Shown: positions 1-64,000 of the stretch, in pieces | Layout: the number at the start of each line of letters is the position of its first letter | How positions within the stretch are numbered: the first letter of the stretch is position 1 | DNA from: Deltaproteobacteria bacterium | Lineage (GTDB): Bacteria; Bdellovibrionota; JAJCYS01 | Reading direction: 5' to 3' | Assembly: GCA_029262815.1 (NCBI GenBank) | Contig: JAJCYS010000038.1 | Span: 15,182 to 79,181 of the forward strand | Length of the DNA: 64,000 nucleotides | The notes under the pieces: model-generated | What the model was told of the DNA's origin: nothing | Database searches by the model: none | Seen by the model: the letters and a program-made list of their open reading frames with translations, nothing else | Made by a program: the position numbers and the translations under genes

Positions 1-391
1 TAATTAAATCTGCGCCATCATCCAACGTTAAAGTGGGTGAAAAAGTTAATGTCTCATCAATGGCCCAATAAAACTCTTCTCGGCTCATGCCATGCCACGC
101 ATACACGGACAACCCCGCGTCCGCCATCGCAGCTGCGACATCATCCTGCGTGGACAAAGGATTGCATCCAGACCATTTCAACTCAGCACCCAAGGCATTC
201 AGCGCTTCAACTAAAATAGCAGTTTCTTTGGTTACATGAAGACACCCTGCAATACGTTGCCCTTTCAATGGCTGTTCTTGCTTATACTCGGCAACTAACT
301 TCGCTAGAACAGGCATATGCTTTCGAGCCCAATCCATTTTCAAATGACCTGATTGAGCCAAACCAATATCTTTTACTTTGTAGTCAGACAT
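1..391 (-). CDS. ahcY: adenosylhomocysteinase, N-terminal part (gene continues beyond window start)
   Basis: Minus-strand translation from ATG at 389-391 gives MSDYKVKDIGLAQSGHLKMDWARKHMPVLAKL...QPLKGQRIAGCLHVT..., matching the conserved AhcY N-terminus. Absent from ORF track because there is no in-window stop. Confidence 0.8.
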   Translation of the reverse strand, partial: MSDYKVKDIGLAQSGHLKMDWARKHMPVLAKLVAEYKQEQPLKGQRIAGCLHVTKETAILVEALNALGAELKWSGCNPLSTQDDVAAAMADAGLSVYAWHGMSREEFYWAIDETLTFSPTLTLDDGADLI

Positions 392-413
392 ATGTAACTC
401 CTAAAAAACTAGA

Positions 414-1847
414 TTAGTGTTTGGGCGGTTTATCGTCCACATTTAAAACTCGTGGTGTCCGTAATATTTCAAGCTGCGACAACCCAAAGTGAACATTATA
501 GTCCTTACCAAAGCGATGGTAAAGCACTTCAGCCTTCTTCCCGATTGGCACACGTCCAAGAACCCGGACAAAATCTCTAATATTTCGAATTCGAAAGCCA
601 TTCACTGCTTTAATGACGTCATACGGCTTCAACGACCCTCGATCGCCCTGTGCATCATCTAAAATATCAGTCACCTCAACACCCAACTGATCAGAAAGTG
701 CATATCCAGGTGTGTCAGGGTTAACGTTGTGCACTGCTACACCAGAAGCCAAGGCATACTCCTTGATCTGAAACTGAGCGCTGTCTTCGATATTCAACTT
801 TAGTTTTTTGAACGCCCCATTGCGAACAACCACTACAGGTACATTTTTGCCCACATTGCGATCCAAATACCGATTCACAAAATCAATCGTATCTTCCATG
901 ACATAGTAAGGCCCTAACTTATAAATCAGATCAAAAGGCTTCAAGATATTCGTCGCAGGCCCACCCGGCGTCGCATGGGTTACCACATACATCCCCTTTG
1001 AAAACAATTTGGGCGGTCGTGGCATACCCGCTTTGAGATACCAGTTCAACCGTTTGTCATCCACCTTCGTAAACTGTGTCCCTAAATGAGCGCGGCGAAC
1101 TTTTTTGACCTTGCCCGTCAATTTGGCTTCACGAATAATATCCATAAAATCATCGGCAGACAGAGCAAAGGTCATTTTTGTATTATCCTGAGCTGAACGG
1201 TAGGTATTCATCCCGAGCACATTTCCCGTTTGAAGACTAAATGAAGGCCCACCAGAGTTACCCCCCGCAATGGCCATATCAAGCTGTAAGAACCGACCAT
1301 ATCCGACTTGCTTTCGCATCTCAGCAGCCACATATCCGACAGAAAGTGAAAACTCGTATCCAAGGGGATGGCCAAAACCACCTACTCGGTGCCCCGTTCG
1401 TATCCTTTTGGCACTTTGAAAAGTCGCCTCAGCCCATTTAAATTTAACTTTCTTAGGGTCAACTTTTAATATTGCAATATCCATTCGATCATCGAGATAA
1501 ACTCGTTTTGCGAGTACTTTTTCTTTGTTGTGAAATACGACATGGATTTCGGCAGGACTTTTTGTAACTACATGGCGATTGGTTAAAATCAACCCACGTT
1601 TTGTGTCGATCACCATCCCACTACCTAAATACGGATTGTTCTCAGTACTTTTTTGATCCCCTCCTAAGCCGATAAAAACTCGGGTTTTCACCAATACTGT
1701 GTACCGATAGGATCGAGACACGATTCTCTCAATCCGGGATGGATTCCGTGACGAATTAGAATAACTATGACTACGTTTCGCAGGTCGTGCTGCAGACGTA
1801 AAAAGCACAACTACACTTAATACACATATTACCGAAAATCGCTTCAT
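414..1847 (-). CDS. secreted trypsin-like serine peptidase (S1 family, HtrA/DegP-like)
   Basis: 477 aa; hydrophobic N-terminal signal peptide; GNSGGP catalytic-serine motif; TNRHVV His region. Confidence 0.75.
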   Translation of the reverse strand: MKRFSVICVLSVVVLFTSAARPAKRSHSYSNSSRNPSRIERIVSRSYRYTVLVKTRVFIGLGGDQKSTENNPYLGSGMVIDTKRGLILTNRHVVTKSPAEIHVVFHNKEKVLAKRVYLDDRMDIAILKVDPKKVKFKWAEATFQSAKRIRTGHRVGGFGHPLGYEFSLSVGYVAAEMRKQVGYGRFLQLDMAIAGGNSGGPSFSLQTGNVLGMNTYRSAQDNTKMTFALSADDFMDIIREAKLTGKVKKVRRAHLGTQFTKVDDKRLNWYLKAGMPRPPKLFSKGMYVVTHATPGGPATNILKPFDLIYKLGPYYVMEDTIDFVNRYLDRNVGKNVPVVVVRNGAFKKLKLNIEDSAQFQIKEYALASGVAVHNVNPDTPGYALSDQLGVEVTDILDDAQGDRGSLKPYDVIKAVNGFRIRNIRDFVRVLGRVPIGKKAEVLYHRFGKDYNVHFGLSQLEILRTPRVLNVDDKPPKH

Positions 1848-1941
1848 AGACCCTGAGCCCTTTAAAAGTAGATACTGACTAAAACTACACGTTTTACCCC
1901 TTTCACTATATGTTAGTTCGCATTAATTGCCAAGAACCGCT

Positions 1942-2901
1942 CTACACGGGATACCCTATCCCTTCTTTATCGTCAGAAAACGAATGGATCAAAGGACGCT
2001 CTCCTTCATACGTTACTGTCGTCTTGTCATGAAGCGGAATTTTGCCACCCCCTTCAGCATCATCGAAAACCAAGTGTGGAATAGCTGCACCCGGCAACTC
2101 AGCCCACAACCCTCGCCATAATGTCGTAGCCTCAGATACGGGCACCATAAAATGAGCTGTCCCTTGGGCCAAATCACACAAATGTAAATACCCCACATGC
2201 ACCCCCAATGTGTATAGGGACATGAACGTCTCCTTGAGTGCTGCCACCGAATCATTTACGCCACGCAACAAAACCGATTGGCTATAACAGACCATTCCCC
2301 GCTTCATCAACGTTTTCACGATATTGGAAAGTTCAGGTGTCACTTCGTCTCGATGATTCACATGAAGATACAACGTCAGTGGTTGATGGGCCTCTAGAAC
2401 ATCGTAGACCTCTGGTGATGAAAATCGTTTTGGATGAAAAATGGGCGCCCGCGTCCCAATTCGAATACGCAAATCCGGTGAAATGTCCCTCACCTTACCC
2501 AGCAATTCCGACAATTGGGGGTCTGACAAAATGAAAGGATCTCCCCCCGTTAGCAAGACTTCAGAAATTTCAGGGTGCTCACGTAAATAGGTATCAATTG
2601 GAGCCCAATGCTCCAGAACGGTTTTGGTCGAGGGTGGGTTAATAAACCCAGCACGAAAACAATACCGACAATAAGCAAAGCATTGTTGTGTAACTAAAAT
2701 CATGGCGATTCGGGGGTACCGATGTACAAGATAAGGTACGGGACTATATTTTGTCTCTCTCAATGGATCCCATGACAACTCAGGCAGCATAACTCCTTCA
2801 CGTTTATCCGGCTCCACCTGTTTCATGAGGTGCGTTTTACCTCTCATGAGTCGCTTAAAAAAAGCAGGGACTCGATTGGGAATTCGTTCTGTCGTCACCA
2901 C
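1942..2901 (-). CDS. KamA-family radical SAM enzyme (lysine 2,3-aminomutase / EpmB-like)
   Basis: CFAYCRYCFR = CxxxCxxC Fe-S motif in the KamA-family context; 319 aa. Confidence 0.7.
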   Translation of the reverse strand: MVTTERIPNRVPAFFKRLMRGKTHLMKQVEPDKREGVMLPELSWDPLRETKYSPVPYLVHRYPRIAMILVTQQCFAYCRYCFRAGFINPPSTKTVLEHWAPIDTYLREHPEISEVLLTGGDPFILSDPQLSELLGKVRDISPDLRIRIGTRAPIFHPKRFSSPEVYDVLEAHQPLTLYLHVNHRDEVTPELSNIVKTLMKRGMVCYSQSVLLRGVNDSVAALKETFMSLYTLGVHVGYLHLCDLAQGTAHFMVPVSEATTLWRGLWAELPGAAIPHLVFDDAEGGGKIPLHDKTTVTYEGERPLIHSFSDDKEGIGYPV

Positions 2902-3037
2902 TTTGCCTCACTTTAAAGGGTTTTTAGCCCAATTTGGTATCAAAATAAAATGCTGTTATAATTCGGTTTTAATACTATTTGCACGCTCAACATCATGCGC
3001 TTGATATAATAAAGCAAAAACCGACCTAGGAGGCCAC

Positions 3038-4837
3038 ATGTCTTTTCAGTCCATACCACACATGATTGCCCATCATGTAGAATCTTCACCAGATAAACCC
3101 TTGTTTTGGGAAAAAAAACCAAGTGGATATACACCTGTCACCTGGCGCACGTTTTGGCAAGATATTGAACTTTATGTATATGCTTTAAATTATTTGGGTT
3201 ATAAAGCGGGTGACAAAATTTCGCTTCTAGCTGAAAACCGATATGATTGGTCTTTGACCGACATTGCAGCCATGACCTACGGCATGCTCGATGTGCCTAT
3301 TTATCCCGTCAACACGGCCGCTCAATGCAAATACGTCATTGGGCATAGTGAATCGCGGATTATCGCAGTTTCAACCCGTGAGCAGCTCGAAAAAATTCTC
3401 TCAATCCCAAACGTTTCTGAGTTGCTTGACCACATCATCGTATTTGATGCCCTAAAAAAATTGCCTGAAGTAGAGGGTGTAACCATTCTCACCTTAACAA
3501 AACTCAAACAATTGGGCCGCGACCATGCCGACAAGACTATCATCAAAAATTCAATGGCCTCTCTTACGAGTGAAACCCTCGCGACCATCATTTACACCTC
3601 TGGCACCACTGCCAACCCTAAGGGCGTGTGCTTAACGCATGGTAATTTTCTTTCGACTGCCGAATCCTGCTGCAAAGCTATCATTGTTGAAGAGGCTGAC
3701 GTTTATCTATCCTTTCTTCCTCTTTCTCATGTCTTTGAGAGACTTGTTGGGCTTTATCTGATGTTGTTTGCAAAAGCAGAAGTCGGCTACGCTGAAAACA
3801 TCAATGCGGTTGCTAAAAATATGCAAGAATTCAAACCCACCATTATGATTGGTGTCCCTCGTTTTTTTGAGAAACTCAATGGCAAAATTCAAGATGCACT
3901 TAGCAAATCATCTCCCCTTAAAAAATGGCTTTTAGGCAAAGCAACAAAAACCCAAGTTGCCTTTGACTCGACACTGGAAAAAGAAGGCAAGGTGCCCTTG
4001 AAGTTAAAATTGGCTCAGGCATTCTTTCATAAGCTTGTATTGAAAAAAATACATGCCAAACTTGGCGGTCGGCTTCGCTTTTTTGTTTCTGGCGGCGCAC
4101 CCCTTTCACCTGAGCTCAATGATACGTTTGCAAAATTTGGCGTGCTTATTCTACAAGGCTACGGCCTCACGGAAACCTCAGCTGTAGTTTCTGTAAATCG
4201 TCTACATCGCCACAAATCAGATGCGGTCGGCTTGCCTATAGATTGCGCCGAAGTTAAGATTGCACCTAACGGAGAAATTCTGACCCGTGCTCCGAACACC
4301 ATGAAATGCTACTACAAGAATGAACAAGCCACCAAAGAAGCTATTACCCCAGATGGCTGGCTCCATACAGGTGATATTGGACACTTGGATGATGAAGGCT
4401 TCCTCTACATCACAGATCGCATCAAAGATATTATTGTGACTTCAGGCGGCAAAAATGTAGCACCTTCAAAAATTGAAAACATGCTCAAAAACACACGTGT
4501 TATTGAACATGCCATGGTCGTCGGTGACAAACGAAAATACCTCACCTGTTTAGTCGTACCGAATGAAGAGTTCCTGACTCTGTTTGCTGAAAGAAAGAAA
4601 ATAAATGGCACTGTCCCAGACCTCTACAACCATCCCATCATCCAAAAAATGATCCAGGACGGTGTCCAAAAAGTTAATAAAAATCTCGCATCATTTGAAC
4701 AACTCAAAAAATTCCGTATGATTACACAGGAGTTTAGCGTGGACACAGACGACCTCACGCCTACCCTAAAAGTAAAAAAATCAAATGTCTGTTTAAAGTA
4801 CAAAGATTTGATCGAAGACATGTATGCAGAAGCCTGA
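3038..4837 (+). CDS. long-chain fatty-acid--CoA ligase (AMP-dependent synthetase)
   Basis: YTSGTTANPKGVCLTHGNF AMP-binding motif; 599 aa; upstream extended -10-like TGATATAAT near 3010. Confidence 0.8.
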   Translation: MSFQSIPHMIAHHVESSPDKPLFWEKKPSGYTPVTWRTFWQDIELYVYALNYLGYKAGDKISLLAENRYDWSLTDIAAMTYGMLDVPIYPVNTAAQCKYVIGHSESRIIAVSTREQLEKILSIPNVSELLDHIIVFDALKKLPEVEGVTILTLTKLKQLGRDHADKTIIKNSMASLTSETLATIIYTSGTTANPKGVCLTHGNFLSTAESCCKAIIVEEADVYLSFLPLSHVFERLVGLYLMLFAKAEVGYAENINAVAKNMQEFKPTIMIGVPRFFEKLNGKIQDALSKSSPLKKWLLGKATKTQVAFDSTLEKEGKVPLKLKLAQAFFHKLVLKKIHAKLGGRLRFFVSGGAPLSPELNDTFAKFGVLILQGYGLTETSAVVSVNRLHRHKSDAVGLPIDCAEVKIAPNGEILTRAPNTMKCYYKNEQATKEAITPDGWLHTGDIGHLDDEGFLYITDRIKDIIVTSGGKNVAPSKIENMLKNTRVIEHAMVVGDKRKYLTCLVVPNEEFLTLFAERKKINGTVPDLYNHPIIQKMIQDGVQKVNKNLASFEQLKKFRMITQEFSVDTDDLTPTLKVKKSNVCLKYKDLIEDMYAEA

Positions 4838-4902
4838 GTAAAAGTGAAGGAGATTGCTTCGTCGTGCATCTGGCCCTCCTCGCGAGTGACATGAGTGTGG
4901 CA

Positions 4903-6321
4903 CTATTTAGTAGGTGTGTTTTTTGTTTTCTTAACGGCCGTGCTTTTGTCCGAAGATGATTTGGGATCCGGGGTCTCTGAAAAAACCCATAAAACACCCA
5001 GCAAAAGTAGCCCCACTAATATAAGAATTTTCCTTTTCTTTGGGTCTTGCCACCAACGTTTAAATAAACTCTTAGATGTACCCTGTCGATTGGCTTTACC
5101 CTGAGCAAGCCCGAACTGAACATCGTCCCAAGACCTATTCGGATCGAGCGCGAACTTAAAACGAATGCCTGAACTGCCTGTCACTTCATGCCAATTTTTT
5201 TTCTGAGTCACAGGTTTTATAATTCGAGGACGTGTATGTTCCTCCGATGAAATCAATTGCGTTTGGCCTTCCGTGCCTGTTGCCTGCAACACGGCTTCAG
5301 AAGCTTCTGTTTCATGGGTTTCAAATACGAGCATATCCGAAGGCTCGTCCATTTTTGCAATCTCTTGCGTGTATTCATCTTTGAAAGATTTCAGAAGCAG
5401 TGCAGCACAGTCTTCTGACCGACACCCTTCATAGTGTGTATTTAAAATACGATGAAGGTCTTGCGCAAAGATTTTGGCTTGTTGATACCGACGGGGACGT
5501 TCCTTGACGATCGCTTTATTTAGCACTTCCTCTAATTCTGTAACCACTTCAGGACGCACTAACCCCGTATGAGGTGCTTTGAATGTCTCCATCATCTTTA
5601 CAAATTGAATTTCAGAATCCGCTTGAAATAACTTCTTTCCGGTTAACAATTCATACAGTACTACCCCAAGGGAAAACACATCACTTCGTTCGTCCAGGCT
5701 TAATCCCTCTACCTGTTCAGGTGACATATATCCAAATTTTCCTTTGAGTATGCCTGTAGCCGTTTTTTCTGCCTTTGTCTGAAATTTTGCAATTCCGAAG
5801 TCTACAATTTTGATCTCACCACCAAAGGTCATCATTATGTTTTGGGGGTTAATGTCTCTGTGAACGATTTTTAAGGGCTCATCGCCTTCCTGCTTCTCAT
5901 GTGCATAGGCCAACCCTCGGGCTACTTCGAGTACCACATGAAGCGCGACTGGGATGGGTAGCAATGTGTTTTTCTCTTTTTGACGCTTTAGGATCTGACG
6001 CAAATTACGACCAAAAATGTACTCCATGACCAAGTACACATCTTTATTATCTTTAAAAAAATCAATAACTTGCACTATATTTGGATGCACCAACGAAGAC
6101 ATGACCTTTGCCTCAGACAAAAACATACTTTGAAAAGCAGGCGTATCTATAAATTCAGGTAGGATGCGCTTCAGGGCCACCACCTTCTCAAACCCAAAGG
6201 CGCCCATGATCTTTGCTCGAAAGACCTCTGCCATCCCGCCACGGGCAATGAGATCCTGGCGAATAATATAGCGGTTTAATTTTATCACTCGGGTAGACAT
6301 ATACATCTCACCTATCGGCAT
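4903..6321 (-). CDS. Hanks-type Ser/Thr protein kinase, C-terminal membrane anchor
   Basis: HRDINPQNIMM catalytic loop, DFGIAK, GYMSPEQ; hydrophobic stretch ILILVGLLLLGVLWVF near C-terminus. Confidence 0.8.
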   Translation of the reverse strand: MPIGEMYMSTRVIKLNRYIIRQDLIARGGMAEVFRAKIMGAFGFEKVVALKRILPEFIDTPAFQSMFLSEAKVMSSLVHPNIVQVIDFFKDNKDVYLVMEYIFGRNLRQILKRQKEKNTLLPIPVALHVVLEVARGLAYAHEKQEGDEPLKIVHRDINPQNIMMTFGGEIKIVDFGIAKFQTKAEKTATGILKGKFGYMSPEQVEGLSLDERSDVFSLGVVLYELLTGKKLFQADSEIQFVKMMETFKAPHTGLVRPEVVTELEEVLNKAIVKERPRRYQQAKIFAQDLHRILNTHYEGCRSEDCAALLLKSFKDEYTQEIAKMDEPSDMLVFETHETEASEAVLQATGTEGQTQLISSEEHTRPRIIKPVTQKKNWHEVTGSSGIRFKFALDPNRSWDDVQFGLAQGKANRQGTSKSLFKRWWQDPKKRKILILVGLLLLGVLWVFSETPDPKSSSDKSTAVKKTKNTPTK

Positions 6322-6384
6322 TACACAAAGAAAAATGATAAATTTTTCATACCTTTACGGTACTTTCTTCGGTAAACTTAAAGT

Positions 6385-6690
6385 ATGGCAGAAAATCATG
6401 TAACGAAGTCGCAATTCGTTGAGCACCTCACCGCCAAGACTGGGTTACCCAAAAAGCAAGTTGAGAAGATCGTGAATACGGTTTTTCAGACCATGATCGA
6501 CACCATGGTGCAAGGGGGTCGAATTGAGATCCGTGGCTTTGCCAGTTTTTTTGTTAAAACATACAAAGGGTACAAAGGCCGAAACCCTAAAACAGGTGAT
6601 GCGGTGATGGTAGAAGAGAAACGCTTACCTTTCTTTAAAGTCGGCAAAGAGCTCCGTACCTATCTCAACGAATCTTCCCGGATCGAATAG
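6385..6690 (+). CDS. HU/IHF family DNA-binding protein (IHF beta-like)
   Basis: 101 aa; RIEIRGFASF and GRNPKTGD motifs. Confidence 0.8.
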   Translation: MAENHVTKSQFVEHLTAKTGLPKKQVEKIVNTVFQTMIDTMVQGGRIEIRGFASFFVKTYKGYKGRNPKTGDAVMVEEKRLPFFKVGKELRTYLNESSRIE

Positions 6691-6739
6691 CACAGTCATT
6701 TACTCTTTTTTTTTCTACACTGAAGTATAATGCCTACCT

Positions 6740-7759
6740 ATGACATCATCCTCAGAAACGCCCTTTCGCACCGTACTCATTACAGGGGGATGCGGATTTT
6801 TAGGGCAGCATCTCACACATAGGCTCATCCAAAGATGGCCGCACCTTCAAATCACACGAATAGACATCAAACCTGAGCGCCAACCCCTTTTTCAATGGCC
6901 CACCCACGCAAAAGTCACCACCTTTGACACCTTAGACTTACTCACATTAGATCCTAAATCCATTGAACCCACCGATGTGGTCATTCACACCGCGGGATTA
7001 GTCTCATTTGCCCAAAAAGATACCGGAGCCTTACACCGTGTAAATGGTGAAGGTACCCGCGTCGCCCTAAAGCTCGCGAAACATGCCAAGCGGTTCATCC
7101 ATGTCAGCTCTGTCGCAGCACTCGGATATTCAGATGATCCAAACCAATACGCAACGGAGGACTTTCGATTTGATTGGTCCGTTGCTGAGCGCCATAAAAA
7201 AGGCTACATGCTTTCAAAGCATAGGGCAGATGTGGTCGTCAAAGAGGCTCGGTCCTTAGGATATCCGGCCACAATCGTTTATCCAGGACTTATGTACGGC
7301 CCTGGGGATTTCACCAATAGTGTGCCTTTCTTTAAGGCCATATGTGAAGGCAAGGTTAAACTCTCCCCTCCGGGGGGCACCAATGTAATCGACGTCCGAG
7401 ACGTGGCGGATGGGATTATTTCCGTACTCTCAAAGGGCATAGGTGGGGAAGACTATCTTCTCTCTGGACACAACCTCCGTTTACACGAAATAATCTCCTT
7501 GATTGCAAAAGTCGCAAACGTTAAGGCACCCAAACTCACTTTGCCTTTTTGGACCCAGCATGGATTAGTACCTTTCTGGCGTTTCATTGAATGGATTCAC
7601 CCAACAATCAACCCCACAGCTGATCACGTACACGCAAGCTATCTCTTTCGATATTTTTCAAATTTAAAAGCAAAAGAACAGCTCAACTGGGTCCCAAAAA
7701 AGTCTTTTGAACAAACGGTATCTGATACATTACACTGGATGGAATCGCATGGCATCTGA
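6740..7759 (+). CDS. NAD-dependent epimerase/dehydratase family protein (3-beta-HSD-like)
   Basis: ITGGCGFLGQHL Rossmann motif near N-terminus; 339 aa. Confidence 0.7.
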   Translation: MTSSSETPFRTVLITGGCGFLGQHLTHRLIQRWPHLQITRIDIKPERQPLFQWPTHAKVTTFDTLDLLTLDPKSIEPTDVVIHTAGLVSFAQKDTGALHRVNGEGTRVALKLAKHAKRFIHVSSVAALGYSDDPNQYATEDFRFDWSVAERHKKGYMLSKHRADVVVKEARSLGYPATIVYPGLMYGPGDFTNSVPFFKAICEGKVKLSPPGGTNVIDVRDVADGIISVLSKGIGGEDYLLSGHNLRLHEIISLIAKVANVKAPKLTLPFWTQHGLVPFWRFIEWIHPTINPTADHVHASYLFRYFSNLKAKEQLNWVPKKSFEQTVSDTLHWMESHGI

Positions 7760-8486
7760 ACACACATCAAAACCCGTCGCTATCGTCACGGGCGCAAGCA
7801 GCGGCATTGGCCGCGCGACAACTCTATCTCTATCTCGCCAGGGCTACCAGGTCGTGGCAGCTGCCAGACGTCCTGAGCGTTTAGCCGACCTAAAAAAACA
7901 ATGTCCCATATGCACGATTGTGCCAACAGATATTACGGACGAACAATCTGTGGCTCATCTATTTCAACACACAGCTGACACCTTTGGTCGATTGGATCTA
8001 CTCGTTAACAATGCGGGTCGAGGCCTTCAAGCAGCTATTCCTGATATTTCATACGAAGACTGGCTCTCTGTGATGCACACTAATTGTACGGGCGTGTTTT
8101 TGTGTACCAAAGCAGCTCTAGCCTACATGACTCGTGGAGGGGTGATAGTGACCGTCTCCTCTATGGCAGGTCGTTTTGGTGTCCCAAACTATGCTGCATA
8201 CTGTGCTTCGAAACATGCGGTTGAAGGATTTCAAAAAGCTGCCTGGTGGGAATTACGTAAGCGTGGTATTGCATGTCATACCTTGCACCCTGCTCGAGTG
8301 AACACTGCTTTTTTTGAAGACTACGATAAACAACCCGGGCAACGTCAATTGCTCGACCCTCAAGACATAGCGGATGTTATCGTTGCCTATAGTCAACGAA
8401 GATGTGTAAAAGCTTGGGGGTATCTGGTTCGAAATTTTGTTAAACGTCTGAAGCGACTTATATTTTTTAAACGAGGCACAACATGA
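7749..8486 (+). CDS. short-chain dehydrogenase/reductase (SDR)
   Basis: TGASSGIGRAT cofactor motif and YCASKHA (YxxxK). Start set at ATG 7749 (MASEH), overlapping the upstream stop by 11 nt; the ORF-track start at 7707 is probably an extension. Confidence 0.75.
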   Translation: MASEHTSKPVAIVTGASSGIGRATTLSLSRQGYQVVAAARRPERLADLKKQCPICTIVPTDITDEQSVAHLFQHTADTFGRLDLLVNNAGRGLQAAIPDISYEDWLSVMHTNCTGVFLCTKAALAYMTRGGVIVTVSSMAGRFGVPNYAAYCASKHAVEGFQKAAWWELRKRGIACHTLHPARVNTAFFEDYDKQPGQRQLLDPQDIADVIVAYSQRRCVKAWGYLVRNFVKRLKRLIFFKRGTT

Positions 8487-9415
8487 AAAGAACATCTTTT
8501 TCTTTACCCAAAGTAACTGTACATCGGTCACTCAAATCGTTAACCCATCTTAAAGAGATTGCACAGGATGAGAAAGAGCGTATCAACTGGGCTGAGTCCA
8601 TACTTGGCATTCCTAATATCTGGCAAAAAACCCGAGGTGAAAACGTACGTGTTGCTGTGTTGGATACGGGGGTCGATACGTCTCATCCCGATTTATCGGA
8701 TGCAGTGATTAAATCGAAAGATTTCACAGGAGACGGCATCGAAGACAGTCAGGGTCATGGCACACATTGTGCGGGTATTATTGCGGCACGTCAAAACGGC
8801 GTGGGATTTATCGGTGTGGCCCCAAAAGCTGACTTACTCATTGGTAAAGTCCTCAATAATCGGGGATCCGGACAGATGGAATGGATCGCAAATGGCATTG
8901 ATTGGGCCGTGAAGCAGAATGCTCATATCATTTCGATGTCTTTAGGGGGTCCTCAATCTTCTCAAGTACTGTATGAAAGTATTCACAAGGCTTTGATGAA
9001 AGGGGTGTTGATTATTTGCGCTGCTGGTAATGAAGGTACACTGTATCAAAACAGTATTGGCTATCCGGGTCGATATGGCAGTGTCATTACAGTGGCTTCA
9101 CATGATCGCAGCGGCAATCGATCTGGATTTTCTTCTCACGGCGGTGAATTGGACGTCATGGCTCCTGGATCTAATATCTGGTCTACTTATAAAAATGGTG
9201 GATACGCTGAACTCAGTGGCACCTCAATGGCAACCCCATTCGTGGCTGGACTTTCGGCGCTTATTCTCTCAAAGCATTTGAAAAAAGGTGGACGAACGCC
9301 TATTGAAAATAATGAGGATTTGCGGATTCATTTATTACGTATGGCAGGACATCCGGGCTTTCACGATAATAGACGTGGGTATGGGCCCTTATTGCCGTTT
9401 CAGTATTTTACTTAA
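8483..9415 (+). CDS. S8 subtilisin-like serine peptidase
   Basis: Catalytic triad blocks VLDTGVD / HGTHCAG / GTSMATP; no obvious signal peptide. Confidence 0.85.
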   Translation: MKRTSFSLPKVTVHRSLKSLTHLKEIAQDEKERINWAESILGIPNIWQKTRGENVRVAVLDTGVDTSHPDLSDAVIKSKDFTGDGIEDSQGHGTHCAGIIAARQNGVGFIGVAPKADLLIGKVLNNRGSGQMEWIANGIDWAVKQNAHIISMSLGGPQSSQVLYESIHKALMKGVLIICAAGNEGTLYQNSIGYPGRYGSVITVASHDRSGNRSGFSSHGGELDVMAPGSNIWSTYKNGGYAELSGTSMATPFVAGLSALILSKHLKKGGRTPIENNEDLRIHLLRMAGHPGFHDNRRGYGPLLPFQYFT

Positions 9416-9417
9416 TC

Positions 9418-10125
9418 TTAGATATCTATTGTTTTGGGCAGTTCTTGTTTTTTTTCTTCAACCTTTAATTGATCAGGCCGGATGTATTTATAAGTCTTAA
9501 CAGATTTTTCGGGGTTGTAATGTTTTTGGACCCATTCTTCGATGTCCATTTCTTTTTGGTGTGGTTTATAAGATTTTATGATGGTTTCAAACGTACAAGT
9601 TCCTGTACATAGATGGCCAAACTTATGGGAAAAAGATTTTCTCGCTTCTTTGGCGGACTCACCGTGAATAATAATTCTTGCTAATGCGCTAGCAAAACTG
9701 GTTCGATCCGCACCAGCTTTACAATGAATGAGTACTATTTTTTTCTCAGCTTTCACTTTTTTGATGGCTTGAATTAAATCGATTAGTAACTTCTTGTTGG
9801 GAAATCCGCCTGTCGCATTGAGATATGGCTTTGCATCGCCGATATCAAAAAACATGTCATAATAATCGACACCCAATTTTTTGACGACTTTCTTCTCTTC
9901 TTCGTAGTAGGACTGACCTACTTTAACCCCGTTTAGGTTAATCACAGCTTGTACGTTGTTAATCGTTAAAACTTCTTCAAGTTTAGACGCGTCTAATTGA
10001 GCCGTACGAAGAATTTTATGAGGATGGCTGGGATCTCCAACTTGATGGATGTTATTACCGCATCCCGAAAGAGTAACGGCAGCAAATCCAAGATAAACCG
10101 AAACGGTTAGAATATTTGCATTCAT
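9418..10125 (-). CDS. lipoprotein Cys-based protein phosphatase (CX5R, PTP/dual-specificity-like)
   Basis: HCKAGADRTS P-loop; N-terminal signal peptide with lipobox-like LSGC. Confidence 0.65.
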   Translation of the reverse strand: MNANILTVSVYLGFAAVTLSGCGNNIHQVGDPSHPHKILRTAQLDASKLEEVLTINNVQAVINLNGVKVGQSYYEEEKKVVKKLGVDYYDMFFDIGDAKPYLNATGGFPNKKLLIDLIQAIKKVKAEKKIVLIHCKAGADRTSFASALARIIIHGESAKEARKSFSHKFGHLCTGTCTFETIIKSYKPHQKEMDIEEWVQKHYNPEKSVKTYKYIRPDQLKVEEKKQELPKTIDI

Positions 10126-10181
10126 GCCCTACATATCGGGCATAAATATATTTAGTTTAGAATTAATAAATATTTAGTTTT

Positions 10182-10335
10182 CAATAGGTGCCAAAAGGTA
10201 GCCGGGGAACCTAAGAGCTATTCCAAAAGGTAGCCGGGGAACCTAAGAGCTATTCAATAGGTGCCAAAAGGTAGCCGGGGAACCTAAGAGCTATTCAATA
10301 GGTGCCAAAAGGTAGCCGGGGAACCTAAGAGCTAG
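10182..10335. repeat. tandem array of four direct repeats (41, 32, 41, 41 bp), family A, core CCAAAAGGTAGCCGGGGAACCTAAGAGCTA
   Basis: Read directly: units at 10182-10222, 10223-10254 (truncated), 10255-10295, 10296-10335. The last unit abuts the stop codon (10336-10338) of the minus-strand gene. No spacers, so not CRISPR. Confidence 0.9.
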
Positions 10336-12198
10336 TCACTCTTCTTCATGAATTTCCACCCATTGAACTTCTTGAGGTTTCAGAAAACCATGTTTTATCA
10401 ATGCTTCTCTAATAACCTTTTCTACATCAGAGTCCCCATCGTCTCCACCTTCAAACTCTAATCGTTTTTTGAGCAGCTTCGCTTCCTCGTCACTCAACTT
10501 CGCCTTTGCTGCTTTATAGGCATAAGCGGCTATGAACCTCGTTGACCAATTCCTTTTAGTACTCAGCTTCGCTTCGTTCTTAAACTGTGACAACACATTA
10601 TGTGCATCCAGCGCTTCAGCGATGGCTCTCAGTACTTTTGGATCGCGTTCTTCCAATAATTGATTTATGAGGTGCTCTTTCTCTGTATCACCAAATTCTT
10701 TTGATACCCCATAAGCTTGTACTGTCGCTTCACGCAAGTATCTACTCGACGCGGTTAAGAAATCTGCATTTTTTAATTCAGGCATTGCATCATTGTTTTC
10801 AAGTACCTCTTTAATCAATTTAAATACTGTCGAATCGTCTTCAACTTTGAGTTGGTCAAGTAACCACGTTTTTTCATCCGAGGTCAAAGGCGATTTAGTT
10901 TTATATGCCAGCACTGCAGATAGTCGGATTTTCCAGCGGCTTGCGTTCAGAAATTCTTTCGTGCCATATTCTGGCTTTACATTATGCTTCTTAAGCGCTT
11001 GGAGAACAAGATCAATATAAATGTCTTTTTCCTCAGTTTTCAGCCGGTTCAATAAATACTTCTGATCAATTTCCACAAGTGGACTCACCACGTCTTCATA
11101 TGCGTAAATTGCAACAAATCGAATAGCCAGACTCTCTGAATTCAAATGGGTATGCGATTTAAATTCCGATAAAAGATTATGTTTTTTATACAGCTTCACA
11201 TAGGCGGCTACAACGTCAGTGTCTTCATCATATCCCAGAGTATCGTTTTCATCTTCCAGATATTTTTTAAGTAGGTTTTTCTCCTTTTCAGTCGGTTTTT
11301 TTCCCGCCTCATAAGTCTGCAGTGACAACAGTTTTAGATTCCTATTATCAGACCCAAGAAAAATCTTCGATTTCAACTCATCTACTGTGTGATGTTTTTT
11401 TATGGCAACAATAAGCACACCTGTAACATCAGAATCGTCTTCTTCATTCAATTGACTAATTAATTGAGTCTTTTCGTCAGGGGTGAGTGACTCAGCGTTT
11501 TCATACGTATGGGCTGCCGCTTGACGTACTTTCCACCTTTCAGAGCTCAAGTCTTCTTTATTTTTAAACGCAGCTAACGCCTTATGTTTCTTAAGCGTCT
11601 GGATGATAGCATCAGACACATAATCGTCCGATTCAACTTTAAATTGCGCAACAAGCGACACTATTTCTTCTGGCGTCAATGATTCTTTCTTCTCATATGT
11701 TCGAGCCGCAGCAAGTCGAAACGCACTCTTATCTGACTCAAGAGAAACCTGACTCATCATTTCTTTTGGTAACGCATCAAACTTAGCGAGAACTCTCAGA
11801 ATAAGATTCTTGAATCGTTCTTTTTTTTCTTGTTTTAACAAATTGAGGAATGCTTCTTTTTCTTTTGGGGTAATACTTTTGGCTCTCAAGTAACCCCTTG
11901 TCACTTCAAATCGAAGACGTGCATTTTTTGCAGTAAGATATTTGAGCTGATTCAAATTGATTTTGATCCCTTTATCCTTTAGGATACTGAAAACTTTTCT
12001 TATTGACTCTTCGTCAGGCGAACTGATTATCGTGTTTTCCAATCTCAAAATATCTTCGTTTGTTAGTTTACTCTTTTTGGACAGTTGCTCCACGCCTTGA
12101 TTAGATAATGAGGAACCACTCTGTGAGCCACAACCGCTACTAAATACAATCATGAGGGAGAAACAAAGAACTAAACCTATTTTCTTTTTAGACCACAT
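10336..12198 (-). CDS. secreted/lipoprotein with HEAT-like (PBS-lyase type) repeats
   Basis: 620 aa; signal peptide MWSKKKIGLVLCFSLMIVFSSGC; recurring blocks such as RWKVRQAAAHTYENAESLTPDEK...EEDDSDV; paralog of 12380-13267. Confidence 0.6.
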   Translation of the reverse strand: MWSKKKIGLVLCFSLMIVFSSGCGSQSGSSLSNQGVEQLSKKSKLTNEDILRLENTIISSPDEESIRKVFSILKDKGIKINLNQLKYLTAKNARLRFEVTRGYLRAKSITPKEKEAFLNLLKQEKKERFKNLILRVLAKFDALPKEMMSQVSLESDKSAFRLAAARTYEKKESLTPEEIVSLVAQFKVESDDYVSDAIIQTLKKHKALAAFKNKEDLSSERWKVRQAAAHTYENAESLTPDEKTQLISQLNEEDDSDVTGVLIVAIKKHHTVDELKSKIFLGSDNRNLKLLSLQTYEAGKKPTEKEKNLLKKYLEDENDTLGYDEDTDVVAAYVKLYKKHNLLSEFKSHTHLNSESLAIRFVAIYAYEDVVSPLVEIDQKYLLNRLKTEEKDIYIDLVLQALKKHNVKPEYGTKEFLNASRWKIRLSAVLAYKTKSPLTSDEKTWLLDQLKVEDDSTVFKLIKEVLENNDAMPELKNADFLTASSRYLREATVQAYGVSKEFGDTEKEHLINQLLEERDPKVLRAIAEALDAHNVLSQFKNEAKLSTKRNWSTRFIAAYAYKAAKAKLSDEEAKLLKKRLEFEGGDDGDSDVEKVIREALIKHGFLKPQEVQWVEIHEEE

Positions 12199-12292
12199 AT
12201 GTATCCTTTTGTTAACATCTATGCCTTATCGGCACCTACTAACCCATCCTTGATATCAAATGTCGAGTTATTCTACAACCTGAATTTAGTGC

Positions 12293-12341
12293 GGATTCCT
12301 GCCGAGTTTATCCCAGCTGAGGCTGGGGCAGTAATGACAAG
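12293..12341. repeat. family B-like element (GGATTCC...GTAATGACAAG)
   Basis: Resembles the GGATTCCC...GGGAATGACAGG elements at 14177 and 37324; lies directly 5' of a family A copy. Confidence 0.4.
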
Positions 12342-12347
12342 TTTGTA

Positions 12348-12383
12348 TGCCAAAAGGGTGACGGGGAACCTAAGTGTGGCTAG
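12348..12383. repeat. family A repeat, single copy (TGCCAAAAGGGTGACGGGGAACCTAAGTGTGGCTAG)
   Basis: Matches the 10182-10335 units; overlaps the stop codon of CDS 12380-13267. Confidence 0.7.
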
Positions 12384-13267
12384 TTCTGTTCTTCTTCTTC
12401 ATCAGATTCTGGTATCTTGACTCCATGTTTTTCCAACGCTTGACGAATTACATCCTTTACATCAGAAATCCCGTCCACATCTTCATCTTCAAATTTCAAT
12501 TGCTTTAGCAGAAGCGCTTTCTCATCTGGATCTGTTAAGAGTTTATCCGCTGCTTTATATGCATGGGCTGCCGCTCGTCGTATTCTCCAATTTTCAGAAG
12601 CTAAACTGTTTTCGGTTTTAAATTTGGCTAGCGCGTTAAGCTTTACCAGAACCAATAAAATAGTATCGGACACATCTCCGTCCATATCTATTTTATAATG
12701 AGCTATAAGTTTTTCTATCTCTTTCTTAGTAAGCGTTTCTTTCTTTTCGAAATTTTTAGCTGCGGCATATCGGAAGCTACCGTAATCTGACTCAAGAGAT
12801 ACTTGACTCATCATGTCTTTTGGAAACGCATCAAATTTTGCCAGTGTCCTCAGTATTAGGTCTTCAGATATATCATCTTTTTCTTCTTTAAATAATTTGA
12901 GGATAATCTTTTTTTCTTTTAACGTGATACTTTTAGATTCCTTGAAATATACTCTTATCGCCAAATTTCTTACCCTTTCATGTATTGCTTTAAGATACTT
13001 AAGTTGATTCAATTTAATTTTGATACCAGAATCAGTTAATATTTTGAATGCTTTTCCTATTATATTTTCATCAGGCGAACTGACTATCACGTTTTGTAAT
13101 CTTTGAACATCAGCATTTGATAATTCACTCTTTATAGAAATTTGCTTGATTTCTTGAATAGAAGGCAGAGGTAGACTTGAGGCGTCTTTTGTTTTGCTAC
13201 AACCGTAATTGAATATAAATATAAGGGGCAAGCAAAGAACTAAACCCATCTTCTTTTTAAACCTCAT
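12380..13267 (-). CDS. secreted/lipoprotein with HEAT-like repeats (shorter paralog)
   Basis: 295 aa; signal peptide MRFKKKMGLVLCLPLIFIFNYGC; NWRIRRAAAHAYKAADKLLTDPDEK block; 5' leader (CCGATAAGGCATAGATGTTARCAAAAGG) nearly identical to that of 10336-12198. Confidence 0.6.
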   Translation of the reverse strand: MRFKKKMGLVLCLPLIFIFNYGCSKTKDASSLPLPSIQEIKQISIKSELSNADVQRLQNVIVSSPDENIIGKAFKILTDSGIKIKLNQLKYLKAIHERVRNLAIRVYFKESKSITLKEKKIILKLFKEEKDDISEDLILRTLAKFDAFPKDMMSQVSLESDYGSFRYAAAKNFEKKETLTKKEIEKLIAHYKIDMDGDVSDTILLVLVKLNALAKFKTENSLASENWRIRRAAAHAYKAADKLLTDPDEKALLLKQLKFEDEDVDGISDVKDVIRQALEKHGVKIPESDEEEEQN

Positions 13268-13425
13268 ACATACCCTTTTGCTAACATCTATGCCTTATCG
13301 GAATTTAGCAACGAAAAATTAATATCAAAGTCTTTGTCATTCTACAACCTCAATCCCTACCTGAAGCACAACTGGTGGTTTCCCGCACGAATGTTAACGC
13401 CTGCGTTGGGAATAACGGAGCGGGG

Positions 13426-14130
13426 TTAAGTTAGGTATTGAGAAAAGGCCTGTTTAAGTTGCTGAGCACCTTCAGCCTCAATCGGCACCCCATGAGAAAC
13501 TATAATCCTTTCAATAGGCCATTCCAACATATGCTCTAATGATTTTCTAAATGCAGGCTTATCTTTGATTAACCATCGAATCACCCGCGTCGGTCCAAAC
13601 CGTCCATAGGCCCCATAAAATTTGAGCAACATCGCAGCGAAGAAATTCCCAGGTACCCTTTGAATATTAAATGCCAAATCTGTCAATATTAACGTTCGAG
13701 TCAATTTATGAAAAAAGACAACTTCACCCAACTTAGGGATTCCCTGAATCACATGTTGCGCGATATCTCCAGCCCATGCAGATTCAGGCTGTTCATTCAA
13801 TTGGCCATCAAACGTAAAGTCTTTTTTCTTATTGTCCAACCCTGGCGCAGAAAACACCTGTGCATTCGGATATGCCTTTTTATAACTAGGCACAAACACA
13901 TGATGATACCTATTGGGCGCAATGACATAAGCCACTTCACCCAGTGCATCTAATTCTTTTTTTATATCTTCAGTCAATCGAATGGGGGAATGAACCCACA
14001 TCATTCGACTTTCCCCCAACCTCACAACCGTCATACGCGACTTCGTAGGCATGCCCATCATTTTGAATAAACATGTGCCTACCCAGATGTTTTCCCCAAA
14101 TGAATGTAGTTTCATGCCCCCCCCCTGCAT
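13426..14130 (-). CDS. hypothetical protein (possibly DUF4336-like; recalled from memory, unverified)
   Basis: 234 aa ORF. Alternative start at 14115 (MKLHSF) preceded by a G-run. No catalytic motif recognised. Confidence 0.5.
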   Translation of the reverse strand: MQGGGMKLHSFGENIWVGTCLFKMMGMPTKSRMTVVRLGESRMMWVHSPIRLTEDIKKELDALGEVAYVIAPNRYHHVFVPSYKKAYPNAQVFSAPGLDNKKKDFTFDGQLNEQPESAWAGDIAQHVIQGIPKLGEVVFFHKLTRTLILTDLAFNIQRVPGNFFAAMLLKFYGAYGRFGPTRVIRWLIKDKPAFRKSLEHMLEWPIERIIVSHGVPIEAEGAQQLKQAFSQYLT

Positions 14131-14176
14131 TCAGAAATGATATCGAGGCTCATCATATCATTTTTGGTAGTATTTT

Positions 14177-14214
14177 GGATTCCCGCTCACGCTACGCGTG
14201 TCGGGAATGACAGG
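14177..14214. repeat. family B palindromic element GGATTCCCGCTCACGCTACGCGTGTCGGGAATGACAGG
   Basis: Inverted repeat ATTCCCG...CGGGAAT flanking a 16-nt spacer; related copies at 37324-37381, 29431-29474 (reverse) and a fragment at 53052-53066. Confidence 0.7.
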
Positions 14215-14237
14215 ATGAATTTAATGTCTTAGATATC

Positions 14238-15701
14238 TTATTTTTTCCAGTACTCAGGAAAGCAAATGGTTACAAAGGTAATCAGCTCTAACCTGCCTAA
14301 CAACATACAAAAAGATAAAATCATCTTTTCGCCCGAATGCAAAAATGCATAATTATTCGACGGCCCAACTTCACCAAACCCAGGACCTACATTGCTCAAA
14401 CTCGTTAAAACAGCCGTCGCTGCAGTCGTCAAGTCACTCCCAAATGCACTCAGACCCAACACCGCCAACGCAAACACCAACATGTAAAAAGTCAAAAAAC
14501 CAAACACGCCTTTAATAGTCTGATCTACTACCGCTTGTCGATTAAACTTAATCACAGAAATACTCTGAGGATGGATCAATCGATATATTTCATTAATCGC
14601 ATGCTTAAATATCAGCGCCAATCGAACAACCTTAACCCCGCCCGCAGTCGATCCCGCACATCCACCCATAAACATCAAAAACAAAATCACTGCCTGACTG
14701 AAAAAAGGCCACGTTTCATAATCCGCAGTTCCAAATCCCGTACTCGATATAATTGAAACCACTTGAAACAACACAGTCCGAATCGCATCATGCCAACTTT
14801 CAGGTTGAATCGTAGCCGTATTTGCAATCAGAATGACCGCAGCTGCCAACATAATGAGCCCAAAGTACGTTCGAAACTCACTGTCCATAAAATATGGACG
14901 AAGCCCTTGCTTTCGAAACTGATAATGCAACGTAAAGCTAGATCCAGCCAACAACATAAACACAACCACAATCCATTCAAAGGCGGCTGTCTCGTATCCC
15001 CCTAAACTCGAATTCTTAATTGAATATCCACCCGTCGCTAGCGTCGTCAAACTATGACAAATGGAATCAAACACCGGCATACCACATGCCGCCAACGCAA
15101 TGGCACACATGGCTGTTAAAAGCACATACACTTTCCATAACGTCTTGGCCGTCTCTTTGACATGAACCTGTAGTTTATCTTTGGTAGGCCCCGGCACTTC
15201 CGCCTTGTACAGCTCGAGTCCCCCCACACCCAAAAAAGGTAGAATCGCCACAGCCAACAGAATAATCCCCATGCCCCCGAGCCATTGGATCAAACTGCGC
15301 CACAATAAAATATCACCGGGCAGACTCTCAATGTGATTCAACACACTTGCGCCAGTTGTTGTAAATCCCGAGATCGATTCAAAAAAAGCATTCACGGCTG
15401 ATTCGAATGACAACGGGCCAAACGTCTCAGCAAACATAAATGGCAGGCCACCTAACATTGATATCCCAATCCATGAAACCACAACAATGAGCAACCCTTC
15501 TTTTCGGTGAATCTCATCCCCAAACCGTGAAAAGGTGGTCGTCAATAACCAGCCAATAAAAATAGCAATGACAAACGAAATTAAAAACGGGGCCGGACTC
15601 GACCCTTCAATAACACTCACGATCACAGGTACTAAAATAAATACACTGAAGGCAATGAAGATAAGGCCCACATACCGAAGGCAGGCAAATAAAACGCCCA
15701 T
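14238..15701 (-). CDS. trkH: TrkH/KtrB family potassium transporter
   Basis: Multi-pass membrane protein with SGFTTTGA selectivity-type motif; 487 aa; adjacent to trkA. Confidence 0.85.
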   Translation of the reverse strand: MGVLFACLRYVGLIFIAFSVFILVPVIVSVIEGSSPAPFLISFVIAIFIGWLLTTTFSRFGDEIHRKEGLLIVVVSWIGISMLGGLPFMFAETFGPLSFESAVNAFFESISGFTTTGASVLNHIESLPGDILLWRSLIQWLGGMGIILLAVAILPFLGVGGLELYKAEVPGPTKDKLQVHVKETAKTLWKVYVLLTAMCAIALAACGMPVFDSICHSLTTLATGGYSIKNSSLGGYETAAFEWIVVVFMLLAGSSFTLHYQFRKQGLRPYFMDSEFRTYFGLIMLAAAVILIANTATIQPESWHDAIRTVLFQVVSIISSTGFGTADYETWPFFSQAVILFLMFMGGCAGSTAGGVKVVRLALIFKHAINEIYRLIHPQSISVIKFNRQAVVDQTIKGVFGFLTFYMLVFALAVLGLSAFGSDLTTAATAVLTSLSNVGPGFGEVGPSNNYAFLHSGEKMILSFCMLLGRLELITFVTICFPEYWKK

Positions 15702-15710
15702 TTGATTCCC

Positions 15711-17063
15711 TTACGTATTCCCAGTTTCAAACATATTGATCAACGTCCCCAATCGCTTCGGAGGTAACAGTAATAAAATTCGATCTTTTGGCTGAAGCAT
15801 CGCGTCATTTAAATTTAAAACCACTTCCTCTAAACGAAGCAGTGCAACCGGCTGAACATCATCCGGCAATGACAATTCTGAAATCATACTGCCACATACT
15901 TCATCTGATTCAAAAATCTCCATCTCAACCAATTCGTATGAACCATCTCCGATAATCTCCACCTGGGTGATCCGTTCAGACCGAATAAAAGCCATCACTT
16001 TTTTGACCGCGATCAATCGAGGCGAAATCCCTACATCGACACCAATACGTGACAAAAGCGGTAAATAGGAAATCTTATTGCTCAACGCGATAACCCGAGG
16101 TGTGCCCAATCGCTTAGCAAGCAAGCAACTTAAAATATTCACCTCTTCATCTTCATCAGCCGCAATGAACAAATCATGAGAGCCTACATTCTCTTCAAGC
16201 AACAGAGACTCATCACTCCCTTGGCCATGTAACACCACACAATGCTGCAGCCGCTCAGCCAACTCAAAACATCGTTTGCGATCCTGTTCAATAATTTTGG
16301 TCAAATATCCTTCACGTTCCAGTTTTTTGACCACCGAAAAGCCCAACTCATTGCCGCCTAAAACCATCACACGTTGTGGAGGTTCGTACCCCTGAAATAC
16401 ATCTTCATAAAATCGTTTCAACTTGTCTTTTTGCACCAGGCAATACACCACATCGCCTTCAAAAAACTGGACGCCCTCATCCATACTCATCCAATGACTA
16501 CCGCGATCGATCAGAATAGGTGCCCATCCTGCATCTTGAAACCCTGTCTTTTGGGTGTGCATCAACGGATCAATATGTGATGACTTAACACTGAACGCCA
16601 AACAAACAACCCGCGCTGCAAAGAAAGCAGAAAAATACATCATGTATGGATATTTCACTAAATCCAAAATGATCTTTGTGGCTTCCTTATCCTGGTTGAT
16701 CACCAAGTCCAGATTGAGCGCGCCTTTTTCAAGCACCTTTGAGTTGTATTCATATTCGGAGTTCTTCACCCGTGCGATTTTAATTGGATTATTACGCAGC
16801 GTCCCCGCCAACAAACAGGCAATCATATTGGCTTGATCACTGCTTGTCACAGCGATCACCATGTCACTCGATTCCATGCCCGCTTTTTTTAAAATTCTTG
16901 GAGATGTACCATCCCCCAATATGACTTGGATATCTGCACGTTCCTGGAGCATAGAAAGAACAGAGGCACTCGTATCAACAACAGACACATTATGGCCAGA
17001 TAATGTGAGCCGGCTTGCAATGCCTGCTCCCACTTCACCACCCCCGACAATTAATACCTGCAT
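15711..17063 (-). CDS. trkA: Trk system potassium uptake protein TrkA (NAD-binding)
   Basis: MQVLIVGGGEVGAGIA Rossmann motif at N-terminus, second GxGxxG (VMVLGGNELGFSV) mid-protein; 450 aa. Confidence 0.85.
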   Translation of the reverse strand: MQVLIVGGGEVGAGIASRLTLSGHNVSVVDTSASVLSMLQERADIQVILGDGTSPRILKKAGMESSDMVIAVTSSDQANMIACLLAGTLRNNPIKIARVKNSEYEYNSKVLEKGALNLDLVINQDKEATKIILDLVKYPYMMYFSAFFAARVVCLAFSVKSSHIDPLMHTQKTGFQDAGWAPILIDRGSHWMSMDEGVQFFEGDVVYCLVQKDKLKRFYEDVFQGYEPPQRVMVLGGNELGFSVVKKLEREGYLTKIIEQDRKRCFELAERLQHCVVLHGQGSDESLLLEENVGSHDLFIAADEDEEVNILSCLLAKRLGTPRVIALSNKISYLPLLSRIGVDVGISPRLIAVKKVMAFIRSERITQVEIIGDGSYELVEMEIFESDEVCGSMISELSLPDDVQPVALLRLEEVVLNLNDAMLQPKDRILLLLPPKRLGTLINMFETGNT

Positions 17064-17066
17064 GGC

Positions 17067-17474
17067 TTATCTTTCCCCAGTTATCGTTATGGCACCCATC
17101 ATACTGCCGTCCGTGAGACAATTCAAAATGGGATTTTTCTCAAGCTGATTTTCTCGTTGCAACACAACGCCAATGTGCCGAAAAGGCGCCAACATAATAC
17201 GTGTTTTAGGTTGCAACCGCTTAACTCCTTTTCCAGAAATCCACAGGTACGGAATCCATTGATGAGGAGCTGCAGGAAATAACCACATCCACTCTCCCCC
17301 TTTGGGACCTTTAAACTCTAACCTTCGGACCCACATCAACCACTGTAATAAATAGGAGGCTTCATCAAAAGATTCAGACGTCTCAATTATAATATCGAAG
17401 TGTTTATTTAGGTGCAAAAACTCGTGGGATTTAGGAGGTTTTGAAACTTGGATGCTATTCACACGTTCCATCAT
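17067..17474 (-). CDS. hypothetical protein
   Basis: 135 aa ORF between nusB and trkA in the same orientation; Trp-rich; no recognised motif. Confidence 0.45.
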   Translation of the reverse strand: MMERVNSIQVSKPPKSHEFLHLNKHFDIIIETSESFDEASYLLQWLMWVRRLEFKGPKGGEWMWLFPAAPHQWIPYLWISGKGVKRLQPKTRIMLAPFRHIGVVLQRENQLEKNPILNCLTDGSMMGAITITGER

Positions 17475-17505
17475 ACCTTAGAACCAGGTAAGGCTTCTCT
17501 CACAT

Positions 17506-17925
17506 TCAAGAAGCAATTTCTTTTTTACAAATTTGATCCAAGTTTCCATTAATAAATATAGGCGAGTCTGACTCACCATACATTTTCGCGATCTCGACAG
17601 CTTCATTAATCACAACCGCCTTGGGCACGTCGGGACAATGCAATAACTCATACACCGCTTGCCTTAAAATACATCGATCAACAGTTGCCATGCGATCCAA
17701 CCTCCAATGTTTGGAGTACTTACTAATCAACTCATCTAAATAATCACGGTGCTCAACAACCCCCTCAAAAAGTTTTTGAGCGTAAGTCCGCCACCCTTCA
17801 AACACGTGATTAGAGCCAGGTATCTTGTCAGAAAAATAAAATAAATCGGTTGGCGTCTCACCTATCAAATCCCAGCTATAAAGGTTCTGAAGAGCAGACT
17901 CTCGACTCTTGCGCCGTTTTCCCAT
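17506..17925 (-). CDS. nusB: transcription antitermination factor NusB
   Basis: 139 aa; RRKSRESALQNLY N-terminus and NGNLD block typical of NusB. Confidence 0.8.
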   Translation of the reverse strand: MGKRRKSRESALQNLYSWDLIGETPTDLFYFSDKIPGSNHVFEGWRTYAQKLFEGVVEHRDYLDELISKYSKHWRLDRMATVDRCILRQAVYELLHCPDVPKAVVINEAVEIAKMYGESDSPIFINGNLDQICKKEIAS

Positions 17926-17981
17926 GATCAGCCTATTCTATGCGTGATTCAACAAAAGTAAAGCGAAAGGATTTATTCATG

Positions 17982-19265
17982 CTAATAGATCGGAAATGAA
18001 GCACAAAGGATCTTTACCTCACACCGAATTCGGTTCAATTGCTCTGCAGACTCACTGCTCAACGCCTGGGCTATCCAATCAGCTATAGCACCCATCTCAG
18101 ATTCACCCATTCCGCGAGTTGTACACGCAGCTGTGCCAAGCCTAAAACCCGAAGTAATCATCGCAGATCGGGGATCATCTGGAATCGTGTTTTTATTTAC
18201 GGTGATACCCGCCTCTTCTAAGCGAGACTCGGCCTCACGGCCATCTAAAGTCGTTCGATCAAGCAAAGACACCCAAATCAAATGGTTGTCCGTGCCATCC
18301 GTAATCACTTTAAACCCTCGATCCATCAACCCCTCAGCCAATGCTTTTGCGTTTTTGATGATTTGCGACGCATAGGTTTCAAAACTAGGCTCTAAAGCTT
18401 CCTTGAAACACACAGCCTTCCCTAACACCTGATGCATCAATGGGCCGCCCTGTGTCCCAGGGAAGACCGCCTTACGAATCTTAACACCCACGTCTTCACG
18501 ACATCCCATAATGAGCCCACCCCGTGCACCGCGGAGCGTTTTATGCGTTGTTGTAGTCACCACATCACAATGGGGCAACGGTGATGGGTGAGCTTTTCCA
18601 GCAACCAATCCAGCAATATGTGCAATATCAGCCATCAATACAGCATCGACCTCTTGGGCAATACTTGAAAAAGCCTCAAAGTCGATTGTTCGAGGATAGC
18701 AAGTTGCCCCACACACAATCAGCTTGGGTCGGTGGGTTTTGGCACGATCACGTACCTGATCAAAATCAATACGGTGGTTAACATCCAACCCATAAGGTAC
18801 CGATTTAAACCATTTACCCGAAAGATTCACAGGCGACCCATGCGTTAAGTGTCCCCCATGAGATAAGGACATAGCCATTAAAGTATCTCCGGGTTCTAAC
18901 AGTGCAAAGTATGCCGCTAAATTCGCATTTGCGCCAGAATGAGGTTGCACATTCGCCCACTGAGCATCAAACAGCCGTTTGGCAAGGTCGATTGCATATT
19001 GCTCAACTTGGTCGTAATAAGTGCATCCTCCGTAATATCGTTTCCCCGGATAGCCTTCGGCATACTTATTGGTAAACAAACTGCCACACGCTTCAAGCAC
19101 CCTTTTTGAAACATAGTTCTCAGAAGCAATGAGCTCTAACCCTGTGGCTTGCCGCTCATGCTCATGGCTTAACGCACTGTACAATACATCATCGAATGCT
19201 TCCCAGTTTTGAAGTGACCACGCAGGTTTGAATTTATCTTGGATCCCATCACTCATCAGAATCAC
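17982..19265 (-). CDS. glyA: serine hydroxymethyltransferase
   Basis: LELIASENYVS and TTTTHKTLRGARGG (PLP-lysine region). Confidence 0.9.
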   Translation of the reverse strand: MILMSDGIQDKFKPAWSLQNWEAFDDVLYSALSHEHERQATGLELIASENYVSKRVLEACGSLFTNKYAEGYPGKRYYGGCTYYDQVEQYAIDLAKRLFDAQWANVQPHSGANANLAAYFALLEPGDTLMAMSLSHGGHLTHGSPVNLSGKWFKSVPYGLDVNHRIDFDQVRDRAKTHRPKLIVCGATCYPRTIDFEAFSSIAQEVDAVLMADIAHIAGLVAGKAHPSPLPHCDVVTTTTHKTLRGARGGLIMGCREDVGVKIRKAVFPGTQGGPLMHQVLGKAVCFKEALEPSFETYASQIIKNAKALAEGLMDRGFKVITDGTDNHLIWVSLLDRTTLDGREAESRLEEAGITVNKNTIPDDPRSAMITSGFRLGTAACTTRGMGESEMGAIADWIAQALSSESAEQLNRIRCEVKILCASFPIY

Positions 19266-19695
19266 CCTCTATTTTTCGAATTCGATTCGAGTGACGTCCC
19301 TCTTCAAATGATGCCTCCAAAAAAGTCTGCAACCATTCCACGATTTGGTCGTCGGGTTGTGTTCTTGAACCGAAGCAAGCAATATTCGCATCGTTATGCT
19401 GACGGGATAAAGCAGCGGTCTCAGCCGAGTAAATCATTGCAGCCCGAATACCTCGAAATCGATTTGCTGTGATACACATGCCGATCCCAGAACCACAAAT
19501 TAACACACCAACCTCAGCAGTCCCAGATTGAACCGCTTGCGCCACTGCTTTGGCATAGTCGGGATAATCCACACGACGATCTTCATCAACACCCAAATCT
19601 TGCCACTGTACGTGTTCGAACGCAGGATGCGCTTTGACATAGGCCTTTGTTACGAGCCCTGCATGATCACAGGCAATTGCAATTTTTTTATTCAT
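19249..19695 (-). CDS. rpiB: ribose-5-phosphate isomerase B
   Basis: IAIACDHAG and GSGIGMCITANR motifs; 148 aa. Confidence 0.85.
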   Translation of the reverse strand: MNKKIAIACDHAGLVTKAYVKAHPAFEHVQWQDLGVDEDRRVDYPDYAKAVAQAVQSGTAEVGVLICGSGIGMCITANRFRGIRAAMIYSAETAALSRQHNDANIACFGSRTQPDDQIVEWLQTFLEASFEEGRHSNRIRKIEGDSDE

Positions 19696-20963
19696 GGTGT
19701 CCCTTCACTGCCTTCAGGCCGTACTACCAAAACAGCATTTGTGCCGCCAAATCCAAAAGAGTTTGTCATAAACGCTTTGGACCGATCAGCAGGCACTGGA
19801 TCACGTCCAACCAATGAAAGTCCGTACGAATCAACAGGGTTTTCGAGATTCAACGTCGGTGGATAAAAACCTTCGCGAATTGCTAAGAGTGAGAAAATCA
19901 TTTCACAAGACCCCGCAGCTCCGAGCATATGCCCGGTCAAACTTTTGGTCGAAGATACATACGTATGTTTTGCACGATCTCCAAGCACACGTGATATTGC
20001 CATGAGCTCTAACTCATCCCCTGCAGGTGTACTAGTGCCATGTGCATTCACGTACCCTATTTGTTCAGGTGACAGCTGAGCATCTTTTAATGCCATTCGC
20101 ATCGCTTGCTCCCCGCCTTTGCCCTCAGGTGCGGGCAAGGCAACATGATAAGCATCTGATGTAGAGCCATAACCCAAAATCTCACCATAACCTTTTGCCT
20201 GACGCGCTTCAGCATGTGTCTGAGATTCTAAAACCACATATCCAGCACCTTCGGCTATCACGAAACCATCTCGGTCACGATCAAACGGGCGCGAAGCTCG
20301 TTCGGGTTCTTTGTTGTATCGTGTGGACAAAGCCCTCATATTGGCAAAGCCAGCAACTGAAATTGGGACTAAAACAGCTTCACAGCCGCCAACCAGCACT
20401 CGATCTAATTGACCTGATTGAATTTTATAAAAAGCTTCTCCAATAGCATGTGAACCGGAAGCGCATGCAGATGCAATAGCCAAGTTCGGCCCCTGAATAC
20501 CAAGCCGTATCCCAAGATGACCACTTGCTAGGTTCGGAATACACATAGGGATTAAAAAAGGATTTACTCGTTTTGCGCCTCTTTGCTCGAGCACCGTTTG
20601 TTGTCTTGAAATGGCGCCAATACCGCCTACACCGATACCCGTAATCACACCTGTACGATGAGCAGCGTCCCCATTTAGCTTATCTAGATCGGCGTCAGCC
20701 CAAGCTTTGAGCCCAGCCACCATCGCCAAATGGATAAAGCGATCCATACGCCTTTGTTCTTTGGGGGGAATATACTCGTCAATTGGTAAATCTAAAATTT
20801 GCCCCACAACACGAGAAGCAATATCAGGCGCGAAGGACTCATCAAAGCATGTAATACCTGATCGCCCTTGCTTCAGAGACTGAGTTACGTCAGATAAAGT
20901 GCACCCGATAGGGGTAGCACATCCCATCCCCGTAACCCACACCTTGTTCCCGGAACGGGTCAT
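19692..20963 (-). CDS. fabF: 3-oxoacyl-ACP synthase II
   Basis: Active-site Cys block IASACASGSHAIG, HGTSTPAGD, GHMLGAAG; 423 aa. Confidence 0.9.
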   Translation of the reverse strand: MTRSGNKVWVTGMGCATPIGCTLSDVTQSLKQGRSGITCFDESFAPDIASRVVGQILDLPIDEYIPPKEQRRMDRFIHLAMVAGLKAWADADLDKLNGDAAHRTGVITGIGVGGIGAISRQQTVLEQRGAKRVNPFLIPMCIPNLASGHLGIRLGIQGPNLAIASACASGSHAIGEAFYKIQSGQLDRVLVGGCEAVLVPISVAGFANMRALSTRYNKEPERASRPFDRDRDGFVIAEGAGYVVLESQTHAEARQAKGYGEILGYGSTSDAYHVALPAPEGKGGEQAMRMALKDAQLSPEQIGYVNAHGTSTPAGDELELMAISRVLGDRAKHTYVSSTKSLTGHMLGAAGSCEMIFSLLAIREGFYPPTLNLENPVDSYGLSLVGRDPVPADRSKAFMTNSFGFGGTNAVLVVRPEGSEGTP

Positions 20964-20984
20964 AAAACGTCCTAACCTAAAAAA

Positions 20985-21236
20985 TTAAGTGTCGCTTTTC
21001 TTCGATTTAATATAAGTCACCGCATCCCCTACGGTTTTGATCTTTTCACCATCTTCATCTGGTATTTGTAAATCAAATTCCTCTTCCATGGACATAACCA
21101 ACTCTACGATATCTAACGAATCAGCGCCTAAATCATCTATAAAGGAAGTACTTAATTGCACCTTATCCAGTTCAACATGAAGCTGATCTGCCACCATGCC
21201 TCGCACGCGCTCTTCTAATGATGCTCCACCCGACAT
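20985..21236 (-). CDS. acpP: acyl carrier protein
   Basis: [13 protein letters not shown] phosphopantetheine-attachment motif. Start set at ATG 21236 (MSGGAS) preceded by AGGAGGA; the ORF-track start at 21266 is an extension. Confidence 0.9.
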
Positions 21237-21274
21237 TGTTTCCTCCTCTTGAATTACACAAATCACTATTTAAA

Positions 21275-21290
21275 GGATAAATTTATCCTA
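21275..21290. promoter_or_regulatory. perfect 16-bp palindrome AGGATAAATTTATCCT between fabG stop and acpP start
   Basis: Read directly. AT-rich centre suggests a dimeric-regulator operator rather than a stable RNA hairpin; function inferred. Confidence 0.3.
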
Positions 21291-21342
21291 CATTTTTTCT
21301 GAGAACAAATCCAAAACCCTTTTTTTGCAAAAAAAACCCGAA

Positions 21343-22092
21343 TTAGCACCTTCCCCCATCTACCACAAGCGTTTGCCCTGTAATATACGCACCAGCAACG
21401 GACGCCAAAAACACACAACTAGACGCTACTTCATGGGGTTGCCCCACACGACCCAAGGGAATGTGTTGCGTGATAGCCTCTTGGTTGTTTTTGATCAAAT
21501 CAGCCGTCATGTCCGTTTCAATAAACCCCGGGGCCACCGCATTCACTCGTATACCTCTAGAGGCATACTCTTTTGCTAACGATTTTGTCAGTCCAATTAA
21601 CCCAGCTTTCACGGCTGCATAGACGCATTGCCCTGCATTTCCGCCTAAACCGACAATACTCCCGATATGAATAATGGACGGATTTTTAGATCGACTCAAC
21701 ATTAGAAATGCATGCTTGTCGATTAACATTGCAGACCTCAAATTGACCTGCCACATATGATCCATATCCTCTAAAGAGGTTCGGGGCAATAAGGTAGATT
21801 TTTCAACCCCTGCATTATTAACCAAAATATCGAGCCCTCCAAATTTTGATTTAATTTCTTTGAGAGTCGATTGGATTTCAGTCTCAGAGCACAGATCCGC
21901 ACGTAAACATAAGGGAGCCTTTCCCCCATTAGACACGATTTCATCAGCAACTTTCTGCGCCTTATCCTCTTGAGAAATATAATGAATGATGACTTGGGCA
22001 CCTTGTACAGCAAACGCTTTTGCAATCGCAGCACCGATTCCTCGAGAACTCCCAGTCACCCAAACCACACTATTTTCTAAACTTTGGCTCAT
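21343..22092 (-). CDS. fabG: 3-oxoacyl-ACP reductase
   Basis: [13 protein letters not shown] and YAAVKAG (YxxxK). Start at 22092 (MSQSL) preceded by GAAGGGG. Confidence 0.85.
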
Positions 22093-22105
22093 TACATACA
22101 CCCCT

Positions 22106-23116
22106 TCACCCTTGGAGGGCCACATTCACTGTCTCTAAGGAGGCCTGGTCAGATACTGTAAACACAGGAACCTGCACATCTCGCTTCATCATTGTACTTA
22201 ACACAGGTTTTGGTCCAAACTCAACAATAGCATCTAGACCAGCAACCCTACTAAGCGCCCGTACGATTAAACTCCAACGCACAGGATGGTCAAGTTGTGC
22301 TAGAAGTAATTTCAAAACTAAATCTGGCGTGACTTCTTGAAGGGGCATGGGTTCAGCGGTCACATTAGGCAGATAACACCCTTCTAAATCTTCACAAATA
22401 AACGGATTATAGATAGCTTCTTCACACACTTCAGCAAAAGACTCTTTCATTGACGTCATATAAGGTGAGTGAAAAGGTGCAGACACATCAAGAGGTACCA
22501 CTTTTTGAATGCCAACTTCGGATCCCAAGTCATACAGTTGACGTAAGCATGCAAGGCGACCACTGACAACAACCTGACGTTCTGAATTAAAGTTCGCAAC
22601 CACAAGCGCTCGCTCATCCCCAAATTTTTGAGAAATTGTTTCACAGGCAGTCATCACATCATCCACATCTCGGGTAAAAACTGCAGCCATGCCACCAAAC
22701 TCGTTGGGACACACTTCTTGCATCAGCTTGCCACGCATATGAACCACACCCACTGTTTTTTTGGGATTCAAACACCCGGCAGCAGCAAGTGCTGTGTACT
22801 CCCCCAAACTATGACCCGCATAAAACCACCCGTTCGGCGTATGGGTGCGTACAAAAGCTTGGTACGCCACAAAGCTGTAGGTAAAAATAAGAGGTTGGGC
22901 AACCTGCGTTTGTTGGAGGGCTGCCTTATCACTCTCGAATAACCACTCTCTAAGCGGTAGTGAGCTTGTCGCCTCGAATGTTTCAATACAAGAGGTGTAA
23001 GGCTCAAAGGTTTGTAGCTTTTCACCCATGCCCGGATGCTGCGCACCTTGGCCTGTAAAAACACATGCGATTCTCTTATCCTTCACTCGCTTCTCCCCGA
23101 TGCTAGGGTTTATCAT
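22106..23116 (-). CDS. fabD: malonyl CoA-ACP transacylase
   Basis: [10 protein letters not shown] and GHSLGEY active-site motifs; N-terminus may be over-extended. Confidence 0.85.
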
Positions 23117-23195
23117 ACCGGCTAAAAAAAGCTCAGCGCCAGCTCTATTTTATTCAATTACTTAAACGAAGGCAGAGGCAAGAATGACTAAGAGA

Positions 23196-24233
23196 TTATT
23201 TGGCGTTTGATTCGGGAATGGCAGCTAAAGCCTGACCGAGTAAATTTTGGTACCAATTGAAATCCATGGCGTGGCTCTGCAAAATGCACTGCGCAATCGC
23301 CGCCCCATCACTTCTACCATGACAGACAAATATGCTACCTTTGAGACCCAGTAACGGCGCGCCACCCACTTCACGAAAGTCTAAACCTTTCTTCAAGGCT
23401 CTCCAGTTGTTTCTAGATATCCACATCCCTAGCTTGTTAACCCATGAACTTTGCACGTAATACCGTTTTAATTCAATTCGGAATCGTTCAACTAGACTCT
23501 CAGTTGTCTTCACAACAATATTGCCAATAAAACCATCCGAGATTAACACTTCAGGTGGGTTAATAAAAACCTGGGACGCATCTACCATCCCTTTAAAATC
23601 CATCCGAGGCACCTGGGCTTGAGACAACAAATCAAAGGCGTCTTTGACGGCACGTGACCCTTTCGAAGATTCCTCGCCATTACTCAATAGACCTACAGTG
23701 ACTCGTTCTTTCTTGTATGCAAAGGCATAATAAATCGCACCCATGGCACCAAATTGAGCTAAATGTATGGGTCGACAGTCAACATTTGCGCCCCCATCAA
23801 GTAACAAAGTGGGCCCTCTGACTGTGGGATAAACGACGCCCAAACCGGGTCGAAGTATACGGTCATGTCGACCAAGTACACTCACAGCCGCCATAAACAC
23901 AGCACCTGTGTGACCGGCACTTACGACCGAACTCCCCTGACCTTCTTTGAGAAGCTGAAGTGCACGAAAAATTGTACACCCTCTCATTTTTAAAACTTCT
24001 TGTGCAGGACGGTCCATATCGAATTGCGAATCACAATGCTCGAAAGTCACCGTTGATGGCAAATGCTTCAATCCACGCTTCGTCAACTCATGACGAAGTT
24101 GGTCCTCAGGCCCTACTAAAATTAGCGAAAGCCCACCACTGGTCTTTCGAATAATTTGAGCAACGCCATCTACATTTGCCTCAATAGCGCGATCACCACC
24201 GAGACAATCTAAAATGACAGGTTTATTACCCAC
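23196..24233 (-). CDS. plsX: phosphate acyltransferase PlsX
   Basis: 345 aa; position between rpmF and fabD; LGGDRAIEANV-type N-terminal block. Confidence 0.85.
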   Translation of the reverse strand: MGNKPVILDCLGGDRAIEANVDGVAQIIRKTSGGLSLILVGPEDQLRHELTKRGLKHLPSTVTFEHCDSQFDMDRPAQEVLKMRGCTIFRALQLLKEGQGSSVVSAGHTGAVFMAAVSVLGRHDRILRPGLGVVYPTVRGPTLLLDGGANVDCRPIHLAQFGAMGAIYYAFAYKKERVTVGLLSNGEESSKGSRAVKDAFDLLSQAQVPRMDFKGMVDASQVFINPPEVLISDGFIGNIVVKTTESLVERFRIELKRYYVQSSWVNKLGMWISRNNWRALKKGLDFREVGGAPLLGLKGSIFVCHGRSDGAAIAQCILQSHAMDFNWYQNLLGQALAAIPESNAK

Positions 24234-24252
24234 TGAGAATCGAATGCGTGAA

Positions 24253-24423
24253 TTAGTTTAAGACCAATCTACCAGCATAATGGCCGCAAGAAAGACACAC
24301 GTGATGCGGTCTTTTTGTAGTGCCACAGTTTGAACAGGCACTGTAAGCCTGCAGCTTTATCTTGTGACTCTTGCGTCGTTGATTTCGCTTCATGGGCGAT
24401 GTTTTTTTCTTTGGTACAGCCAT
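24253..24423 (-). CDS. rpmF: 50S ribosomal protein L32
   Basis: Minus-strand translation gives [56 protein letters not shown] (56 aa). Below the 60-aa cutoff of the ORF track; canonical position upstream of plsX. Confidence 0.85.
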
Positions 24424-24525
24424 AATTTTTTTACCCTAAGTTAGATGGTGCTAATGTACACAGTGTTCCTGATTATATCAAGCTTTTTCGTTTCGAATGC
24501 ACTAAGATACTAATCCATAATAAAA

Positions 24526-25965
24526 ATGGACTGCTTTATGACAAATCATCTGATTCCAGACCAAAAAACTTCAAACGCTCTCAAAAAAAACCTTAAACTC
24601 CACTTTGTCGGCATTGGCGGATGTGGGATGGGCCCTCTCGCCTATTTGCTTGCCAAAGAAGGACACCGCGTTACGGGCAGTGACGCTTCTTCTTCTGACA
24701 TGACCATTCAACTTACAAATTCAGGCATTTGCGTACATATAGGTCATGATGCAACCCATGTTGAATCGCCTGATTTGGTCATTTATAGCAGTGCGATCCC
24801 CTCTTCAAATTGTGAACTAACAGCTGCTCGTGAGAAAGCCATCCCAACATACCCTCGAAGCAGACTCCTGGCTGATCTAGTCAGACGGTACGATAGCATC
24901 GTGGTTTCGGGCTCCCATGGCAAAACAAGCACCACAGCCCTCCTATATTGGGCCTTGAGACATCTGGGCCAAAACCCTTCAACCGTTTTTGGCAGCCATC
25001 TCATGAATGAACCCATGTCTGCCCATCTTTCTGATAGCCCTCTATTTGTAGTAGAAAGTGATGAAAGTGATCGCTCTTTTCTCTCTTTTCATCCAACCGT
25101 GGCTATCGTAACCAATATCGATCGAGAACATTTAAGCGCTTATGGCACCTTTGAAAACCTAGCCCTTGCGTTCGAGCGATTTGCCAAACAAGTACCGTTT
25201 TACGGGTTTACCGTTTTATCTGCTGATTGTCCTCACAGCCGAAAGATTTTCAAACGCATGAGCCATAAAGTAACGACGTTTGGGTTTCATCCGGATGCCT
25301 CGTTCAGAGTTGATCCGAGAACACTTTCAAACAACCTAATCAGTTCTTTTGAAGTCATTGAAGGTCAGTCAACTTATCGCATTCATTGTCAGATATTGGG
25401 TCAGTTCCAAGTAAAAAATATGTTGGCGGCCGTGGCAACCTTGCGAACCATGGGGTTTACGGCCGAGTCTCTTGAATTTGCTTTTGAAGATTTCCCAGGT
25501 GTTGAGCGCCGACTCCAGGTTCTACATCGTCATCCTTATACCTTGATTAGTGATTATGCACACCATCCGACAGAACTCGAAGCGGTTTTTTCTGCTGTTT
25601 CAGCCTTTGCCCCGGATGTGACGCTCATCTTCCAACCTCATCGGTACAGTCGTTTCATGTCCCATGCCCATACTTTCCTCGACTTACTCAAGCGTATTCC
25701 AAAAGCCGTCATTCTCCCACTATACGGTGCGGCTGAACAACCGCCACCTGACTTCGATGCGTTTTGGAAAGAGTGGTCAACCACCCTTAACCAACAAGCT
25801 TCGGGACACGTTTCTTTTATTAACGAGTCTGAGTTTAACGACATCCTTCGATCCGTACCCTCAGGCGGTACTGCACTTTGCTGCGGTGCTGGCTCCATTC
25901 ATCGTATGGCACTTGCATCCTCAACGGAATGTGCCACAACCCTTGTTGCATCTCATGCCATTTAA
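24526..25965 (+). CDS. murC: UDP-N-acetylmuramate--L-alanine ligase
   Basis: LHFVGIGGCGMGPLA nucleotide-binding motif; GSHGKTSTTA P-loop; 479 aa. Confidence 0.9.
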   Translation: MDCFMTNHLIPDQKTSNALKKNLKLHFVGIGGCGMGPLAYLLAKEGHRVTGSDASSSDMTIQLTNSGICVHIGHDATHVESPDLVIYSSAIPSSNCELTAAREKAIPTYPRSRLLADLVRRYDSIVVSGSHGKTSTTALLYWALRHLGQNPSTVFGSHLMNEPMSAHLSDSPLFVVESDESDRSFLSFHPTVAIVTNIDREHLSAYGTFENLALAFERFAKQVPFYGFTVLSADCPHSRKIFKRMSHKVTTFGFHPDASFRVDPRTLSNNLISSFEVIEGQSTYRIHCQILGQFQVKNMLAAVATLRTMGFTAESLEFAFEDFPGVERRLQVLHRHPYTLISDYAHHPTELEAVFSAVSAFAPDVTLIFQPHRYSRFMSHAHTFLDLLKRIPKAVILPLYGAAEQPPPDFDAFWKEWSTTLNQQASGHVSFINESEFNDILRSVPSGGTALCCGAGSIHRMALASSTECATTLVASHAI

Positions 25966-26893
25966 AAACCTCGAAAATTTTCTGACGCAATCCCATATTC
26001 CTTTTCAAAAGGATGTGCCGTTGTCACAGTTGACAACTGTCGGGATCGGCGCACGTGTGCCTTATTGGATTTTGCCGGCGACAGTTGATCAATTGCTATC
26101 AACTGCTCATATCCTTCAAAAGCTAACGATTCCCGTATGGATTCACGGTCAAGGCAGCAATATGTTATTTCACCTTGATCAGGACCCCTATCCCGGTGTG
26201 TTACTCTCTTGGCTCCCCACAAAGGCGCAGATGCCGCTTAGTCCGTTTGAACCCCAATTGATCCATTCAGGACTCCGAAAATCCCAACTTGCTACTTTTC
26301 TTTCGAAACACAAAATTCAAGATGCCATTTGGTTACACGGTATCCCAGGCACTTTGGCTGGTGGCCTCGCAATGAACGCGGGCACGCCGTTGGGTTGCTT
26401 TTCTGATATTGTCCACGAAGTCACGTGGATCAACCTTAAATCACAAACCTTCTCTCAATCACATCCTCAAAAAGATCAGTTTGGATATCGCTCCCAAACT
26501 CTGTGGAATACAGATCAACTTATTACGGAATGTAGTTTTATATTCAGATCCCCTGATGAATCCACATCTTTTGCAGAACAGTTTGCTCGGGCCCGCCAAT
26601 ATCGAAAGCAAACACAACCGCTGACAGACAAAAGTTTTGGCTCCACATTTCGTAATCCAAAACCGCAATTTGCGGGTGCCCTAATCTCCGAAAGTGGGCT
26701 CAAAGGTTTTCAAGTGGGGGAAGCGATGATCAGCCCTCACCATAGCAACTTTTTTATCAATACAGGCCAAGCCCAATCTCACGATATGCTAACCCTCATC
26801 AAAACGGCCCAAGAAAAGATCTTCAAAGATCATGGAATCGAATTGGTTCCTGAGGTTAAAATCGTAAGCAAATTCGACACCCTAAGTGACTAA
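25955..26893 (+). CDS. murB: UDP-N-acetylenolpyruvoylglucosamine reductase
   Basis: Follows murC with 11-nt overlap. Start set at ATG 25955 (MPFKNL); the ORF-track start at 25664 lies inside murC. Confidence 0.8.
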   Translation: MPFKNLENFLTQSHIPFQKDVPLSQLTTVGIGARVPYWILPATVDQLLSTAHILQKLTIPVWIHGQGSNMLFHLDQDPYPGVLLSWLPTKAQMPLSPFEPQLIHSGLRKSQLATFLSKHKIQDAIWLHGIPGTLAGGLAMNAGTPLGCFSDIVHEVTWINLKSQTFSQSHPQKDQFGYRSQTLWNTDQLITECSFIFRSPDESTSFAEQFARARQYRKQTQPLTDKSFGSTFRNPKPQFAGALISESGLKGFQVGEAMISPHHSNFFINTGQAQSHDMLTLIKTAQEKIFKDHGIELVPEVKIVSKFDTLSD

Positions 26894-26934
26894 AATCCCT
26901 AAAGGACACTCAATTTTATAGTACAATAGAGGAA

Positions 26935-27672
26935 GTGGCATGGAAGACACCATACGGAATCCTATTGGGCTGCTTTCTTTGGAGTCACATGGGATTTGCT
27001 CAAGAGGAGCGACGCATCCTCGATGTGCGTGGACCCACGACCCATCTCAGCAAAGTACACAACCGTCAAAAATCTTCAGGATTTAAACTTGGCTTTTCTC
27101 TTGCTTCACAACTCCCACTAGAAACACTCGCGGTTGCTGTCGACAACATTGATCCTACCAAAACAGCTGACTTTGTTGCTAAGGCGACTTTTCACGGCCA
27201 ACTGTCCATCGCATTCATGTTGTTTCATCGGCTGGAAATTTTTGGATTTGTTGGGTTTGGGCTGTGGTCTGCTGACGCTGTCTTAGATGCAGCCATCTTT
27301 GAGAGTCTGACACTCGACTTGAGTATGTTTGAGGGAGGAGCGGGTGCGCTCTATAAGTTCTTCAGTGGGGATATTCTCCCATATCTGATTGTCTATTTTG
27401 GCGGCTCGTCGACTACGGCCGATCTATTCAAAAACAACGATATTGGACTTCAGGAAGGCGAACAAGCCACGTTGTTTTACGGCGGCGCTGGCGCGGGTGT
27501 GGAAGTTTATCTGACACCTCACTGCGGATTTCGGATACAGTTTGTGGGTTTGTTTTATAACGATTTAGTCGACTTGGATGTTTTTATTGGTGGGGGGGGA
27601 ATCGAGCAAGCCGATTTGCCAGAACGCTGGGTCAATCTACTCATCACAACAGGGCTTTTTTATGAATTTTGA
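26935..27672 (+). CDS. putative outer-membrane beta-barrel protein
   Basis: Signal peptide; Gly/aromatic-rich alternating pattern; C-terminal ...LFYEF ending in Phe, typical of OMP barrels. Confidence 0.5.
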   Translation: MAWKTPYGILLGCFLWSHMGFAQEERRILDVRGPTTHLSKVHNRQKSSGFKLGFSLASQLPLETLAVAVDNIDPTKTADFVAKATFHGQLSIAFMLFHRLEIFGFVGFGLWSADAVLDAAIFESLTLDLSMFEGGAGALYKFFSGDILPYLIVYFGGSSTTADLFKNNDIGLQEGEQATLFYGGAGAGVEVYLTPHCGFRIQFVGLFYNDLVDLDVFIGGGGIEQADLPERWVNLLITTGLFYEF

Positions 27673-27708
27673 CTCTCTATATAATAGAGAAGAGAGGGGG
27701 GAGCAACC

Positions 27709-28341
27709 ATGAGTCAAATTATTGGTTTTTTTCAACAAGGGGGGATGTTTATGATACCGATCGCCCTGTGTTTGCTATTTAGTGTGGTTATCAGTATTGA
27801 ACGGTTCTTCAAAGTCTATTACCTGTATAGCATCGACAGCACCTCCTTTATTTCCAAAGTTCAAAATCTGACCCTTCAAAAAAATTACGACCAAGCCATT
27901 TCGCTCTGCAACTCAAAGGAAACAGCTCTTTTACCCCGCGTTATTAAATCCGCACTTCAGGGAGCCAACGAAACAGAACACAAAGTAAACATCCGAATCG
28001 AAGAAGCTACGTTGGGCGTACTGCCGCTTATTGAAAAAAGACAATCCATCCTGCCGATGATTGCAAACGTTGCCACACTGCTCGGACTGCTCGGTACGAT
28101 TGTGGGCTTAATCGAAGCCTTTGGTGCGGTTGCATCAGCCGAACCTGCCTTAAAAGCTGAGCTGCTCACACAGTCCATTTCGATCGCGATGAACACAACT
28201 GCATTTGGATTGATTGTGGCGATTCCCACCAATATTTTCCACACCATCATTCAAGAGCGGGCTACAAAAATCATCGGAGATATCGATCAGTATGCCGTAC
28301 GTATTTCTCATTTATTAAGCTTGAGTAGTGCTAAAGGATAG
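27709..28341 (+). CDS. MotA/TolQ/ExbB-family proton channel
   Basis: 210 aa; three TM segments with LLGLLGTIVGLIEAF block typical of ExbB/TolQ. Confidence 0.75.
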   Translation: MSQIIGFFQQGGMFMIPIALCLLFSVVISIERFFKVYYLYSIDSTSFISKVQNLTLQKNYDQAISLCNSKETALLPRVIKSALQGANETEHKVNIRIEEATLGVLPLIEKRQSILPMIANVATLLGLLGTIVGLIEAFGAVASAEPALKAELLTQSISIAMNTTAFGLIVAIPTNIFHTIIQERATKIIGDIDQYAVRISHLLSLSSAKG

Positions 28342-28347
28342 AAGAGC

Positions 28348-28896
28348 ATGAGACCTCCCAGCCAGCGAAGTTATCGTCGCAAACAGGAACAGGAACTCGA
28401 ACTCACGCCGATGATGAGCCTTTTTGTTGGGCTGGTACCTTTTCTGTTAACGCTTGCCGTATTCACAAAAGTGACCTTAATCTCCCTGCCCTTGCCAAAA
28501 GTAGCCCAAACAGAACAAGAGATCCGAAAAGTAGAGAAGGAAAAATTCTATCTCAGGGTGTATATCATCGATCGTAAGACAAAAAACCAAGTCCGTGGGC
28601 GACCGGGATTCGTGGTAGATAGCAACGCCTTTCGCAAAGGACCCAAATTTCTGCCCCTAACCAAAGAGAAGTCGTACGACACAACGGGGCTCAACGCCGT
28701 AATGCTTGAGGTTAAGAAGAAGAATATCAAACGGAAAAATGTCATTATCATTTCGGGTAAATATGTAGGGTTTCAGGATTTGGTCAGGACTTTAGATGCG
28801 ACACGTGAAATTCTACCCGAATTGGCTGTGAACAATCCTGAACTTCTAGGTGTAGAGCTTTTTCCTGACGTTATTATGGATGAGGCAGGTAGTTAG
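28348..28896 (+). CDS. ExbD/TolR-family protein
   Basis: 182 aa; single N-terminal TM preceded by a LELTP motif. Confidence 0.6.
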   Translation: MRPPSQRSYRRKQEQELELTPMMSLFVGLVPFLLTLAVFTKVTLISLPLPKVAQTEQEIRKVEKEKFYLRVYIIDRKTKNQVRGRPGFVVDSNAFRKGPKFLPLTKEKSYDTTGLNAVMLEVKKKNIKRKNVIIISGKYVGFQDLVRTLDATREILPELAVNNPELLGVELFPDVIMDEAGS

Positions 28897-29422
28897 AGAT
28901 ATGAGTCGATTTAAATCGAAACGTCGCGCTCGAGCCCAAACGCCGCAGCTTCAAATCACATCACTCCTTGATATTATGACGGTACTGCTTTTCTTTTTGC
29001 TCAAAAGCTTTGGCACCACACCTGAATTGAACATTTCAAAAAATCTTGAATTACCTAAAAGTGTCAGCACACGACCTGCGGTTTATGCGTTGAATATCGC
29101 CGTTTCAAAAAACGAGATCTCAGTTGATGGAGAGTCGATTATCGCATTGCAAGGCATCAGCAAGGAGACAAAACGTTTGCCTCAAGCTGTATTTCGGAGA
29201 GATCCTGATTTGATTGCTCCGCTCTTTGAACTCTTGGCCAAAAAGAGAAGTTACGCCGCTAAACTTGCAAAACGCGATCCGCTTATAAAATTCAAAGGCG
29301 ACTGTATCATTCAAGCTGACCAAGACACGCCATTTCACATTATTAAAAAGGTGCTCTATACGGCTGGTCAGGCTGGGTATTTGATGCTCAATGTCGCGAC
29401 CTTGTCGACAAAAGATATTTAA
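28880..29422 (+). CDS. ExbD/TolR-family protein (second copy)
   Basis: ITSLLDIMTVLLFFLL TM block; likely start at MSRFKS (28901). Confidence 0.6.
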   Translation: MRQVVRDMSRFKSKRRARAQTPQLQITSLLDIMTVLLFFLLKSFGTTPELNISKNLELPKSVSTRPAVYALNIAVSKNEISVDGESIIALQGISKETKRLPQAVFRRDPDLIAPLFELLAKKRSYAAKLAKRDPLIKFKGDCIIQADQDTPFHIIKKVLYTAGQAGYLMLNVATLSTKDI

Positions 29423-29430
29423 GTAAAGTT

Positions 29431-29474
29431 GGATCCCCGCTCCTTCTTCGTCATCCCTGCCTTCGCAGGGATCC
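29431..29474. repeat. family B-type palindromic element (reverse orientation)
   Basis: GGATCCCCGC...ATCCCTGCCTTCGCAGGGATCC; hairpin ATCCCTG / CAGGGAT with CCTTCG loop. Confidence 0.6.
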
Positions 29475-29486
29475 ATTTCGACTTAC

Positions 29487-29537
29487 TGCCAAAAGGGTGC
29501 CGGGGAACCTTAGTGCTTTGGGGAACCTAAGTGCTTT
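29487..29537. repeat. family A repeat, 1.5 units (TGCCAAAAGGGTGCCGGGGAACCTTAGTGCTTTGGGGAACCTAAGTGCTTT)
   Basis: Same GGGGAACCTAAG core as the 10182-10335 array; here upstream of the plus-strand CDS 29605-31929. Confidence 0.7.
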
Positions 29538-29604
29538 CCCACCTACTTCCAAACAGCAATTCCTGATATACTACTCACAAGAAATTAGATTCGAGGGGGA
29601 AAGA

Positions 29605-31929
29605 ATGAGATTTCTGAATGTTTTAACTGTACTTTTTTTTATCGGCACGGCAATTGAATTTGAATCATGCAATCCGGCGCCCCCAGCGGACAACAATGTA
29701 GCTGCAGCTCCTGGAGTCGACGATTCAGTTGTTGACATAGAAACTCTAGGTGGTGGCGGAGGCGGTTCCGATAATCCGGATGACACAACTACGGTTTGCC
29801 AGGAAGGAGACATAGATGACAAAGTTGCTGCGGGCACTACAGCTCTATTGTCTGGTGAAGTCGACACAGGTGCGACACCTATAGTCGTTGTATGGCCAAC
29901 TAATGGAGATTCCTGGCTCAGCGGGTTTGAGACAAATACAGACCCTGGAATTCTATTCGATAGTGTAGATTTAACCGGTACATTTGGTGAACTGGGCGCT
30001 ACTGGCGGTACCGGGGACGATACGGATGCTAACTTTTTACTTCAAAATGGCTCTGACGACGTATTCTATCTTGAGGTTACAGGCCGTTTTTCGTCTGCTG
30101 TAGGGGACTACGAAGACGCAGCCCTATCTGCTGATGCAGATTTTATCGGAACTGTGCTTGATGGTACTGGAGATTTAAGTACCTGTTTTGAATATCCGAT
30201 TACAGATGGCACAACACCCAGCTTAACTAACCTAAATGGGGCAAATGATCATTGTAGCGACATCGTAGCCTCAGGGCCACCGACCGGTACTCGAGTTTGG
30301 TACGTAACGGTTGTCGATGATGTGTCAGCAACTTCCGGCACAGCTGCACGAAAACAAGTCGGCACATGTACGGGGGGAGCAGTATGTGTTTCTTTGACCT
30401 CTGAATCAGGTTTCAATTCTGAAGTAGAGGACGTCAATCAAGAAGGCACTTTTGTATTTGTTCGAAACGGCGATGGCACAGCTGCAGCACCCCTCACTGG
30501 CAATCAGTCCATCTATCGATTCACGGTTGCGTCACCTACAACCGCACCTGTCCGGCTCACAGACGGCACTCAAGGTGCTTGTACAGCTGCAAGATTATTC
30601 GGAGATTCGGCCGCCAGCTCTGCTGGTACTGTCCTCTTGACCGCATGTGGTGGCGATGTCTGGGGCATCACTGACCCCTTTGGTACAACACCCGGTTCAC
30701 CGATTTTGTTATTCGATCACGCCACGGTGGACATTGATGTTCTTGTAGGAAGTCCTATGGAATCAGACAAAACGGGACGAGGTTTCACACGTGTTGCCAT
30801 TCCGTCTATGACAACGCCTACAAAAAAATCTGTCATAGCCACCAATACCCCTGTTGGCCTGAATTGTAATGCCGGTGGTAGCGGCACAGCTGCCTTGTCT
30901 TCATTCAGCTTCCTTTGGAATCTGGGCACCGCGACCTCTGGTTTTTCAAGCCTACTCAGACTTGTCAGTGGCTATAATCTGGGTAATGTACGCGATAGTC
31001 ATCTGGGAAAAGATGCAAACGGGGATTTTATTCGATTTGTAGTGTACGATAGCGACCCACAACGTGTGTACGCTTACTTTATCGGAGACAATATTGGCTT
31101 TCCGTTTGTAGCAGTTCGAACCAGGAGTGATACGGACACCTTCCTTGGCATGCATGTCACCAAAGACTTTATTTATGTTTTAGCGAGCAACATGAAAGTG
31201 TACCGCCGATCCAACACAGCAAAATGGGGAACACTGGGAAAAATTGAAAATGAAGTCGATGACTGGACACTCGTCACAACCATGCCAATGGGCACAAAAT
31301 CAATTGTCGTAGACGATTCCGTAGCAGGCGCACTTGATATCTTTTACGATGGCGATAGCCTAATTGATTCAAATAGAGCTTTTCTAAAACAAGGGTATAC
31401 CGTCGCTGGCACGACGTTCACACCTGTCGGCGTGCCGATCGAAAAATATAATTCTGGCTCATCATCAAATACATTACACGTTGATGATCTAACAAAAGTG
31501 GGTTCTCGTAGAAGCCTTTTTGGCCGCGATGACAATGGTAGTATTGTTAAGCCTATCATTGCTGATGTGCTTGATCCCACAAAATCTGTGGGGGACATGA
31601 GTTCCTTTGCCGGACTATCCTCGTGCCCCGCTGGGACGATGCGTGAACTCGTAGCGACGACCGACCCTGCATACAAAAAACTTGGCGGCCCAGATCCATC
31701 ATCTGGCACGTTCACATTTCACGCAACTGTTCTGGCTCCCTGCGGAGGCATTGACGAAGTCTGGGGCATCAATACCTTTGATAGAGTTTCTACATTTACA
31801 TCGACCGACCCCACTAGTCACAACAATTTTGGCACCACACCTGCAGGATGTAAGATTAATGGCCTTGAAATTCCAGAACCCGTAACTGCTGCAACTAAAA
31901 TAGATTGCCCACCCTTTGATACGCCATAA
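29605..31929 (+). CDS. large secreted Gly/Thr/Asp-rich protein, unknown function
   Basis: Start at ATG 29605 (MRFLNVLTVLFFIGTAIEF, signal peptide) preceded by GGGGGAAAG. 774 aa with no recognised catalytic motif; Gly-run GGGGGG near N-terminus. Confidence 0.6.
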   Translation: MRFLNVLTVLFFIGTAIEFESCNPAPPADNNVAAAPGVDDSVVDIETLGGGGGGSDNPDDTTTVCQEGDIDDKVAAGTTALLSGEVDTGATPIVVVWPTNGDSWLSGFETNTDPGILFDSVDLTGTFGELGATGGTGDDTDANFLLQNGSDDVFYLEVTGRFSSAVGDYEDAALSADADFIGTVLDGTGDLSTCFEYPITDGTTPSLTNLNGANDHCSDIVASGPPTGTRVWYVTVVDDVSATSGTAARKQVGTCTGGAVCVSLTSESGFNSEVEDVNQEGTFVFVRNGDGTAAAPLTGNQSIYRFTVASPTTAPVRLTDGTQGACTAARLFGDSAASSAGTVLLTACGGDVWGITDPFGTTPGSPILLFDHATVDIDVLVGSPMESDKTGRGFTRVAIPSMTTPTKKSVIATNTPVGLNCNAGGSGTAALSSFSFLWNLGTATSGFSSLLRLVSGYNLGNVRDSHLGKDANGDFIRFVVYDSDPQRVYAYFIGDNIGFPFVAVRTRSDTDTFLGMHVTKDFIYVLASNMKVYRRSNTAKWGTLGKIENEVDDWTLVTTMPMGTKSIVVDDSVAGALDIFYDGDSLIDSNRAFLKQGYTVAGTTFTPVGVPIEKYNSGSSSNTLHVDDLTKVGSRRSLFGRDDNGSIVKPIIADVLDPTKSVGDMSSFAGLSSCPAGTMRELVATTDPAYKKLGGPDPSSGTFTFHATVLAPCGGIDEVWGINTFDRVSTFTSTDPTSHNNFGTTPAGCKINGLEIPEPVTAATKIDCPPFDTP

Positions 31930-31950
31930 AACAAAGGCCTTGTTCTATTA

Positions 31951-31983
31951 CCCGGTGCGGAGTTCAATCCGCACCGGGTTTTT
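31951..31983 (+). terminator. intrinsic terminator (11-bp stem CCCGGTGCGGA / TCCGCACCGGG, loop GTTCAA, T5)
   Basis: Perfect inverted repeat followed by TTTTT; T-tract overlaps stop of convergent gene. Confidence 0.65.
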
Positions 31984-33131
31984 CACAGTCCAGAGCCTGC
32001 ACACCCTGACCAATACCGAATATACAGATCAACGACGTCTTCGCCAAATTGATGACTCATATTCTCTCGCACTCTAAAAATTTGTGAAACACCTAATTGG
32101 AAACCAGTCCCACTCTCTAAAGTCAATTCGTCAAATTGGCTGATCAGTTTTGGCGATCCATGTGTGTTCATTCGATCAATATCCTCAAGTATCACACTTA
32201 ACCACATATCTGATCCCACAAAATCACGTAACCCGTATCCTTCCTCTACCTCAAGCATAAATGGGACTAACAACAGTCGTTCCAACGCAGCAAGCGTAAC
32301 CATATCATCAACAGAAACCTGTTTTTTGAGGTGCTCTAGAAAAAGGGCCTCGTACATTCCTTTCCTTTGAAATTTTTCTTTATGCAACAATTCGACCAAG
32401 TAGCCTCCCGATACGAGTAGCATCGTAGAAGCAAAGCCTTTGTTGATTTCAATAAAATCTTGCAATATAAATTGCTTGATACTGATATCTGAAAATGGAT
32501 AGGCCAGTACTTTTGCTTTTAGGGGGTCCAAGTAAAACGAACGATAGTCTTTGTATATAAGACCTTCCTCTTCTTCAACCCGTTCAATCCAAGACCGTAA
32601 CTTATGATTTATGACCGTTGCTTTTGTACGTTTTAGATCAAGAGTCTCTTCTATCAGAGCGGCCTTAGGTAAATAAAATTCCATGCGTTCAAAGACCCCG
32701 TATAAATCCGTCAATGCATCTGCACGCACATAGATCAATCGTGCAATGGTTTGCAAATCTGCATCTCTCACGATCTTCGCTGCATTCAACTCGATCAACA
32801 TCTGAGCTTGTATATGTGCATCCATTAATTCCACCAGATGAAACTGAAACAGATCTACAGGTGTGATTTCGAACACTTGGTTTAATTTTTGAAATTCAGA
32901 AATTGTCAAAGGCCTGTTTTGCTCAGCAGCATCCATCAGCCCTTTCGCGGCTTGAAACTGTTTGATGGGAACAACTGCACCCAAATTTTCTGGATTAGAT
33001 TGAATTGTGCGAACGACTTCATCCAACCAACCGGTATCCCCAAATCCTACTTGGGCTGTCAACAGTAATACGACGAACAACACGACTCGACTCATCCTTT
33101 GCACATACCAATAGAGCCCCCCTTCTGTCAA
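31983..33131 (-). CDS. secreted hypothetical protein (alpha-helical by composition)
   Basis: 382 aa; probable start at MSRVVLFVVLLLTAQ signal peptide; no motif recognised. Confidence 0.55.
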   Translation of the reverse strand: MTEGGLYWYVQRMSRVVLFVVLLLTAQVGFGDTGWLDEVVRTIQSNPENLGAVVPIKQFQAAKGLMDAAEQNRPLTISEFQKLNQVFEITPVDLFQFHLVELMDAHIQAQMLIELNAAKIVRDADLQTIARLIYVRADALTDLYGVFERMEFYLPKAALIEETLDLKRTKATVINHKLRSWIERVEEEEGLIYKDYRSFYLDPLKAKVLAYPFSDISIKQFILQDFIEINKGFASTMLLVSGGYLVELLHKEKFQRKGMYEALFLEHLKKQVSVDDMVTLAALERLLLVPFMLEVEEGYGLRDFVGSDMWLSVILEDIDRMNTHGSPKLISQFDELTLESGTGFQLGVSQIFRVRENMSHQFGEDVVDLYIRYWSGCAGSGL

Positions 33132-33252
33132 GTATTTGCATTACCAAATCATCGCGAGCACAGTAGCAGGATGCGTAAGTCACATGATCGTTGAGTCTCT
33201 TTCCGTCTGGTCTAACTTGCAATCTATACTCAATTACTTTACCGTGATCTGA

Positions 33253-34290
33253 ATGTTGCTCGTATCTAATAAACAATCTCTTGTCTTACTTTTACTTTTT
33301 CTCAGCCCGTTAATGCTCAAAGCAGACCATCCAGAAAATTCAAGAACCTCAAATGATTCGGACACCCGAAAAGCCTGTAGTCTCAGTTACACCCTCTCAA
33401 AAATGCAACACCACAACCAAGCACCTTTCGAACACCCCACACGCCTTGAAATTGAAACCTGGAGTGAACGCTTACTCCCCGGGTTGTTGCAAGCTAAAAG
33501 CTACACACATTGGCCGGTTTCGACGCGAGTAGATCCTTGGGCCACTCTTTCCAAAATGGGTGAAGGCAATTGCGGGGATTGCGTTACGTACATGTTCGAT
33601 AGCATGACGCATCTTTTTGGCAACTCAAACGTATCCGTCGTCACAAATGGCTCACAACTGATCGGAAATTATCATCTAGGGGGCGGACATACGTTCTTTG
33701 CGGTTCAGTCATTCCAAAACAAACAGAAGTCCGACAGACTAATCGTCGATTATTCTTGGACCCAATGGTTCGCTCATCAAAATCAAAAACGAAATACCCT
33801 TCCACCGAACATCAAAGACGACCTCCCGTTAATCTTCGTGGGTACCTATGATGAACTGAAAAGTACTTTTGATACCCATCGAGAATGGCTACGTTACTCT
33901 TTTGATGATGCCTCGCTACTCACCTATGACGAGGTTTTATTCTTGCTGTACGACATCGATACGCTCGGCAACATTCGAAAGCGCGCAAAAATGCAATTAG
34001 ATGCTATTCAACGAAATGCGAATGTTCAGTTTGAAGCTATGACTCAAAAGAAAAAAACAATTGAAAGCTGCAGCAATCGAGAAATTTGGTCGGCTCTTAT
34101 TGAACTCAGTAGCCAAAAGAAAGTTGCTGTTGAAGTGAGTTACCGTCTTATCAGCGTCTTTGAGACACAAACACTCAAAGGGATTTTGACCCAACCGGAT
34201 CCCATGCAATGCGACCGGTTCGAAATAAATGGAAAAACATTCGAAGCGAATGACTTCGACAGCATTCGAGTCATCTCAGATCAAGAATAA
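33253..34290 (+). CDS. secreted hypothetical protein with Cys/His motif (possible papain/transglutaminase-like fold)
   Basis: Signal peptide; GEGNCGDCVTYMFD followed by HLGGGHTFF. Fold assignment is speculative. Confidence 0.5.
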   Translation: MLLVSNKQSLVLLLLFLSPLMLKADHPENSRTSNDSDTRKACSLSYTLSKMQHHNQAPFEHPTRLEIETWSERLLPGLLQAKSYTHWPVSTRVDPWATLSKMGEGNCGDCVTYMFDSMTHLFGNSNVSVVTNGSQLIGNYHLGGGHTFFAVQSFQNKQKSDRLIVDYSWTQWFAHQNQKRNTLPPNIKDDLPLIFVGTYDELKSTFDTHREWLRYSFDDASLLTYDEVLFLLYDIDTLGNIRKRAKMQLDAIQRNANVQFEAMTQKKKTIESCSNREIWSALIELSSQKKVAVEVSYRLISVFETQTLKGILTQPDPMQCDRFEINGKTFEANDFDSIRVISDQE

Positions 34291-34467
34291 GAGAATCACG
34301 CAGCCATCGGTTGATAGCTGCGTGAAACAGCCTCTCCATTCCCAGTAGGTTCCACTCCCAATTAGGGGTTATATCAAAAAATAATTTTTGACGCCATAAG
34401 AGAATGATAATCTAGGATTTGTTCTATTTAGGGGGAAATCATTAAGCGCTTACCCAATTGGGGTTAT

Positions 34468-36024
34468 TTGCCATGTATGGCCATATTATCAGCGACTATA
34501 GGCTGTTTATCAACGCCCCCTTTTTCGCTTGTACCACTGGTCTATCTCTACTTGATCCCTGTATTTATAGTGCTACACAACGGTGCCATTTCAACACGCC
34601 AGAAGATACTCTTTATCTTGTTTCACAGCTGGCTTATCGGCATTTCGAACCACCACTGGCTCTACTATGCCATTCATGAATTTGGCGGCATCGACAAACC
34701 CCTAGCCGTTCTATTAACGTGTGCTGTTAGCGCTGTCACCAATCTTGAATATGTCTTTGCGGGCCTCGCTGCAATTTTTACTTTGCGACGCTACCCGGCT
34801 ACTAGCTTGGCCGTTTATGGCATCGTGCATGTGGTATGTTTTTATTTTCCAGCGCTCAAGCTTTTCCCTTGGACCACAGGGTGCGTGCAAATCCTGTCAC
34901 CGATCATAGCGCCTGCGTATTATGTCTTAGGCCAAGCGGGCATGATGGGTGTAGTCTTATTTCTCAATACAGTATTGTATTATGCTTGGAGGCTTTACTG
35001 TTCAGGGATTAAAAATTATCGAATTTTTCTTGCACGTGATTTGGGTGCATGCATTTTATTTGTAGCGCTTTGTATCGGCTTCAAATGTTATCTCGACCAT
35101 CATAAGACAGACATGCAGTCTCAAAAAATACGGTTTCTCGTCGTTCAAGCCAACGTGATGAATTTCATGAAACAACAAGCTAAGGTTGGCCATTACCCAA
35201 CCATTCGAAAGACCATCAAAATATATATCCGAAAAACGAACCAGGCATTGAAGAACCTGGCTATCCCACCATCCAAAGAAAGCCCAGTTGTTGTCATTTG
35301 GCCTGAATCCGCTTACCCCTTAAGTTTCCCCACCCCTATCAGCTGGAAATCACGACGCATGAACCCGTACCTCAGTAACTGGATGAACCAACATGAATTT
35401 GTGCACTTTATCTTTGGAGCCACAAGTCACAATGCTGTTTGGTTCAATAATCATCAGGTGAAAGGCATCTACAAAAAGATACATCTACTGCCGTTTGGTG
35501 AATACATGCCTTATAAAAAACATATGCCAGCTTGGGTACTCAAACTGTGGGCTCAAAATCGCAACCCCACTCCGGGAACTGAATGGGCGGCATGGCCACT
35601 CACCGACACCCTAACACTAGTACCCACAATTTGTTACGATGCCTTATTCCCACAAGCAAGCCATTTTGCAATCCAAAATCACGCACACTTGTTTCTTAAT
35701 TTAACAAAAGATGGTTGGTTTGTTGTCCGTCGTGCCCAAGAGCTCCATCTCATGATGGCTCGAATTCGATCTGCCTCAACAGGCATCCCTATGCTTCGAT
35801 CTACAAACACCGGAATCACCGCATGGATAAACAGTAATGGACAAATTGAAGAACAGCTGCCGATTAACCAGATGAAAACATTATCCCTAGAAAAACAGTT
35901 CCCTCGATCTCAAACCCCACGATACTGGTTCTGGATTCAAAATCTTATTAGTTGGTTGTTTTTAATTGTTTGGTTTTGGCGATGTAGGAATTGGCACCAA
36001 CATGCACTGACAGGTAGCGTTTAA
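34468..36024 (+). CDS. lnt: apolipoprotein N-acyltransferase
   Basis: N-terminal multi-TM region; C-terminal CN-hydrolase domain with VVIWPESA and ICYDALFP (catalytic Glu and Cys blocks). Confidence 0.8.
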   Translation: MPCMAILSATIGCLSTPPFSLVPLVYLYLIPVFIVLHNGAISTRQKILFILFHSWLIGISNHHWLYYAIHEFGGIDKPLAVLLTCAVSAVTNLEYVFAGLAAIFTLRRYPATSLAVYGIVHVVCFYFPALKLFPWTTGCVQILSPIIAPAYYVLGQAGMMGVVLFLNTVLYYAWRLYCSGIKNYRIFLARDLGACILFVALCIGFKCYLDHHKTDMQSQKIRFLVVQANVMNFMKQQAKVGHYPTIRKTIKIYIRKTNQALKNLAIPPSKESPVVVIWPESAYPLSFPTPISWKSRRMNPYLSNWMNQHEFVHFIFGATSHNAVWFNNHQVKGIYKKIHLLPFGEYMPYKKHMPAWVLKLWAQNRNPTPGTEWAAWPLTDTLTLVPTICYDALFPQASHFAIQNHAHLFLNLTKDGWFVVRRAQELHLMMARIRSASTGIPMLRSTNTGITAWINSNGQIEEQLPINQMKTLSLEKQFPRSQTPRYWFWIQNLISWLFLIVWFWRCRNWHQHALTGSV

Positions 36025-37250
36025 AATATCCCTAAAAAATGCCCGCCTTCGACACCCAATAACAAAATCGAAGCAATGCATCCAAGCACAGGCAACACTA
36101 GGGTTGAATTGGGCATTTTCTTTTTCAACGCCAGTTTAATCAACGACAGATTTACAAATACGAAAATACATAAAATGACGAAGCTTGTCGCTTTTGCCAA
36201 CGTCACGATCGGAAAAAAAGCAGCGGAACCAAAAATCAAAATCGACACACCCACAGTCGCCCATATTGGGGTCTGAAATTTCGTGTGCACTTTGCTCAAA
36301 AAAGAGAGAGCGTACCCTTGACAGGCTAGTCCATAGATCACGCGCGAAGCCATGATAATTTGAATCAGAGCGCCGTTAATAACAGCCACTAAACTAATTA
36401 ATGCAATAAGCTTGGGTGACCCGAAGCCCGCTTTTTGGATCACAAGCGACAAAGGTGCCGTAGTGTATTTAAGCTCATCAGGACTGAGTATCGAAACCGT
36501 AATCCAAGAAACGGCAACATAAAACAAAGAACCCAAAACCAACGCTATTCCAATCGCTTTTGGCATGGTGTACTTCACATCAATAACTTCTTCAGCCACA
36601 TTCACCATATCTTCAAATCCGATGAACGCATAAAAAGAAACAAATGCACCGAGTGCAATGCCCAAAAAACCCGGTTCGATTTTGGTTGCAACCTCAGCCA
36701 CAACTACGGAGTCGATACTCATCCACCCCACGCCCATCACCCACAATAGACCTGCGATTTCGATACAGGTGATCACAAACGCTAACATCACAGATTCAAA
36801 AATGCCCCAAACAGCAATCAAACCCAATATAAAAACAAGTACCGCGATCACTGCTAAATCGGGGACAGACAAGAACACCTGCAGATATCCCACAAACCCT
36901 TTAACGAGCGTCGCCGCTGAAACACACCCCGTAAACACCACCAACCATCCAATACTTTTAGATAGCCAAGGTTTTCGAAATGCTTCAAAAACATACACGG
37001 CTTCGCCAGCGCTTTTCGGATAGAGCACAGCCAATTTCGCATACGAATAAGCCGTCAACCCCGCAACGCCCCCAGCAACCAAAAATGAGATCGGTGCATA
37101 GGTCCCCGCGATAGCACCCACCTTCCCCACGAGCACATAAATCCCAGCACCTAATATGGTCCCCAATCCATAAAACGTAAGGAGTGGTAACGTCAGGGTT
37201 CGTTTTAAAGCGGGTTGTTTTTGCGACATATACACAATATTACGACACAA
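36021..37250 (-). CDS. APC-family amino acid permease
   Basis: 409 aa polytopic membrane protein; N-terminal FYGLGTILGAGIYVLVG typical of the APC superfamily. Confidence 0.8.
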   Translation of the reverse strand: MCRNIVYMSQKQPALKRTLTLPLLTFYGLGTILGAGIYVLVGKVGAIAGTYAPISFLVAGGVAGLTAYSYAKLAVLYPKSAGEAVYVFEAFRKPWLSKSIGWLVVFTGCVSAATLVKGFVGYLQVFLSVPDLAVIAVLVFILGLIAVWGIFESVMLAFVITCIEIAGLLWVMGVGWMSIDSVVVAEVATKIEPGFLGIALGAFVSFYAFIGFEDMVNVAEEVIDVKYTMPKAIGIALVLGSLFYVAVSWITVSILSPDELKYTTAPLSLVIQKAGFGSPKLIALISLVAVINGALIQIIMASRVIYGLACQGYALSFLSKVHTKFQTPIWATVGVSILIFGSAAFFPIVTLAKATSFVILCIFVFVNLSLIKLALKKKMPNSTLVLPVLGCIASILLLGVEGGHFLGIF

Positions 37251-37323
37251 GGTTAGACCATTAAAGTACTTGCTTCAAAAAAATTAATCGCGAATTAAAT
37301 CTTTATGTATAGAACAAGTTTTT

Positions 37324-37381
37324 GGATTCCCCTCGCAGACGCTCGCGACGGGGATGATAAAAAAAGACAGGAATGACAAGG
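37324..37381. repeat. family B palindromic element GGATTCCCCTCGCAGACGCTCGCGACGGGGATGATAAAAAAAGACAGGAATGACAAGG
   Basis: Shares GGATTCCC and GGAATGACA termini with 14177-14214. Confidence 0.6.
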
Positions 37382-37386
37382 AAAAG

Positions 37387-37665
37387 TTATTCAGGCCATT
37401 CTACGAGAAGTTCATTCTCAGCTAGATAACCCGTTTGCAATCGAATGACCCGCTCTCGATACCGTCTATCATGCTTGAAGATTTGGATGGTGTGCTGAAG
37501 TGCCTCAAGCTCTTGCTTAAGCAACACCAGCTCCTGATCAAATTTTTTCTTCTTTTGATACAAAGTCCAAAGTGTCTGCACACCCTTTGATTCAAAATAA
37601 GAAATAGTCCCTACAGCTGAGACCACGATTCCCACACACACACTATGTATTAAAAAACGTCTCAC
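37387..37665 (-). CDS. FtsB/DivIC-like small coiled-coil membrane protein
   Basis: 92 aa; N-terminal TM, central coiled coil, C-terminal RERVIRLQTGYLAENELLV resembling the FtsB C-terminal block. Confidence 0.5.
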   Translation of the reverse strand: MRRFLIHSVCVGIVVSAVGTISYFESKGVQTLWTLYQKKKKFDQELVLLKQELEALQHTIQIFKHDRRYRERVIRLQTGYLAENELLVEWPE

Positions 37666-38078
37666 CGCTTAGATGTTCGCTCCGTTGCAATACTAAATTT
37701 CGTTACCTTATTGCGTTGTAATATATCAAAAATCTTGACCACTATACCATGGGGGGTGGCTTTGTCCGCTTCGATTAATAATTGCTTCTCAGTCAAGCTC
37801 GGCATATTTTTGATCGTTGTTTCTAGCTCTTGAGCGGTAATCGGTTTTGATCGCCAATAAATTTGGCTTTTTTCATCAATCGAAATCACCAACGGCACAC
37901 TTTCCCCCGTTCCTTTTTGCATACTGGTCTTCGGCAGATCAATCTGGAGCGGGTTATGTTTGATGAATGTAGTAGACACCATAAAAAAGATTAACAATAA
38001 AAACACCACATCAATGAGCGGTGTCAAATCAATCGAAGGCACCTCTTCAGAAACCGATTGTTCATCAAATTTGATCAT
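37662..38078 (-). CDS. ExbD/TolR-family protein
   Basis: IDLTPLIDVVFLLLIFFMV canonical ExbD/TolR motif; 138 aa. Confidence 0.8.
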   Translation of the reverse strand: MIKFDEQSVSEEVPSIDLTPLIDVVFLLLIFFMVSTTFIKHNPLQIDLPKTSMQKGTGESVPLVISIDEKSQIYWRSKPITAQELETTIKNMPSLTEKQLLIEADKATPHGIVVKIFDILQRNKVTKFSIATERTSKR

Positions 38079-38700
38079 GTCGCTTCTCTAAGAACAGGGT
38101 TTCGTACACGTTATCTAACTCTGATTCAATCGCGGTCATAATCGTCAAAGATCGATTTCGAATCACTTTATGAGCCACAAATGTTGGAATCGCAACCAAC
38201 AATCCAGCGATCGTAGTCAACAAAGCTTCAGATATCCCCCCCGCTAAGTGGCTTGCATTTCCTAACCCATGGGTATTAATCGTCTGAAAGACATGCATCA
38301 TCCCAAGCACCGTACCCAACAACCCCAAAAGAGGTGCAATACTGGCAACCGTCGAAAGCATATCCACACCACGCATCAATTGCTTTTGGACCATCGTCAT
38401 CGGCCCACGCATCCTTTCAGCGGTTTCTTTGGATCCGTGTGATTGATACTCCAACATTTTTAACACGAGATAACTCACCGGACGGTTCGAATGTTTAAGA
38501 CGCCCGATCACTTCATTTGCCTGATCAGAACCTAAATGCTTCAACTCATTAAGCAACGACTTAGGCAAATGATACCCATTTCGTAAATACACCAAACGTT
38601 CCAAAAAAACGGCCAGTGAAACCACAGAAATTAACAAAATAACCCCAAGGACAGGCCCGCCTTGTTCGAATAACGCTACCCAATCAATTGTCATAATCAA
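38065..38700 (-). CDS. MotA/TolQ/ExbB-family proton channel
   Basis: 211 aa; IAPLLGLLGTVLGM block. Confidence 0.8.
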   Translation of the reverse strand: MIMTIDWVALFEQGGPVLGVILLISVVSLAVFLERLVYLRNGYHLPKSLLNELKHLGSDQANEVIGRLKHSNRPVSYLVLKMLEYQSHGSKETAERMRGPMTMVQKQLMRGVDMLSTVASIAPLLGLLGTVLGMMHVFQTINTHGLGNASHLAGGISEALLTTIAGLLVAIPTFVAHKVIRNRSLTIMTAIESELDNVYETLFLEKRHDQI

Positions 38701-38871
38701 AAATCCCCTTCCTCATCCATTGTATCAAAGCATCACAGCCTCAAATCAGGCAAATTCGCTATAACTCCCTTAATATATAAAGAAAATTCATTTTTTATGA
38801 GAAACTAGTGCCAGGCATCTCGAATAGGTCCTCTTGACAGAGGTTCGTATCGCAGGATAAAAAAGAGAACT

Positions 38872-39780
38872 ATGCATTTTTACTATGTATCAAGTACCTT
38901 AGAGCCGTCTCTGACGCCACCCAGTGTTCCCATCACCAGCCGCGCTTTTTTATTTGGCGACCACGTCTACGAATCTTTGCGAACTTATAATAAGGTGCCG
39001 TTCAGAACGCAGGACCATTACGACCGTATGCTCGAAGGGTTAACGTACCTCAAGCACATGGTCTATCCCAGTTATGAAACATTTTGCCTAGATCTGAAAA
39101 CCATCACGCAATACGCAAAAGAAACACTCAATATTAAAGAAGAGATCTATATCCGTGTCCATTTTGGCAGACTCTCAGATGCCCAAATTACTTTAGTCCC
39201 TGATGCACAGCTGAAACCGCTCTGGGTTTATATTTGCGCACCCTATAGTACGTATGCCGTACCCGAAAAATTCAGCCACCATGGCATCCGACTCGGCGTC
39301 AGCTCCTACAAACGACACCACCCAAGCGCCTTTTCCCCGAGCTTAAAAAGCGGCAATTACCTCAACAATGTGCTCGGTGCCGTGGAAGCCAATGAACGGG
39401 GATATGATGGCCCCTTATTTCTGAATCCCAAGAACGATGACTTATGCGAAGGCAGCAACTTCAATATCGCTTTTATGACAGATGACGGCACCCTTGTGTT
39501 CATGGACCCCAAACATCCTGCCGTGTATTTGGAAGGTGTCACCCAAGCCTGTTTTACACAAGGGCCTAAAGCCACTTCCCTCCCCTGGCGATATGAAAGT
39601 GTGACCCTGAATGACGTGAAACGTTTTCCGTATGCTTTTGCCCTATCCACAACCCGAACCCTTTCCTGGGTGTCTTGCATCGAAGACATTGCGTTCAAAA
39701 AACCACCCGTAAATTTGGTTGCTCCGTTTTTTAAACATTTTGAAACCTGCATCGAGAAGAACCCACCCTTGTTAAGTTAG
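38872..39780 (+). CDS. class IV aminotransferase-like protein (BCAT / D-aa aminotransferase / ADC lyase fold)
   Basis: RAFLFGDHVYESLR N-terminal block and KSGNYLNNVLGAVEANERGYD resembling class IV PLP enzymes; specific activity not assignable. Confidence 0.55.
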   Translation: MHFYYVSSTLEPSLTPPSVPITSRAFLFGDHVYESLRTYNKVPFRTQDHYDRMLEGLTYLKHMVYPSYETFCLDLKTITQYAKETLNIKEEIYIRVHFGRLSDAQITLVPDAQLKPLWVYICAPYSTYAVPEKFSHHGIRLGVSSYKRHHPSAFSPSLKSGNYLNNVLGAVEANERGYDGPLFLNPKNDDLCEGSNFNIAFMTDDGTLVFMDPKHPAVYLEGVTQACFTQGPKATSLPWRYESVTLNDVKRFPYAFALSTTRTLSWVSCIEDIAFKKPPVNLVAPFFKHFETCIEKNPPLLS

Positions 39781-39782
39781 CT

Positions 39783-41057
39783 ATGAAACACGTGATCGCA
39801 TTGAGTTGCTACCTGTTAATCCAAACAGGCTTCGCACATGCGCTCCCTCCGAATATCAAAACCGGTGTCAAATATGGCGTCATTAGTTCGAGAGCTGATA
39901 GTAATACGCTGGGTACTCGAATTTTGAGTCAAGGCGGCAGCGCATGGGATGCACTGATTGCCATCGTTACTGATCTCCTTGTTGAGGCTCCCCATATTGC
40001 TTCCTTTAATAGCGACATGACCGTCATGGTTATCCCGCAACACAAACCACCGCGATCCTATTGGCTCTCACAAAACCCTGATGCTAAAAAAACATACCCC
40101 TACAGCACATGGGCAGATACGCTTATCAATTTACACAAACGCAATGTCACAAAGTTCACCCCTGAACGTCTCATGAGCTCCGCTACTCACAAACTCACAA
40201 CCTTATCCAGCATCACGTTCCCCAAAGGAACACCTCACTACCAACGACTCGTAAACCCTAAAACCCGAACTGCGCTCAAAAAATGGCTCTTGCATCTGAG
40301 TCGGTATCAACCGTTGCTCTCTAAAAAAACACTAGCGCTCAGACGAAAACAAACCAAGCAAACTCTATCTCTCCCTAACAGCTCTCGGGCATCCACATTT
40401 CGAGGATCTATTCCGCTTGAAAATAAAACTCAACTCTTCAGCAACACACGCGCCTTACTCACACCCCTACACGCCAAGATTAAAACGCTCCCGACTCAAA
40501 AAATCACGCCTGCTGCACTTGCCAAATATTTAAAAGGTCCCAAGATTGCTAACACTGCCGCTCATTACCGTTACACGTTTCAGCTTGTACTCTTTGATGC
40601 CTATGGCACCATCGTCATGGTCCACATGGGTATTCCCGATCTTTCAAAAGCATTATTTGATCCTGTAACTGCTTGTCTAAATCATACAAGTCGAGCCTCA
40701 TTCGACAACCGAAAACAAGAGCTCGGGGTATTTGCATTATGGCACCCCAAACGACACGTCCTCTGGGCCATCACACCCAAATACCGGTCCGTGACGCCTC
40801 TCCTCTGGACGCTCCCTCTACGGATTATTGAAAGTAAATCAGTTCCTTTTTCAAAACAGGTGGATGCACCTCACTATGAACCAAAATCGTCAAACCTATT
40901 ACACACCTCAGGGGCCGTATCCCCTGATTTATTCAAACACTTTAAAAGAATCCGAAAAAAGACACCACCTATCACCTGGTTTGGCGTAGAAAGTCACCCT
41001 AATCATGCGATCGGATTTGCCTCTCCGTGGGCACACGCATATCCAAGCATGCAATAG
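39783..41057 (+). CDS. secreted divergent gamma-glutamyltransferase-like (Ntn-hydrolase) protein
   Basis: Signal peptide; TRILSQGGSAWDALIAIVTDLLVEAP resembles the GGT N-terminal GGNAVDAAVA block; FDAYGTIV resembles the region after the catalytic Thr; shorter than canonical GGT. Confidence 0.4.
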   Translation: MKHVIALSCYLLIQTGFAHALPPNIKTGVKYGVISSRADSNTLGTRILSQGGSAWDALIAIVTDLLVEAPHIASFNSDMTVMVIPQHKPPRSYWLSQNPDAKKTYPYSTWADTLINLHKRNVTKFTPERLMSSATHKLTTLSSITFPKGTPHYQRLVNPKTRTALKKWLLHLSRYQPLLSKKTLALRRKQTKQTLSLPNSSRASTFRGSIPLENKTQLFSNTRALLTPLHAKIKTLPTQKITPAALAKYLKGPKIANTAAHYRYTFQLVLFDAYGTIVMVHMGIPDLSKALFDPVTACLNHTSRASFDNRKQELGVFALWHPKRHVLWAITPKYRSVTPLLWTLPLRIIESKSVPFSKQVDAPHYEPKSSNLLHTSGAVSPDLFKHFKRIRKKTPPITWFGVESHPNHAIGFASPWAHAYPSMQ

Positions 41058-41169
41058 GGTGAGCATATAGGCTTAGATTGCTTCGTTGGGCCAAATAAAA
41101 GCCCTCCTCGCTGGCGGCGTAAATAAATTCTCAAGCTCGACCCCATTCTTGACGATGATGCACATAGGG

Positions 41170-41847
41170 ATGAAAACTTTATTTCAAAACTACGCCTTAC
41201 TTCTGGTACCTTTTTGCTTGGCGACCCTCTTTACAGGATGTACAAAGGTTGCCATTGAGCGAAACATTGCATTTAATCAATCTCTAGAGGACTATGAGGA
41301 TACTTGGTTGGTCCCGAAGAAACTAGAACACAAGGTCGTCAGTAAATGGCGGGTTTGGGCTTACGGTAAAGACAAAGTCGATGCATTGCTCAAAGACTAT
41401 GAACAAGAGTTGGCTGGCAAAAAAGCTAAACGAATTTATAAATTCTCCAAAAATGAACTTCTAGTCAAAACTTTCGCAAAAGGGAAAAACAAAAGGACCG
41501 AGGTCTGCACCTTTAAGTACACGCCTAAAAGAAAGACGTTTTTCAAAAAAGATCTCAAAGCTCATGCCTTCAAATATACGGGTGTAAAGAAAAAAGATTT
41601 AATCGCCAAAAAACAAGGCAACTGCAGCTATGCTGAAAGCATCACTTTCCCTATCGCGATGATCCGAAATATGCAAATGACCCCATCAGGGCCATTCCAA
41701 GCTGAGATCTCAGGCACTGTCCAAAGAGCTGTAAGTGTCCATTGGGCACTTCAAAGAATCGATGATCCCAGCCAGGTACGTTTGGGCGCAAATAATACGC
41801 TCCGCATTTCACCTCGTGGTATTGCCACATCAAAAAAACGACGTTGA
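41170..41847 (+). CDS. lipoprotein, unknown function
   Basis: Start at ATG 41170 (MKTLFQNYALLLVPFCLATLFTGC, lipobox LFTGC) with AGGGA 4 nt upstream; Lys-rich. Confidence 0.55.
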   Translation: MKTLFQNYALLLVPFCLATLFTGCTKVAIERNIAFNQSLEDYEDTWLVPKKLEHKVVSKWRVWAYGKDKVDALLKDYEQELAGKKAKRIYKFSKNELLVKTFAKGKNKRTEVCTFKYTPKRKTFFKKDLKAHAFKYTGVKKKDLIAKKQGNCSYAESITFPIAMIRNMQMTPSGPFQAEISGTVQRAVSVHWALQRIDDPSQVRLGANNTLRISPRGIATSKKRR

Positions 41848-41863
41848 ACCTTTGGCGCGTGTC

Positions 41864-42982
41864 CTAAATCATTTCGTTTACTTCAAAGAGACGTTGCTGT
41901 CGTTTAATCCCAAGACAAATGCCAATCGCAGTCCAATTAGCAAGCAAACTCGAGCCCCCATATGACATAAACGGCAACGCAACGCCGACAATGGGTAGTA
42001 GGCCAGATACCATTGCAATATTCACCCCCACCTGCAGTGCCAATGCAATGGCGTATCCTAAACAAAATATACTGGCAAATGCATTGGGCCCCGAAGCAGC
42101 CAACGTATAAATCCGAATGAAAATACACGCATACAAAATCAACACCAAAAGACTCCCCAAAAAACCCCATTCTTCCGCAAAAGCACTAAAAATAAAATCC
42201 GTTTGCTGTTCAGGAATAAAATCTAGATGTGATTGAGTCCCCTTTAGATATCCTTTTCCAGCCAGACGGCCACTGCCAATTGCAATCATCGATTGAATGG
42301 CATTGTATCCCGAACCTAAAGGGTCTTTTTGTGGGTTCAAAAAAGCAATCACACGTGCACGTTGATACGGTTTCAGTCCAAATTGATAAGCTGCCGGCAG
42401 CGAAATAACCCCTAATACAACAGCACCTAATAACAACCGCTTTTCGATATTGCATAGCAACACAATCAACACACCGATAGTCGCAACAACACCTGCTGTC
42501 CCCAAATCAGGCTCTAGCAATATCAGACAGCTTGGCACACTGATTAATAGTAGAGGCCCTAAAATTCTTTGAAGGCCCACACGCTCAAAAGGCTGAATGG
42601 CTTGCATCGATTTGGCTAAAAATAAAATCAGCGCTATCTTCATAAATTCACTGGGCTGAAACCTGTACCCCCAAAAAAACAACCACCTGCGTGATCCCGC
42701 AATTTCAGGACTGAAAAACAATACCCATAGCAACGTGCCACCCAATCCCACGTACACCAGAGGGCTCAACCGTTGTATTGTCGTAAGACTGATACGTGAA
42801 ATAATTAACGCTGCAGCAAGACTCAGCATTGCATAGATCATTTGCGTTTTTGCAATGGCTGAGAGGCCCGTACTCACCTCAGACACAGTCGCACTATGTA
42901 TGGACATGAGACTAATGGTCATGAGCCCCAGTAACGGCACTAAAAGCAAAACATCTAAGCTTTTAAAGACTCGAATCCACAT
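41864..42982 (-). CDS. mrdB: rod shape-determining protein RodA (SEDS family)
   Basis: 372 aa polytopic membrane protein immediately downstream of the PBP2 gene. Confidence 0.8.
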   Translation of the reverse strand: MWIRVFKSLDVLLLVPLLGLMTISLMSIHSATVSEVSTGLSAIAKTQMIYAMLSLAAALIISRISLTTIQRLSPLVYVGLGGTLLWVLFFSPEIAGSRRWLFFWGYRFQPSEFMKIALILFLAKSMQAIQPFERVGLQRILGPLLLISVPSCLILLEPDLGTAGVVATIGVLIVLLCNIEKRLLLGAVVLGVISLPAAYQFGLKPYQRARVIAFLNPQKDPLGSGYNAIQSMIAIGSGRLAGKGYLKGTQSHLDFIPEQQTDFIFSAFAEEWGFLGSLLVLILYACIFIRIYTLAASGPNAFASIFCLGYAIALALQVGVNIAMVSGLLPIVGVALPFMSYGGSSLLANWTAIGICLGIKRQQRLFEVNEMI

Positions 42983-42984
42983 CT

Positions 42985-44832
42985 TTAATTCCCTTCTGCC
43001 TTTGCAACTTGCTTTTGTTTTTTTAAGGTTCGAAATACAGCTTGCGCGATAGGTATCGCAGAAGACCCACTACATCCATGCTCTTTGACTACAATCGTAA
43101 TGTACTTAGGGTGCTTCGTCGGCCAAAAACCAGCAAAAATACCATGGTGACGTTCTTTAGGCGGCAGAGATTCACACGAGCTGTATAAATCCTCTGGAGA
43201 AAAAGCCCGTACCTGTGCTGTTCCCGTTTTTCCACCTATTTTCAATGAAGCGTCTCTGTAAGAAAACCCTGTTCCATCTGATGTCTCTATTGCTTTGATC
43301 ATGCCACGAACAATCAATCCGATGTGACCGGGATCGAGCTGCACACGACGGATCACTTTGGGTCCATTAGCACGAATTAATTTCCCATCTACATCCCGCT
43401 CTTGCTCAATCAGATAAGGTCGAAATACGGTTCCGCCATTTAGGAGTGTCGCATAAGCCGAGGCTAACTGTAACGGTGTTGTACTGACATACCCTTGACC
43501 GATGGCGACATTTAATGTTTCACCTGTTTGCCAGCGTTCTCCGTAGGTTTTCTTCTTCCACTTCGTATCCGGAATCAAGCCCCGATTCTCATTCAACAGC
43601 TCTATCCCTAACATACGGCCCATTCCAAATTGCCGTGCGAGCATCGCCAGACGATCCATCGCCATTACTTTTGAAAAATGATAGAAATACACGTCGCATG
43701 AAGCCAAGACAGCTTTTTCAAAATCTACCTTGCCGTGCCCGCCCTCCTTCCAACAGTGAAACTTTTTTCGTCCGAGTTGGTAGCTCCCTTTGCATGTGAT
43801 GGTGTGTTCAGGTGTGATGATTTTTTCTTGCAAAGCAGCCAAAGCAGAGAATACTTTAAACGTTGACCCAGGTGGATAAACCCCTTGAACAACGCGGTTG
43901 AATAAGGGATAGTCTGCCTTACGAGACAAAGTGTGCCAATTCATGCCTAGGGTGTTGGGATTATAATTTGGCGTGCTGACCATCCCCAACACACGACCTG
44001 TATGAATCTCAAGCACCACGCCTGCCCCACGATGTTTTTTAAGCCCCTCATACAATGTTTTTTGCACGTCAACATCTAAGGTCGTGTGTAAGGTATGCCC
44101 CGGTGTTGCAGCGACTGGGCGAACCCAATTCATAAAACTGCCATCTGCATGTTCAATACGTCGTCCATGTGCGTCTACGCGAATATATTGAACGCCGTGT
44201 GTCCCTCGGAGTTGCTCATCAGCTACACGTTCTAGCCCATCCCTGCCCAGCTCTTCGCCCTGAATCATCAAATGGTTTTTAGACTTTCGAAAGTCAGCTG
44301 TGGTAGGTTCAGACACATATCCAAGCACATGAGAAAACACTGCCCCGTAGGGATAATGACGCATTGGCGTCATTTGAATATCTAATCCGTCATAAAATTT
44401 TTTTTGAACTTCAATTTGTGCGACGACCTCTTGAGAAACATCCCGAGCGATCGGAATCGCTTGAAATCTCGGTTTCCCTTTTTTCTTTTTTAGATAGTCA
44501 GATTTTAGAGTACTCATGGGCTGATTGAGTAACGTAGATAGGAGTTTCAACACTTTTTCAGGTTGTTTCAAGTACTGAGGCACTACGACCACGTCGAATC
44601 TAAATCGATAGTCAACAAGCACGTGCCCGTGGCGATCATAAAGCATGCCCCGCAGTGCGGGTACATATTCTTGACGGATTTGATTTTTGGTTGAATAGTG
44701 AAAAAAGGCATCGCCTTTTAAAATCTGAAGCACAGACAGGCGAAATAACAACAGAACAAGCAGACACCCAAAGAGCCAGAGCACCCAGCGGTTTGTTCGA
44801 AGATACTCATTGTGACTGTCCTGACCTAACAT
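42985..44832 (-). CDS. mrdA: penicillin-binding protein 2 (transpeptidase)
   Basis: STFK (SxxK) and KTGTA motifs; N-terminal TM; 615 aa; between mreD and rodA. Confidence 0.85.
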   Translation of the reverse strand: MLGQDSHNEYLRTNRWVLWLFGCLLVLLLFRLSVLQILKGDAFFHYSTKNQIRQEYVPALRGMLYDRHGHVLVDYRFRFDVVVVPQYLKQPEKVLKLLSTLLNQPMSTLKSDYLKKKKGKPRFQAIPIARDVSQEVVAQIEVQKKFYDGLDIQMTPMRHYPYGAVFSHVLGYVSEPTTADFRKSKNHLMIQGEELGRDGLERVADEQLRGTHGVQYIRVDAHGRRIEHADGSFMNWVRPVAATPGHTLHTTLDVDVQKTLYEGLKKHRGAGVVLEIHTGRVLGMVSTPNYNPNTLGMNWHTLSRKADYPLFNRVVQGVYPPGSTFKVFSALAALQEKIITPEHTITCKGSYQLGRKKFHCWKEGGHGKVDFEKAVLASCDVYFYHFSKVMAMDRLAMLARQFGMGRMLGIELLNENRGLIPDTKWKKKTYGERWQTGETLNVAIGQGYVSTTPLQLASAYATLLNGGTVFRPYLIEQERDVDGKLIRANGPKVIRRVQLDPGHIGLIVRGMIKAIETSDGTGFSYRDASLKIGGKTGTAQVRAFSPEDLYSSCESLPPKERHHGIFAGFWPTKHPKYITIVVKEHGCSGSSAIPIAQAVFRTLKKQKQVAKAEGN

Positions 44833-44838
44833 GTTGAC

Positions 44839-45354
44839 TTAAATATCTGAAGCCTGATGAACACGGCCTGAAAATTGCGCCAATATGGGATTCATGATAC
44901 ACACATATAACATCACATTGACGCCACTGAGCACAACCCAACGCCACTGCAAAATGTAAGCTGACCCATCAGTTAAATAGAAAGACATCTTTATGATCCG
45001 GAGTCCTAAAAACAAACCAAAGCAACATAGTACTGCAGCTATTCGGATCTTTTTTTGATCTGGAGCCACATGTGCCCGAAATAATATCCCCAACACACCG
45101 ATGGTTAAAAATGGAAACAGCAACCCCCAAAAACCATGCACACTCGTAAAACTGACCCACAGGATCATCCCAAGCATTGACATAAAACTTTGCCAGTATG
45201 GCCGGACTAAAAGCAGATACGTCACCCAAAAAACCCATATATAACTCACAACACCGACCGATAATCCATCAAAGTAAGCAGACAGTTGAAAGCCCATACC
45301 ATCTATTAAATAGCAGCCTATGCCGACCAACATGTCACAGACCCAAATACTCAT
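44839..45354 (-). CDS. mreD: rod shape-determining protein MreD
   Basis: 171 aa polytopic membrane protein in the canonical slot between mreC and mrdA. Confidence 0.65.
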   Translation of the reverse strand: MSIWVCDMLVGIGCYLIDGMGFQLSAYFDGLSVGVVSYIWVFWVTYLLLVRPYWQSFMSMLGMILWVSFTSVHGFWGLLFPFLTIGVLGILFRAHVAPDQKKIRIAAVLCCFGLFLGLRIIKMSFYLTDGSAYILQWRWVVLSGVNVMLYVCIMNPILAQFSGRVHQASDI

Positions 45355-46175
45355 TTTCCCCTTTGGCCCAAAATAATAAAAACCTCTTGGGCTTTTTGAG
45401 CATCAACAAAAGGCATTATCCATACCGCTTGCTCTAGTTTTTGGCGAGTGGGTTCGATACGCGTGACTTTGCCCACCCCGATACCGTGGGGAAACACTTT
45501 GCCAAGCCCAGAGGTGATATAAATATCCCCAATGTGCACATCCGAATCACGATGCACATATCGGAGTAACTGAAGTGGCCCCTGACTTTCTCCCGTTAAG
45601 ACAGCACGCTCATCAGTACGGAGGTTCACCACGTGGGCTCGAAATAAGGGGTCTTGTAATGCCAAAACTAGGCTTCTATGGCGACCTGCCGCAACAACTT
45701 GCCCTACGATACCTTTGTGATCAATCACAGGTACCGCATTTTGCACCCCGTGCGCAGTACCGGCGTTAACCCAGAGGGCCTTGCGGTCAGCGGAATGATC
45801 GAGTGCCACTACTTCAGCAATCTTAAGCTTGAATGGAAGTTTGGGCTGCAATCCAAGAATGCCACGAAGTCGAGCGACTTCTTGTTCGAGTGTCAACAGC
45901 TTGATTCGCTCTGCATCAGAGGCCTGGAGCTCAGTTTTGAGTCTTTTGTTTTCTAGTTGCAACGCCTCAATACGCAGAAAACGTTCATAGAAGGCGTATA
46001 CGGTATCCGTAGATGACCTCATAAAATGGAATACCGGCTCACAGAATATCTGATACAATTGTGAGGAAGCGGTCGACCGTAGGTCTGGCAGCTTCACAAA
46101 TACAGTAAAAAACGTTATGAATAAGGCTATGATGAGCCAGGCGTATTTTTTTATAATATGTGAACCTTTTAACAT
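45351..46175 (-). CDS. mreC: rod shape-determining protein MreC
   Basis: N-terminal TM, coiled-coil segment, C-terminal VITSGLGKVFPHGIGVGKV block; 274 aa. Confidence 0.75.
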   Translation of the reverse strand: MLKGSHIIKKYAWLIIALFITFFTVFVKLPDLRSTASSQLYQIFCEPVFHFMRSSTDTVYAFYERFLRIEALQLENKRLKTELQASDAERIKLLTLEQEVARLRGILGLQPKLPFKLKIAEVVALDHSADRKALWVNAGTAHGVQNAVPVIDHKGIVGQVVAAGRHRSLVLALQDPLFRAHVVNLRTDERAVLTGESQGPLQLLRYVHRDSDVHIGDIYITSGLGKVFPHGIGVGKVTRIEPTRQKLEQAVWIMPFVDAQKAQEVFIILGQRGK

Positions 46176-47767
46176 GGTTACTCCAAGGAGCTTTTATGCT
46201 TGCTTATTTTAGAGGTCAGCGTAACCCGATTCTACTATATTTTGTTGTGGGTGTGATTTGTATTGTCATGTTGTCGTTTGGATTGGTTGCCAAACAATAC
46301 AGCCCTAAACCATCTTGGGTGCTCAAAGTGAATGGGAAAAAAGTCCCCCTCACGAGATACCTTGCCTCTTATCATCAAATCATAGGCTATTTTCAGAGCC
46401 TACTGAAAGGGCAATTCGACCCCAGTATGCTCCAGTATTTTCAAGTGTATAGCACAGTCCTTGAAAACTTAAAAGAACGTGAGCTGTTAGATTACTTCGC
46501 TCAGAACCAACATTTGGTCTTTAGCACCGAGTTTGTGCGAGATCAGATTCTCAAAGAAGAGGGATTCAAAGACGACGGTCAGTTTTCATTCGACCAATAT
46601 AAGCGAGTGTTAGCCCGAGGTCTCCCCTTCAGCCCTATCAAGCCCAAAGATTATGAGGATTATTTGGGGCAGATCTATGTTGTTCAAACTTTGAATCGTG
46701 TCATTCGAAATGCGTTTCATTTACCAAAAGAGCATCAAGATATTCTAGAGAAATTACGTCAAATTGAGTATAAGGTCACCCTATACCCACTAACACCTAA
46801 ACACATTCAAGCCAAAACGAAGCTCAAAAAAGAAGAAATTGCAGCTTTTGCGTCTGATACAAAAAATTTGCCTGCTATTCAAAATGCATATTTCAAACAA
46901 TCGGCCAAATATTCTCAAAAAGGGACCTACGAAGCCAAACATATTCTGCTGCCAAATGTCACAGAAGAAGAAAAGAAGACATCAAAAGATCTGGCTGATC
47001 AACTGTATACCCAACTTGTGACGGATCCTGGACAGTTTGAAGCATTGGTCAAAAAACATTCCGTCGATCCAAGCAGTAAAGACAAAGGCGGTCGTTTGGG
47101 CAAATTAACTTCTGGCGAGATCAAAGAAGAGCTTGAGGCAGCCCTAAAAACGTTAAAACCTGGTGAAGTGGGCAAACCGATCGTGACAAATCTAGGGATC
47201 CATATTCCTGTGTTAATTGCTTCCACACCTGAGGCAACTACACCGCTGGAAAAAGTAAAAAGCGAGCTTGCTGAGCAAGTGCTTATGGATCAAAAAAGAG
47301 GTGAATTGGTTGAAATTTATCAACCCATTCTGATTTCTCATTTTAAGAATCGAGATATCAAAGAAGTCAAACGTATATTAACCACGACATTGCGAATTAA
47401 ACCTGAGGAAACAGGTTTTTTTAGCCCGTATCAAAGTTTGATCCAACCAGTGGGGCAGGCCTTTCCGTTGAAACAGTATGTGCTCCACAACGAGCTTGAA
47501 GCGGGGGATTTTGTCGAAGAAATTATTAAACTGGGCGGTACCCCCTATGTCATTCAGATCAAAGCCAAGAAAGAAGCATTTGAGGCAACCACTAAGACAA
47601 AAGGCGCCAAAGAACAGTTTTTGACTCAAATGAATTTAAAATGGCAGGATCATGTCTATGCCAAGTTCAAGAAAAGCCTGGAGCAGCGGTATCCCATTAT
47701 TGTGAATCAAGAGGCTATCGCAGCATTTAAAAAACGTCATAGCAGAACTGAACAAGCTGCACAATAA
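46160..47767 (+). CDS. membrane-anchored peptidyl-prolyl isomerase (PpiD/SurA-like, parvulin domain)
   Basis: N-terminal TM; parvulin-type block AKHILLPNV...GGRLGKLTSGEI...; 535 aa. Confidence 0.7.
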   Translation: MNLLTWLLQGAFMLAYFRGQRNPILLYFVVGVICIVMLSFGLVAKQYSPKPSWVLKVNGKKVPLTRYLASYHQIIGYFQSLLKGQFDPSMLQYFQVYSTVLENLKERELLDYFAQNQHLVFSTEFVRDQILKEEGFKDDGQFSFDQYKRVLARGLPFSPIKPKDYEDYLGQIYVVQTLNRVIRNAFHLPKEHQDILEKLRQIEYKVTLYPLTPKHIQAKTKLKKEEIAAFASDTKNLPAIQNAYFKQSAKYSQKGTYEAKHILLPNVTEEEKKTSKDLADQLYTQLVTDPGQFEALVKKHSVDPSSKDKGGRLGKLTSGEIKEELEAALKTLKPGEVGKPIVTNLGIHIPVLIASTPEATTPLEKVKSELAEQVLMDQKRGELVEIYQPILISHFKNRDIKEVKRILTTTLRIKPEETGFFSPYQSLIQPVGQAFPLKQYVLHNELEAGDFVEEIIKLGGTPYVIQIKAKKEAFEATTKTKGAKEQFLTQMNLKWQDHVYAKFKKSLEQRYPIIVNQEAIAAFKKRHSRTEQAAQ

Positions 47768-47799
47768 AGTCTCGAAAAACCATACCCAAAAAGGGTTTC

Positions 47800-47844
47800 A
47801 GAGCACAGTCTTTTTTTCTTTACAAAGAAAAAAGGCTGTGCTCT
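47800..47844. terminator. bidirectional terminator-like hairpin (stem AGAGCACAG / CTGTGCTCT, long A/T loop)
   Basis: Perfect 9-bp stem flanking an A/T-rich palindromic loop, between convergent-free genes 46160-47767 and 47928-48431. Confidence 0.35.
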
Positions 47845-47927
47845 AGTACAACCTAATTTGAACAAACCCAGTTTTGTGTCACATATGTGGGTTTCGTCAA
47901 TTTTTATTAATTTAAGAGGAGGAAACT

Positions 47928-48431
47928 ATGAATTTAAAAGTTTTATCAGTCGCGTTGGTCGCAAGTTTTTTGGTTGTTACAGCGTGCAGCAGCAGCAAAT
48001 CACCTAAGGGCAAAAGTGATGCCGCAAGTGTTTCTATGTCAATTTCAGCAAAAAACAATAAATTCGAATTGAATGTTGATAAATTTAAGATTGAAGCTTT
48101 GAAGGAAGTCAAAAATACAGATGCTATGAAAGCGCTTAAAGATCTAAACGGTAGCTTCTCTATCGCACGTAAGGCAGAGAATGACATCACAAGTGGCAAA
48201 TGGGTTCATACGGATGGTGACAAAGTACATTCAATTGCATTCACCAACGAAAACAATGTCTGGACATTCGCTAATGAAATCACTGGCGTCAAAGCGGACC
48301 ATGCGATGGCTATCTGGGCAAAACAAAAATCTACCATTACAGCTACAAAAGATGGCGGATTCACCATGTCTTTGACTTTGGCTGACAAAGACACTAAAAA
48401 CGTAACCGTTTCTGTACCGTTTAAGAAGTAA
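47928..48431 (+). CDS. lipoprotein, unknown function
   Basis: RBS AGAGGAGGAAACT before ATG; MNLKVLSVALVASFLVVTACSSS lipobox. Confidence 0.6.
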   Translation: MNLKVLSVALVASFLVVTACSSSKSPKGKSDAASVSMSISAKNNKFELNVDKFKIEALKEVKNTDAMKALKDLNGSFSIARKAENDITSGKWVHTDGDKVHSIAFTNENNVWTFANEITGVKADHAMAIWAKQKSTITATKDGGFTMSLTLADKDTKNVTVSVPFKK

Positions 48432-48462
48432 GTACTAACCTACCCAACTGTAGGTCAAAAAA

Positions 48463-48497
48463 ACCTGGCGTCATTTAATTGGCGTCAGGTTTTTTTA
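48463..48497 (+). terminator. intrinsic terminator (stem with G-U wobbles, T7 tract)
   Basis: ACCTGGCGTCA ... TGGCGTCAGGT followed by TTTTTTT; A-tract upstream. Confidence 0.5.
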
Positions 48498-48605
48498 TTT
48501 GCTCCTCCACAGTGTTCTTTATTGACCTACGGCCTCCACCCTGCTTGGTTTAAATATGGTATTATGGTACTGTGGGAGCTGATTTTAGAGCCGGAGGGTA
48601 GTCAT

Positions 48606-49238
48606 ATGCGTCGGGGAATTCTTTTTTTTACACTTATAGCTGCATGTTTTGCAGGATGCAAATCGGATGTTGAAAAACGCCAAAAGTTGGATGAGTTCAT
48701 GCTCTCCATCACATCAAAAGCTTATATCTTCAAAGGACTGACTGTAACCAAGACTGTTAAGTCAAAAGAAGTGAGAACAGATGGCAAAACCTGGCTGGCA
48801 TATTTTACAGACAAGGTCTTTCCGAACGTTCCAGATGATGTGGAAAGAGATCTTAGGCTGATACTTGATAACAAAGACAAATTCGTAGGATCAGAGTTCA
48901 AACTAGGTGCCGCTGCGTGGCGATATACTCGAAACTCAGAAAAATTCCCTCTCGAAAAAAATGGCATGATTGAGTGGAAACGTGCTGATGGGGGGAGCTT
49001 ATTTAGACCTGATTATTTACAAAACGAAACATATTTTTCATTTTTTGGCCCTTTCGGTACAGGGACAGTTGCCAAAGACGCTGAGTTAGAGGACTACGAA
49101 AAGCCTCTTATTCGTTTTTTTCAAAAAAAGAAACTAGAAGTCACTGCTGAGGACAACAAGCAAGAAAAACTCAAGCTTAATTATTACATAGAAGGCATTG
49201 TTGCTTTCTCTCTCAGCTTTGAGCAAAAGAAAGAGTAA
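48606..49238 (+). CDS. lipoprotein, unknown function
   Basis: Start at ATG 48606 (MRRGILFFTLIAACFAGC) with GGAGGG upstream; the ORF-track start at 48522 is an extension. Confidence 0.6.
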   Translation: MRRGILFFTLIAACFAGCKSDVEKRQKLDEFMLSITSKAYIFKGLTVTKTVKSKEVRTDGKTWLAYFTDKVFPNVPDDVERDLRLILDNKDKFVGSEFKLGAAAWRYTRNSEKFPLEKNGMIEWKRADGGSLFRPDYLQNETYFSFFGPFGTGTVAKDAELEDYEKPLIRFFQKKKLEVTAEDNKQEKLKLNYYIEGIVAFSLSFEQKKE

Positions 49239-49265
49239 ACCATCATCAGAAGAGGAGGACATCTC

Positions 49266-50132
49266 ATGAGATATAGCCGATTTTATTGCCTTCTGGCATG
49301 TTGCATGGTGCTTACAAGCTGCACACGTAACAACACCGAACCGACTGCGAAGTTCTTATCTGTCCTATTTACCTCACATGCGGCACTGCTAAATGCAACC
49401 AAAACGCCAAGCGCTGAGAATGATAAAAATTTAAAATTTTTTAGAATGACACATGGTCGATATTTTGGGAATGAGATGGAAACATTCGCAAAATTTGATG
49501 CTATCTACAAAGGGGAACTTTATTGGCTGTTCAGTCAGGGACCTGATCGTGAAACATACATTTGGATGGTGTACAAACTGCCTGAAGGCATGCCCTCAAC
49601 TCTACAGACAAAAAAAGATGAAAAAGATAAGAAGAAGGATGAAAAAGATAAGGAAAAAGAGGTTGATCCCAAAAAACCACTTGTCGGCTGCTCGCAATTT
49701 ATGATGTCGATTGAAACGACATACGAAGGCGGATTGGCCTATGCCTATGATACTGAGTTGCCCACTATTAGCATGGGGCCTTGGATACAAATGGATTATT
49801 CCGGGGAAAAGCTGGCTATCAAAAAGTTAAGCACAAAATACATTAATTCGTTCTTTACGCTTATCCAGCATGAGAGTGGAAGCATCAAAGCACGTTGGCA
49901 GAGTGACAGCTCTATAGCAAGAATCAAAATATCCCGCGTTAGACCCGTAGAGCCCTATGCCTATGTTGATTTAGTTCCAGCTGAACCAACTGCATACATT
50001 AAGGATGCGCTAAGGAAGAATGTTAGATACACGTTTTTGAAACACACGATAAAAAAATCAATTAAAAAGAAAGATGAGAAGGAAGACACTGAAAAAGATA
50101 AAAAAGACAACAAGGAAACCAAAGAGGATTAG
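49266..50132 (+). CDS. lipoprotein with Lys/Asp/Glu low-complexity segments
   Basis: MRYSRFYCLLACCMVLTSC lipobox; KKDEKDKKKDEKDKEKE internal and KKKDEKEDTEKDKKDNKETKED C-terminal tracts. Confidence 0.6.
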   Translation: MRYSRFYCLLACCMVLTSCTRNNTEPTAKFLSVLFTSHAALLNATKTPSAENDKNLKFFRMTHGRYFGNEMETFAKFDAIYKGELYWLFSQGPDRETYIWMVYKLPEGMPSTLQTKKDEKDKKKDEKDKEKEVDPKKPLVGCSQFMMSIETTYEGGLAYAYDTELPTISMGPWIQMDYSGEKLAIKKLSTKYINSFFTLIQHESGSIKARWQSDSSIARIKISRVRPVEPYAYVDLVPAEPTAYIKDALRKNVRYTFLKHTIKKSIKKKDEKEDTEKDKKDNKETKED

Positions 50133-50135
50133 ACC

Positions 50136-50702
50136 ATGAAATTTCTGATCACTGCCTGTGTGTACAGCATCTTCATCTTTGGAAGTATCGGCTGTAAATC
50201 CAAAAATCCTGCGGATTTAAAACGAACAATCGAAAGTGGGCGTCAATTCTATGAATTGGTGGGCGTCAGCAGTCTTGATTCTGGGTATAAAGATTTACGC
50301 AAAGAAGTCAGTTTCTGGCACTTTGGCCCTAAACGGTTGACAATTCTTTTGAACAAAGCGACACAAGAAGCCACAAAACCAGCAACAGTTGAACGACCTG
50401 ATGGGCTTTTTTATGGGCCGCTCAGTGCATTCAAAAAAATCAAGACTTCTGATCGATTGCTAGCGGGGTCAGACAGATTGAAGGGCAGAACATTAAGACT
50501 CAAAGAGTGGCCCCAGCAAATGAAGGCTTTTATCATGCGTCAGCAAGCAGATGGTAGCCTAAAAAAAGACGTTGAGCTGACATTCAAAAAAGTGGATTTA
50601 CCGAGTGCGAAATTTTCTGTGATTTGGCCGGATCATCTGAAGGCTCCGGAGCCTTTGAAGCCCAAAGAACAAAAGCTGCAACCCATCTCCTCCAAAAAGT
50701 AG
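50136..50702 (+). CDS. lipoprotein, unknown function
   Basis: MKFLITACVYSIFIFGSIGC lipobox; 188 aa. Confidence 0.6.
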   Translation: MKFLITACVYSIFIFGSIGCKSKNPADLKRTIESGRQFYELVGVSSLDSGYKDLRKEVSFWHFGPKRLTILLNKATQEATKPATVERPDGLFYGPLSAFKKIKTSDRLLAGSDRLKGRTLRLKEWPQQMKAFIMRQQADGSLKKDVELTFKKVDLPSAKFSVIWPDHLKAPEPLKPKEQKLQPISSKK

Positions 50703-50731
50703 ACGGATCGCAGCTTTTTGAGTTCAAACTA

Positions 50732-52078
50732 TTATTTTTTCCTCCAATCTTTCCATTTGTTTTTCCAATAGTCTTTGGTCTGCTCCAGCGCACCTTTTTC
50801 TTGTTCTTTAACTTTTGGTTTTAACCCATACTGACGATTAACCTCATTTAAAGTTTTGTTATATTCTGCATTTAACTCATTGATCTCCAGCTGAAAATCC
50901 TGCTTATCTTCAAGAGTAAGGGCGGGTTTCACGTCTTTCTTTTGTCTCTGATTAAATTCGTTCACTTTTTCAAGATATGCTTTTTGTTGTTTTTTACTCT
51001 TTTCTTCAAGTTTAGCAAACGCTTCATCACCTATGTACTTATCACTTTGACTGCTACTTTTGTCATCTTCTTCGGCACTCTTCTCTTGCGAGTTACCATC
51101 CTGTGATTTGCTAGAGTCGTCTTGTTGTTTAGTTTCGCCCTCTTGGGAATTGCCATCATCATTTGATTGGTTGTCGTCTTCTTTAGTTTCTTCAGATTTA
51201 CTATCATCAACTTGTTTTACAGTCTTTTGAACAGGCCCTTTAACAATCGGCTTCCCTTTGCTTAGCAGCTGACCTTTTTTATTAATGGTTACGTCATTTA
51301 TATCCACCGCTTGAAATCCAACTTCCATCGTAAACTGCACGGTTACCGTGCTCGCTTCAGTTACTTTTGCAGCTGCTCGAATAAACCCTTCATTTTTAGT
51401 TGGTGTAAATATAAGTTCAGGCACACGGGGACAAATCTGAGTAAATGAGCATTTCAATGTTACATCTAAATTTTCTTCGTAAGGTTTCCGAACGATGAGC
51501 TCCTCTTTCGCATTTTCCATATCCAAGTGAGTCGGCAATGGACGAATCGGTCCACTCCAAATCAACCCATTAATGGTATCGCCATTTTTGATCTCATATG
51601 GTGAGACCCAAGGATTTTTTGCATCTCGTTTTTCTGCAATAAAATCAACAAACGTACCTTTCTCTTGCTCAGTATCCCAATAAAACATCCGTATTTTGAA
51701 AGCCCCTAGTCCTTCTTTAGGAAAAAAGTACACAAATTTACCGTTCAATGTCGTCTCAGGCTTGCCCTTATACTGGAATGGTTCTCCTAGGAATGACTTA
51801 ACACCCTTATCGACCGCTGCCTGTGCCCTCGTTTTAATAAACGCATAATGATCACTAACCACAGTCCCTTTTAGCTCCTCAGGTAGAGGTACAAACCATT
51901 TATCTGTGTTCTTTTGAGTTAATTCCTCTTTGGTGACCTTTACAACATCTTCTTTCTTCAGCACCTGCATCAGCTTTTTATTAAACTCTTCTTCCTTGAG
52001 AGGAACGCCGCAGCCAACAAACACCAAAATACATACAATTGCAATAAAAAATTCTTGTTTTTTCATATATTTCAACAT
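50732..52078 (-). CDS. lipoprotein with acidic low-complexity linker, unknown function
   Basis: Start at 52078 (MLKYMKKQEFFIAIVCILVFVGC) preceded by AAAGAGGTG; acidic Ser/Asp/Gln-rich linker then Lys-rich coiled-coil-like tail. Confidence 0.6.
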   Translation of the reverse strand: MLKYMKKQEFFIAIVCILVFVGCGVPLKEEEFNKKLMQVLKKEDVVKVTKEELTQKNTDKWFVPLPEELKGTVVSDHYAFIKTRAQAAVDKGVKSFLGEPFQYKGKPETTLNGKFVYFFPKEGLGAFKIRMFYWDTEQEKGTFVDFIAEKRDAKNPWVSPYEIKNGDTINGLIWSGPIRPLPTHLDMENAKEELIVRKPYEENLDVTLKCSFTQICPRVPELIFTPTKNEGFIRAAAKVTEASTVTVQFTMEVGFQAVDINDVTINKKGQLLSKGKPIVKGPVQKTVKQVDDSKSEETKEDDNQSNDDGNSQEGETKQQDDSSKSQDGNSQEKSAEEDDKSSSQSDKYIGDEAFAKLEEKSKKQQKAYLEKVNEFNQRQKKDVKPALTLEDKQDFQLEINELNAEYNKTLNEVNRQYGLKPKVKEQEKGALEQTKDYWKNKWKDWRKK

Positions 52079-52294
52079 GTTACACCTCTTTAGGTTGCGA
52101 AAACTTCTTTTCAGTTGACCATAAAAAATAAGTTTAAGCAATTTAAAAAACACTAATCGTTTTATCGGTTATTTAGCTAATAGTTTTAACAGTTTATGCA
52201 TCTATTTAATATTTAATGAATTTATATACTTACACTAAATATTTTATTTATAAATGTCGATCAGACGGTGAGGTTTCATGAAGGAGGGGGGAAG

Positions 52295-53023
52295 ATGAGC
52301 TATTTCAACAACCGTTTGGTGGTGTGTGCGTTTTTGGGCGCGGGGCTGCTGATATTGCCTGCCCAAAGCAATGCGTTCCAACCTAATGACGCTGGCCTTG
52401 CAACACCCGACAACTTTGATCAGATGCCGATTCAGTACCACAACGGCTCACAAGCAAGCCCCTATGACGCTCCTCAAGGTTATGACATGCCCCAACGAGA
52501 TCTCCCTGCAGCTCCTGAGATTCCGCGACAGCCCGCTCAATTCCCGACTGCGCCTAACTTGAACGCCCCCCAAGATATTCAACAGGGCTATGATGCTCCG
52601 CCGCAGTACAACAGCTACCCACAGAATCAAAACCCGTACCCTGATGTTCAACGAGATCCCAACAGTGATTATATGGATAAACAGCCCCCCCCTAATATGC
52701 AACAAGGATATGACTCACTGCCTCAAAGTAACAGCTACCCTCAAACTCAAAACCCCTATCCAGATGTTCAACGAGACCCTGAATCACTCAATGATTCTGA
52801 TCCGTTTGATCAAAATCAATATGACCAAAACCCTCAAGATTATCCTTCTGAATTCATTGATTCAGGAGAACCAGACGCAAATCTACCTCAGGCGGATCGA
52901 CTACCTCTGCAAACACCTTTTGAGCCCCCACAGATTGATGATTTCTCACCTGAGCAAGAGTTACAAAATCCACAACCCTATCCTGAATTTGACCAACAAC
53001 AGCTGGATGACATTCGACAGTAA
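52295..53023 (+). CDS. secreted Pro/Gln/Tyr/Asp-rich repeat protein
   Basis: Start at ATG 52295 after GAAGGAGGGGGG; signal peptide ...LPAQSNA; internal direct repeat QQGYDxxPQxNSYPQxQNPYPDVQRDP occurs twice. Confidence 0.6.
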   Translation: MSYFNNRLVVCAFLGAGLLILPAQSNAFQPNDAGLATPDNFDQMPIQYHNGSQASPYDAPQGYDMPQRDLPAAPEIPRQPAQFPTAPNLNAPQDIQQGYDAPPQYNSYPQNQNPYPDVQRDPNSDYMDKQPPPNMQQGYDSLPQSNSYPQTQNPYPDVQRDPESLNDSDPFDQNQYDQNPQDYPSEFIDSGEPDANLPQADRLPLQTPFEPPQIDDFSPEQELQNPQPYPEFDQQQLDDIRQ

Positions 53024-53179
53024 GATAGATTGCTTCGGATAGTACGCCTGCGACGACAGATGGATCCCTGCCTCCGTGTATAGTCCCGAAAGATTGCAAG
53101 TATAGAAAGGAAGTGATAAGAGGGATAGAGTACAGCAACGGCCTGACACCGCCATCTCTACCAAAATATCGAATCGTCT

Positions 53180-55636
53180 CTATTTAAATAATTTGGATAA
53201 AATGTCTCGCACATTGTTGAAAAACAACAGCTTCAACCCCGACTTGCTACCCTTCTCAAGTTGATCCACATCTGCTTTGTTCTCTTTGGGCAAAAATACA
53301 GTTTTAAGTCCTTCACGTCTGGCTGCCAACAACTTCTCTTTGATACCACCCACTGGCAACAAATCACCAGATAAAGAAATCTCACCCGTCATGGCCAATT
53401 TAGGGGGCATCACCTGGCCCGTTGCCAACGATATCAACACAGACAAAAGCACTACGCCTGCAGATGGCCCATCTTTTGGGATGGCACCCGCTGGCACATG
53501 AATGTGTAACTCATGCTCTCTAAAAAAATCTGAAGACGCCCCATAAAAATGGGCGTATTTCATCGCAAAGGTATGAGCAAGATGGGCACTCTCATTCATC
53601 ACATCACCAATTTGGCCCGTGATCGTATACCCACCTTTTTTTGCAGTAGACGGCATCGCTACACATTCGATAGTGAGGATGTCACCTCCTACTGGCGTCC
53701 AAGCCAAACCATAGGCCATACCAGGGCGCTTGAAGGTCCGAATCTTCTGTTCACGGTACACACTGGGACCTAAAATCTTGGCGATTGCACCTTTTTGCCA
53801 CTTTACTTTTTCAGCTTGTTTTTCGGCTACCAAATAAAAAGCTTGCTTACGCATCAACGTCGCCAAACATTGATCCAAATAACGAACCCCTGCTTCACGC
53901 GCATAGTCTGAAATTAAAAACTTCATCATTGAGTCAGGCATACGAAAATCTTTTTGCTTCAACCCATGTTTTTTTAAAAGTTTCGGTACTAAATGCTTTT
54001 TAGCAATAAACAATTTCTCAGCTTCGTTATACCCATGAACCTCTATCACTTCCATCCGATCAACCAACGGTTCTGGAATTTCTTCCAAAACGTTCGCAGT
54101 AACAATGAACAACACCTTGCTCAAATCAAAAGGCACATCAATATAATGGTCTAAAAATGAATGATTCTGCTCCGGATCAAACACTTCAAGCAACGCAGCT
54201 GCCGGATCTCCTTGGTAGCTTATCCCCAACTTATCAATCTCATCCATCAGGATCACAGGGTTCTGACTGCCGACTCGTTTCATCGCTTCGATAATCTTAC
54301 CCGGCATGGCACCCACATATGTCCGACGGTGACCTTTAATTTCAGCCTCATCTCGCATTCCACCGAGAGAAAACCGAAAAAATTTACGGCCCATCGCCTT
54401 TGCAATACTTTCACCTAAGCTGGTTTTGCCACATCCAGGCGGGCCAACCAAGCACAATACACTACCAGCATATTGTGGATTCAATTTTCGTACTGCCAGG
54501 AACTCTAAAATTCGCTCTTTGATTTTTTGTAACCCGTAGTGCGTTTTATTCAGCTCACGCGTTGCGGCCTTGATATCACTGCATTCTTCAGTAGTCTCAC
54601 CCCAGGGTAAAAACAAAATATATTCCAAATAATTTCGGAGTACTTGATATTCCGGAGACATATCACTCATGTGCTCCAACTTGTCAATATGCTCCTCGAT
54701 CTGATCTAAAGGCTCTTTAGGCAAAGTTAACTCATCAAGCCGCACGCGATATCGCTCAATCGCTTTTGACTGCTCGTCTTGCTTCATCCCAAGTTCTTGC
54801 TGAATCTGGCGCAACTGTTCCTTGAGAAAAAATTCACGTTGCACTTTTGTGATCTTATCGTTCACTTCACTTTGGATTTTCTTCTGCAACTCTAGCAACT
54901 CGTATTCTCGCTTTAATTCAACAAGCACCATACTGAGTCGCTTTTTCACATTCGAAATAGAAAGGTATTTATTAATCTTCGACAACGTCATTGGAATGGT
55001 ATACGCCACCAAATCCGCTAGTTCACCAGGATGATGGGTGTTTACCATAGCAAGACGCATTTCATCAGAGAAGAGCGGCTGCGTTTGAGCCAGTTCCTTC
55101 ACCTGATAAATCAACGCTCGCATCAAAGCTTCGGTTTCTTGATCGCGAAGCAGTTTGTCTTCCAGATATTGAACCGATGCAAAAATGTGTTGACCACTTT
55201 CTAATACTTCTTGAATTCGAAATCGTTTGAGCCCCTGCACCAAAACATGGCTGCCCTCATCAGGTAGATTGACCTTTTTGAGAACCTTTACAGCCACACC
55301 ATATCTGAATACCTGGCGCTCACCGAGGGTCTGTTTATCTTCATGCCCTTCCCGGGGCACAATCAAACCCACAATGCCATGGTCCACCATCAGTTTATTC
55401 AGCATCACAAGATGATGCTTTTCGATGATAAAAAGGGGTGCCATCAAACCCGGATAAACCATCCGAGAACGAATCGGCATACAATACAGCTCATTAGGCA
55501 GCTCTACGTCACGGCCGCCGTTAGGCACCTTCAGCACAGCCTGGCCAAAATCCTTTAGAAAACTGGGATCTCCAGATCCGTTTTTTTCTTCAGCTACCAA
55601 TACAGAATCTATACTATCGTTAAAATAATCACTCAA
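53180..55636 (-). CDS. lon: ATP-dependent Lon protease
   Basis: GPPGCGKTS Walker A, KDGPSAG catalytic-Ser region; 818 aa. Confidence 0.9.
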   Translation of the reverse strand: MSDYFNDSIDSVLVAEEKNGSGDPSFLKDFGQAVLKVPNGGRDVELPNELYCMPIRSRMVYPGLMAPLFIIEKHHLVMLNKLMVDHGIVGLIVPREGHEDKQTLGERQVFRYGVAVKVLKKVNLPDEGSHVLVQGLKRFRIQEVLESGQHIFASVQYLEDKLLRDQETEALMRALIYQVKELAQTQPLFSDEMRLAMVNTHHPGELADLVAYTIPMTLSKINKYLSISNVKKRLSMVLVELKREYELLELQKKIQSEVNDKITKVQREFFLKEQLRQIQQELGMKQDEQSKAIERYRVRLDELTLPKEPLDQIEEHIDKLEHMSDMSPEYQVLRNYLEYILFLPWGETTEECSDIKAATRELNKTHYGLQKIKERILEFLAVRKLNPQYAGSVLCLVGPPGCGKTSLGESIAKAMGRKFFRFSLGGMRDEAEIKGHRRTYVGAMPGKIIEAMKRVGSQNPVILMDEIDKLGISYQGDPAAALLEVFDPEQNHSFLDHYIDVPFDLSKVLFIVTANVLEEIPEPLVDRMEVIEVHGYNEAEKLFIAKKHLVPKLLKKHGLKQKDFRMPDSMMKFLISDYAREAGVRYLDQCLATLMRKQAFYLVAEKQAEKVKWQKGAIAKILGPSVYREQKIRTFKRPGMAYGLAWTPVGGDILTIECVAMPSTAKKGGYTITGQIGDVMNESAHLAHTFAMKYAHFYGASSDFFREHELHIHVPAGAIPKDGPSAGVVLLSVLISLATGQVMPPKLAMTGEISLSGDLLPVGGIKEKLLAARREGLKTVFLPKENKADVDQLEKGSKSGLKLLFFNNVRDILSKLFK

Positions 55637-55654
55637 TGGGCTTTACCTTCCGAT

Positions 55655-57802
55655 CTATAACATATGCAACACTTCGCGCTCTTTTGCAAATGTAAAACGC
55701 TCAGCATAAGAAAAACGCTCAGAAAAGGTGTGTAAACGGTCCTCAACATAGGTCACCCCGAGAGATTTAGCATAGGCCATGATCCCTCCCTTATATGGCG
55801 GGAACCCTGCACCGAAGACCATCCCAACGTCAATCCACTCTGGCCCAGATACCACTTTCTCGTTGACCAGGCGACACCCTTCCGCAAGCATAGGTAATAT
55901 CAAACGATCTTTAATATCCTCATCCGTCACAGACACAGGCGCCTGCCCACGTGCCACATGTTTGGCAATGGATTGGCAATAAGACTCGTCTAAAGAGGGT
56001 TTCTTGCTGTCATAGGTATAAAACCCTTTTTGTGTCTTTCGCCCTAACCGGCCTGCCTGGATCATTTGATCCAACCCAGCTGGTACAGCATATCGATCCC
56101 CATGTTGTTCAAACAAAATTCGTGCCACATGGTTTCCGATGTCTATGCCGATCTCATCTAGTAACCTCAATGGCCCCATCGGCAATCCAAAATTCTTAGC
56201 AAGTTTTTCCATTCTCGCCGGAGCCACACCATCAGCCAAGAGTTGGACCCCTTCATTGAGATACATCCCCAGCATACGGTTCACCACAAATCCGGATGTA
56301 TCCTGACACACCAAGGGGAATTTGCCCAACTTGACCACAAATTGGCACAGACGATCAATGATCTCTGGATCAGTCTGTTTACCCTGAATGACCTCCACAA
56401 GAGGCATTCGAAGTACGGGGTTGAAAAAATGTAATCCTGCAAACCGCTCAGGATGCTTCAACTTCGCACCCACTTCTGACAATGGGAGTGAACTCGTATT
56501 GGTTACCAAAATACAATCTTTTGAAATAACCGACTCAAGCTCAGAAAAAACTTTATGCTTAACATCCAAATCCTCAAACACAGCTTCAATCACACAATCT
56601 AGCCCGTCAAATCCGTACGGATCGGTCTGTAGCCGAAGGTTGCGCTGGACATCAGCCGCCCACCGAGACCAAACTTTTCGTGAGGATTTATGGGCCGATT
56701 TTAATGATTTTTGAACAACATCTAAATTTAAATCTCGACATCGCGTAAAAATACCGGATTTTGCAGCGCTCAAAGCGATGCCAACGCCCATTACACCCCC
56801 TCCAATGACGCCTAGGGTAGCCAATGGGGGTTGGGAGGTTTTCACTCTGCCAATTTTTTTTGACGATTCAGAGAGATTAAAGACCCGAATTAAATTCTTT
56901 GATGTCTCTGTAATAGCAGTTTTAGCAAACGCACGATTCTCTATTTCAAATGCTTTACTTTCAGGTAGAAAATATGTTTGACGCACAACTTCACATACAG
57001 CAGAAAGCGCCGGATAATTTTTACGCATCGGTTCAATTGATTTACGAACCATATAAACCACGAGCGGCGTAAACGCCAGTTTAAACCCCGATACTGCAGT
57101 GCGCTTCTGACCATGTTTCCGAATCATTTGGGCACACACATCTGGCCCTGGCACAACATGCTCATCCACCAATACGTCGACCATATTCAGACGTTTTGCA
57201 GCACGGGGAGTTAATGCCTTACCCTTTAGAATAAGCTCTAGGGCAGATTTTGGCCCAATACGTCTAGGTAATAATACTGTTCCCCCGAAGCCAGGAATAA
57301 TACCCAATTTCGTCTCCGGTAAACCAACCTTGTATTTGGGGTTTTTGTTCATCGCTATGACGTCACAAAACAAAGCAAGCTCGTAACCACCACCCAAGCA
57401 TGTGCCATTCAACCAAGCAATGGTCTTGGCTTTTAAGGCTTTAAACCGTCCAAACACAGCTTTTCCAGCTTCTGCTTTTTTGATGGCATCTTCTTCCTGA
57501 GTAATGGACTCAATCATTGAAATATCAGCGCCCGCTAAAAAGATACCTGGTTTTGCACTTCGAAATACAAGCACCTCAGCCTCTTCAGCTAACGTTGTAT
57601 TCAGAAACGCGCCTAATTCTTGCATGAATTCGAACGTTAAAATATTTGCAGATCGACCGTGGGTATGAAACTGAAGTTCACAGTAATTACCCCCACTTGG
57701 AAGCACACCCGTAACCACCGTAAAGTTTTGATACGGTTCTCCTAAAGAAGTCTGATCTTGATTTTTTGAATTATGCGACTGATTGAATCCAGAGAGCTCC
57801 AC
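55655..57802 (-). CDS. fatty-acid oxidation complex alpha subunit (enoyl-CoA hydratase / 3-hydroxyacyl-CoA dehydrogenase, FadJ/FadB-like)
   Basis: N-terminal crotonase-fold domain then NAD-binding GVIGGGVMGVGIA; 715 aa; downstream of the thiolase gene (fadIJ-like order). Confidence 0.85.
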   Translation of the reverse strand: MELSGFNQSHNSKNQDQTSLGEPYQNFTVVTGVLPSGGNYCELQFHTHGRSANILTFEFMQELGAFLNTTLAEEAEVLVFRSAKPGIFLAGADISMIESITQEEDAIKKAEAGKAVFGRFKALKAKTIAWLNGTCLGGGYELALFCDVIAMNKNPKYKVGLPETKLGIIPGFGGTVLLPRRIGPKSALELILKGKALTPRAAKRLNMVDVLVDEHVVPGPDVCAQMIRKHGQKRTAVSGFKLAFTPLVVYMVRKSIEPMRKNYPALSAVCEVVRQTYFLPESKAFEIENRAFAKTAITETSKNLIRVFNLSESSKKIGRVKTSQPPLATLGVIGGGVMGVGIALSAAKSGIFTRCRDLNLDVVQKSLKSAHKSSRKVWSRWAADVQRNLRLQTDPYGFDGLDCVIEAVFEDLDVKHKVFSELESVISKDCILVTNTSSLPLSEVGAKLKHPERFAGLHFFNPVLRMPLVEVIQGKQTDPEIIDRLCQFVVKLGKFPLVCQDTSGFVVNRMLGMYLNEGVQLLADGVAPARMEKLAKNFGLPMGPLRLLDEIGIDIGNHVARILFEQHGDRYAVPAGLDQMIQAGRLGRKTQKGFYTYDSKKPSLDESYCQSIAKHVARGQAPVSVTDEDIKDRLILPMLAEGCRLVNEKVVSGPEWIDVGMVFGAGFPPYKGGIMAYAKSLGVTYVEDRLHTFSERFSYAERFTFAKEREVLHML

Positions 57803-59057
57803 CTTGTCCTCCTCCTATACAAAGGCTCGCCAGGCCTTGGTTCAATTTCTCTTTTTGTAAGTAGCGACTTAACGTTAGTACCAATCGTGCACCCGAAGCC
57901 CCTAATGGGTGCCCCATGGCGATAGCTCCTCCGTTGGGATTTAAAGTTTCAAGGTTAGGCATCCCAAGCGTCTCTTCAGATTTTGCGATCTCTTTGATGC
58001 ATGCCAATACTTGGGCCGCAAATGCCTCGTTGATCTCTAAAACATCCATATCCTTCCATGTCATGTTGTGCTTTTCGAGGAGCGTTCGCGTTGCAAATGC
58101 TGGACCTAACCCCATACGTTTGGGGTCACAGCCTGCAAAGGCATAGTCTTTTAAAACCGCAATAATAGGCAGCCCCAAAGCTTTGGCTTTATTTTCACTC
58201 GCGACGAGGAGGCCTACCGCACCGTCTGTAACTTGCGACGCATTGCCAACGGTGACACTGCCACCCAGACGTTGAAAAATCGGTTTAAGTTTGGCGAGTT
58301 TTTCGGATGAGGAATCTCCACGAATACCGTTGTCCGCAGCTACAACATGAGCTGAATGCCCATTCACGACGGGCCGAACTTCTCCTTCAAAAAATCCTGA
58401 TTCCCAAGCTTTGGTTGCCTTATGATGGCTACTTACGGCGAAAGCATCTTGTTCCTGACGACTGATGTCATATTCTTGAGCAAGCACTTCAGCAGTGCTG
58501 CCCATGATTAGATGCGCGATGGGATCCGTCAATCCCTCTATCAAAGTGTTAATGGGCTTTAAGTCTTTGGGTCGTATTTTTGAAAATACTTTTAATTTTT
58601 GGATAAAACTCTTAGCACGCATGAGCGGTTCTAGCTTGCTTTTGAAAGAAAGTGGGTACCGCATAGGGTAGAAGCTCATAGATTCGACGCCCCCAACCAT
58701 GACCAGTTCAGAGCGACCCAACCAAATCTGATTCATCGCATGAGTCACAGCATCTAACCCTGATGAACAATTTCGAGCCACCGTATAGGCTGGGATACGC
58801 TTTGACAGCGACGTCTTCAGTTGAATGACACGGGCAATATTGGGCGCCATTGATGATTGGCCTACACACCCAAAAATGACTTCACCCACATGGTCTCTCA
58901 CTTTTGGAAAAGCTGCCAGCAAGTCATTGACCACATACGCACCTAAGTCCTCTGGTGCGACATTTCTGAGGGTACTTCCGGCCTTAACAAACGGGGTACG
59001 AACACCAGCACAAAGAACGACCCGGGGCTTTTGACTGCTCATCTTCACATCACTCAT
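57771..59057 (-). CDS. 3-ketoacyl-CoA thiolase (acetyl-CoA C-acyltransferase, FadI/FadA-like)
   Basis: Thiolase blocks VARNCSSGLDAV (active Cys) and C-terminal CIGGGQGGALWI; 428 aa. Confidence 0.85.
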   Translation of the reverse strand: MSDVKMSSQKPRVVLCAGVRTPFVKAGSTLRNVAPEDLGAYVVNDLLAAFPKVRDHVGEVIFGCVGQSSMAPNIARVIQLKTSLSKRIPAYTVARNCSSGLDAVTHAMNQIWLGRSELVMVGGVESMSFYPMRYPLSFKSKLEPLMRAKSFIQKLKVFSKIRPKDLKPINTLIEGLTDPIAHLIMGSTAEVLAQEYDISRQEQDAFAVSSHHKATKAWESGFFEGEVRPVVNGHSAHVVAADNGIRGDSSSEKLAKLKPIFQRLGGSVTVGNASQVTDGAVGLLVASENKAKALGLPIIAVLKDYAFAGCDPKRMGLGPAFATRTLLEKHNMTWKDMDVLEINEAFAAQVLACIKEIAKSEETLGMPNLETLNPNGGAIAMGHPLGASGARLVLTLSRYLQKEKLNQGLASLCIGGGQGGALWIQSVA

Positions 59058-59131
59058 ACGGGTTAACCCACCTTTAACAAAGACTGATCTAACAAAAATT
59101 TCATGTACATCATACCATTATTGAACTATCT

Positions 59132-59473
59132 TTGTTCGCAATGATACTGTATAAAACGATGATCCGGGGCTTTCTGTTCGCTACCAGCTTAACCCTGTCT
59201 GGATGTCAAAATGCACCGACACCACAACACTTCCAAGTATCCCTCAAAACCCTCATCGAACAAAAACCTAACCTTGTCCAAACACTAGATCATTATGGAT
59301 TACTCGTTGTTGATGCAACCTCTGGGCAGATAGTCGCACAACGCACTCATCTCACTCCCGGCACAAAATTAAAGCTTCTGCTTAAGAAAAATACCCCCTA
59401 TTTTATTCTTATTATTGCCAAAGATGCCTCTGGCACGCTCCTATACGCCAAAGAGACTCTCGAGACATTTTAG
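59132..59473 (+). CDS. small lipoprotein, unknown function
   Basis: Signal peptide with lipobox LSGC; 113 aa. Confidence 0.5.
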   Translation: MFAMILYKTMIRGFLFATSLTLSGCQNAPTPQHFQVSLKTLIEQKPNLVQTLDHYGLLVVDATSGQIVAQRTHLTPGTKLKLLLKKNTPYFILIIAKDASGTLLYAKETLETF

Positions 59474-59521
59474 GTTTCTAGCCCCTCCTACTCTCCCTTC
59501 TTGCCCCCAAGCCACTATCAT

Positions 59522-59556
59522 GTCATTTTCGACGAGATTGCTTCGTCGAAAATGAC
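59522..59556. terminator. perfect 14-bp palindrome GTCATTTTCGACGA-GATTGCT-TCGTCGAAAATGAC
   Basis: Read directly. Lies between the lipoprotein gene and the 5S terminator; no flanking U-tract, so it may be a protein-binding or RNA-processing site instead. Confidence 0.35.
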
Positions 59557-59567
59557 GGTAAAAAGAC

Positions 59568-59603
59568 AAAAAAAAATCCAAGGGATAAACCCTCGGATTT
59601 TTT
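59568..59603 (-). terminator. intrinsic terminator of the 5S rRNA gene
   Basis: On minus-strand RNA: AUCCGAGGG-UUUAU-CCCUUGGAU (9-bp stem with one G-U) followed by U9. Confidence 0.65.
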
Positions 59604-59607
59604 TAAA

Positions 59608-59721
59608 GTTGCGCTGTACTACTCTCCCACAGGGCTACCCCTGCAGTACCATCGTCGCTGAGGAGCTTAACTGCCGAGTTCGGAATGGGATCGGGTGTTT
59701 CCTCCTTGCTATCAGGACAAC
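59608..59721 (-). rRNA. rrf: 5S ribosomal RNA (solitary)
   Basis: Minus-strand sequence ...CCGAUCCCAUUCCGAACUCGGCAGUUAAGCUCCUCAGCGACGAUGGUACUGCAGGGGUAGCCCUGUGGGAGAGUAGUACAGCGCAAC aligns block-for-block with bacterial 5S (CCGAACUC, GUUAAGC, CGAUGGUACUG, GGGAGAGUAG). Ends are +/-5 nt. Confidence 0.85.
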
Positions 59722-59726
59722 GAAAT

Positions 59727-59756
59727 CAAGGTATCAAGCGACCCCTCTCAAGTCAA
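59727..59756 (-). promoter_or_regulatory. candidate sigma70-type promoter for the 5S gene (TTGACT -35, weak TACCTT -10)
   Basis: On minus strand: AAAAGCTTGACTTGAGAGGGGTCGCTTGATACCTTGATTTCG then the 5S 5' end; spacing and -10 are imperfect. Confidence 0.3.
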
Positions 59757-59834
59757 GCTTTTGTTTGTTATACTAGGGTTGCACGATTAACACGTTCTCT
59801 ATCTGGCACGTGCGTGTTTCGAACGGGATGTTCT

Positions 59835-62120
59835 ATGACTGAAAAAGCCCAACGATGGGTATTTATCTTGTTTCTACTTATCGGGTCCTTATGGGTGGGT
59901 CCCCGGTGGATTCCCGCAGAGTGGCTCAAAGAAACCCTCGAGTCCTGGGTCACCACACATATGGGATTTACCCTCCAAACGGACAGTGTGGCTCTGTCGT
60001 TATTTCCGACCACCCAGCTCGTATGCAAAGACGTCACATTTTCTGGCGCCCCCCTTCCGTTCTCGCTCCAGACTACTGGCACCATCTCGCGGATGATACT
60101 GAAGTTTTCTATGATTAAAACGGCTTTGACCGGCCGACCCTTTGTCAACGTCCTGCTTGACGGTGCTCAGCTTGAAATTACGCCACATGAGCCACCCAAA
60201 GACCCCCTTCCCTACGTTGTCTTATCTTCACTCTTTATTAGGTCGAGTGACGCAGTCCTAACCCTAAAAAAAAACCGTATCCCCACAACCCTACATTCAT
60301 TTCAAATTGTTTTTGAGCCTAAGCGTAAAACGGCAACCTTACAAGGTGATATAACCCTACCCGAGTTTGCGCCAAAACCTGGATCACGTTTATCCACACA
60401 GATGACTTTGAACGGTTCAGTTGAGGCCCTCGAAGACGGCTCTCTATACATCCCACAGCTCAGGTTCCGAGCCAAAAATTTTAGCTACGTTTCTCTCGCC
60501 TACCAAATCAAACAAGGTCGAGGCCCTTTCTTTATGACCGCTTCGGGACTCTCTCTCTCTCGAGAAGGGTCTGGCACGGTAAAATCCCTTTTTCTCGGAC
60601 TCAATGACCACACCTTACAACTCACTGGACAATTTCAGACAACGCCTTTTCGTTTTATCGGACGGCTAGCCCCTTTTGAAACAACATTCAAAGACTTCCC
60701 TTTCGAATTGCTTCAAGATACGTTCCCAGGTGCTTCGGGAATAATCACCTTAAACAACCCGATAGGGCTGTCCTACACACACAGTCCCAAATCCGAATTG
60801 CAAATGGATCTTAAGGGGATCGCATTAAAAAATCTGTCTTGGCCCACACCTTGGTTCCTGCTTGAAGAGCCCGAGGCACGCCTATCTGGAAAACTATTTT
60901 TTCATCCCAAAGCAGGAATTCAACCATCGCGAATTGAATGGCGTAACGGTAAACTTGAGCTTGCACACAGTACATTGCTTATGGAAATCTCTACAGAGCC
61001 TGATGTAAACCGCACAGAAATTACACTTCAGCCTTTTGAACTTGATCTTTCACAAATTCCTCAGATCTTTGAAACGTTTCTTGGGTTCAAACACACGAGC
61101 GGCTTACTCACCAGTGCCACACCGTTGACCATTTCTAAAACAGAAAATACAACCGCGTTAGCAGGTCGATTACGAATCGATGAGGGCATAGGCACATGGC
61201 AAAAACAATGGCAGGTAGCAGGACTCACAGCTGATATGGTATTGGGGACACCAAAATCAGATCTCACTTTATCCATAAACAGCCTGACTCAAAAAAATGG
61301 GTGGCAACTCAAAAACCTTACTTTGCAAGGCAACCTGGCTCAAACAGGCGTATGGGAACTCAATCGATTCGCCACACAATTTAAAGACGGTACAGTTGTT
61401 CTAAAGGGCGGTGTGTTTGATCCAATTGCACATACGTTTACAGCAAAGTCTTTAAAAGGTTTTTTTGATCTTACAAAGTCTCGCGTACTCAATCATGTTG
61501 CTCCAAAAGCAAATTTAAGTTTAACGGGCAATCTTCGTTTTCAGATTAACCGCATGGGCATCCCGCTCACCCCGACGACACATCAGCCCAAATGGCATAA
61601 AATGGTCGGAGCATTTGAAAGTGAAATTGCGAATTTTTCCTGGCGTGACTTTGATATGCAAACCCCTTTTACAGAGCTGCTCGAATCATATTATGATCAG
61701 CTGCGAACTCGACGGGTTCGATCGCGTACCCTCGCAACTGAAACCATTCCCACATTAGAAACAACGTACAAAGGTACCATGAAGGGACAATTTTCCTCTC
61801 AGAATGTGATTGTCTCAGAGAGTACATTTTTCAATGCCACTAGTACATTCACCTTAAAAGGGAAAACAACAAAACTACCCGTGCCCCTTCAAAAAACACG
61901 TATAGATTTAAATGGCACGTACATCATCCACAAACCGGGATTTGCGGACCCTGTTATTCAAGAAATTCTACTAGATCCGAATCGGAACCTTCGCATTCCT
62001 GTTCAAATCCAAGGCACCCTTGGTAGACCTGATGCCTATTTTTTAAAAGCTGAAGCGTACCGAACTTTTGATCGACGTATTCAATCGCACCACATAGCCA
62101 AACCAACTAAGGGGCAATAA
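59835..62120 (+). CDS. AsmA-family protein (membrane-anchored, beta-rich envelope protein)
   Basis: Start at ATG 59835 (MTEKAQRWVFILFLLIGSLWV, single N-terminal TM); about 760 aa, repetitive beta-strand-like composition. The ORF-track start at 59685 overlaps the 5S gene. Confidence 0.6.
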   Translation: MTEKAQRWVFILFLLIGSLWVGPRWIPAEWLKETLESWVTTHMGFTLQTDSVALSLFPTTQLVCKDVTFSGAPLPFSLQTTGTISRMILKFSMIKTALTGRPFVNVLLDGAQLEITPHEPPKDPLPYVVLSSLFIRSSDAVLTLKKNRIPTTLHSFQIVFEPKRKTATLQGDITLPEFAPKPGSRLSTQMTLNGSVEALEDGSLYIPQLRFRAKNFSYVSLAYQIKQGRGPFFMTASGLSLSREGSGTVKSLFLGLNDHTLQLTGQFQTTPFRFIGRLAPFETTFKDFPFELLQDTFPGASGIITLNNPIGLSYTHSPKSELQMDLKGIALKNLSWPTPWFLLEEPEARLSGKLFFHPKAGIQPSRIEWRNGKLELAHSTLLMEISTEPDVNRTEITLQPFELDLSQIPQIFETFLGFKHTSGLLTSATPLTISKTENTTALAGRLRIDEGIGTWQKQWQVAGLTADMVLGTPKSDLTLSINSLTQKNGWQLKNLTLQGNLAQTGVWELNRFATQFKDGTVVLKGGVFDPIAHTFTAKSLKGFFDLTKSRVLNHVAPKANLSLTGNLRFQINRMGIPLTPTTHQPKWHKMVGAFESEIANFSWRDFDMQTPFTELLESYYDQLRTRRVRSRTLATETIPTLETTYKGTMKGQFSSQNVIVSESTFFNATSTFTLKGKTTKLPVPLQKTRIDLNGTYIIHKPGFADPVIQEILLDPNRNLRIPVQIQGTLGRPDAYFLKAEAYRTFDRRIQSHHIAKPTKGQ

Positions 62121-62745
62121 TTCCACCACTCACAATTAACTTAAACGCATCATCTACTTTCATATCTAGAGGCACCATATCCTTCAAGGGTACCACCAAA
62201 TAAAATCCTGATGTCGGGTTGGGAGACGTAGGTAAAAATACATTTGCGCACGGGACATCTACGTGTCCTTGAATTCTCAAAGAGGTGGTCTCATTTGTGA
62301 CAAAAGCGATCGCCCACAATCCCTCTCTCGGATAAGGAATGAGTACCACACGGCCAAAACGTTGCGTAGGATCTCCGAACATCGACCGAAATAATTGAGA
62401 TAATCCGGTATAAAGGGAGCCCACAATAGGCACGCGATGAATTGCGCTATCCCAGATGGATACAAAAAAACGACCCACGTAGTTCCGGACTAGAACACCA
62501 CAACAATAAATTATAAAAACAGCAATAACGAGCCCAATGCCAGGCAACTGAAAAATCCACCAATCTTCGATATTTAAACGCGTTGGCACCACTAGAATAA
62601 TGGCATCGATCCAACCCACCAGGACTGCAAGCACCCAAATGGTTAACATCGCAGGCATGACGACAAGCAATCCTGCTACAAAAGACTGCTGAAAGTAGCT
62701 AAAAACCTTGTTTTTGAGCCAAATTAGGGGGTCGATCCATCTCAT
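62107..62745 (-). CDS. DUF502-family membrane protein
   Basis: Start at 62745 (MRWIDPL); two TM helices; VFLPTSPNPTSGFYLVVP and LDMKVDDAFKLIVSGG C-terminal blocks typical of DUF502. Confidence 0.6.
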   Translation of the reverse strand: MRWIDPLIWLKNKVFSYFQQSFVAGLLVVMPAMLTIWVLAVLVGWIDAIILVVPTRLNIEDWWIFQLPGIGLVIAVFIIYCCGVLVRNYVGRFFVSIWDSAIHRVPIVGSLYTGLSQLFRSMFGDPTQRFGRVVLIPYPREGLWAIAFVTNETTSLRIQGHVDVPCANVFLPTSPNPTSGFYLVVPLKDMVPLDMKVDDAFKLIVSGGIIAP

Positions 62746-62856
62746 ACAGGCCACTCTAGCAGGTTGTGCCTCTTGACGCAAAAGGAAGCGTGCTGGTAGC
62801 ATGCAAAGTACTCTTATAGTTTTGTCATCATCACTTTAATCGAAAAGGAGCTTCGT

Positions 62857-64000
62857 ATGGATCCTATAGCTTATTACAACGAACACAAATCACATTATCT
62901 TGATGATCTTAAAACCCTTTGCCGTATTCCATCTGTGAGTCCCGCTGGGCATGATCCAAAGTACCTTGACGAGTGTGCGCAAACTATATTGTCGCTATGC
63001 CAAAAATACGACTTGAACAATACTGAAATCCTAACCTATGAAAACACACCGCCATATGTCTTGGGCCGGATTGGTGATGATCCCAACAAACCCACTTACA
63101 TCCTTTATGCGCATCATGATGTGCAACCCAAAGGCGACACATCAAAGTGGCTTTCAGAGCCCTTTGACGCGGTGGAACGAGACGGTCGACTTTATGGACG
63201 TGGCACATCAGACGACAAGGCCGCTATCTCACTCTATCTATCTGCTATTGATTCGTACCAGAAAGCCAAAGGAGAACTCCCTATCAACATCATTCTTCTC
63301 ATCGAAGGCGAGGAAGAAGTGGGATCTCCAAATTTGGGTAAATTTCTTGAAACCCATCTATCCTTGCTCCAAAGTGCACGTGGCACACTTGTTGCTGACG
63401 GTATGAATCATGATTCGGGACTGCCCACTATTAATATATCTCTTCGTGGAATCGCCATCGTAGAAGTAGAAGTACGATCTTTAAAAAACAAAGTCCACAG
63501 TGGCCTCTTTAGCGGCCCTACCCCTGATCCTGCCATGGCCCTAAGTAAGCTACTTGGCACATTGATGGATGACACGGGGCGGATTACTGTTGACGGATTG
63601 TACGACGACGTCGCCCCCCTGACGGAGGCTCAAAGTGCAAAATTAAGAGAATTGCCTTTTAGCGATGAAGAATTTCGTAAACAAGTCGGCATGTTGCCAA
63701 ACACACAGTTCATGCAACGTGAACACCACACGCTCGAAGCCCTTTGGCATCAACCTTCACTCGTGGTAAATGCGATTCAAGCATCGAGCAGAGCGGAGGC
63801 GAGTAATATTATTTGTGACAGTGCTTGGGCCCGCGTTGGTATCAGACTGGTCCATGCAATGGATCCACAAAAAACATTAAAGCAACTCAAAACGCACTTA
63901 GAAACACATGCTCCTTGGGGATGTGAAGTTGTGGTAACACCTGAAAAAGGGTTCTGCGAAGCTTGGTCTGCCAATATGGACGACGCTGTTTATACGGCAA
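62857..64000 (+). CDS. M20-family metallopeptidase (dipeptidase/ArgE/DapE-like), C-terminus beyond window
   Basis: Start ATG 62857 after AAAAGGAG; YAHHDVQP and GRGTSDDKA metal-binding blocks. Absent from ORF track because there is no in-window stop. Confidence 0.8.
   Translation, partial: MDPIAYYNEHKSHYLDDLKTLCRIPSVSPAGHDPKYLDECAQTILSLCQKYDLNNTEILTYENTPPYVLGRIGDDPNKPTYILYAHHDVQPKGDTSKWLSEPFDAVERDGRLYGRGTSDDKAAISLYLSAIDSYQKAKGELPINIILLIEGEEEVGSPNLGKFLETHLSLLQSARGTLVADGMNHDSGLPTINISLRGIAIVEVEVRSLKNKVHSGLFSGPTPDPAMALSKLLGTLMDDTGRITVDGLYDDVAPLTEAQSAKLRELPFSDEEFRKQVGMLPNTQFMQREHHTLEALWHQPSLVVNAIQASSRAEASNIICDSAWARVGIRLVHAMDPQKTLKQLKTHLETHAPWGCEVVVTPEKGFCEAWSANMDDAVYTA

Follow-up and report, generated by a model that had tools for sequence, protein, structure and literature searches.

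The interval between an exbD gene and the start of a large lipoprotein-like gene at 29605 raises the question of what the repeated sequence lying there is. The window, meaning the whole analysed stretch of 64,000 nucleotides, had been described in a first-pass annotation, which placed members of two repeat families, B and A, side by side at 29431-29537, with recurrences at 12293-12383 and at about 13376-13436. The two families were suggested to be halves of one composite element, and the block was assigned to the putative promoter region of the gene at 29605. A B+A block at 29431-29537 was confirmed: a palindromic family B copy is followed by an 11-nt spacer, then TGCCAAAAGGGTGCCGGGGAACCTTAGTGCTTT, and the family A part consists of a full unit and a half-unit duplication.

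The B segment of this block reads TTGGATCCCCGC-tccttctt-CGTCATCCCTGC-cttc-GCAGGGATCCA and has two alternative pairings. In the outer one, TGGATCCC and GGGATCCA form an 8-bp stem around a 30-nt loop; the inner one is an NTS-like hairpin at 29450-29474, GTCATCCCTGC-cttc-GCAGGGATCC, with a perfect 8-bp stem and a folding energy as RNA of -15.1 kcal/mol (z = -2.8 against shuffled sequences). The A half-unit is a tandem duplicate of the last 18 nt of the full unit, with one substitution. An identical block was found in a Logan contig (L005, run SRR15505518), one of several of 2.3-2.5 kb that fall inside the coordinates of the window, and a blastn comparison with plasmids and phages gave no match. 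The features of the window that bear on the block are listed in Table 1.

Table 1. Repeat copies, neighbouring genes and the candidate promoter element, with positions counted from the first letter of the window.
Feature	Position	Strand	Details
Family A tandem array, four units, without B	10189-10337	+	start-to-start distances 32, 41 and 41 nt; TRF/nhmmer
Family B copy	12293-12338	-	GTCATTACTGCC-(23 nt, inner CCAGC/GCTGG hairpin)-GGCAGGAATCC on the minus strand; RNA fold -16.5 kcal/mol, z -1.9
Family A unit	12348-12379	+	nhmmer E 5e-9
Degenerate family B copy	13377-13410	-	GGTTTCCCGC...TGGGAATAAC on the plus strand; fold z -0.2 to -0.55, no better than shuffles
Family B copy without A, most NTS-like	14177-14211	-	GTCATTCCCG-acacgcgtagcgtgag-CGGGAATCC on the minus strand; 26 nt past the trkH stop codon
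Second exbD of the OMP-exbB-exbD-exbD cluster	28880-29422	+	Pfam ExbD 1.1e-12
Family B copy, compound form	29431-29475	+	GC-rich palindrome; GTCAT on the plus strand; 8 nt past the exbD stop codon
Family A full unit	29487-29518	+	TGCCAAAAGGGTGCCGGGGAACCTTAGTGCTT; nhmmer E 3e-10
Family A half-unit	29519-29537	+	GGGGAACCTAAGTGCTTT; TRF period 18, 2.0 copies; nhmmer E 0.004
Candidate extended -10 (TGa-TATACT)	29564-29572	+	predicted, read from the sequence; 27 nt downstream of the repeat block
Orphan lipoprotein-like gene, 774 aa	29605-31929	+	N-terminus MRFLNVLTVLFFIGTAIEFESC...
Family B copy without A	37324-37378	-	two alternative 5' arms: GTCATTCCTG...ATCATCCCCGTCGC-gagcgtct-GCGAGGGGAATCC

Family A is defined by the core TGCCAAAAGG-N4-CGGGGAACCTAAG. 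When the core was counted as CCGGGGAACCTAAG with at most two mismatches allowed, seven copies were found at three loci of the 64-kb window, all on the plus strand, where 0.27 would be expected: four units at 10189-10337, a single unit at 12348-12379, and a full plus a half unit at 29487-29537. Every one of the six plus-strand occurrences of CCAAAAGG in the window belongs to a family A member, and a profile built from the known copies recovered no further ones there. The copies are 78-84% identical to one another over 32 nt and fold no better than shuffled sequences on either strand (z = +0.4, -1.2, and -0.6). The array at 10189-10337 is absent from the first-pass annotation. Its last unit runs into the stop codon (10336-10338) of the minus-strand lipoprotein gene 10336-12198, and the array lies 66 nt from the start of the lipoprotein phosphatase gene 9418-10125, on its upstream side. 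The unit at 12348-12379, in turn, abuts the stop codon (12380-12382) of the minus-strand lipoprotein gene 12380-13267.

Outside the window, family A was sought with the exact pattern CCAAAAGG-N4-CGGGGAACCT-N-AG in genome, metagenome, and viral contig collections, and only chance matches were obtained; plasmids and phages, compared with the block by blastn, gave none. The collection matches fell at four loci, apparently representing one sequence (one of them labelled Cloacimonadota), with flanks that are unrelated to the window and that carry an ABC-transporter-like signature in translation. Family A is a new, unstructured direct repeat of 32-41 nt, present, among the collections searched, in this genome only. 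Several known identities were considered for it and set aside. The units at 10189-10337 run head-to-tail without spacers, unlike a CRISPR array; the stretch GGTTCCCC does not resemble the T-arm of a tRNA or tmRNA; the GG-GC spacing is 14 nt rather than the 12 nt of a sigma-54 promoter, and only weak sigma-70 hexamers are present; and the GTTRRRY motif of an integron attC site occurs at one end only.

Family B is an imperfect palindrome present in five copies, four strict and one degenerate, all of them intergenic. The left end, (T)TGGATYCC, was found on the plus strand in all five, and the opposite end, ...GGRATGAC, in four. The outer ends are conserved as GTCAT(T/C)CC ... GG(A/G)ATCC(A)A, and the inner stems and loops vary; the GTCAT...ATCC frame is kept by four of the five, the copy at 13377 having GTTAT...AACC. 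Two patterns for the family, both written after the copies had been seen, gave four matches each in the window against 0.17 and 0.24 expected, the second value belonging to GTCATYMY-N8-45-RKRATCC, a post hoc design. The arms differ among copies yet remain complementary (ATTCCCG/CGGGAAT, ATCCCTGC/GCAGGGAT, ATTACTGCC/GGCAGGAAT and, with bulges, ATCCCCGTCGC/GCGAGGGGAAT), indicating that the hairpin itself has been maintained, beyond sequence alone. Stems of 7-10 bp were found in four copies, and four of the five fold better than their shuffled counterparts (z = -2.8, -1.9, -3.4, and -1.7), at an inter-copy identity of 50-68%. For the copy at 14177-14211, z reached -4.3 as DNA and -3.35 as RNA. 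The degenerate copy at 13377-13410 occupies a position homologous to that of the 12293 copy, just past a duplicated upstream region.

The copies at 14177-14211 and 37324-37378, both of which stand without A, do not appear in the first-pass annotation. The latter begins 8 nt past the stop codon of the ftsB-like gene at the end of the second exbB-exbD cluster; the adjoining 92-aa ORF was considered as a GIY-YIG gene and proved to be FtsB/DivIC. The plus strand is C-rich throughout the window, and the strand on which four of the five B copies read GTCAT-forward is the G-rich one. This strand would be the lagging-strand template, which, with five copies, is only a hint. Intrinsic terminators were also considered; a scan found none in the block, and the B copies precede A-rich or mixed sequence with no U tract. 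An Rfam scan at gathering scores returned only a 5S rRNA, and E-value scans of 10100-14300 and 29380-29620 returned nothing credible. An 11-mer, AGATTGCTTCG, is shared by positions 53030 and 59541, which is within chance expectation.

Are A and B parts of one element? At both 29431-29537 and 12293-12379, B is followed by A in the same order and on the same strand after a spacer of 10-11 nt, and the distance from the B start to the A-core end is 83 bp at 29431 and 82 bp at 12293. The recurrence claimed for 12293-12383 is therefore real, with B at 12293-12338 and A at 12348-12379 arranged as at 29431. The recurrence claimed at about 13376-13436 holds for its B half, the degenerate palindrome at 13377-13410, but not for its A half, since the A-like stretch at 13413-13425 went undetected by the A profile at E<=100. 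On alignment, the 82/83-bp span was kept at two loci, but conservation within the composite blocks was unequal (about 84% identity in A, 50% in B, and 31% in the spacer), and the third block was without a significant A. The two loci also have opposite polarities of the B GTCAT end with respect to A, GTCAT being on the minus strand at 12293 and on the plus strand at 29450.

The adjacency was compared with a randomisation in which three A loci and five B loci were placed in the 28 intergenic regions of the window. In 0.4% of the trials, at least two A loci came to lie 20 nt or less from a B (P ~0.004), whereas at least two of the three merely sharing an intergenic region with a B was not unusual (P = 0.19). 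The sample is 64 kb only, with three A loci and five B loci. Moreover, two of the A loci, 10189 and 12348, are part of a single tandem duplication and thus not independent, and the 12293-12379 junction lies at the joint of that duplication, so that very few independent events are represented. The modules also occur separately, A without B at 10189-10337 and B without A at 14177-14211 and 37324-37378. The proposal that they are two halves of one element is accordingly retained only as a non-random association with the same 82-83 bp span at two loci: A and B are associated modules, separable, and not obligate halves. The A core GGGGAACC resembles the B right arm, or left-arm complement, GGGGATCC, and in the minimum-free-energy DNA fold of the 29431 block the B left arm pairs with the first A core. 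Because the left arm co-varies with its own right arm and not with A, this resemblance may be a trace of common origin only.

All blocks begin 0-26 nt past the stop codon of the upstream gene, and those containing A adjoin genes with lipoprotein-type signal peptides, which encode a 235-aa phosphatase, a 620-aa protein with a HEAT-repeat match, its 295-aa paralogue, and the 774-aa protein (given as 775 aa in the first-pass annotation). The paralogous genes 10336-12198 and 12380-13267 stand in tandem, and their products are 52% identical. They share a conserved upstream promoter-like pair, TTGTAG-N17-TAT(C/T)AA, and their upstream homology ends immediately next to B, at the 12293 and 13377 copies; their 3' coding ends are homologous as well, and A follows each. 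The ending of upstream homology at B, together with 3' ends followed by A, identifies the B-A junction at 12293-12379 as the duplication joint, an arrangement that unequal exchange between flanking repeat blocks would give. A repeat block is present at each boundary of the duplication of these tandem lipoprotein paralogues. GC content is 38-39% at 10-14 kb, compared with about 44% for the window. No transposase, integrase, Y1 transposase, or GIY-YIG/Ssn gene was found within the window when its ORFs were scanned with Pfam and its six frames were searched for a GIY-YIG signature.

In a word-index search of about 5.8 billion protein sequences the 774-aa protein matched itself only, and a protein search with the 620-aa protein likewise returned only itself. 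For the Lon protein of the window, the four best non-self matches show 65-68% identity, followed at 46-49% by proteins named from Bdellovibrionales, Oligoflexia, Bacteriovoracaceae, and Halobacteriovorax, which marks the window as derived from a divergent Bdellovibrionota-like organism. Neither family A nor a credible B was present in 22 kb of a relative (JGI contig, L006; Lon 65% identical, 52% GC), which shares the gene order around lon with the window.

The assignment of the block to the promoter region of the 29605 gene did not fare well. The sole promoter-like element, the candidate extended -10, lies downstream of the block, between it and the ribosome-binding site GAGGGGG at 29593-29599, and a strict scan found neither a two-hexamer sigma-70 promoter nor a canonical terminator in the block. 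Judging from these letters, the promoter of the 29605 gene is likely to be downstream of the block, with a transcription start predicted at about 29579-29581. The block ends about 7 nt upstream of the expected -35 position, and an influence on the promoter is possible; no specific effect is indicated, and the block is not demonstrably a promoter feature. The placement of the repeats tracks upstream stop codons instead: the trait consistent among all copies is a position after a stop codon, rather than any distance or orientation to the downstream start.

Taken together, these observations are best explained, with a probability of roughly 55%, if the block is a mosaic of separable small non-coding repeats of the REP/BIME/NIME type that spread or recombine. 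By analogy with Neisseria, a hairpin-specific enzyme whose gene lies in another part of the genome would probably act on the single-stranded form of B; it would be either a small GIY-YIG single-stranded DNA nuclease of the Ssn type or a comparable hairpin-specific enzyme, and its action, or recombination, might spread and maintain the B copies. Local multiplication of family A, probably by slippage or unequal exchange, is visible in the four units at 10189 and the 18-nt half-unit at 29519, and A tends to lie 10-11 nt from the B right arm. Both modules accumulate just past stop codons, within the first few nucleotides, and flank lineage-specific lipoprotein genes, and the dispersed homologous copies could serve as recombination substrates. 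A bolder proposal can be made: in this deep-branching Bdellovibrionota lineage, the B/A blocks would be the visible portion of a recombination system of the Ssn type, resembling that of NIMEs but outside Neisseria, with a dedicated nuclease cutting or binding single-stranded B and a second protein docking on A, so as to drive the duplication and exchange of orphan surface-lipoprotein genes. This proposal is speculative and, in our estimation, improbable in its entirety.

The main rival concerns A, which, with or without B, might be a cis-regulatory protein-binding site (an operator or upstream activating site) of a small lipoprotein regulon, with the tandem copies serving as multiple sites. 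Each A block has a gene with a lipoprotein signal peptide downstream of it (9418-10125, 10336-12198, and 29605-31929), the degenerate block precedes 12380-13267, and the nearest unit ends at similar distances from two start codons, 66 nt before that at 10125 and 68 nt before that at 29605. The conservation of sequence but not structure would suit a binding site, as would the 41- and 32-nt spacings, which are near whole helical turns, and a weak dyad, AGGT-N9-ACCT, within A. The orientation of A to the downstream gene is, however, inverted between loci (same strand at 29487, opposite at 10189 and 12348), and the 12348 unit is 151 nt from the start codon with B intervening. Three of the four genes belong to one duplicated island, which leaves effectively two independent loci, and other lipoprotein genes of the window, such as 50732-52153, are without A. 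The A ends at 10337 and 12379 touch or overlap the upstream stop codon, as is typical of 3' intergenic repeats and not of operators. A regulatory role of A appears rather unlikely. The position of A upstream of lipoprotein genes in all A blocks counts against the mosaic of separable repeats and also fits regulation. A somewhat better chance, still on the doubtful side, is given to the idea that the B hairpins act as RNA, being 3'-end stem-loops that stop transcription or shield the mRNA from 3' exonucleases, with their repetition reflecting convergent function. E. coli REP elements stabilise upstream mRNA and provide a precedent; a stop codon lies 8 to about 50 nt before the start of each of the five B copies, also at both exbB-exbD clusters, their GC-rich stems are stable as RNA (-15 to -16.5 kcal/mol), and the only other terminator-like hairpin in those regions is a 9-bp AT-rich one at 14135-14163. 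Yet no copy is followed by a U tract, whereas canonical hairpin-plus-U terminators are used elsewhere in the organism (48457-48496 and 59570-59604). A hairpin function alone would leave unexplained why the non-palindromic ends (GTCAT, ATCCAA) are conserved and why the strand is shared, and would not account for A at all. An RNA-level role is, moreover, compatible with a mosaic of spreading repeats as a side effect of it, and is hardly an alternative.

Two further explanations address the junction rather than its parts. The near-equal lengths of the two blocks, 82 and 83 bp, would be expected if B+A were one non-autonomous, MITE-like element of about 83 bp, whose imperfect terminal inverted repeats were the B left arm GGATCCCCGC and the reversed A core GGTTCCCCGGC; the likeness of the A core to the B arm and the pairing of the left arm with the first A core in the DNA fold at 29431, both described above, point the same way. 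No target-site duplication was seen at either copy, however, and the complementarity of left arm and A core, which is 9/11 at one copy, drops to 7/11 at 12293. Co-variation between them is lacking, as the left arm follows the B right arm and the A core is constant. The interior is only about 50% identical, against about 84% for A; A occurs in head-to-tail arrays without B, and B also occurs without A. A single MITE-like element is accordingly judged very unlikely. Likewise very improbable is the view that A and B are not truly associated, their juxtaposition having arisen from a single local tandem duplication together with chance. That the 12293-12379 junction lies at the joint of two tandemly duplicated gene units, and that sharing an intergenic region is by itself unremarkable (P = 0.19), would fit such an origin; but the 29431 block lies 17 kb away in an unrelated gene context with the same order, strand, and span, and random placement seldom put A and B within 20 nt of each other at two loci or more (P ~0.004).

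Little hangs on a single block by itself. If the pattern were confirmed in the whole genome, the range of NTS/dRS3-type hairpins and their mosaics would reach a little-studied relative of predatory bacteria, such mosaics would here too adjoin fast-evolving surface-lipoprotein genes, and the lineage would have, in family A, a new partner motif of its own. For annotation, blocks of this kind should be masked as intergenic repeats, and not called as promoters or small RNA genes.

Several known classes of short repeats invite comparison. Like MITEs, of which the Correia elements of Neisseria are an example, the blocks are short (about 80-150 bp), intergenic, and repeated, and may sit upstream of genes; unlike them, they lack convincing terminal inverted repeats as well as a target-site duplication, and their two halves also turn up independently of each other. 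The BIMEs of E. coli combine REP or palindromic units with extra-palindromic motifs, and REPs are linked to RAYT Y1 transposases. The present blocks likewise join an imperfect palindrome to conserved non-palindromic motifs, just past stop codons, with modules that also occur separately. They differ from BIMEs in having no GTAG-type REP head, in keeping one common orientation instead of an alternating one, and in that no RAYT gene was seen in the window.

The closest parallel for B alone is the NTS repeat (Neisseria Transformation Sequence), whose consensus, CGTCATTCCCGCGMAVGCGGGAATCYRG, is an extended form of dRS3 (PMC11893778). SsnA, a GIY-YIG nuclease of 94 aa, binds NTS in single-stranded form and cuts it; cleavage depends mainly on the three bases upstream of the palindrome, and binding mainly on the C just after it (PMC11893778). 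The identity of the loop bases is not essential for cleavage, and the loop can be removed or replaced in a split-substrate assay (PMC11893778). NTS copies are almost never intragenic and cluster beside membrane-protein genes, and Ssn homologues in several phyla are accompanied by related motifs, termed SRM (PMC11893778). Family B has the same architecture, namely GTCAT, an ATTCCC-type arm, a loop, a GGGAAT-type arm, and C. It is, like NTS, oriented by non-palindromic flanks, strictly intergenic, and located near membrane-protein or lipoprotein genes, on both sides of genes. The copy at 14177, which on the minus strand reads TGTCATTCCCG-(16 nt)-CGGGAATCCAA, matches NTS at 21 of 25 arm positions, including the upstream GTC and the trailing C, and the copy at 29450 reads CGTCATCCCTGC-cttc-GCAGGGATCCAT. 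In contrast to the 3-nt loop of NTS, the loops of family B measure 4-23 nt, and the inner stems differ among copies; unlike in Neisseria, the window holds no ssnA-like gene, and the host is a divergent Bdellovibrionota-like lineage.

SRMs are defined by a hairpin-forming inverted repeat of 20-50 nt, with GTC(A/T)Y on the 5' side and C on the 3' side, by a small single-domain GIY-YIG (cd10448) Ssn gene that is usually flanked by the motif, and by cutting of their single-stranded forward strand by the cognate nuclease. Four B copies form such a hairpin, and four of the five carry the oriented GTC(A/T)Y and C flanks. The SRM pattern HGTCWYN(0-2)YYVSBRHN(0-5)WNVSBRGN(0-2)RNCYNB, which the NTS consensus itself matches, had no matches in the window, mainly because the B loops exceed its 5-nt limit; when the loop limit was relaxed to 30 and the last base was dropped, only 14177-14212 matched. 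The strict dRS3 form, ATTCCC-N8-GGGAAT, was absent from the window, and ATTCCC-N6-30-GGGAAT matched once, at 14179-14208, with N18. Since the SRM pattern is unmatched and strict dRS3 absent, family B is called NTS-like, that is, a putative NTS/dRS3-like hairpin repeat by its sequence, and not a proven SRM.

For the joining of B to A, the nearest counterparts are the NIMEs (neisserial intergenic mosaic elements), which join dRS3 hairpins to further repeat families and adjoin variable surface-protein genes; a 2007 account knew of none outside Neisseria (PMC1797815). In a NIME, dRS3 flanks the RS elements on either side and arrays can be long, whereas here the hairpin stands on one side and the arrays are short. 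Neither the two-sided bracketing of NIMEs nor the alternating orientation of BIMEs was found, all B left ends being on the plus strand, and the family A tandem array at 10189-10337 differs from NIMEs in being wholly without hairpins. The recurrent combination of a hairpin with a non-palindromic motif that marks NIME and BIME mosaics was, however, observed at two loci (P ~0.004). As in NIMEs, a hairpin repeat is joined to non-palindromic families in intergenic arrays of varying copy number, and the B/A blocks, like the NIMEs that were proposed as recombination substrates, flank variable surface-protein genes.

The 20-base search pattern for family A, the unstructured intergenic direct repeat of 32-41 nt, matched four loci (L001-L004), apparently one same sequence in all four. 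L001 is labelled Cloacimonadota; the other three are metagenome contigs without a label. Translation of the flank of the match revealed an ABC-transporter-like signature, and the flanks of all four loci are unrelated to the window; the match was therefore attributed to chance, and the loci were rejected as relatives of family A.

Two separate exbB-exbD clusters are present in the window and, at both, a family B hairpin lies no more than 8 nt after the last stop codon of the operon. The 774-aa lipoprotein-like product has no Pfam domain, and a protein search returned only the protein itself. A protein search with the 620-aa lipoprotein of the low-GC island also returned nothing but the query, which carries a HEAT-repeat match and stands in tandem with a 295-aa paralogue (52% identity); both contain internal repeats. 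The P/Q-rich, secreted-looking ORF at 52268-53023 has no Pfam match, and adjoins a second run of ORFs without Pfam matches.

Features of the window, in window coordinates
Feature	Position	Strand	Description
Low-GC island	9418-14130		38-39% GC vs about 44%; lipoprotein phosphatase, two tandem paralogous lipoproteins, DUF4336 protein
exbB-exbD cluster	27709-29422
774-aa gene	29605-31929
Terminator-like hairpin	31950-31979		bidirectional, 12-bp stem, after the 774-aa gene
exbB-exbD cluster	37662-38700
Run of ORFs	47.9-52.2 kb
Lysine-rich repeats	49606-50122		low complexity, part of the run of ORFs
P/Q-rich ORF	52268-53023
94-nt repeat	52566-52779		within the P/Q-rich ORF; 2 copies, 77% identical, 120 nt apart
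Lone B-type left arm	53062-53072		GGATCCCTGCC; intergenic, downstream of lon
Hairpin	59522-59556		14-bp perfect stem, GTCATTTTCGACGA-gattgct-TCGTCGAAAATGAC; a 113-aa ORF on one side, the 5S terminator on the other
5S terminator	59570-59604
5S rRNA gene	59606-59722	(-)	stand-alone, with its own terminator

No 16S or 23S rRNA was found in the whole 64 kb window. A lone 5S gene is also present at the equivalent position in the contig of the nearest relative obtained (L006 5255-5371), and, since it stands alone at corresponding places in both, a 5S gene not linked to an rRNA operon looks like a trait of the lineage.

The left arm downstream of lon lacks a partner arm, and may be a decayed copy of family B, the NTS/dRS3-like imperfect-palindrome hairpin repeat. 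The hairpin beside the 5S terminator (DNA fold z -7.1) is missing in the relative (L006 5372-5560). It may represent another variant among the hairpin repeats: the GTCAT/ATGAC ends are held in common with family B, whereas the arms differ.

Follow-up and report, generated by a model that had tools for sequence, protein, structure and literature searches.

Organization of the locus and gene model

The gene under study, here called P0001, lies in the window, the whole 64,000-nucleotide stretch of DNA that was analysed, and is co-directional with four genes encoding an outer-membrane (OM) β-barrel protein (OMP), an ExbB-type proton channel and two ExbD paralogues (Table 1). The gene starts with ATG and ends with TAA (31927–31929), giving a protein of 774 residues; the 775 aa of the initial annotation correspond to its 775 codons including the stop. 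The mechanically called reading frame opens earlier, at GTG 29497. The ATG at 29605 is preferred because it is preceded at a distance of 5 nt by GAGGGGG, is directly followed by a signal sequence, and is the point (residue 1) from which the only homologue aligns. We estimate the chance of 774 stop-free codons at ~1e-15 (for ~4.5% stop codons), and the GC content (0.478) and GC3 (0.388) of the gene are ordinary for the window. The P0001 gene is genuine: its reading frame is intact, a Shine-Dalgarno site precedes it, and its codon usage and GC content are native. A protein identical to P0001 is recorded once, from NCBI, and window positions 27484–30032 are matched at 100% identity by a Logan contig from SRR15505518.

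Table 1. Features of the P0001 locus, with coordinates in the window
Feature	Position	Strand	Basis and details
245-aa OM β-barrel protein (OMP), upstream neighbour	26935..27672	+	Signal peptide, C-terminal Phe; Pfam OMP_b-brl E 1.4e-4, below curated cut-off; TIGR04565 weak
ExbB/TolQ/MotA-family proton channel, upstream neighbour	27709..28341	+	Pfam MotA_ExbB E 3.9e-23
First ExbD/TolR paralogue, upstream neighbour	28348..28896	+	Pfam ExbD E 2.3e-9
Second ExbD/TolR paralogue (ExbD2), upstream neighbour	28880..29422	+	Pfam ExbD E 1.1e-12
8-bp hairpin ATCCCTGC-cttc-GCAGGGAT between ExbD2 and P0001	29453..29472	+	Lacks a proper U-tract; not called by terminator scan
Dispersed intergenic repeat copy, CCAAAAGGGTGCCGGGGAACCTTAGTGCTTT, plus second GGGGAACCTAAGTGCTTT unit	29489..29537	+	Other copies in window
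Candidate extended −10 promoter, TGATATACT (inferred)	29564..29572	+	Read from sequence
Shine-Dalgarno-like GAGGGGG	29593..29599	+	Read from sequence; 5 nt 5′ of ATG
P0001 CDS, orphan 774-aa protein	29605..31929	+	ORF list and translation
Signal sequence, aa 1–22, MRFLNVLTVLFFIGTAIEFES-C	29605..29670	+	Only hydrophobic segment in P0001
Low-complexity Pro/Ala/Gly/Asp-rich N-terminal tether, aa 23–65, including G6 and ending at Cys65	29671..29799	+	Sequence
Intrinsic terminator, perfect 12-bp stem (31950–31979), 6-nt loop, T5	31950..31984	+	−29 kcal/mol, z −5.9

P0001 is rich in Thr (11.9%), Gly (11.5%), Asp (9.3%) and Ser (8.4%), and the combined fraction of these residues, 0.40 (~41%), compares with 0.237 ± 0.030 in the 49 other window ORFs of at least 150 aa (z ~5.5), in keeping with the large, exported, Gly/Thr/Asp/Ser-rich protein of the initial annotation. 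The protein is acidic, with a pI of 4.25 and 94 Asp and Glu residues compared with 44 Lys and Arg. The GGGGGG run that had been pointed out is present at residues 49–54, and the Cys pairs are real, the 13 Cys residues being found at positions 22, 65, 194, 217, 255, 261, 326, 348, 421, 674, 713, 749 and 768.

The strong terminator reported downstream of P0001 is present, and it is the sole strong terminator following the OMP-ExbB-ExbD-ExbD-P0001 series. Upstream, the reported repeats are also found, as an 18-nt unit occurring twice at 29502–29537, with further copies at 10191–10335 (four copies) and 12350–12376 where ~0 would be expected by chance. Since they belong to a dispersed intergenic family, which matches no Rfam entry and is without copies in JGI metagenomes, these repeats are not peculiar to the P0001 gene. 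The first four genes of the series are separated by 36, 6 and −17 nt and P0001 follows after 182 nt, a gap in which no canonical terminator was called. The candidate extended −10 promoter in this gap escaped the consensus scan because that scan demands a −35 match. P0001 could be transcribed from its own promoter or by read-through from the ExbBD genes, and the claim that P0001 is a single-gene unit is not established, given its co-directional position behind these genes and a gap hairpin that does not resemble a complete terminator.

Export signal and lipid anchoring

P0001 has an export signal. Its one hydrophobic segment spans ~15 residues after a 2-residue N-terminus, with no other transmembrane segment in the protein, and looks like a signal peptide rather than an anchor. 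A lipobox of the form [LVI][ASTVI][GAS]-C ends the signal peptide of lipoproteins, with no charge at positions −4 to −1 (PROSITE PS51257-type rule). In the P0001 box, I-E-F-E-S-C, the rule allows Ser at −1 and Phe at −3 but is broken by Glu at −2 and −4; the aligned box of the homologue P0002 is canonical (LTGC, in S-L-T-G-C), and its Cys aligns with Cys-22 of P0001. Other lipoproteins encoded in the window carry the standard boxes LSGC, SSGC, YGC and TAC, and both typical lipoproteins and Lnt (34468–36024) are encoded there. When the lipobox Cys is left out, the number of Cys residues is even in both P0001 (12) and P0002 (22); mature P0001 would have an odd number if Cys-22 were not lipidated. 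Cys-22 is a candidate lipidated residue, the alternative being a signal peptidase I site after Gly-14–Thr-15–Ala-16, and judged by sequence the two routes appear equally plausible. P0001 is probably lipid-anchored. The tether that follows the signal sequence has a counterpart in P0002, where a ~40-aa Gly/Ala/Pro-rich stretch separates the lipobox Cys-28 from Cys-68.

P0001 and P0002 form a two-member family

No match to P0001 was found in Pfam or NCBIfam, even at E ≤ 10, or among PDB sequences, which agrees with the initial observation that the protein has no recognisable domain or catalytic motif. An exhaustive HMMER phmmer scan of 1.84 billion representatives identified P0002, an unnamed NCBI protein of 761 aa, as the sole relative of P0001, with 25% identity over ~400 residues and an E value of 3.7e-8 in the library-wide scan (1e-16 in the pairwise comparison). 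When P0001, P0002 or their alignment was used to query a word index of 5.8 billion proteins, nothing but a query protein came back in each case, and neither these searches nor the domain and PDB sequence searches assigned P0001 to a common family of known function. P0002 itself had no match in Pfam, and a two-sequence profile of both proteins gave only chance matches in the PDB (kinesin CENP-E, E ~0.7). The family alignment found no relative in GTDB species genomes or JGI metagenomes, tblastn found no match in plasmids or phages, and the window contains no paralogue of P0001.

The two proteins are of similar length, acidic and rich in Thr, Gly and Ser, and they share the motif L-L-x-A-C-G-G-D-[VI]-[WY]-G, a C-terminal C-x-P...P ending and three Cys pairs (194/217, 326/348 and 749/768 in P0001), which would fit an oxidising extracytoplasmic compartment. 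In contrast to P0001, P0002 contains less Asp, a canonical lipobox and 24 Cys residues, and it is itself an unannotated singleton. By sequence comparison P0001 is an orphan that makes up, with P0002, a two-member family without a known domain, and two members are too few to show whether any catalytic residues are conserved. Among 185,579 species genomes there was neither a relative of the P0001/P0002 alignment nor a relative of the window ExbB above ~52% identity, which together suggest a deeply branching, under-sampled lineage.

Predicted structure, repeats and motifs

Structure prediction had been proposed as a check on the initial annotation, and it yielded no usable fold: with one or two sequences, AlphaFold2 (AF2) reached a pLDDT of only ~32 for P0001. 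At this confidence, two independent runs agreed on where β-strands fall between residues 300 and 560, with almost no helix and with four-strand groups recurring every 45–50 residues, and P0001 is probably mostly β in these models. Foldseek found nothing in the PDB at E ≤ 1e-3. Its non-significant list consists mostly of β-propellers (phytase, RCC1, lectins, WD40), which carry no weight at TM ~0.1 and E > 1e-3 on a model of pLDDT 32. Because the models are unusable, a mostly β fold and a non-enzymatic role can be proposed only weakly. As a probable β-rich envelope protein encoded beside TolQ/TolR-type genes, with a weak four-strand periodicity in low-confidence models, P0001 resembles the propellers BamB, an OM lipoprotein, and TolB, encoded after tolQ-tolR-tolA; it differs from both in having no PQQ, PD40, WD40 or TolB_N match and no detectable blade repeats.

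The repeat search that had likewise been proposed detected no internal repeats by self-BLASTP or self-hhalign, and no RTX, Asp-box, DxDxDG or RGD motifs were found. An RTX or Ca-binding repeat adhesin was rejected, as the protein contains only two isolated GGxGxD strings, not in tandem, and has no tandem domains. An autotransporter or OM β-barrel was rejected on the lack of a Pfam barrel domain and on the C-terminus ...CPPFDTP, which is not an aromatic end. C-terminal sorting tags (MYXO-CTERM, PEP-CTERM, T9SS CTD, LPXTG) were rejected, with no NCBIfam or Pfam match and no C-terminal hydrophobic segment. No S-layer or SLH domain was found in Pfam or NCBIfam. A CglB-like gliding adhesin defined by a VWA domain with MIDAS was also rejected, VWA being among the Pfam families without a match in P0001 at E ≤ 10.

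The ExbB/ExbD neighbours and the locus in relatives

The closest relatives of the window ExbB are ~51% identical and come from Myxococcota and Bdellovibrionales MAGs. The first ExbD has Ser in place of the normally conserved Asp of its transmembrane segment (LTPMMSLF), and the second keeps the Asp (SLLDIM). In relatives, the nearest ExbB/ExbD/ExbD triads lie in clusters with TPR and TonB_C-like genes (Myxococcota, Bdellovibrionota and several Gammaproteobacteria), and these clusters are similar to the Agl/Glt "core complex" described in PMC3169522. In the slot behind the second ExbD, where the window has P0001, gammaproteobacterial relatives encode a protein that matches TonB_C weakly, and Myxococcota-type relatives encode a conserved ~460-aa protein without a Pfam match. 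No relative of P0001 or of the OMP is encoded at the 80 loci with the closest ExbB genes, the conserved TPR and TonB-like partner genes are absent from the window, and no TonB was found encoded near P0001. A functional link of P0001 to the ExbB/ExbD motor is possible, as is a partnership with the 245-aa OM β-barrel protein.

Proposed role of P0001 and alternatives

We propose, at about even chances, that P0001 is a lineage-restricted, disulfide-bonded OM or periplasmic lipoprotein with a structural or binding role. The host would be Gram-negative and "deltaproteobacterial" in type (Myxococcota/Bdellovibrionota-like). Guided by its N-terminal signal sequence, P0001 would leave the cytoplasm by the Sec route and most likely be acylated on Cys-22 and anchored to the outer membrane. 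Its large, acidic, mostly β ectodomain with ~six disulfides would sit on a flexible Pro/Gly/Asp-rich tether ~40 residues long and may act as a non-enzymatic structural or ligand-binding OM component facing the periplasm or the surface. We infer the lipid anchor, OM location, β-rich fold and non-catalytic role from the features described above.

A more specific and rather unlikely reading is that P0001 forms the OM or surface end of a motor-coupled envelope module, with the 245-aa β-barrel and ExbB-ExbD-ExbD, in which P0001 would be exposed, moved or changed in conformation at the expense of the proton-motive force. The analogue would be the Myxococcus AglRQS motor with the GltA/B/H barrels that control the OM lipoprotein adhesin CglB. 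The co-directional gene order with a strong terminator only after P0001, the 182-nt gap free of a canonical terminator call, and the match of the relatives' TPR and TonB_C-like triad clusters to the Agl/Glt core complex (PMC3169522) are consistent with such a module. CglB, too, is a Cys-rich OM lipoprotein of restricted taxonomic distribution, and small OM barrels handle it (bioRxiv 10.1101/2020.07.22.216333). However, P0001 is seen beside the motor in one genome only, none of the 80 related ExbB loci (0/80) encodes a relative of P0001 or the OMP, the TPR and TonB-like partner genes are not in the window, the gap holds a hairpin and a plausible promoter of its own, and P0001 has no VWA or other adhesin domain. 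The CglB adhesin of Myxococcus xanthus Agl-Glt gliding is a Cys-rich, probably disulfide-bonded OM lipoprotein of very narrow distribution, as predicted for P0001, and it acts with small OM β-barrels and a TolQ/TolR-type motor of one ExbB-like and two ExbD-like proteins, the same gene types that flank P0001. In contrast to the 774-aa P0001, CglB has 416 aa and a VWA/integrin αI domain with MIDAS; the two share no sequence similarity, and the window lacks the remaining Glt genes.

The initial annotation suggested an autonomous gene for a surface adhesin or S-layer-like coat protein, which would agree with an exported, large, acidic, Thr/Ser/Gly/Asp-rich product and with a terminator, possible extended −10 promoter and Shine-Dalgarno site of its own. 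We consider this improbable, and it is not established by the present analysis: P0001 lacks the tandem domains and internal repeats typical of adhesins, RTX, Asp-box and RGD motifs, and any S-layer, SLH or C-terminal sorting domain in Pfam or NCBIfam, and it has no evident surface-export route. S-layer proteins are highly abundant and form lattices, and those of the classical kind would not usually contain as many as 13 Cys residues.

Little probability is also given to a soluble periplasmic or secreted protein, cut by signal peptidase I after Ala-16 and acting as a β-propeller-type binding protein or an over-diverged hydrolase. The atypical lipobox with a G-T-A site ahead of it would allow such processing, but the canonical lipobox of P0002 at the aligned position and the odd Cys count in the case of an unlipidated Cys-22 argue against it. 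The four-strand groups of the AF2 models and the propeller-dominated Foldseek list point toward a propeller, but that list is without weight and blade repeats are not detectable by sequence.

Very improbable is an inner-membrane-anchored energy transducer replacing TonB/GltG, with an uncleaved anchor at ExbB/ExbD, a Pro/Gly-rich periplasm-spanning linker and an output domain: P0001 lies directly downstream of the second ExbD, in the slot held in relatives by the weak-TonB_C or ~460-aa protein and with no TonB encoded nearby, and a Pro-rich stretch comes after its hydrophobic segment as in TonB/GltG, but the hydrophobic segment is short and signal-like, P0002 has a cleavable lipoprotein signal, and P0001 is ~2–3 times larger and has no TonB_C (PF03544) match even at E ≤ 10, on which grounds membership of the TonB family was rejected.

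Returning to the proposed lipoprotein, it is of some interest as an orphan because its gene adjoins a proton-driven ExbB/ExbD motor. If P0001 were only a lineage-specific envelope lipoprotein, it would matter little, since phyla with sparse sampling contain many orphans of this kind; it would be of interest as a new fold, having neither a template nor a family and defeating AlphaFold. In the boldest interpretation, which we regard as distinctly unlikely, P0001 and P0002 would represent a new family of disulfide-rich OM lipoproteins that serve as the output of a minimal proton-motive machine without TonB, made up of one small OM β-barrel and an AglRQS-like set of one ExbB and two ExbD paralogues. 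If true, this would be a compact module carrying force or exposure from motor to surface, an Agl-Glt/CglB analogue made from unrelated outer parts. Should the position of P0001 behind the AglRQS-like motor and OM barrel be functional, Tol/Exb-type motors could be rewired to novel outer-membrane cargo, which would bear on the evolution of gliding and other envelope-spanning machines.

Sequence isolation and gene structure of P0001

P0001, the 774-residue product of the target gene, gave no match in Pfam or NCBIfam, even at E ≤ 10, or in a PDB sequence search, thoroughly bearing out the initial annotation, which had recognized no domain. A word-indexed search of 5.8 billion proteins recovered P0001 alone, as a singleton cluster from NCBI, and 1.84 billion cluster representatives, scanned exhaustively with HMMER, yielded a single relative, the 761-residue NCBI protein P0002, which is 25% identical across ~400 residues (E 3.7e-8 library-wide and 1e-16 pairwise). 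P0002 is likewise a singleton, carries no annotation, and did not match Pfam. No further relative was found when the alignment of the two was scanned against GTDB species genomes and JGI metagenomes or by tblastn against plasmids and phages; profile searches with P0001 and P0002 added nothing, and the window holds no paralogue.

The mechanical open reading frame begins upstream at GTG 29497, and ATG 29605 is the credible start because it is preceded by a Shine-Dalgarno-like element, because the resulting product opens with a signal-type sequence, and because the alignment with the sole homologue starts at residue 1. Neither GC nor GC3 is unusual for the window, and the gene therefore looks native. 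Window positions 27484–30032 have an identical copy in the Logan assembly of run SRR15505518. The Gly/Thr/Asp/Ser-rich composition described earlier is evident (T 11.9, G 11.5, D 9.3, and S 8.4%; combined fraction 0.40, compared with 0.237 ± 0.030 for the 49 other window ORFs of at least 150 residues), as is the G6 run (residues 49–54). The protein is acidic (pI 4.25; 94 acidic and 44 basic residues) and contains 13 cysteines. That it is a real exported protein is highly probable.

Coordinates of features in the window
Feature	Position	Strand	Remarks
Repeat box	10191-10335	+	four tandem copies, period 32/41/41
Lipoprotein, 620 aa	10336-12198	-	standard lipobox
Hairpin	12314-12329		CCCAGC/GCTGGG
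Repeat box	12350-12376	+	
Lipoprotein, 295 aa	12380-13267	-	standard lipobox
OMP	26935-27672	+	245 aa
ExbB	27709-28341	+	
First ExbD	28348-28896	+	
Second ExbD	28880-29422	+	
Hairpin, 8 bp	29453-29472		ATCCCTGC/GCAGGGAT; no proper U-tract
Repeat box	29489-29537	+	18 nt x2 at 29502-29537
Possible extended -10	29564-29572		TGATATACT
Shine-Dalgarno-like GAGGGGG	5 nt before ATG 29605	+	read from sequence
P0001 CDS	29605-31929	+	774 codons + TAA, frame unbroken
Terminator	31950-31979, then T5		perfect 12-bp stem; -29 kcal/mol, z -5.9
Signal-peptide protein, 382 aa	31983-33131	-	no significant Pfam/NCBIfam family
Signal-peptide protein, 345 aa	33253-34290	+	no significant Pfam/NCBIfam family
Second ExbB/TolQ-ExbD/TolR pair	37387-38700	-	211 and 138 aa, then 92-aa protein
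5S rRNA	59606-59722	-	95.7 bits

Export signal, cysteines, and predicted fold

The N terminus of P0002 is a textbook lipoprotein signal (…ITVAGASLTG-C), and its lipobox Cys falls on Cys-22 of P0001 in a MAFFT alignment. In both proteins this position is followed by a ~40-residue Gly/Ala/Pro/Asp-rich low-complexity stretch with another Cys at its end, which looks like a lipoprotein tether. The lipobox of P0001 (F-E-S-C) has Glu residues at positions -2 and -4, and standard boxes are found in other lipoproteins of the window, making lipidation likely but not secure; the alternative would be a signal peptidase I site after Gly-14–Thr-15–Ala-16. No second hydrophobic segment was found in P0001. 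Three Cys pairs are common to both proteins (194/217, 326/348, and 749/768 in P0001 numbering), and the cysteines left after removal of those in the lipobox and signal peptide are even in number (12 in P0001, 22 in P0002), which fits a disulfide-bonded, extracytoplasmic protein. The strongest shared motif is LL(T/F)ACGGD(V/I)(W/Y)G, with a degenerate second copy, APCGGIDEVWG, near the C terminus of P0001. A search of P0001 for RTX, Asp-box, DxDxDG, and RGD motifs was negative, and neither BLASTP nor hhalign detected internal repeats.

AlphaFold2, run on the single sequence and on the two-sequence alignment, gave a mean pLDDT of 32; at this confidence helix is almost absent in both runs, and strands occur at matching positions within residues 300–560, in fours every 45–50 residues. 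Foldseek comparison of the model (pLDDT 32) with the PDB returned nothing at E ≤ 1e-3, and its top list consisted mostly of beta-propellers with TM-scores of ~0.1. The models hint that P0001 may be mostly beta, possibly propeller-like.

Genomic context

Housekeeping genes predominate in the window, which is chromosomal; they include plsX-fabD-fabG-fabF and glyA (serine hydroxymethyltransferase, SHMT) on the minus strand, murC, murB, and lnt. Directly upstream of P0001 lie genes for OMP, an outer-membrane beta-barrel protein, and an ExbB-ExbD-ExbD triad, spaced by 36, 6, and -17 nt; the conserved transmembrane Asp is Ser in the first ExbD and kept in the second. The 182 nt between the second ExbD and P0001 contain a hairpin, a repeat box, and a possible extended -10 element, with no canonical promoter or terminator called, so that P0001 may lie in or outside the upstream operon. 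Of the single-gene unit originally proposed, the strong terminator at the 3' end was confirmed, and a separate upstream boundary may or may not hold. The upstream repeats taken to bracket the gene are also real; they are copies of an intergenic box (CCAAAAGG..GCCGGGGAACCTAAG.G) that is dispersed over the window, with four copies at one other place and one at another. The box (fuller consensus tgCCAAAAGG(G/T)(T/A)G(C/A)CGGGGAACCT(A/T)AG(A/T)G) is on the plus strand irrespective of flanking-gene orientation; it matched no Rfam family, and JGI metagenomes returned no copy of it. Two of its sites have a short hairpin ~20 nt 5' of the box, with a compensatory change between the two stems.

The two signal-peptide proteins immediately downstream, before lnt, make up with P0001 a short stretch of exported, lineage-specific proteins amid housekeeping genes. 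The 620- and 295-residue lipoproteins are paralogous, with helical-looking internal Lys/Glu-rich repeat units of ~60 residues, and the repeat box both separates and follows their genes. The second ExbB/TolQ-ExbD/TolR pair, separate from the triad, is followed by a 92-residue, apparently FtsB/DivIC-like protein with a transmembrane segment and coiled coil. No 23S rRNA match occurs in the window, and the 5S gene is either lone or unlinked from an rrn operon.

The triad in other genomes

A scan of GTDB species genomes found 274 relatives of the window's ExbB, the best (reaching only ~51% identity) from Myxococcota, Bdellovibrionales, and 'Deltaproteobacteria' MAGs, with Gammaproteobacteria ranking next. 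Their loci keep the triad, including the Asp-less first ExbD (Asn or Ser in the relatives inspected, by the N-terminal sequences of ~20 of the loci L001–L063), and the asymmetry between the two ExbDs appears conserved over the clusters examined from Myxococcota, Bdellovibrionota, and Gammaproteobacteria. The triad there sits in a conserved cluster, in which TPR proteins precede it along with a small secreted protein, and it is followed by a conserved ~460-residue protein in Myxococcota-type loci or a ~330-residue protein in Gammaproteobacteria (weak TonB_C match in two of three scanned); a cNMP-binding protein is often next. The order in L001–L036 (Myxococcota/Bdellovibrionales MAGs; for example, L003 7986–14991) is TPR lipoprotein, ~100-residue secreted protein, ExbB, ExbD, ExbD, ~460-residue protein, ~320-residue protein, and cNMP-binding protein; the ~460-residue protein starts '..KILRIGIIQ.GKIIEE' and has no Pfam match. 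By its gene content, the cluster would match the core complex (gltD/E/G/C and aglR/Q/S) from which, according to Luciano et al. (PMC3169522), the Myxococcus gliding machine derives. The window contains none of the partner genes, and the 80 loci with the closest ExbB genes contain no relative of P0001 or OMP; thus, the orphan fills the slot after the second ExbD here.

Possible roles of P0001

On the best-supported reading, P0001 may be a lineage-restricted, exported, acidic, mostly beta envelope protein, probably lipid-anchored and disulfide-bonded, with a structural or binding role; as a whole package, this description is about as apt to be wrong as right. The most interesting rival is that OMP, the triad, and P0001 would form a compact motor-to-outer-membrane module, paralleling Myxococcus, where the Cys-rich outer-membrane lipoprotein adhesin CglB is under the control of AglRQS and the GltA/B/H barrels (bioRxiv 10.1101/2020.07.22.216333). 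The adjacency is known from one genome and P0001 lacks the VWA domain required of a CglB-like protein, and we consider such a module improbable. The adhesin or S-layer protein first suggested is similarly doubtful, with nothing specific in its favor: P0001 has many cysteines and neither repeats nor S-layer domains. A soluble propeller-type protein, to which the predicted strands might point, is also a poor prospect. A substitute for TonB is unlikely because of the signal-like N terminus of P0001 and the lipobox of P0002. As an envelope protein, P0001 would be of a general kind that is already familiar, the orphan envelope lipoprotein; by their sequences, it and P0002 constitute a new two-member protein family in an under-sampled lineage.

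Follow-up and report, generated by a model that had tools for sequence, protein, structure and literature searches.

The run of five lipoprotein genes (Lp1 to Lp5) at positions 47928-52078 of the 64-kb stretch of DNA analyzed here (hereafter, the window) raises the question of whether it was imported or is a native part of the genome that carries it. A preliminary description had proposed an accessory envelope module of unknown function, possibly acquired horizontally, with charged low-complexity tails on several of its proteins and with terminators and a very AT-rich spacer as its boundaries. The gene arrangement proposed there was borne out. The interval contains five genuine genes, four on the plus strand and one convergent on the minus strand; it runs exactly from the ATG of Lp1 (47928) to that of Lp5 (52078), and each gene has a GGAGG-type Shine-Dalgarno (SD) sequence 5-9 nt upstream, a signal peptide and a lipobox Cys (Table 1). 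All five proteins are present as called in a public collection, with identical sequences and starts, Lp2 is identical on a Logan contig from SRR15505518, and the gene calls of the depositor and Logan agree. That some or all of these are spurious, i.e., chance ORFs in an AT-leaning stretch, might be argued from the four of five that have no homologue anywhere and from structure predictions that yield no confident fold (pLDDT 33-36), but considering their lengths (167-448 codons), window-typical codon usage, tight operon-like spacing, well-placed translation and export signals and the concurring gene calls, such an origin is scarcely credible.

Table 1. Features of the lipoprotein gene cluster and its borders, in window coordinates; protein features are predictions.
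Feature	Position	Strand	Description
Long palindromic hairpin 3' of ppiD	47799-47845		Upstream cluster boundary
Lp1 SD	47914-47922	+	AAGAGGAGG
Lp1	47928-48431	+	167 aa; lipobox VTA-Cys20; signal peptide MNLKVLSVALVASFLVVTA before Cys20, then Ser/Lys-rich tether; monocistronic
Classic intrinsic terminator after Lp1	48457-48496		Inverted repeat; 17-bp stem, A7 and U7 flanks
Lp2 SD			GGAGGG
Lp2	48606-49238	+	210 aa; probable lipoprotein; atypical lipobox FAG-Cys18, MRRGILFFTLIAACFAG before Cys18; heads Lp2-Lp3-Lp4 unit
Lp3 SD			GAGGAGG
Lp3	49266-50132	+	288-aa lipoprotein; lipobox LTS-Cys19; two K/D/E tracts
Lp3 internal K/D/E tract	49611-49676	+	Residues 116-137
Lp3 C-terminal K/D/E tail	50049-50129	+	Residues 262-288; true tail
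Lp4	50136-50702	+	188-aa lipoprotein; lipobox SIG-Cys20; very basic, net charge +17
Lp5	50732-52078	-	448-aa lipoprotein; lipobox FVG-Cys23; convergent with Lp4
Lp5 SD			AAAGAGGTG
Lp5 C-terminal K/E/Q-rich region	50735-51040	-	Residues 347-448; three long helices predicted, low confidence
Lp5 acidic S/D/Q/E/N-rich linker	51041-51217	-	About residues 288-346; internal
Lp5 N-terminal globular domain	51209-51808	-	About residues 91-290; the one region of Lp1-Lp5 for which a homologue exists
Very AT-rich divergent intergenic region	52079-52294		Between Lp5 and the P/Q-rich gene; both promoters presumed here
Sixth orphan, P/Q/D-rich secreted protein	52295-53023	+	GGAGG, then ATG at 52295; signal-peptidase-I type signal; not a lipoprotein

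Lipoprotein signals were scored by a lipobox criterion ([LVI..][ASTVI..][GAS]-C, with the Cys at residues 15-35, an uncharged h-region before it and K/R in the n-region). Under a strict, PROSITE-like rule, four of the five proteins passed (Lp1, Lp3, Lp4 and Lp5). Lp2, with Cys/Phe at -4/-3, failed this rule and passed a relaxed one; since it passes the relaxed rule only, its status as a lipoprotein is equivocal, and it could alternatively be cleaved by signal peptidase I. The relaxed rule classed nine of the 57 ORFs in the window as lipoprotein-like, and the run of five such genes is non-random (permutation p 0.0016). The window also encodes the apolipoprotein N-acyltransferase Lnt (34468-36024; LNT_N, E 2e-11; CN_hydrolase, E 7e-13), while genes for Lgt and LspA are absent from its 64 kb. 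Following the established pathway, Lgt would diacylglycerylate the Cys after Sec export, LspA would cut off the signal peptide, and Lnt would acylate the new N-terminus. The sorting rule based on residue +2 is that of E. coli and is not universal. Since the residue at +2 is S, K, T, K or G and never Asp, outer-membrane anchoring is predicted under this rule, i.e., Lol would take Lp1-Lp5 to the outer membrane, where they would face the periplasm or the surface; we therefore regard all five as probably outer-membrane anchored. Their basic n-region, hydrophobic h-region and [AGS]-Cys lipobox at residues 18-23 are those of generic bacterial lipoproteins (Lgt/LspA/Lnt substrates with a PROSITE PS51257-type lipobox), as is the presence of an Lnt gene nearby, and the Ser/Lys-rich tethers after the Cys recall the disordered N-terminal linkers common among outer-membrane lipoproteins (bioRxiv 10.1101/2021.01.05.425367). 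They differ from such proteins in that their mature domains fit no described family and the lipobox of Lp2 is atypical, and lipidation here is predicted from sequence.

Searches of Pfam, NCBIfam, PHROGs, PADLOC and PDB sequences gave no match at threshold for any of the five, in keeping with the absence of a functional assignment in the preliminary description. Two candidates for Lp1 were rejected: Pfam DUF7926 (14.5 bits, E 0.04, against a gathering threshold of 33.5 bits) and PADLOC Cas8g (16.7 bits, E 7.5e-4 before correction for six queries), the latter without cas context, as Pfam scans recognized no cas genes among the window ORFs and the region scanned for repeat arrays (45000-56000) contained none. 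The five proteins are mutually unrelated, with no pairwise sequence similarity and no paralogues within the window. When 1.84 billion representatives were searched exhaustively with HMMER, no homologue of Lp1-Lp4 was found, and the Lp5 N-terminal domain had a single homologue, P0007. P0007 is a 268-aa secreted protein encoded on a 10.5-kb NCBI contig, and it is 38% identical to this domain over about 140 residues (E 2.8e-20), sharing the motifs GKxVYxFP, FKxR, NPW and WxGPIRP and a Cys pair, CxxxQIC-PRxPxLIF. It differs from Lp5 in that its signal peptide has no canonical lipobox and in that neither an acidic linker nor a helical tail is present.

Orphan genes are to be expected here, since the genome is itself an outlier: among the proteins retrieved, the window's Lon reaches a full-length identity of at most about 44% (partial matches up to 51%), and 17 of the 57 window ORFs match nothing in Pfam. 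At 90% identity, each of the six proteins that were looked up and found is a singleton, and the organism has been seen in one sequencing run. Orphan status would then come from the depth and near-complete lack of sampling of this lineage and from fast divergence among its envelope proteins, rather than from recent import. Eukaryote-like features also occur in the window, in ORFs for a Ser/Thr kinase, a HEAT-repeat lipoprotein and a PTP-like lipoprotein.

The charged low-complexity tails of the preliminary description exist as tracts in Lp3 and Lp5, whereas Lp4 has just a weak P/K-rich C-terminal tail; only the second tract of Lp3 is truly C-terminal. Lp1 and Lp2 have no low-complexity tract except the usual N-terminal tether. 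The internal tract of Lp3 contains an imperfect 21-nt tandem duplication that encodes KKDEKDK twice (49611-49631 and 49632-49652, 90% identical), and a third, related copy of the unit lies within the C-terminal tail (50091-50111); these tracts probably originated by short in-frame duplication of the 21-nt unit. The Lp5 linker has no tandem repeat at the DNA level; it would join the conserved, probably disulphide-bonded globular domain to the K/E/Q-rich tail, whose helices (model residues 596-693) were predicted with a pLDDT of about 50. Most likely, the charged tracts serve as flexible spacers.

Mycoplasma has variable surface lipoproteins (Vlp/Vsa type) whose C-terminal regions are charged and repetitive. 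Like these, the present proteins combine a lipoprotein anchor with charged low-complexity regions and are encoded by lineage-restricted, clustered genes, and they might be analogues of the variable lipoproteins of Mycoplasma and spirochaetes, i.e., rapidly evolving surface-exposed proteins for interaction with host, prey or phage whose homology has been erased by divergence. An orphan status that persists in an exhaustive search, charged repetitive tracts made by local duplication, a lipoprotein-rich window and eukaryote-like features that hint at a host-associated lifestyle are all consistent with this. However, Lp1-Lp5 are no multigene paralogue family, the 21-nt unit occurs in 2+1 copies and not in long tandem arrays, no homopolymeric or invertible promoter elements (features of phase variation) were seen in the upstream regions, and the Lp5 domain is not hypervariable, since its one homologue has kept 38% identity; we consider such a role unlikely, if conceivable.

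Transcriptional signals divide the cluster into three units: Lp1, which has a hairpin on either side; Lp2-Lp3-Lp4, whose genes are 27 and 3 nt apart; and the convergent Lp5. The upstream hairpin is strong (the fold of 47768-47870 has -32.1 kcal/mol, z -6.05, and 0 of 200 shuffles folded as well), with no U-run after it on the plus strand. The terminator after Lp1 (-30.4 kcal/mol, z -7.0) could act in both directions since it is flanked by A7 and U7, and no terminator was found at the convergent Lp4/Lp5 junction. Thus, of the boundaries proposed earlier, the upstream one stands, while the intrinsic terminator lies inside the cluster. The AT-rich spacer was also confirmed, with 27.7% GC for 52154-52294 and 24.3% for 52079-52267, values below those of all other intergenic regions of the window. 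Since Lp4 starts 3 nt past the Lp3 stop and has its SD inside Lp3, translation of the two is likely coupled, and since Lp2-Lp3-Lp4 are predicted to be co-transcribed and Lp3/Lp4 are apparently coupled, these three proteins probably act together. An envelope assignment for all five is supported, while the idea of a single module sits poorly with three transcription units and the lack of shared similarity.

The cluster lies in the ppiD-lon interval, with ppiD immediately upstream and the elongasome genes mreC-mreD-pbp2-rodA at a distance of 1.8 kb. This placement would suit lineage-specific accessory factors of envelope biogenesis tied to those genes, for example analogues of LpoA/LpoB, outer-membrane lipoproteins that regulate peptidoglycan synthases and that likewise have long disordered linkers. 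Considering that a strong hairpin lies between ppiD and Lp1 and another between Lp1 and Lp2, and that no sequence or profile similarity to known envelope-biogenesis lipoproteins was found, we regard this as decidedly improbable.

The remaining alternative is a horizontally acquired accessory envelope island, with a joint import of all five genes from a mobile element or from some other organism. Like a genomic island, the cluster is a compact, non-conserved gene group with slightly lower GC (0.40, compared to 0.44 for the window) and an AT-rich edge. Its dinucleotide-signature distance is raised by about 2 sd over the mean (0.074 vs 0.040 +/- 0.016), GC3 corrected for amino-acid composition falls to z -2.3 in Lp5, and orphan status and the non-random lipoprotein run could be read in the same way. 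However, the drop in GC is spread across all three codon positions (GC1/2/3 within about 1.2 sd), the conserved neighbor ppiD is likewise low in GC (0.41), and the mildly raised dinucleotide windows also cover ppiD. When codon usage was compared with the rest of the window, as the preliminary description had suggested, synonymous usage corrected for amino-acid composition (z -2.7 to +0.1; window sd 1.7) and GC3 (z -2.3 to +1.3; window sd 1.45) were inside the window spread for all five genes. There is no tRNA in the window, no flanking direct or inverted repeats were found, and no integrase or transposase was recognizable in 48 Pfam-scanned ORFs and nine judged by inspection to be conserved housekeeping genes, although 17 of the 57 ORFs in that search have no Pfam match at all. 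The cluster has no plasmid, phage or viral-contig matches, no possible donor is present among 15 billion proteins, and its genes are divided among separate transcription units. Import as an island is thus improbable, and the earlier suggestion of horizontal acquisition is not upheld. An old or ameliorated transfer is still conceivable, since GC is slightly lower and the dinucleotide distance raised. Instead, we favor as the probable explanation that all five are real genes, native to the genome, whose products are bacterial lipoproteins restricted to this lineage.

The P/Q/D-rich secreted protein encoded across the AT-rich spacer likewise has no family match and contains a 40-aa internal tandem repeat (94-nt repeat, 77% identical). 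A further, doubtful possibility is that Lp1-Lp5 and this protein, six consecutive secreted or envelope proteins encoded between ppiD and lon in a deep and virtually unsampled lineage, are de novo or hyper-diverged and together form one lineage-specific surface or periplasmic structure. As part of that reading, and just as tentatively, the Lp5 N-terminal domain would be a new disulphide-bonded secreted domain family with two members so far.

The observation stands, though as a rather unremarkable one, and the locus makes no long-standing question testable. What is new are five family-less protein sequences (six with the neighbor) and one two-member secreted domain, along with a genome that seems to be phylogenetically isolated and rich in lipoproteins. 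Should the explanation favored here be correct, runs of family-less envelope proteins would be normal in poorly sampled lineages, and GC alone would not indicate horizontal transfer.

The preliminary description had placed five lipoprotein genes, four on the plus strand and one convergent with them, at 47928-52078, and we found the open reading frames exactly as it had them (Lp1 to Lp5 in the table). A GGAGG-type Shine-Dalgarno sequence lies 5-9 nt before every chosen start, and called proteins identical to all five are present in a public protein collection; beside this evidence, the idea that the ORFs are spurious is barely credible. A longer, TTG-started ORF from 48522 was rejected as the Lp2 gene, as was a longer, GTG-started ORF to 52153 for Lp5. 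Lp1-Lp4 all start in one frame (relative to Lp1, the other three are offset by 678, 1338, and 2208 nt, each divisible by 3), probably by coincidence; with stop codons and a terminator between them, no read-through is implied.

Positions of the five lipoprotein genes (Lp1-Lp5), their neighbors, and other lipoprotein-related genes
Feature	Position	Strand	Length	Lipobox	Remarks
Lp1	47928-48431	+	167 aa	VTA-C	
Lp2	48606-49238	+	210 aa	FAG-C	
Lp3	49266-50132	+	288 aa	LTS-C	
Lp4	50136-50702	+	188 aa	SIG-C	
Lp5	50732-52078	-	448 aa	FVG-C	
mreC	45351-46175	-			upstream of cluster
PpiD/SurA-like prolyl isomerase (ppiD)	46160-47767	+			upstream of cluster
P/Q/D-rich secreted protein	52295-53023	+			downstream of cluster
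Lon	53180-55636	-			downstream of cluster
Lnt (apolipoprotein N-acyltransferase)	34468-36024	+			LNT_N and CN_hydrolase
Lipoprotein-like gene	9418-10125	-	235 aa	LSG-C	near-threshold dual-specificity and myotubularin-like protein phosphatase matches
Lipoprotein-like gene	10336-12198	-	620 aa	SSG-C	HEAT repeats
Lipoprotein-like gene	12380-13267	-	295 aa		no family

Each of the five N-termini consists of a short basic segment, a hydrophobic stretch, and then a Cys at residue 18-23, which is preceded by A, G, or S in every case. Lp1, Lp3, Lp4, and Lp5 pass a strict PROSITE-like lipobox rule, Lp2 fails it with Cys and Phe at -4/-3, and all five pass a relaxed rule. Under the latter, 9 of the 57 ORFs in the window are lipoprotein-like, and the permutation p for five of them in a row is 0.0016; therefore, the clustering is real, in a window that is generally rich in lipoproteins. 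The +2 residues after the Cys are S, K, T, K, and G (Lp1 to Lp5), Asp occurring in none. Lnt is encoded in the 64-kb window, from which Lgt and LspA are absent. Thus, the organism has at least the Lnt step of the diderm lipoprotein pathway, and the presence of Lnt together with non-Asp +2 residues fits a diderm with triacylated lipoproteins. Also encoded in the window are a Ser/Thr protein kinase of eukaryotic type and, at separate places, two ExbB/ExbD-type clusters (4903-6321, -; 27709-29422, +; 37387-38700, -), in line with a diderm for which host or prey interactions are possible.

The claim that the cluster is bounded by terminators held only in part. A long hairpin does lie between ppiD and Lp1 (47799-47845, z -6.1), but the textbook terminator 3' of Lp1 (48457-48496, z -7.0) is internal to the cluster, and where Lp4 and Lp5 converge, the 29 nt between them hold no hairpin that beats chance. 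Given their location, the genes might be envelope-biogenesis accessory factors tied to ppiD and elongasome genes; with the hairpin separating Lp1 from ppiD, we consider this very unlikely. Since Lp2 and Lp3 are only 27 nt apart, Lp3 and Lp4 only 3 nt apart, and the Shine-Dalgarno sequence of Lp4 sits inside the 3' end of Lp3, Lp2-Lp3-Lp4 probably form a single operon with translational coupling. The spacer at 52079-52294, earlier noted as very AT-rich, proved to be the most AT-rich intergenic region in the window (24-28% GC) and is presumably where Lp5 and the P/Q/D-rich gene have their divergent promoters. The product of the latter is acidic and secreted (net charge -27 for a longer, 251-aa ORF from 52268), has no family match, and contains a tandem repeat of 40 aa (94 nt, 77% identical); its gene shares the spacer with Lp5 and lengthens the run of orphans to six. 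An Rfam scan of the region returned nothing real. Elsewhere, a solitary full-length 5S rRNA gene occurs at 59606-59722 (-; 95.7 bits). Rfam LSU models matched nowhere in the window, and blastn of the 4 kb adjoining the 5S gene against E. coli genomes was negative; the 5S gene is therefore unlinked from any 23S gene here.

Charged low-complexity tracts, earlier attributed to several of the proteins, were confirmed in Lp3 and Lp5, were weak in Lp4, whose tail is P/K-rich, and were lacking in Lp1 and Lp2, where the Cys is followed by no more than the usual Ser/Lys-rich tether. In Lp3, one K/D/E tract spans residues 116-137, in which a 21-nt unit is imperfectly duplicated in tandem (KKDEKDK twice); another forms the tail at the C-terminus (residues 262-288) and holds a further copy related to this unit. 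In Lp5, an acidic linker rich in S/D/Q/E/N (residues about 288-346) joins a globular N-domain to a K/E/Q-rich C-terminus that is, at low confidence, predicted to be helical. Lp1-Lp4 are basic, with net charges of +5 to +17.

In keeping with the assignment of the genes to unknown function, none of the five reached threshold against Pfam, NCBIfam, PADLOC, PHROGs, or PDB sequences; weak matches to DUF7926, lipo_EMYY, Cas8g, DUF1310, WhiA, and some PHROGs were discarded because they fell below threshold or covered the signal peptide alone. Nor did BLAST, phmmer, or hhalign relate the five to each other or to any other ORF in the window. A word-index protein search with Lp5 returned only Lp5 itself. 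Exhaustive phmmer against 1.84 billion representatives, using mature Lp1-Lp4 and the Lp5 N-domain joined into one 995-aa query (at a cost of about 3 bits in sensitivity), returned the five themselves and one other protein, P0007. This 268-aa protein matches Lp5 residues about 91-230 (E 2.8e-20, 38% identity), with motifs and a pair of Cys residues conserved between the two; it has a signal peptide and is without a canonical lipobox, acidic linker, or helical tail. A two-sequence profile of Lp5 and P0007 found nothing further in a 5.8-billion-protein index, JGI metagenomes, or viral contigs. Thus, four of the five are orphans at HMMER sensitivity, and Lp5 belongs to a two-member family. AlphaFold2 models from two concatenated single-sequence queries covering all five proteins had mean pLDDT values of 32.6 and 35.5, too low to use; Foldseek gave no PDB match at E <= 1e-3 (rmsd 15-20 A), a result that is meaningless at such confidence.

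The proposal that the cluster is a horizontally acquired module went largely unsupported. Its raw GC is 0.40, compared with 0.44 for the window and 0.41 for the conserved neighbor ppiD. In a codon test conditioned on amino-acid composition, with the other window genes as reference, synonymous-codon log-likelihood z values for Lp1 to Lp5 were 0.09, -2.02, -2.67, -0.28, and 0.08 (window sd 1.72), and GC3 z values were -0.70, -1.00, 0.16, 1.26, and -2.32 (sd 1.45), i.e., inside the window's spread. GC at codon positions 1/2/3 was 0.465/0.342/0.387 versus 0.526/0.388/0.423, each within about 1.2 sd of the per-gene spread, and this drop over all three positions fits Lys-rich proteins. The dinucleotide-signature distance was raised (0.074 vs 0.040 +/- 0.016), and the most deviant segments also cover ppiD. 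There is no tRNA in the window and no recognizable integrase or transposase gene among its 57 ORFs, 48 of which were scanned with Pfam and nine judged by inspection; direct or inverted repeats do not flank the cluster, and plasmids and phages gave no match to it. An acquired island therefore appears quite unlikely; recent transfer is not supported, and an ancient one is conceivable. Three other lipoprotein-like genes, clustered at 9418-13267 (-), deviate more than Lp1-Lp5: since they are poorer in GC (0.34-0.39) and their GC3 z values are stronger (-2.0, -2.2, and -3.8), they are better candidates than Lp1-Lp5 for a foreign or effector-like origin or role.

The genome itself looks phylogenetically isolated. 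All six window proteins that were looked up and found in the collection, Lon included, are singletons at 90% identity, and the only other occurrences of Lp2 and Lp4 are on short Logan contigs, 100% identical, from run SRR15505518. Among species-representative genomes and metagenomes, relatives of Lon had 38-44% identity over the full length and up to 51% over part of it, in a scan that finds only proteins sharing exact 8-mers and is not exhaustive; matches were spread across many phyla. These relatives shared no synteny and gave no tblastn match to Lp1-Lp5. No Pfam match at E <= 0.001 was obtained for 17 of the 57 ORFs, nine unscanned ORFs being counted as conserved from their sequences; large examples lie at 29497-31929 (810 aa) and 59685-62120 (811 aa). 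Given the singletons, the distant Lon, and these Pfam-less ORFs, orphan genes are common here, and the cluster is a local concentration of them, not a foreign body (run of six, Lp1-Lp5 and the P/Q/D-rich gene, permutation p 0.014).

Lp1-Lp5 are best supported as native, lineage-restricted lipoproteins. That they are fast-evolving surface or host-interaction lipoproteins is compatible with this reading and is a possibility, if an unlikely one. What the analysis shows is their gene structure, signals, composition, and orphan status; their lipidation, localization, and function we infer as follows: the proteins would be matured by Lgt, LspA, and Lnt and then probably sorted to the outer membrane, and the low-complexity tracts would act as flexible spacers. 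Outer-membrane lipoproteins commonly carry disordered linkers (bioRxiv 10.1101/2021.01.05.425367). The five are new at the family level, yet of a well-known kind.

Follow-up and report, generated by a model that had tools for sequence, protein, structure and literature searches.

The FtsN, TonB/TolA and NlpD-type linkers are disordered, proline/glutamine-rich examples from the bacterial periplasm. In eukaryotes, salivary acidic PRPs, cereal prolamins and HMW glutenin are secreted, repetitive and non-globular proteins that are dominated by proline and glutamine (in part also tyrosine) and consist of many short tandem repeats. Proline and charged residues are scarce in prion-like Q/N domains, and mussel-type adhesive proteins are basic and rich in lysine. 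In bacteria, candidate prion-like proteins are known, but they make up a small fraction of the proteome (PMC6400439). For Escherichia coli, a preprint states that about half of the outer-membrane lipoproteins possess a disordered N-terminal linker (bioRxiv 10.1101/2021.01.05.425367). A further class is found in Mycoplasma pneumoniae, where the attachment-organelle proteins P65, HMW1, HMW3, P30 and P200 bear acidic proline-rich (APR) regions (PMC11940719). These regions are rich in D, P, N, Q, A and Y and contain short repeated motifs such as DPN(Q)AY (PMC11940719). Region I of P65 (residues 1-217), which harbors DPN(Q)AY repeats, has a disorder prediction and is believed to serve in contacts between proteins; a fragment covering most of this region was disordered in solution as judged by CD (PMC11940719).

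Here, we describe a protein of related character that is encoded in a 64,000-nucleotide stretch of bacterial DNA (referred to as the window). According to the ORF list, its gene is an intact open reading frame of 242 codons on the plus strand (52295..53023, stop included), which starts with ATG at position 52295 and ends with a stop codon at 53021-53023. The 242-aa product is identical to an NCBI protein, which is the sole database copy and belongs to a cluster with a single NCBI member. A strong, G-rich Shine-Dalgarno sequence, GAAGGAGGGGGG, can be read directly from the sequence at 52280..52291 (+), that is 4-15 nt 5' of the ATG. Because this element is located within the extension that would result from an alternative start at GTG-52268, we consider ATG 52295 to be the true start. 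Further upstream, a consensus scan returned a candidate sigma-70-type promoter (TTAACA, 16 nt, AATATT; 52186..52213, +) with 9/12 matches, positioned in an AT-rich region common to the gene and a divergently oriented lipoprotein gene. As such promoter-like sites are no commoner in this DNA than in shuffled sequences, the site constitutes weak evidence. At the 3' end, a consensus scan for a terminator gave no match, and the fold of this region was no better than that of shuffles (z = 0.91).

The frame stays open over 242 codons despite a GC context of 40%. Its CAI of 0.768 and its GC3 of 0.417 fall within the range of 17 housekeeping genes of the window (CAI 0.72-0.80), while the two off-frames of the same ORF yielded CAI values of 0.625 and 0.663; this codon usage is native to the genome. 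The stop codon is separated from the convergent lon gene by 156 nt, which contain stops in all frames, and loss of a downstream domain by frameshift is therefore excluded. The gene is thus a genuine protein-coding gene, and the initial annotation, which had assumed a coding gene with an export signal, agrees with the Shine-Dalgarno sequence and ATG, the native codon usage and the signal-peptide anatomy. A sequencing artefact or a frameshifted pseudogene, considered there as well, is at odds with the intact frame, the in-frame arrangement of its repeats and the pattern of purifying selection between them (see below).

The N-terminus of the protein displays the features of a Sec-type signal peptide (residues 1-27; 52295..52375, +), as also proposed at the outset. 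By inspection, it can be divided into the n-region MSYFNNR, a 14-aa h-region (LVVCAFLGAGLLIL) with a mean Kyte-Doolittle value of 2.86 and the c-region PAQSNA, which is followed by F. This corresponds to what is expected of a substrate of Sec and signal peptidase I, i.e. a positive n-region, an h-region of about 10-15 residues and small residues at -3/-1. The predicted cleavage site is located between SNA and F; position -3 is occupied by Ser and position -1 by Ala, in accordance with the -3/-1 rule, so that signal peptidase I probably cleaves after Ala27. In the AlphaFold2 model, residues 5-15 within the signal peptide form a helix. A lipobox of the PS51257 type, in which [LVI..][ASTVI..][AGS]C places the Cys at about position 15-35, was not present in the protein, whose only cysteine (position 11) is preceded by Val, and inspection of the signal peptide revealed no twin-arginine motif. 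A second hydrophobic segment was likewise missing, the maximal 19-residue hydropathy after the signal peptide being -0.48.

The sequence that follows has an unusual composition. Residues 27-242 consist of 18.5% P, 16.7% Q, 13.0% D, 7.9% N and 6.5% Y, with Q and N together contributing 24.6%. There are 36 acidic residues (D+E; 16.7%) versus 7 basic ones (K+R), a single Lys, neither Cys nor Trp, and an aromatic complement of 14 Tyr and 8 Phe. The mature protein of about 215 aa has a calculated mass of about 24.6 kDa and a pI close to 4, and its net charge is around -29. In a comparison of 1788 ORFs (100 aa or longer, from 1.4 Mb of fetched bacterial DNA), this protein ranks first in P+Q content (39% per 100 aa), and it is the only ORF of such P+Q content in the window.

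Several properties indicate that the mature protein is probably disordered and lacks a globular domain. Its GRAVY value is -1.46, and a Uversky <H> of 0.338 versus a boundary of 0.461 places it well within the disordered region of the charge-hydropathy plot. The longest proline-free stretch comprises 12 aa, and the longest stretch free of P, D, E, K and R comprises 10 aa. A single-sequence AlphaFold2 model had a mean pLDDT of 53 and a pTM of 0.13 and contained no strands; as a poor model is expected without an alignment, it serves to corroborate disorder only. Apart from the signal peptide, helices were restricted to four residues at 219-222 and a short C-terminal segment at 234-241, the latter being the only segment outside the signal peptide with a pLDDT near 78 and helical DSSP. 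This terminal helix is part of an acidic C-terminal region (residues 165-242; 52787..53020, +), in which two more loose QNPxxYP motifs occur. Charge-hydropathy, proline spacing and the AlphaFold2 model thus agree, and the earlier description of the sequence as disordered-looking is upheld by its side of the Uversky plot, by a proline at intervals of at most 12 residues and by the pTM of 0.13.

The protein also contains an internal duplication. A repeat search at the DNA level identified two copies of 94 nt each (52566..52659 and 52686..52779, both +), which are 77% identical and offset by 120 nt, equivalent to exactly 40 codons, and are hence in frame. The conserved cores of the copies correspond to residues 92-124 (PQDIQQGYDAPPQYNSYPQNQNPYPDVQRDPNS) and 132-164 (PPNMQQGYDSLPQSNSYPQTQNPYPDVQRDPES). 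When these 33-aa cores were aligned without gaps, the BLOSUM62 score was 143, while 300 composition-preserving shuffles gave a mean of 48 (sd 8) and a maximum of 99. The repeat is therefore not a by-product of the biased composition. The conserved motif, QQGYD-x2-PQ-x-NSYPQ-x-QNPYPDVQRDP, extends over some 27-33 aa, and most of the positions conserved in it are occupied by Gln, Asn, Tyr or Pro. The protein contains two clear copies only. A shortened, degenerate echo (SPYDAPQGYDMPQRDLP, residues 55-71, QGYD...QRD; 52457..52507, +) gave off-diagonal matches of 41-42, and both this echo and the four loose QNPxxYP motifs score within the range of the shuffles, which makes the echo merely suggestive. 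Tandem Repeats Finder did not call the repeat. A PPxY-like PPQY in copy 1 was dismissed as a chance occurrence, since copy 2 has LPQS at this position. Two near-identical repeats of about 40 aa had been reported for this protein in the initial annotation; the 40-aa period and the two clear copies stand, while near-identity does not, given that the copies are only about 73-77% identical.

The two copies also provide a record of selection. Over the 32 aligned codons, 12 differ synonymously only and 8 non-synonymously, and 18 of the 28 nucleotide differences are located at codon position 3. For the 27-codon core, the Nei-Gojobori dN was 0.082, with the synonymous sites being saturated and dS undefined. 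This saturation implies that the duplication is old. In contrast, the same DNA read in frame +1 has a dN/dS of 2.7. As dN is far below dS in the actual frame only, the repeat motif, judged from the internal duplication alone, is maintained by purifying selection. Moreover, since the conserved positions are mostly Q, N, Y and P and not just Asp, the pattern suggests that a partner recognises the motif and that bulk charge is not what matters.

We then turn to the relatives of the protein, for which all searches came back empty. A word-indexed search of 5.8 billion clustered proteins retrieved only the protein itself, and a full HMMER pass over 1.84 billion representative proteins did not yield a homologue. 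No matches were obtained against Pfam, NCBIfam, PHROGs and PADLOC, nor against PDB sequences at E values up to 10. The same applies to tblastn against plasmids and phages and to scans of metagenome and viral contigs with back-translated patterns. Within the reach of these searches, the protein is a strict, lineage-restricted orphan that belongs to no known family. Based on the match in GC3 and CAI and the lack of phage, plasmid, viral-contig, PHROGs and PADLOC matches, we consider the gene to be native rather than recently imported.

The host lineage itself appears to be sparsely represented. The adjacent Lon has four relatives at 65-68% identity in the protein database; the next matches are at about 46-49%, and many of them are labelled Bdellovibrionota, Oligoflexia, Bacteriovoracaceae or Halobacteriovorax. 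In a species-representative genome collection, the Lon scan recovered nothing above 44% identity, and a metagenome scan with PpiD gave no match. The pattern of Lon similarity therefore points to a poorly sampled, deep Bdellovibrionota-like lineage as the source of the DNA. Of the 29 proteins of the window that were scanned, about half lack a Pfam domain, which makes the occurrence of an orphan less surprising.

The gene lies in the interval between ppiD and lon, which spans 5.4 kb (47768-53179) in the window and contains six genes, five of which encode lipoproteins. Four of the orphan lipoprotein genes lie on the plus strand (47928-48431, about 48603-49238, 49266-50132 and 50136-50702, all +), and a fifth, which encodes 448 aa, is divergent from it (50732-52078, -). 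Each of these 5/5 upstream ORFs between 47928 and 52078 passes a PROSITE-PS51257-type lipobox test, so the early remark that the gene sits next to a lipoprotein cluster was accurate. The gene has its own upstream region and does not form an operon with the lipoprotein genes. None of the five lipoproteins could be assigned to a family in Pfam, NCBIfam or PHROG. A Cas8g match on the first lipoprotein (16.7 bits) was weak and taken as chance. The 448-aa lipoprotein is likewise a strict orphan, and its AlphaFold2 model was poor (pLDDT 39, pTM 0.22). Four of the five lipoproteins are net basic (+3 to +16), as opposed to the charge near -29 of their acidic neighbor; the value of +16 belongs to the product of 50136-50702. 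No paralogy was detected among the six genes or to genes elsewhere in the window.

The islet is bordered by ppiD and lon and lies close to mreC, mreD, pbp2 and rodA. We compared this context with that of one relative (L081, a JGI contig of 497 kb with a Lon of 65% identity), the only one of the Lon relatives at 65-68% that offered usable context. On this contig, the genes run DUF502, an ORF of about 800 aa, 5S rRNA, a 97-aa ORF, acetyltransferase, thiolase, FadB, Lon, the ppiD-lon interval, PpiD, MreC, MreD, PBP2, RodA, an ORF of about 440 aa, aminotransferase IV and ExbB. The window is collinear with this contig for all shared genes, and 12 backbone proteins match at 24-68% identity; the 97-aa ORF and the acetyltransferase that follow the 5S rRNA in L081 are absent from the window. 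The ppiD-lon interval of L081 measures 0.7 kb and contains one HNH endonuclease gene. The six islet genes had no match in L081 or any other fetched locus, and conversely, the islet contained no HNH remnant and no nucleotide similarity to the L081 interval. In L083, another Lon relative, the neighborhood is different. As an integrase, a tRNA and notable flanking direct or inverted repeats were not found and the codon usage is native, the islet does not appear to be a recent import. Rather, it has the appearance of a lineage-specific group of envelope genes that evolves fast and occupies a variable site.

How does this protein relate to the systems described above? By analogy, it would work most like the APR regions and the Gram-negative envelope linkers. 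The Mycoplasma APR regions resemble it in composition, length and indicators of disorder, and it possesses a single DPNSDY. However, we detected no sequence homology to the APR proteins, and tandem DPN(Q)AY repeats are missing; the APR repeat unit comprises 5-6 aa, whereas that of the orphan protein comprises 40 aa. In addition, the APR proteins belong to the cytoplasmic cytoskeleton of a wall-less bacterium and have coiled-coil or other domains, while the orphan protein is predicted to be exported by Sec in a diderm and has no other domain. The periplasmic linkers of Gram-negative bacteria share with it the predicted compartment, the extended, proline-rich and non-globular character, and a possible function as spacer or in reach across the periplasm. 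Such linkers tether a folded domain to a membrane anchor, but the orphan protein has no folded domain and, if cleaved, no anchor; it amounts to the linker part alone. An NlpD-like LysM lipoprotein with a P/E/Q-rich linker is encoded in two Bdellovibrionota loci (L007 and L020).

The remaining classes are more distant. The eukaryotic acidic PRPs, prolamins and HMW glutenin are similar in composition only, with no homology. These Pro/Gln-rich proteins have many short tandem repeats, while the orphan protein has a single 40-aa duplication and is far more Asp-rich. Two analogies put forward in the initial annotation did not hold. With prion-like Q/N-rich domains, the protein shares the Q+N content of 24.6%, the tyrosines and the low complexity. 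Such domains are, however, cytoplasmic and depleted in proline and charge over tracts of some 60 residues or more, and the orphan protein is rich in proline (18.5%) and acidic residues (D+E 16.7%), has no P/D/E/K/R-free tract longer than 10 aa and is predicted to be exported. Similarly, its Tyr content of 6.5% is reminiscent of mussel-type adhesives, but a single Lys and a pI near 4 speak against this comparison. Among the scanned neighbors, there was no tyrosinase-like domain. The protein has no homology to the CsgA or FapC repeat families in Pfam or NCBIfam, and no CsgG- or FapF-type secretion gene was recognised nearby, as none of the islet proteins has a Pfam or NCBIfam match. The protein is novel in sequence, but it is a member of a familiar class, namely that of lineage-restricted, exported, disordered proteins of low complexity.

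Taken together, we consider it somewhat more probable than its opposite that this orphan is an exported, disordered and polyanionic protein of the envelope that serves as a bivalent linear-motif ligand or spacer. Export by Sec and subsequent cleavage by signal peptidase I after Ala27 would release a non-globular chain of about 215 aa. Its function would then lie in the two copies of the conserved linear motif of about 27-33 aa, displayed on an extended, proline-stiffened, polyanionic chain, and the protein, located in the periplasm or on the cell surface, would bind bivalently or act as a spacer. As partners, the neighboring orphan lipoproteins, most of which are basic, or another component of the envelope would be the best candidates. 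The lipoproteins are proposed because of proximity and charge complementarity only (+3 to +16 versus near -29), and a functional linkage drawn from these two observations is a guess. We infer cleavage, disorder, final location, partners and role of the protein from its sequence.

The same features may be read in other ways. The protein might be released beyond the outer membrane as a surface matrix, adhesion or prey-contact factor, possibly cross-linked via its tyrosines. Its Tyr/Pro/Gln-rich chain would in this case form a coat on the cell or attach to prey or substratum. The signal peptide without a membrane anchor and the 14 Tyr and 8 Phe, set among sticky Q, N and P residues, would suit such a factor, as would the location, since variable islets often carry surface genes. 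The Lon similarity also leads to the Bdellovibrionota, many of which are predators. However, a Sec substrate of a diderm remains periplasmic unless it is moved further, and in the islet we saw neither a system for secretion across the outer membrane nor a sorting signal or an enzyme for cross-linking; the single Lys and the acidic pI are also unlike known adhesive Tyr-rich proteins. We regard this reading as unlikely, though it is the most plausible of the alternatives. The surplus of acidic over basic residues (36 versus 7), the 13% Asp, the pI near 4 and the disordered character would alternatively be compatible with a polyanion of the periplasm that, like acidic proline-rich or biomineralisation proteins, binds or buffers divalent cations such as Ca2+ or Mg2+. 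As no known Ca-binding motif or family was matched and the selection acts on a 27-aa motif composed mostly of Q/N/Y/P, arguing for recognition rather than charge alone, we deem this improbable.

Self-assembly of a prion-like or functional-amyloid protein through Q/N/Y-rich repeats appears extremely unlikely. High contents of proline and charge strongly disfavor a cross-beta core on prion-propensity scales, and here Pro accounts for 18.5% and Asp+Glu for 16.7% of the residues, Pro recurs at least every 12 aa and no stretch free of proline and charge exceeds 10 aa. AlphaFold2 predicts no strands, and neither the protein nor the islet genes matched a curli or Fap family. These points stand against the Q+N content of 24.6%, the 6.5% Tyr, the repetitive sequence and the fact that candidate prion-like domains do occur in bacteria (PMC6400439). 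We also considered that the ORF might be non-functional, either an annotation artefact or a decaying remnant in an intergenic islet of fast turnover, which would explain why no search found a homologue, why the interval is variable with a different gene at this position in L081, and why the sequence is of low complexity and no terminator was detected downstream. This is very hard to reconcile with 242 open codons at 40% GC whose usage is native, with the textbook signal peptide and the strong Shine-Dalgarno sequence, and with a dN far below dS between the copies in this frame only; the 156 nt downstream, with stops in all frames, also leave no room for a lost domain. A further extension concerns the physical state of the protein. 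With Tyr/Phe and Gln/Asn as stickers, Pro as spacers, a highly negative charge along the chain and the two conserved 27-aa motifs providing specific valency, it could coacervate with the basic, Lys-rich lipoproteins into a periplasmic or surface condensate or gel, which we judge to be very improbable. If it were true, this would represent an envelope-organising mechanism not yet described in bacteria.

Returning to the exported, bivalent envelope protein as the reading we favor, the gene opens no long-standing question, and it would gain wider interest only if phase separation or multivalent motif binding turned out to be the way in which its product organises the envelope. What is most notable concerns method: an internal duplication by itself suffices to show purifying selection on an orphan, without orthologues. 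For the lineage, the protein is a candidate for envelope and surface proteomics and a marker of the variable ppiD-lon islet. If our reading is true, the protein would add to the cases in which bacterial lineages with poor sampling have made envelope components of their own out of disordered, low-complexity sequence.

The interval between ppiD and lon is a variable spot, spanning positions 47768-53179 of the window and 12566-13260 of L081, a locus on a 497-kb JGI contig from a relative whose Lon is 65% identical to that of the window. In the window, this interval comprises six orphan genes, five of which encode lipoproteins and one the exported Pro/Gln-rich repeat protein (52295-53023), whereas in L081 it contains a single gene for an HNH endonuclease. 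Around the interval, gene order is otherwise collinear between the two across about 25 kb of the window.

Three hairpin-forming inverted repeats within the interval look like terminators. They are positioned 3' of ppiD (47800-47844), 3' of the first lipoprotein gene (48457-48496) and between convergent lipoprotein genes (50671-50718). No comparable hairpin was found 3' of the repeat protein gene. The lipoproteins encoded in the interval have charged low-complexity tracts of their own: KDEKDK-type 21-nt repeats (49611-49652 and 50091-50111) in a 288-aa lipoprotein and, on the minus strand, a D/S/E/K/Q-rich stretch (51031-51250) followed by long predicted helices in a 448-aa lipoprotein.

The window also contains a 5S rRNA gene (59606-59722, minus strand; 95.7 bits), which stands alone, as neither a 23S nor a 16S rRNA gene is present anywhere in the 64 kb. 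A lone 5S rRNA gene likewise occurs at the syntenic position in L081 (5255-5371), between an ORF of about 800 aa and the thiolase gene. An unlinked 5S rRNA gene thus seems to be conserved within this lineage. Over its first 38 nt, the neighboring ORF in the window, listed as 811 aa (59685-62120, plus strand), overlaps the 5S rRNA gene, and the true start of the ORF is therefore probably located further downstream. This ORF has no Pfam domain, but the corresponding ORF of L081, which occupies the equivalent place, is 24% identical to it. Elsewhere in the window, an ExbB-ExbD-ExbD cluster is located at 27709-29422; a second, separate ExbB-like gene (38065-38700) is kept in L081, where it adjoins an aminotransferase IV gene.

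The source genome is not part of the species-representative genome collection, in which the best Lon match reached 44%. Its proteins, from a contig of 102,098 nt, form single-member NCBI clusters only, and about half of the 29 window proteins scanned have no Pfam domain. Among the loci compared, the next most P/Q-rich genuine protein after the repeat protein is a LysM lipoprotein resembling NlpD, whose acidic linker is rich in Pro, Glu and Gln; it is encoded on the minus strand less than 10 kb from lon in two Bdellovibrionota loci (L007 and L020). This shows that such linkers do occur in envelope proteins of the Bdellovibrionota.
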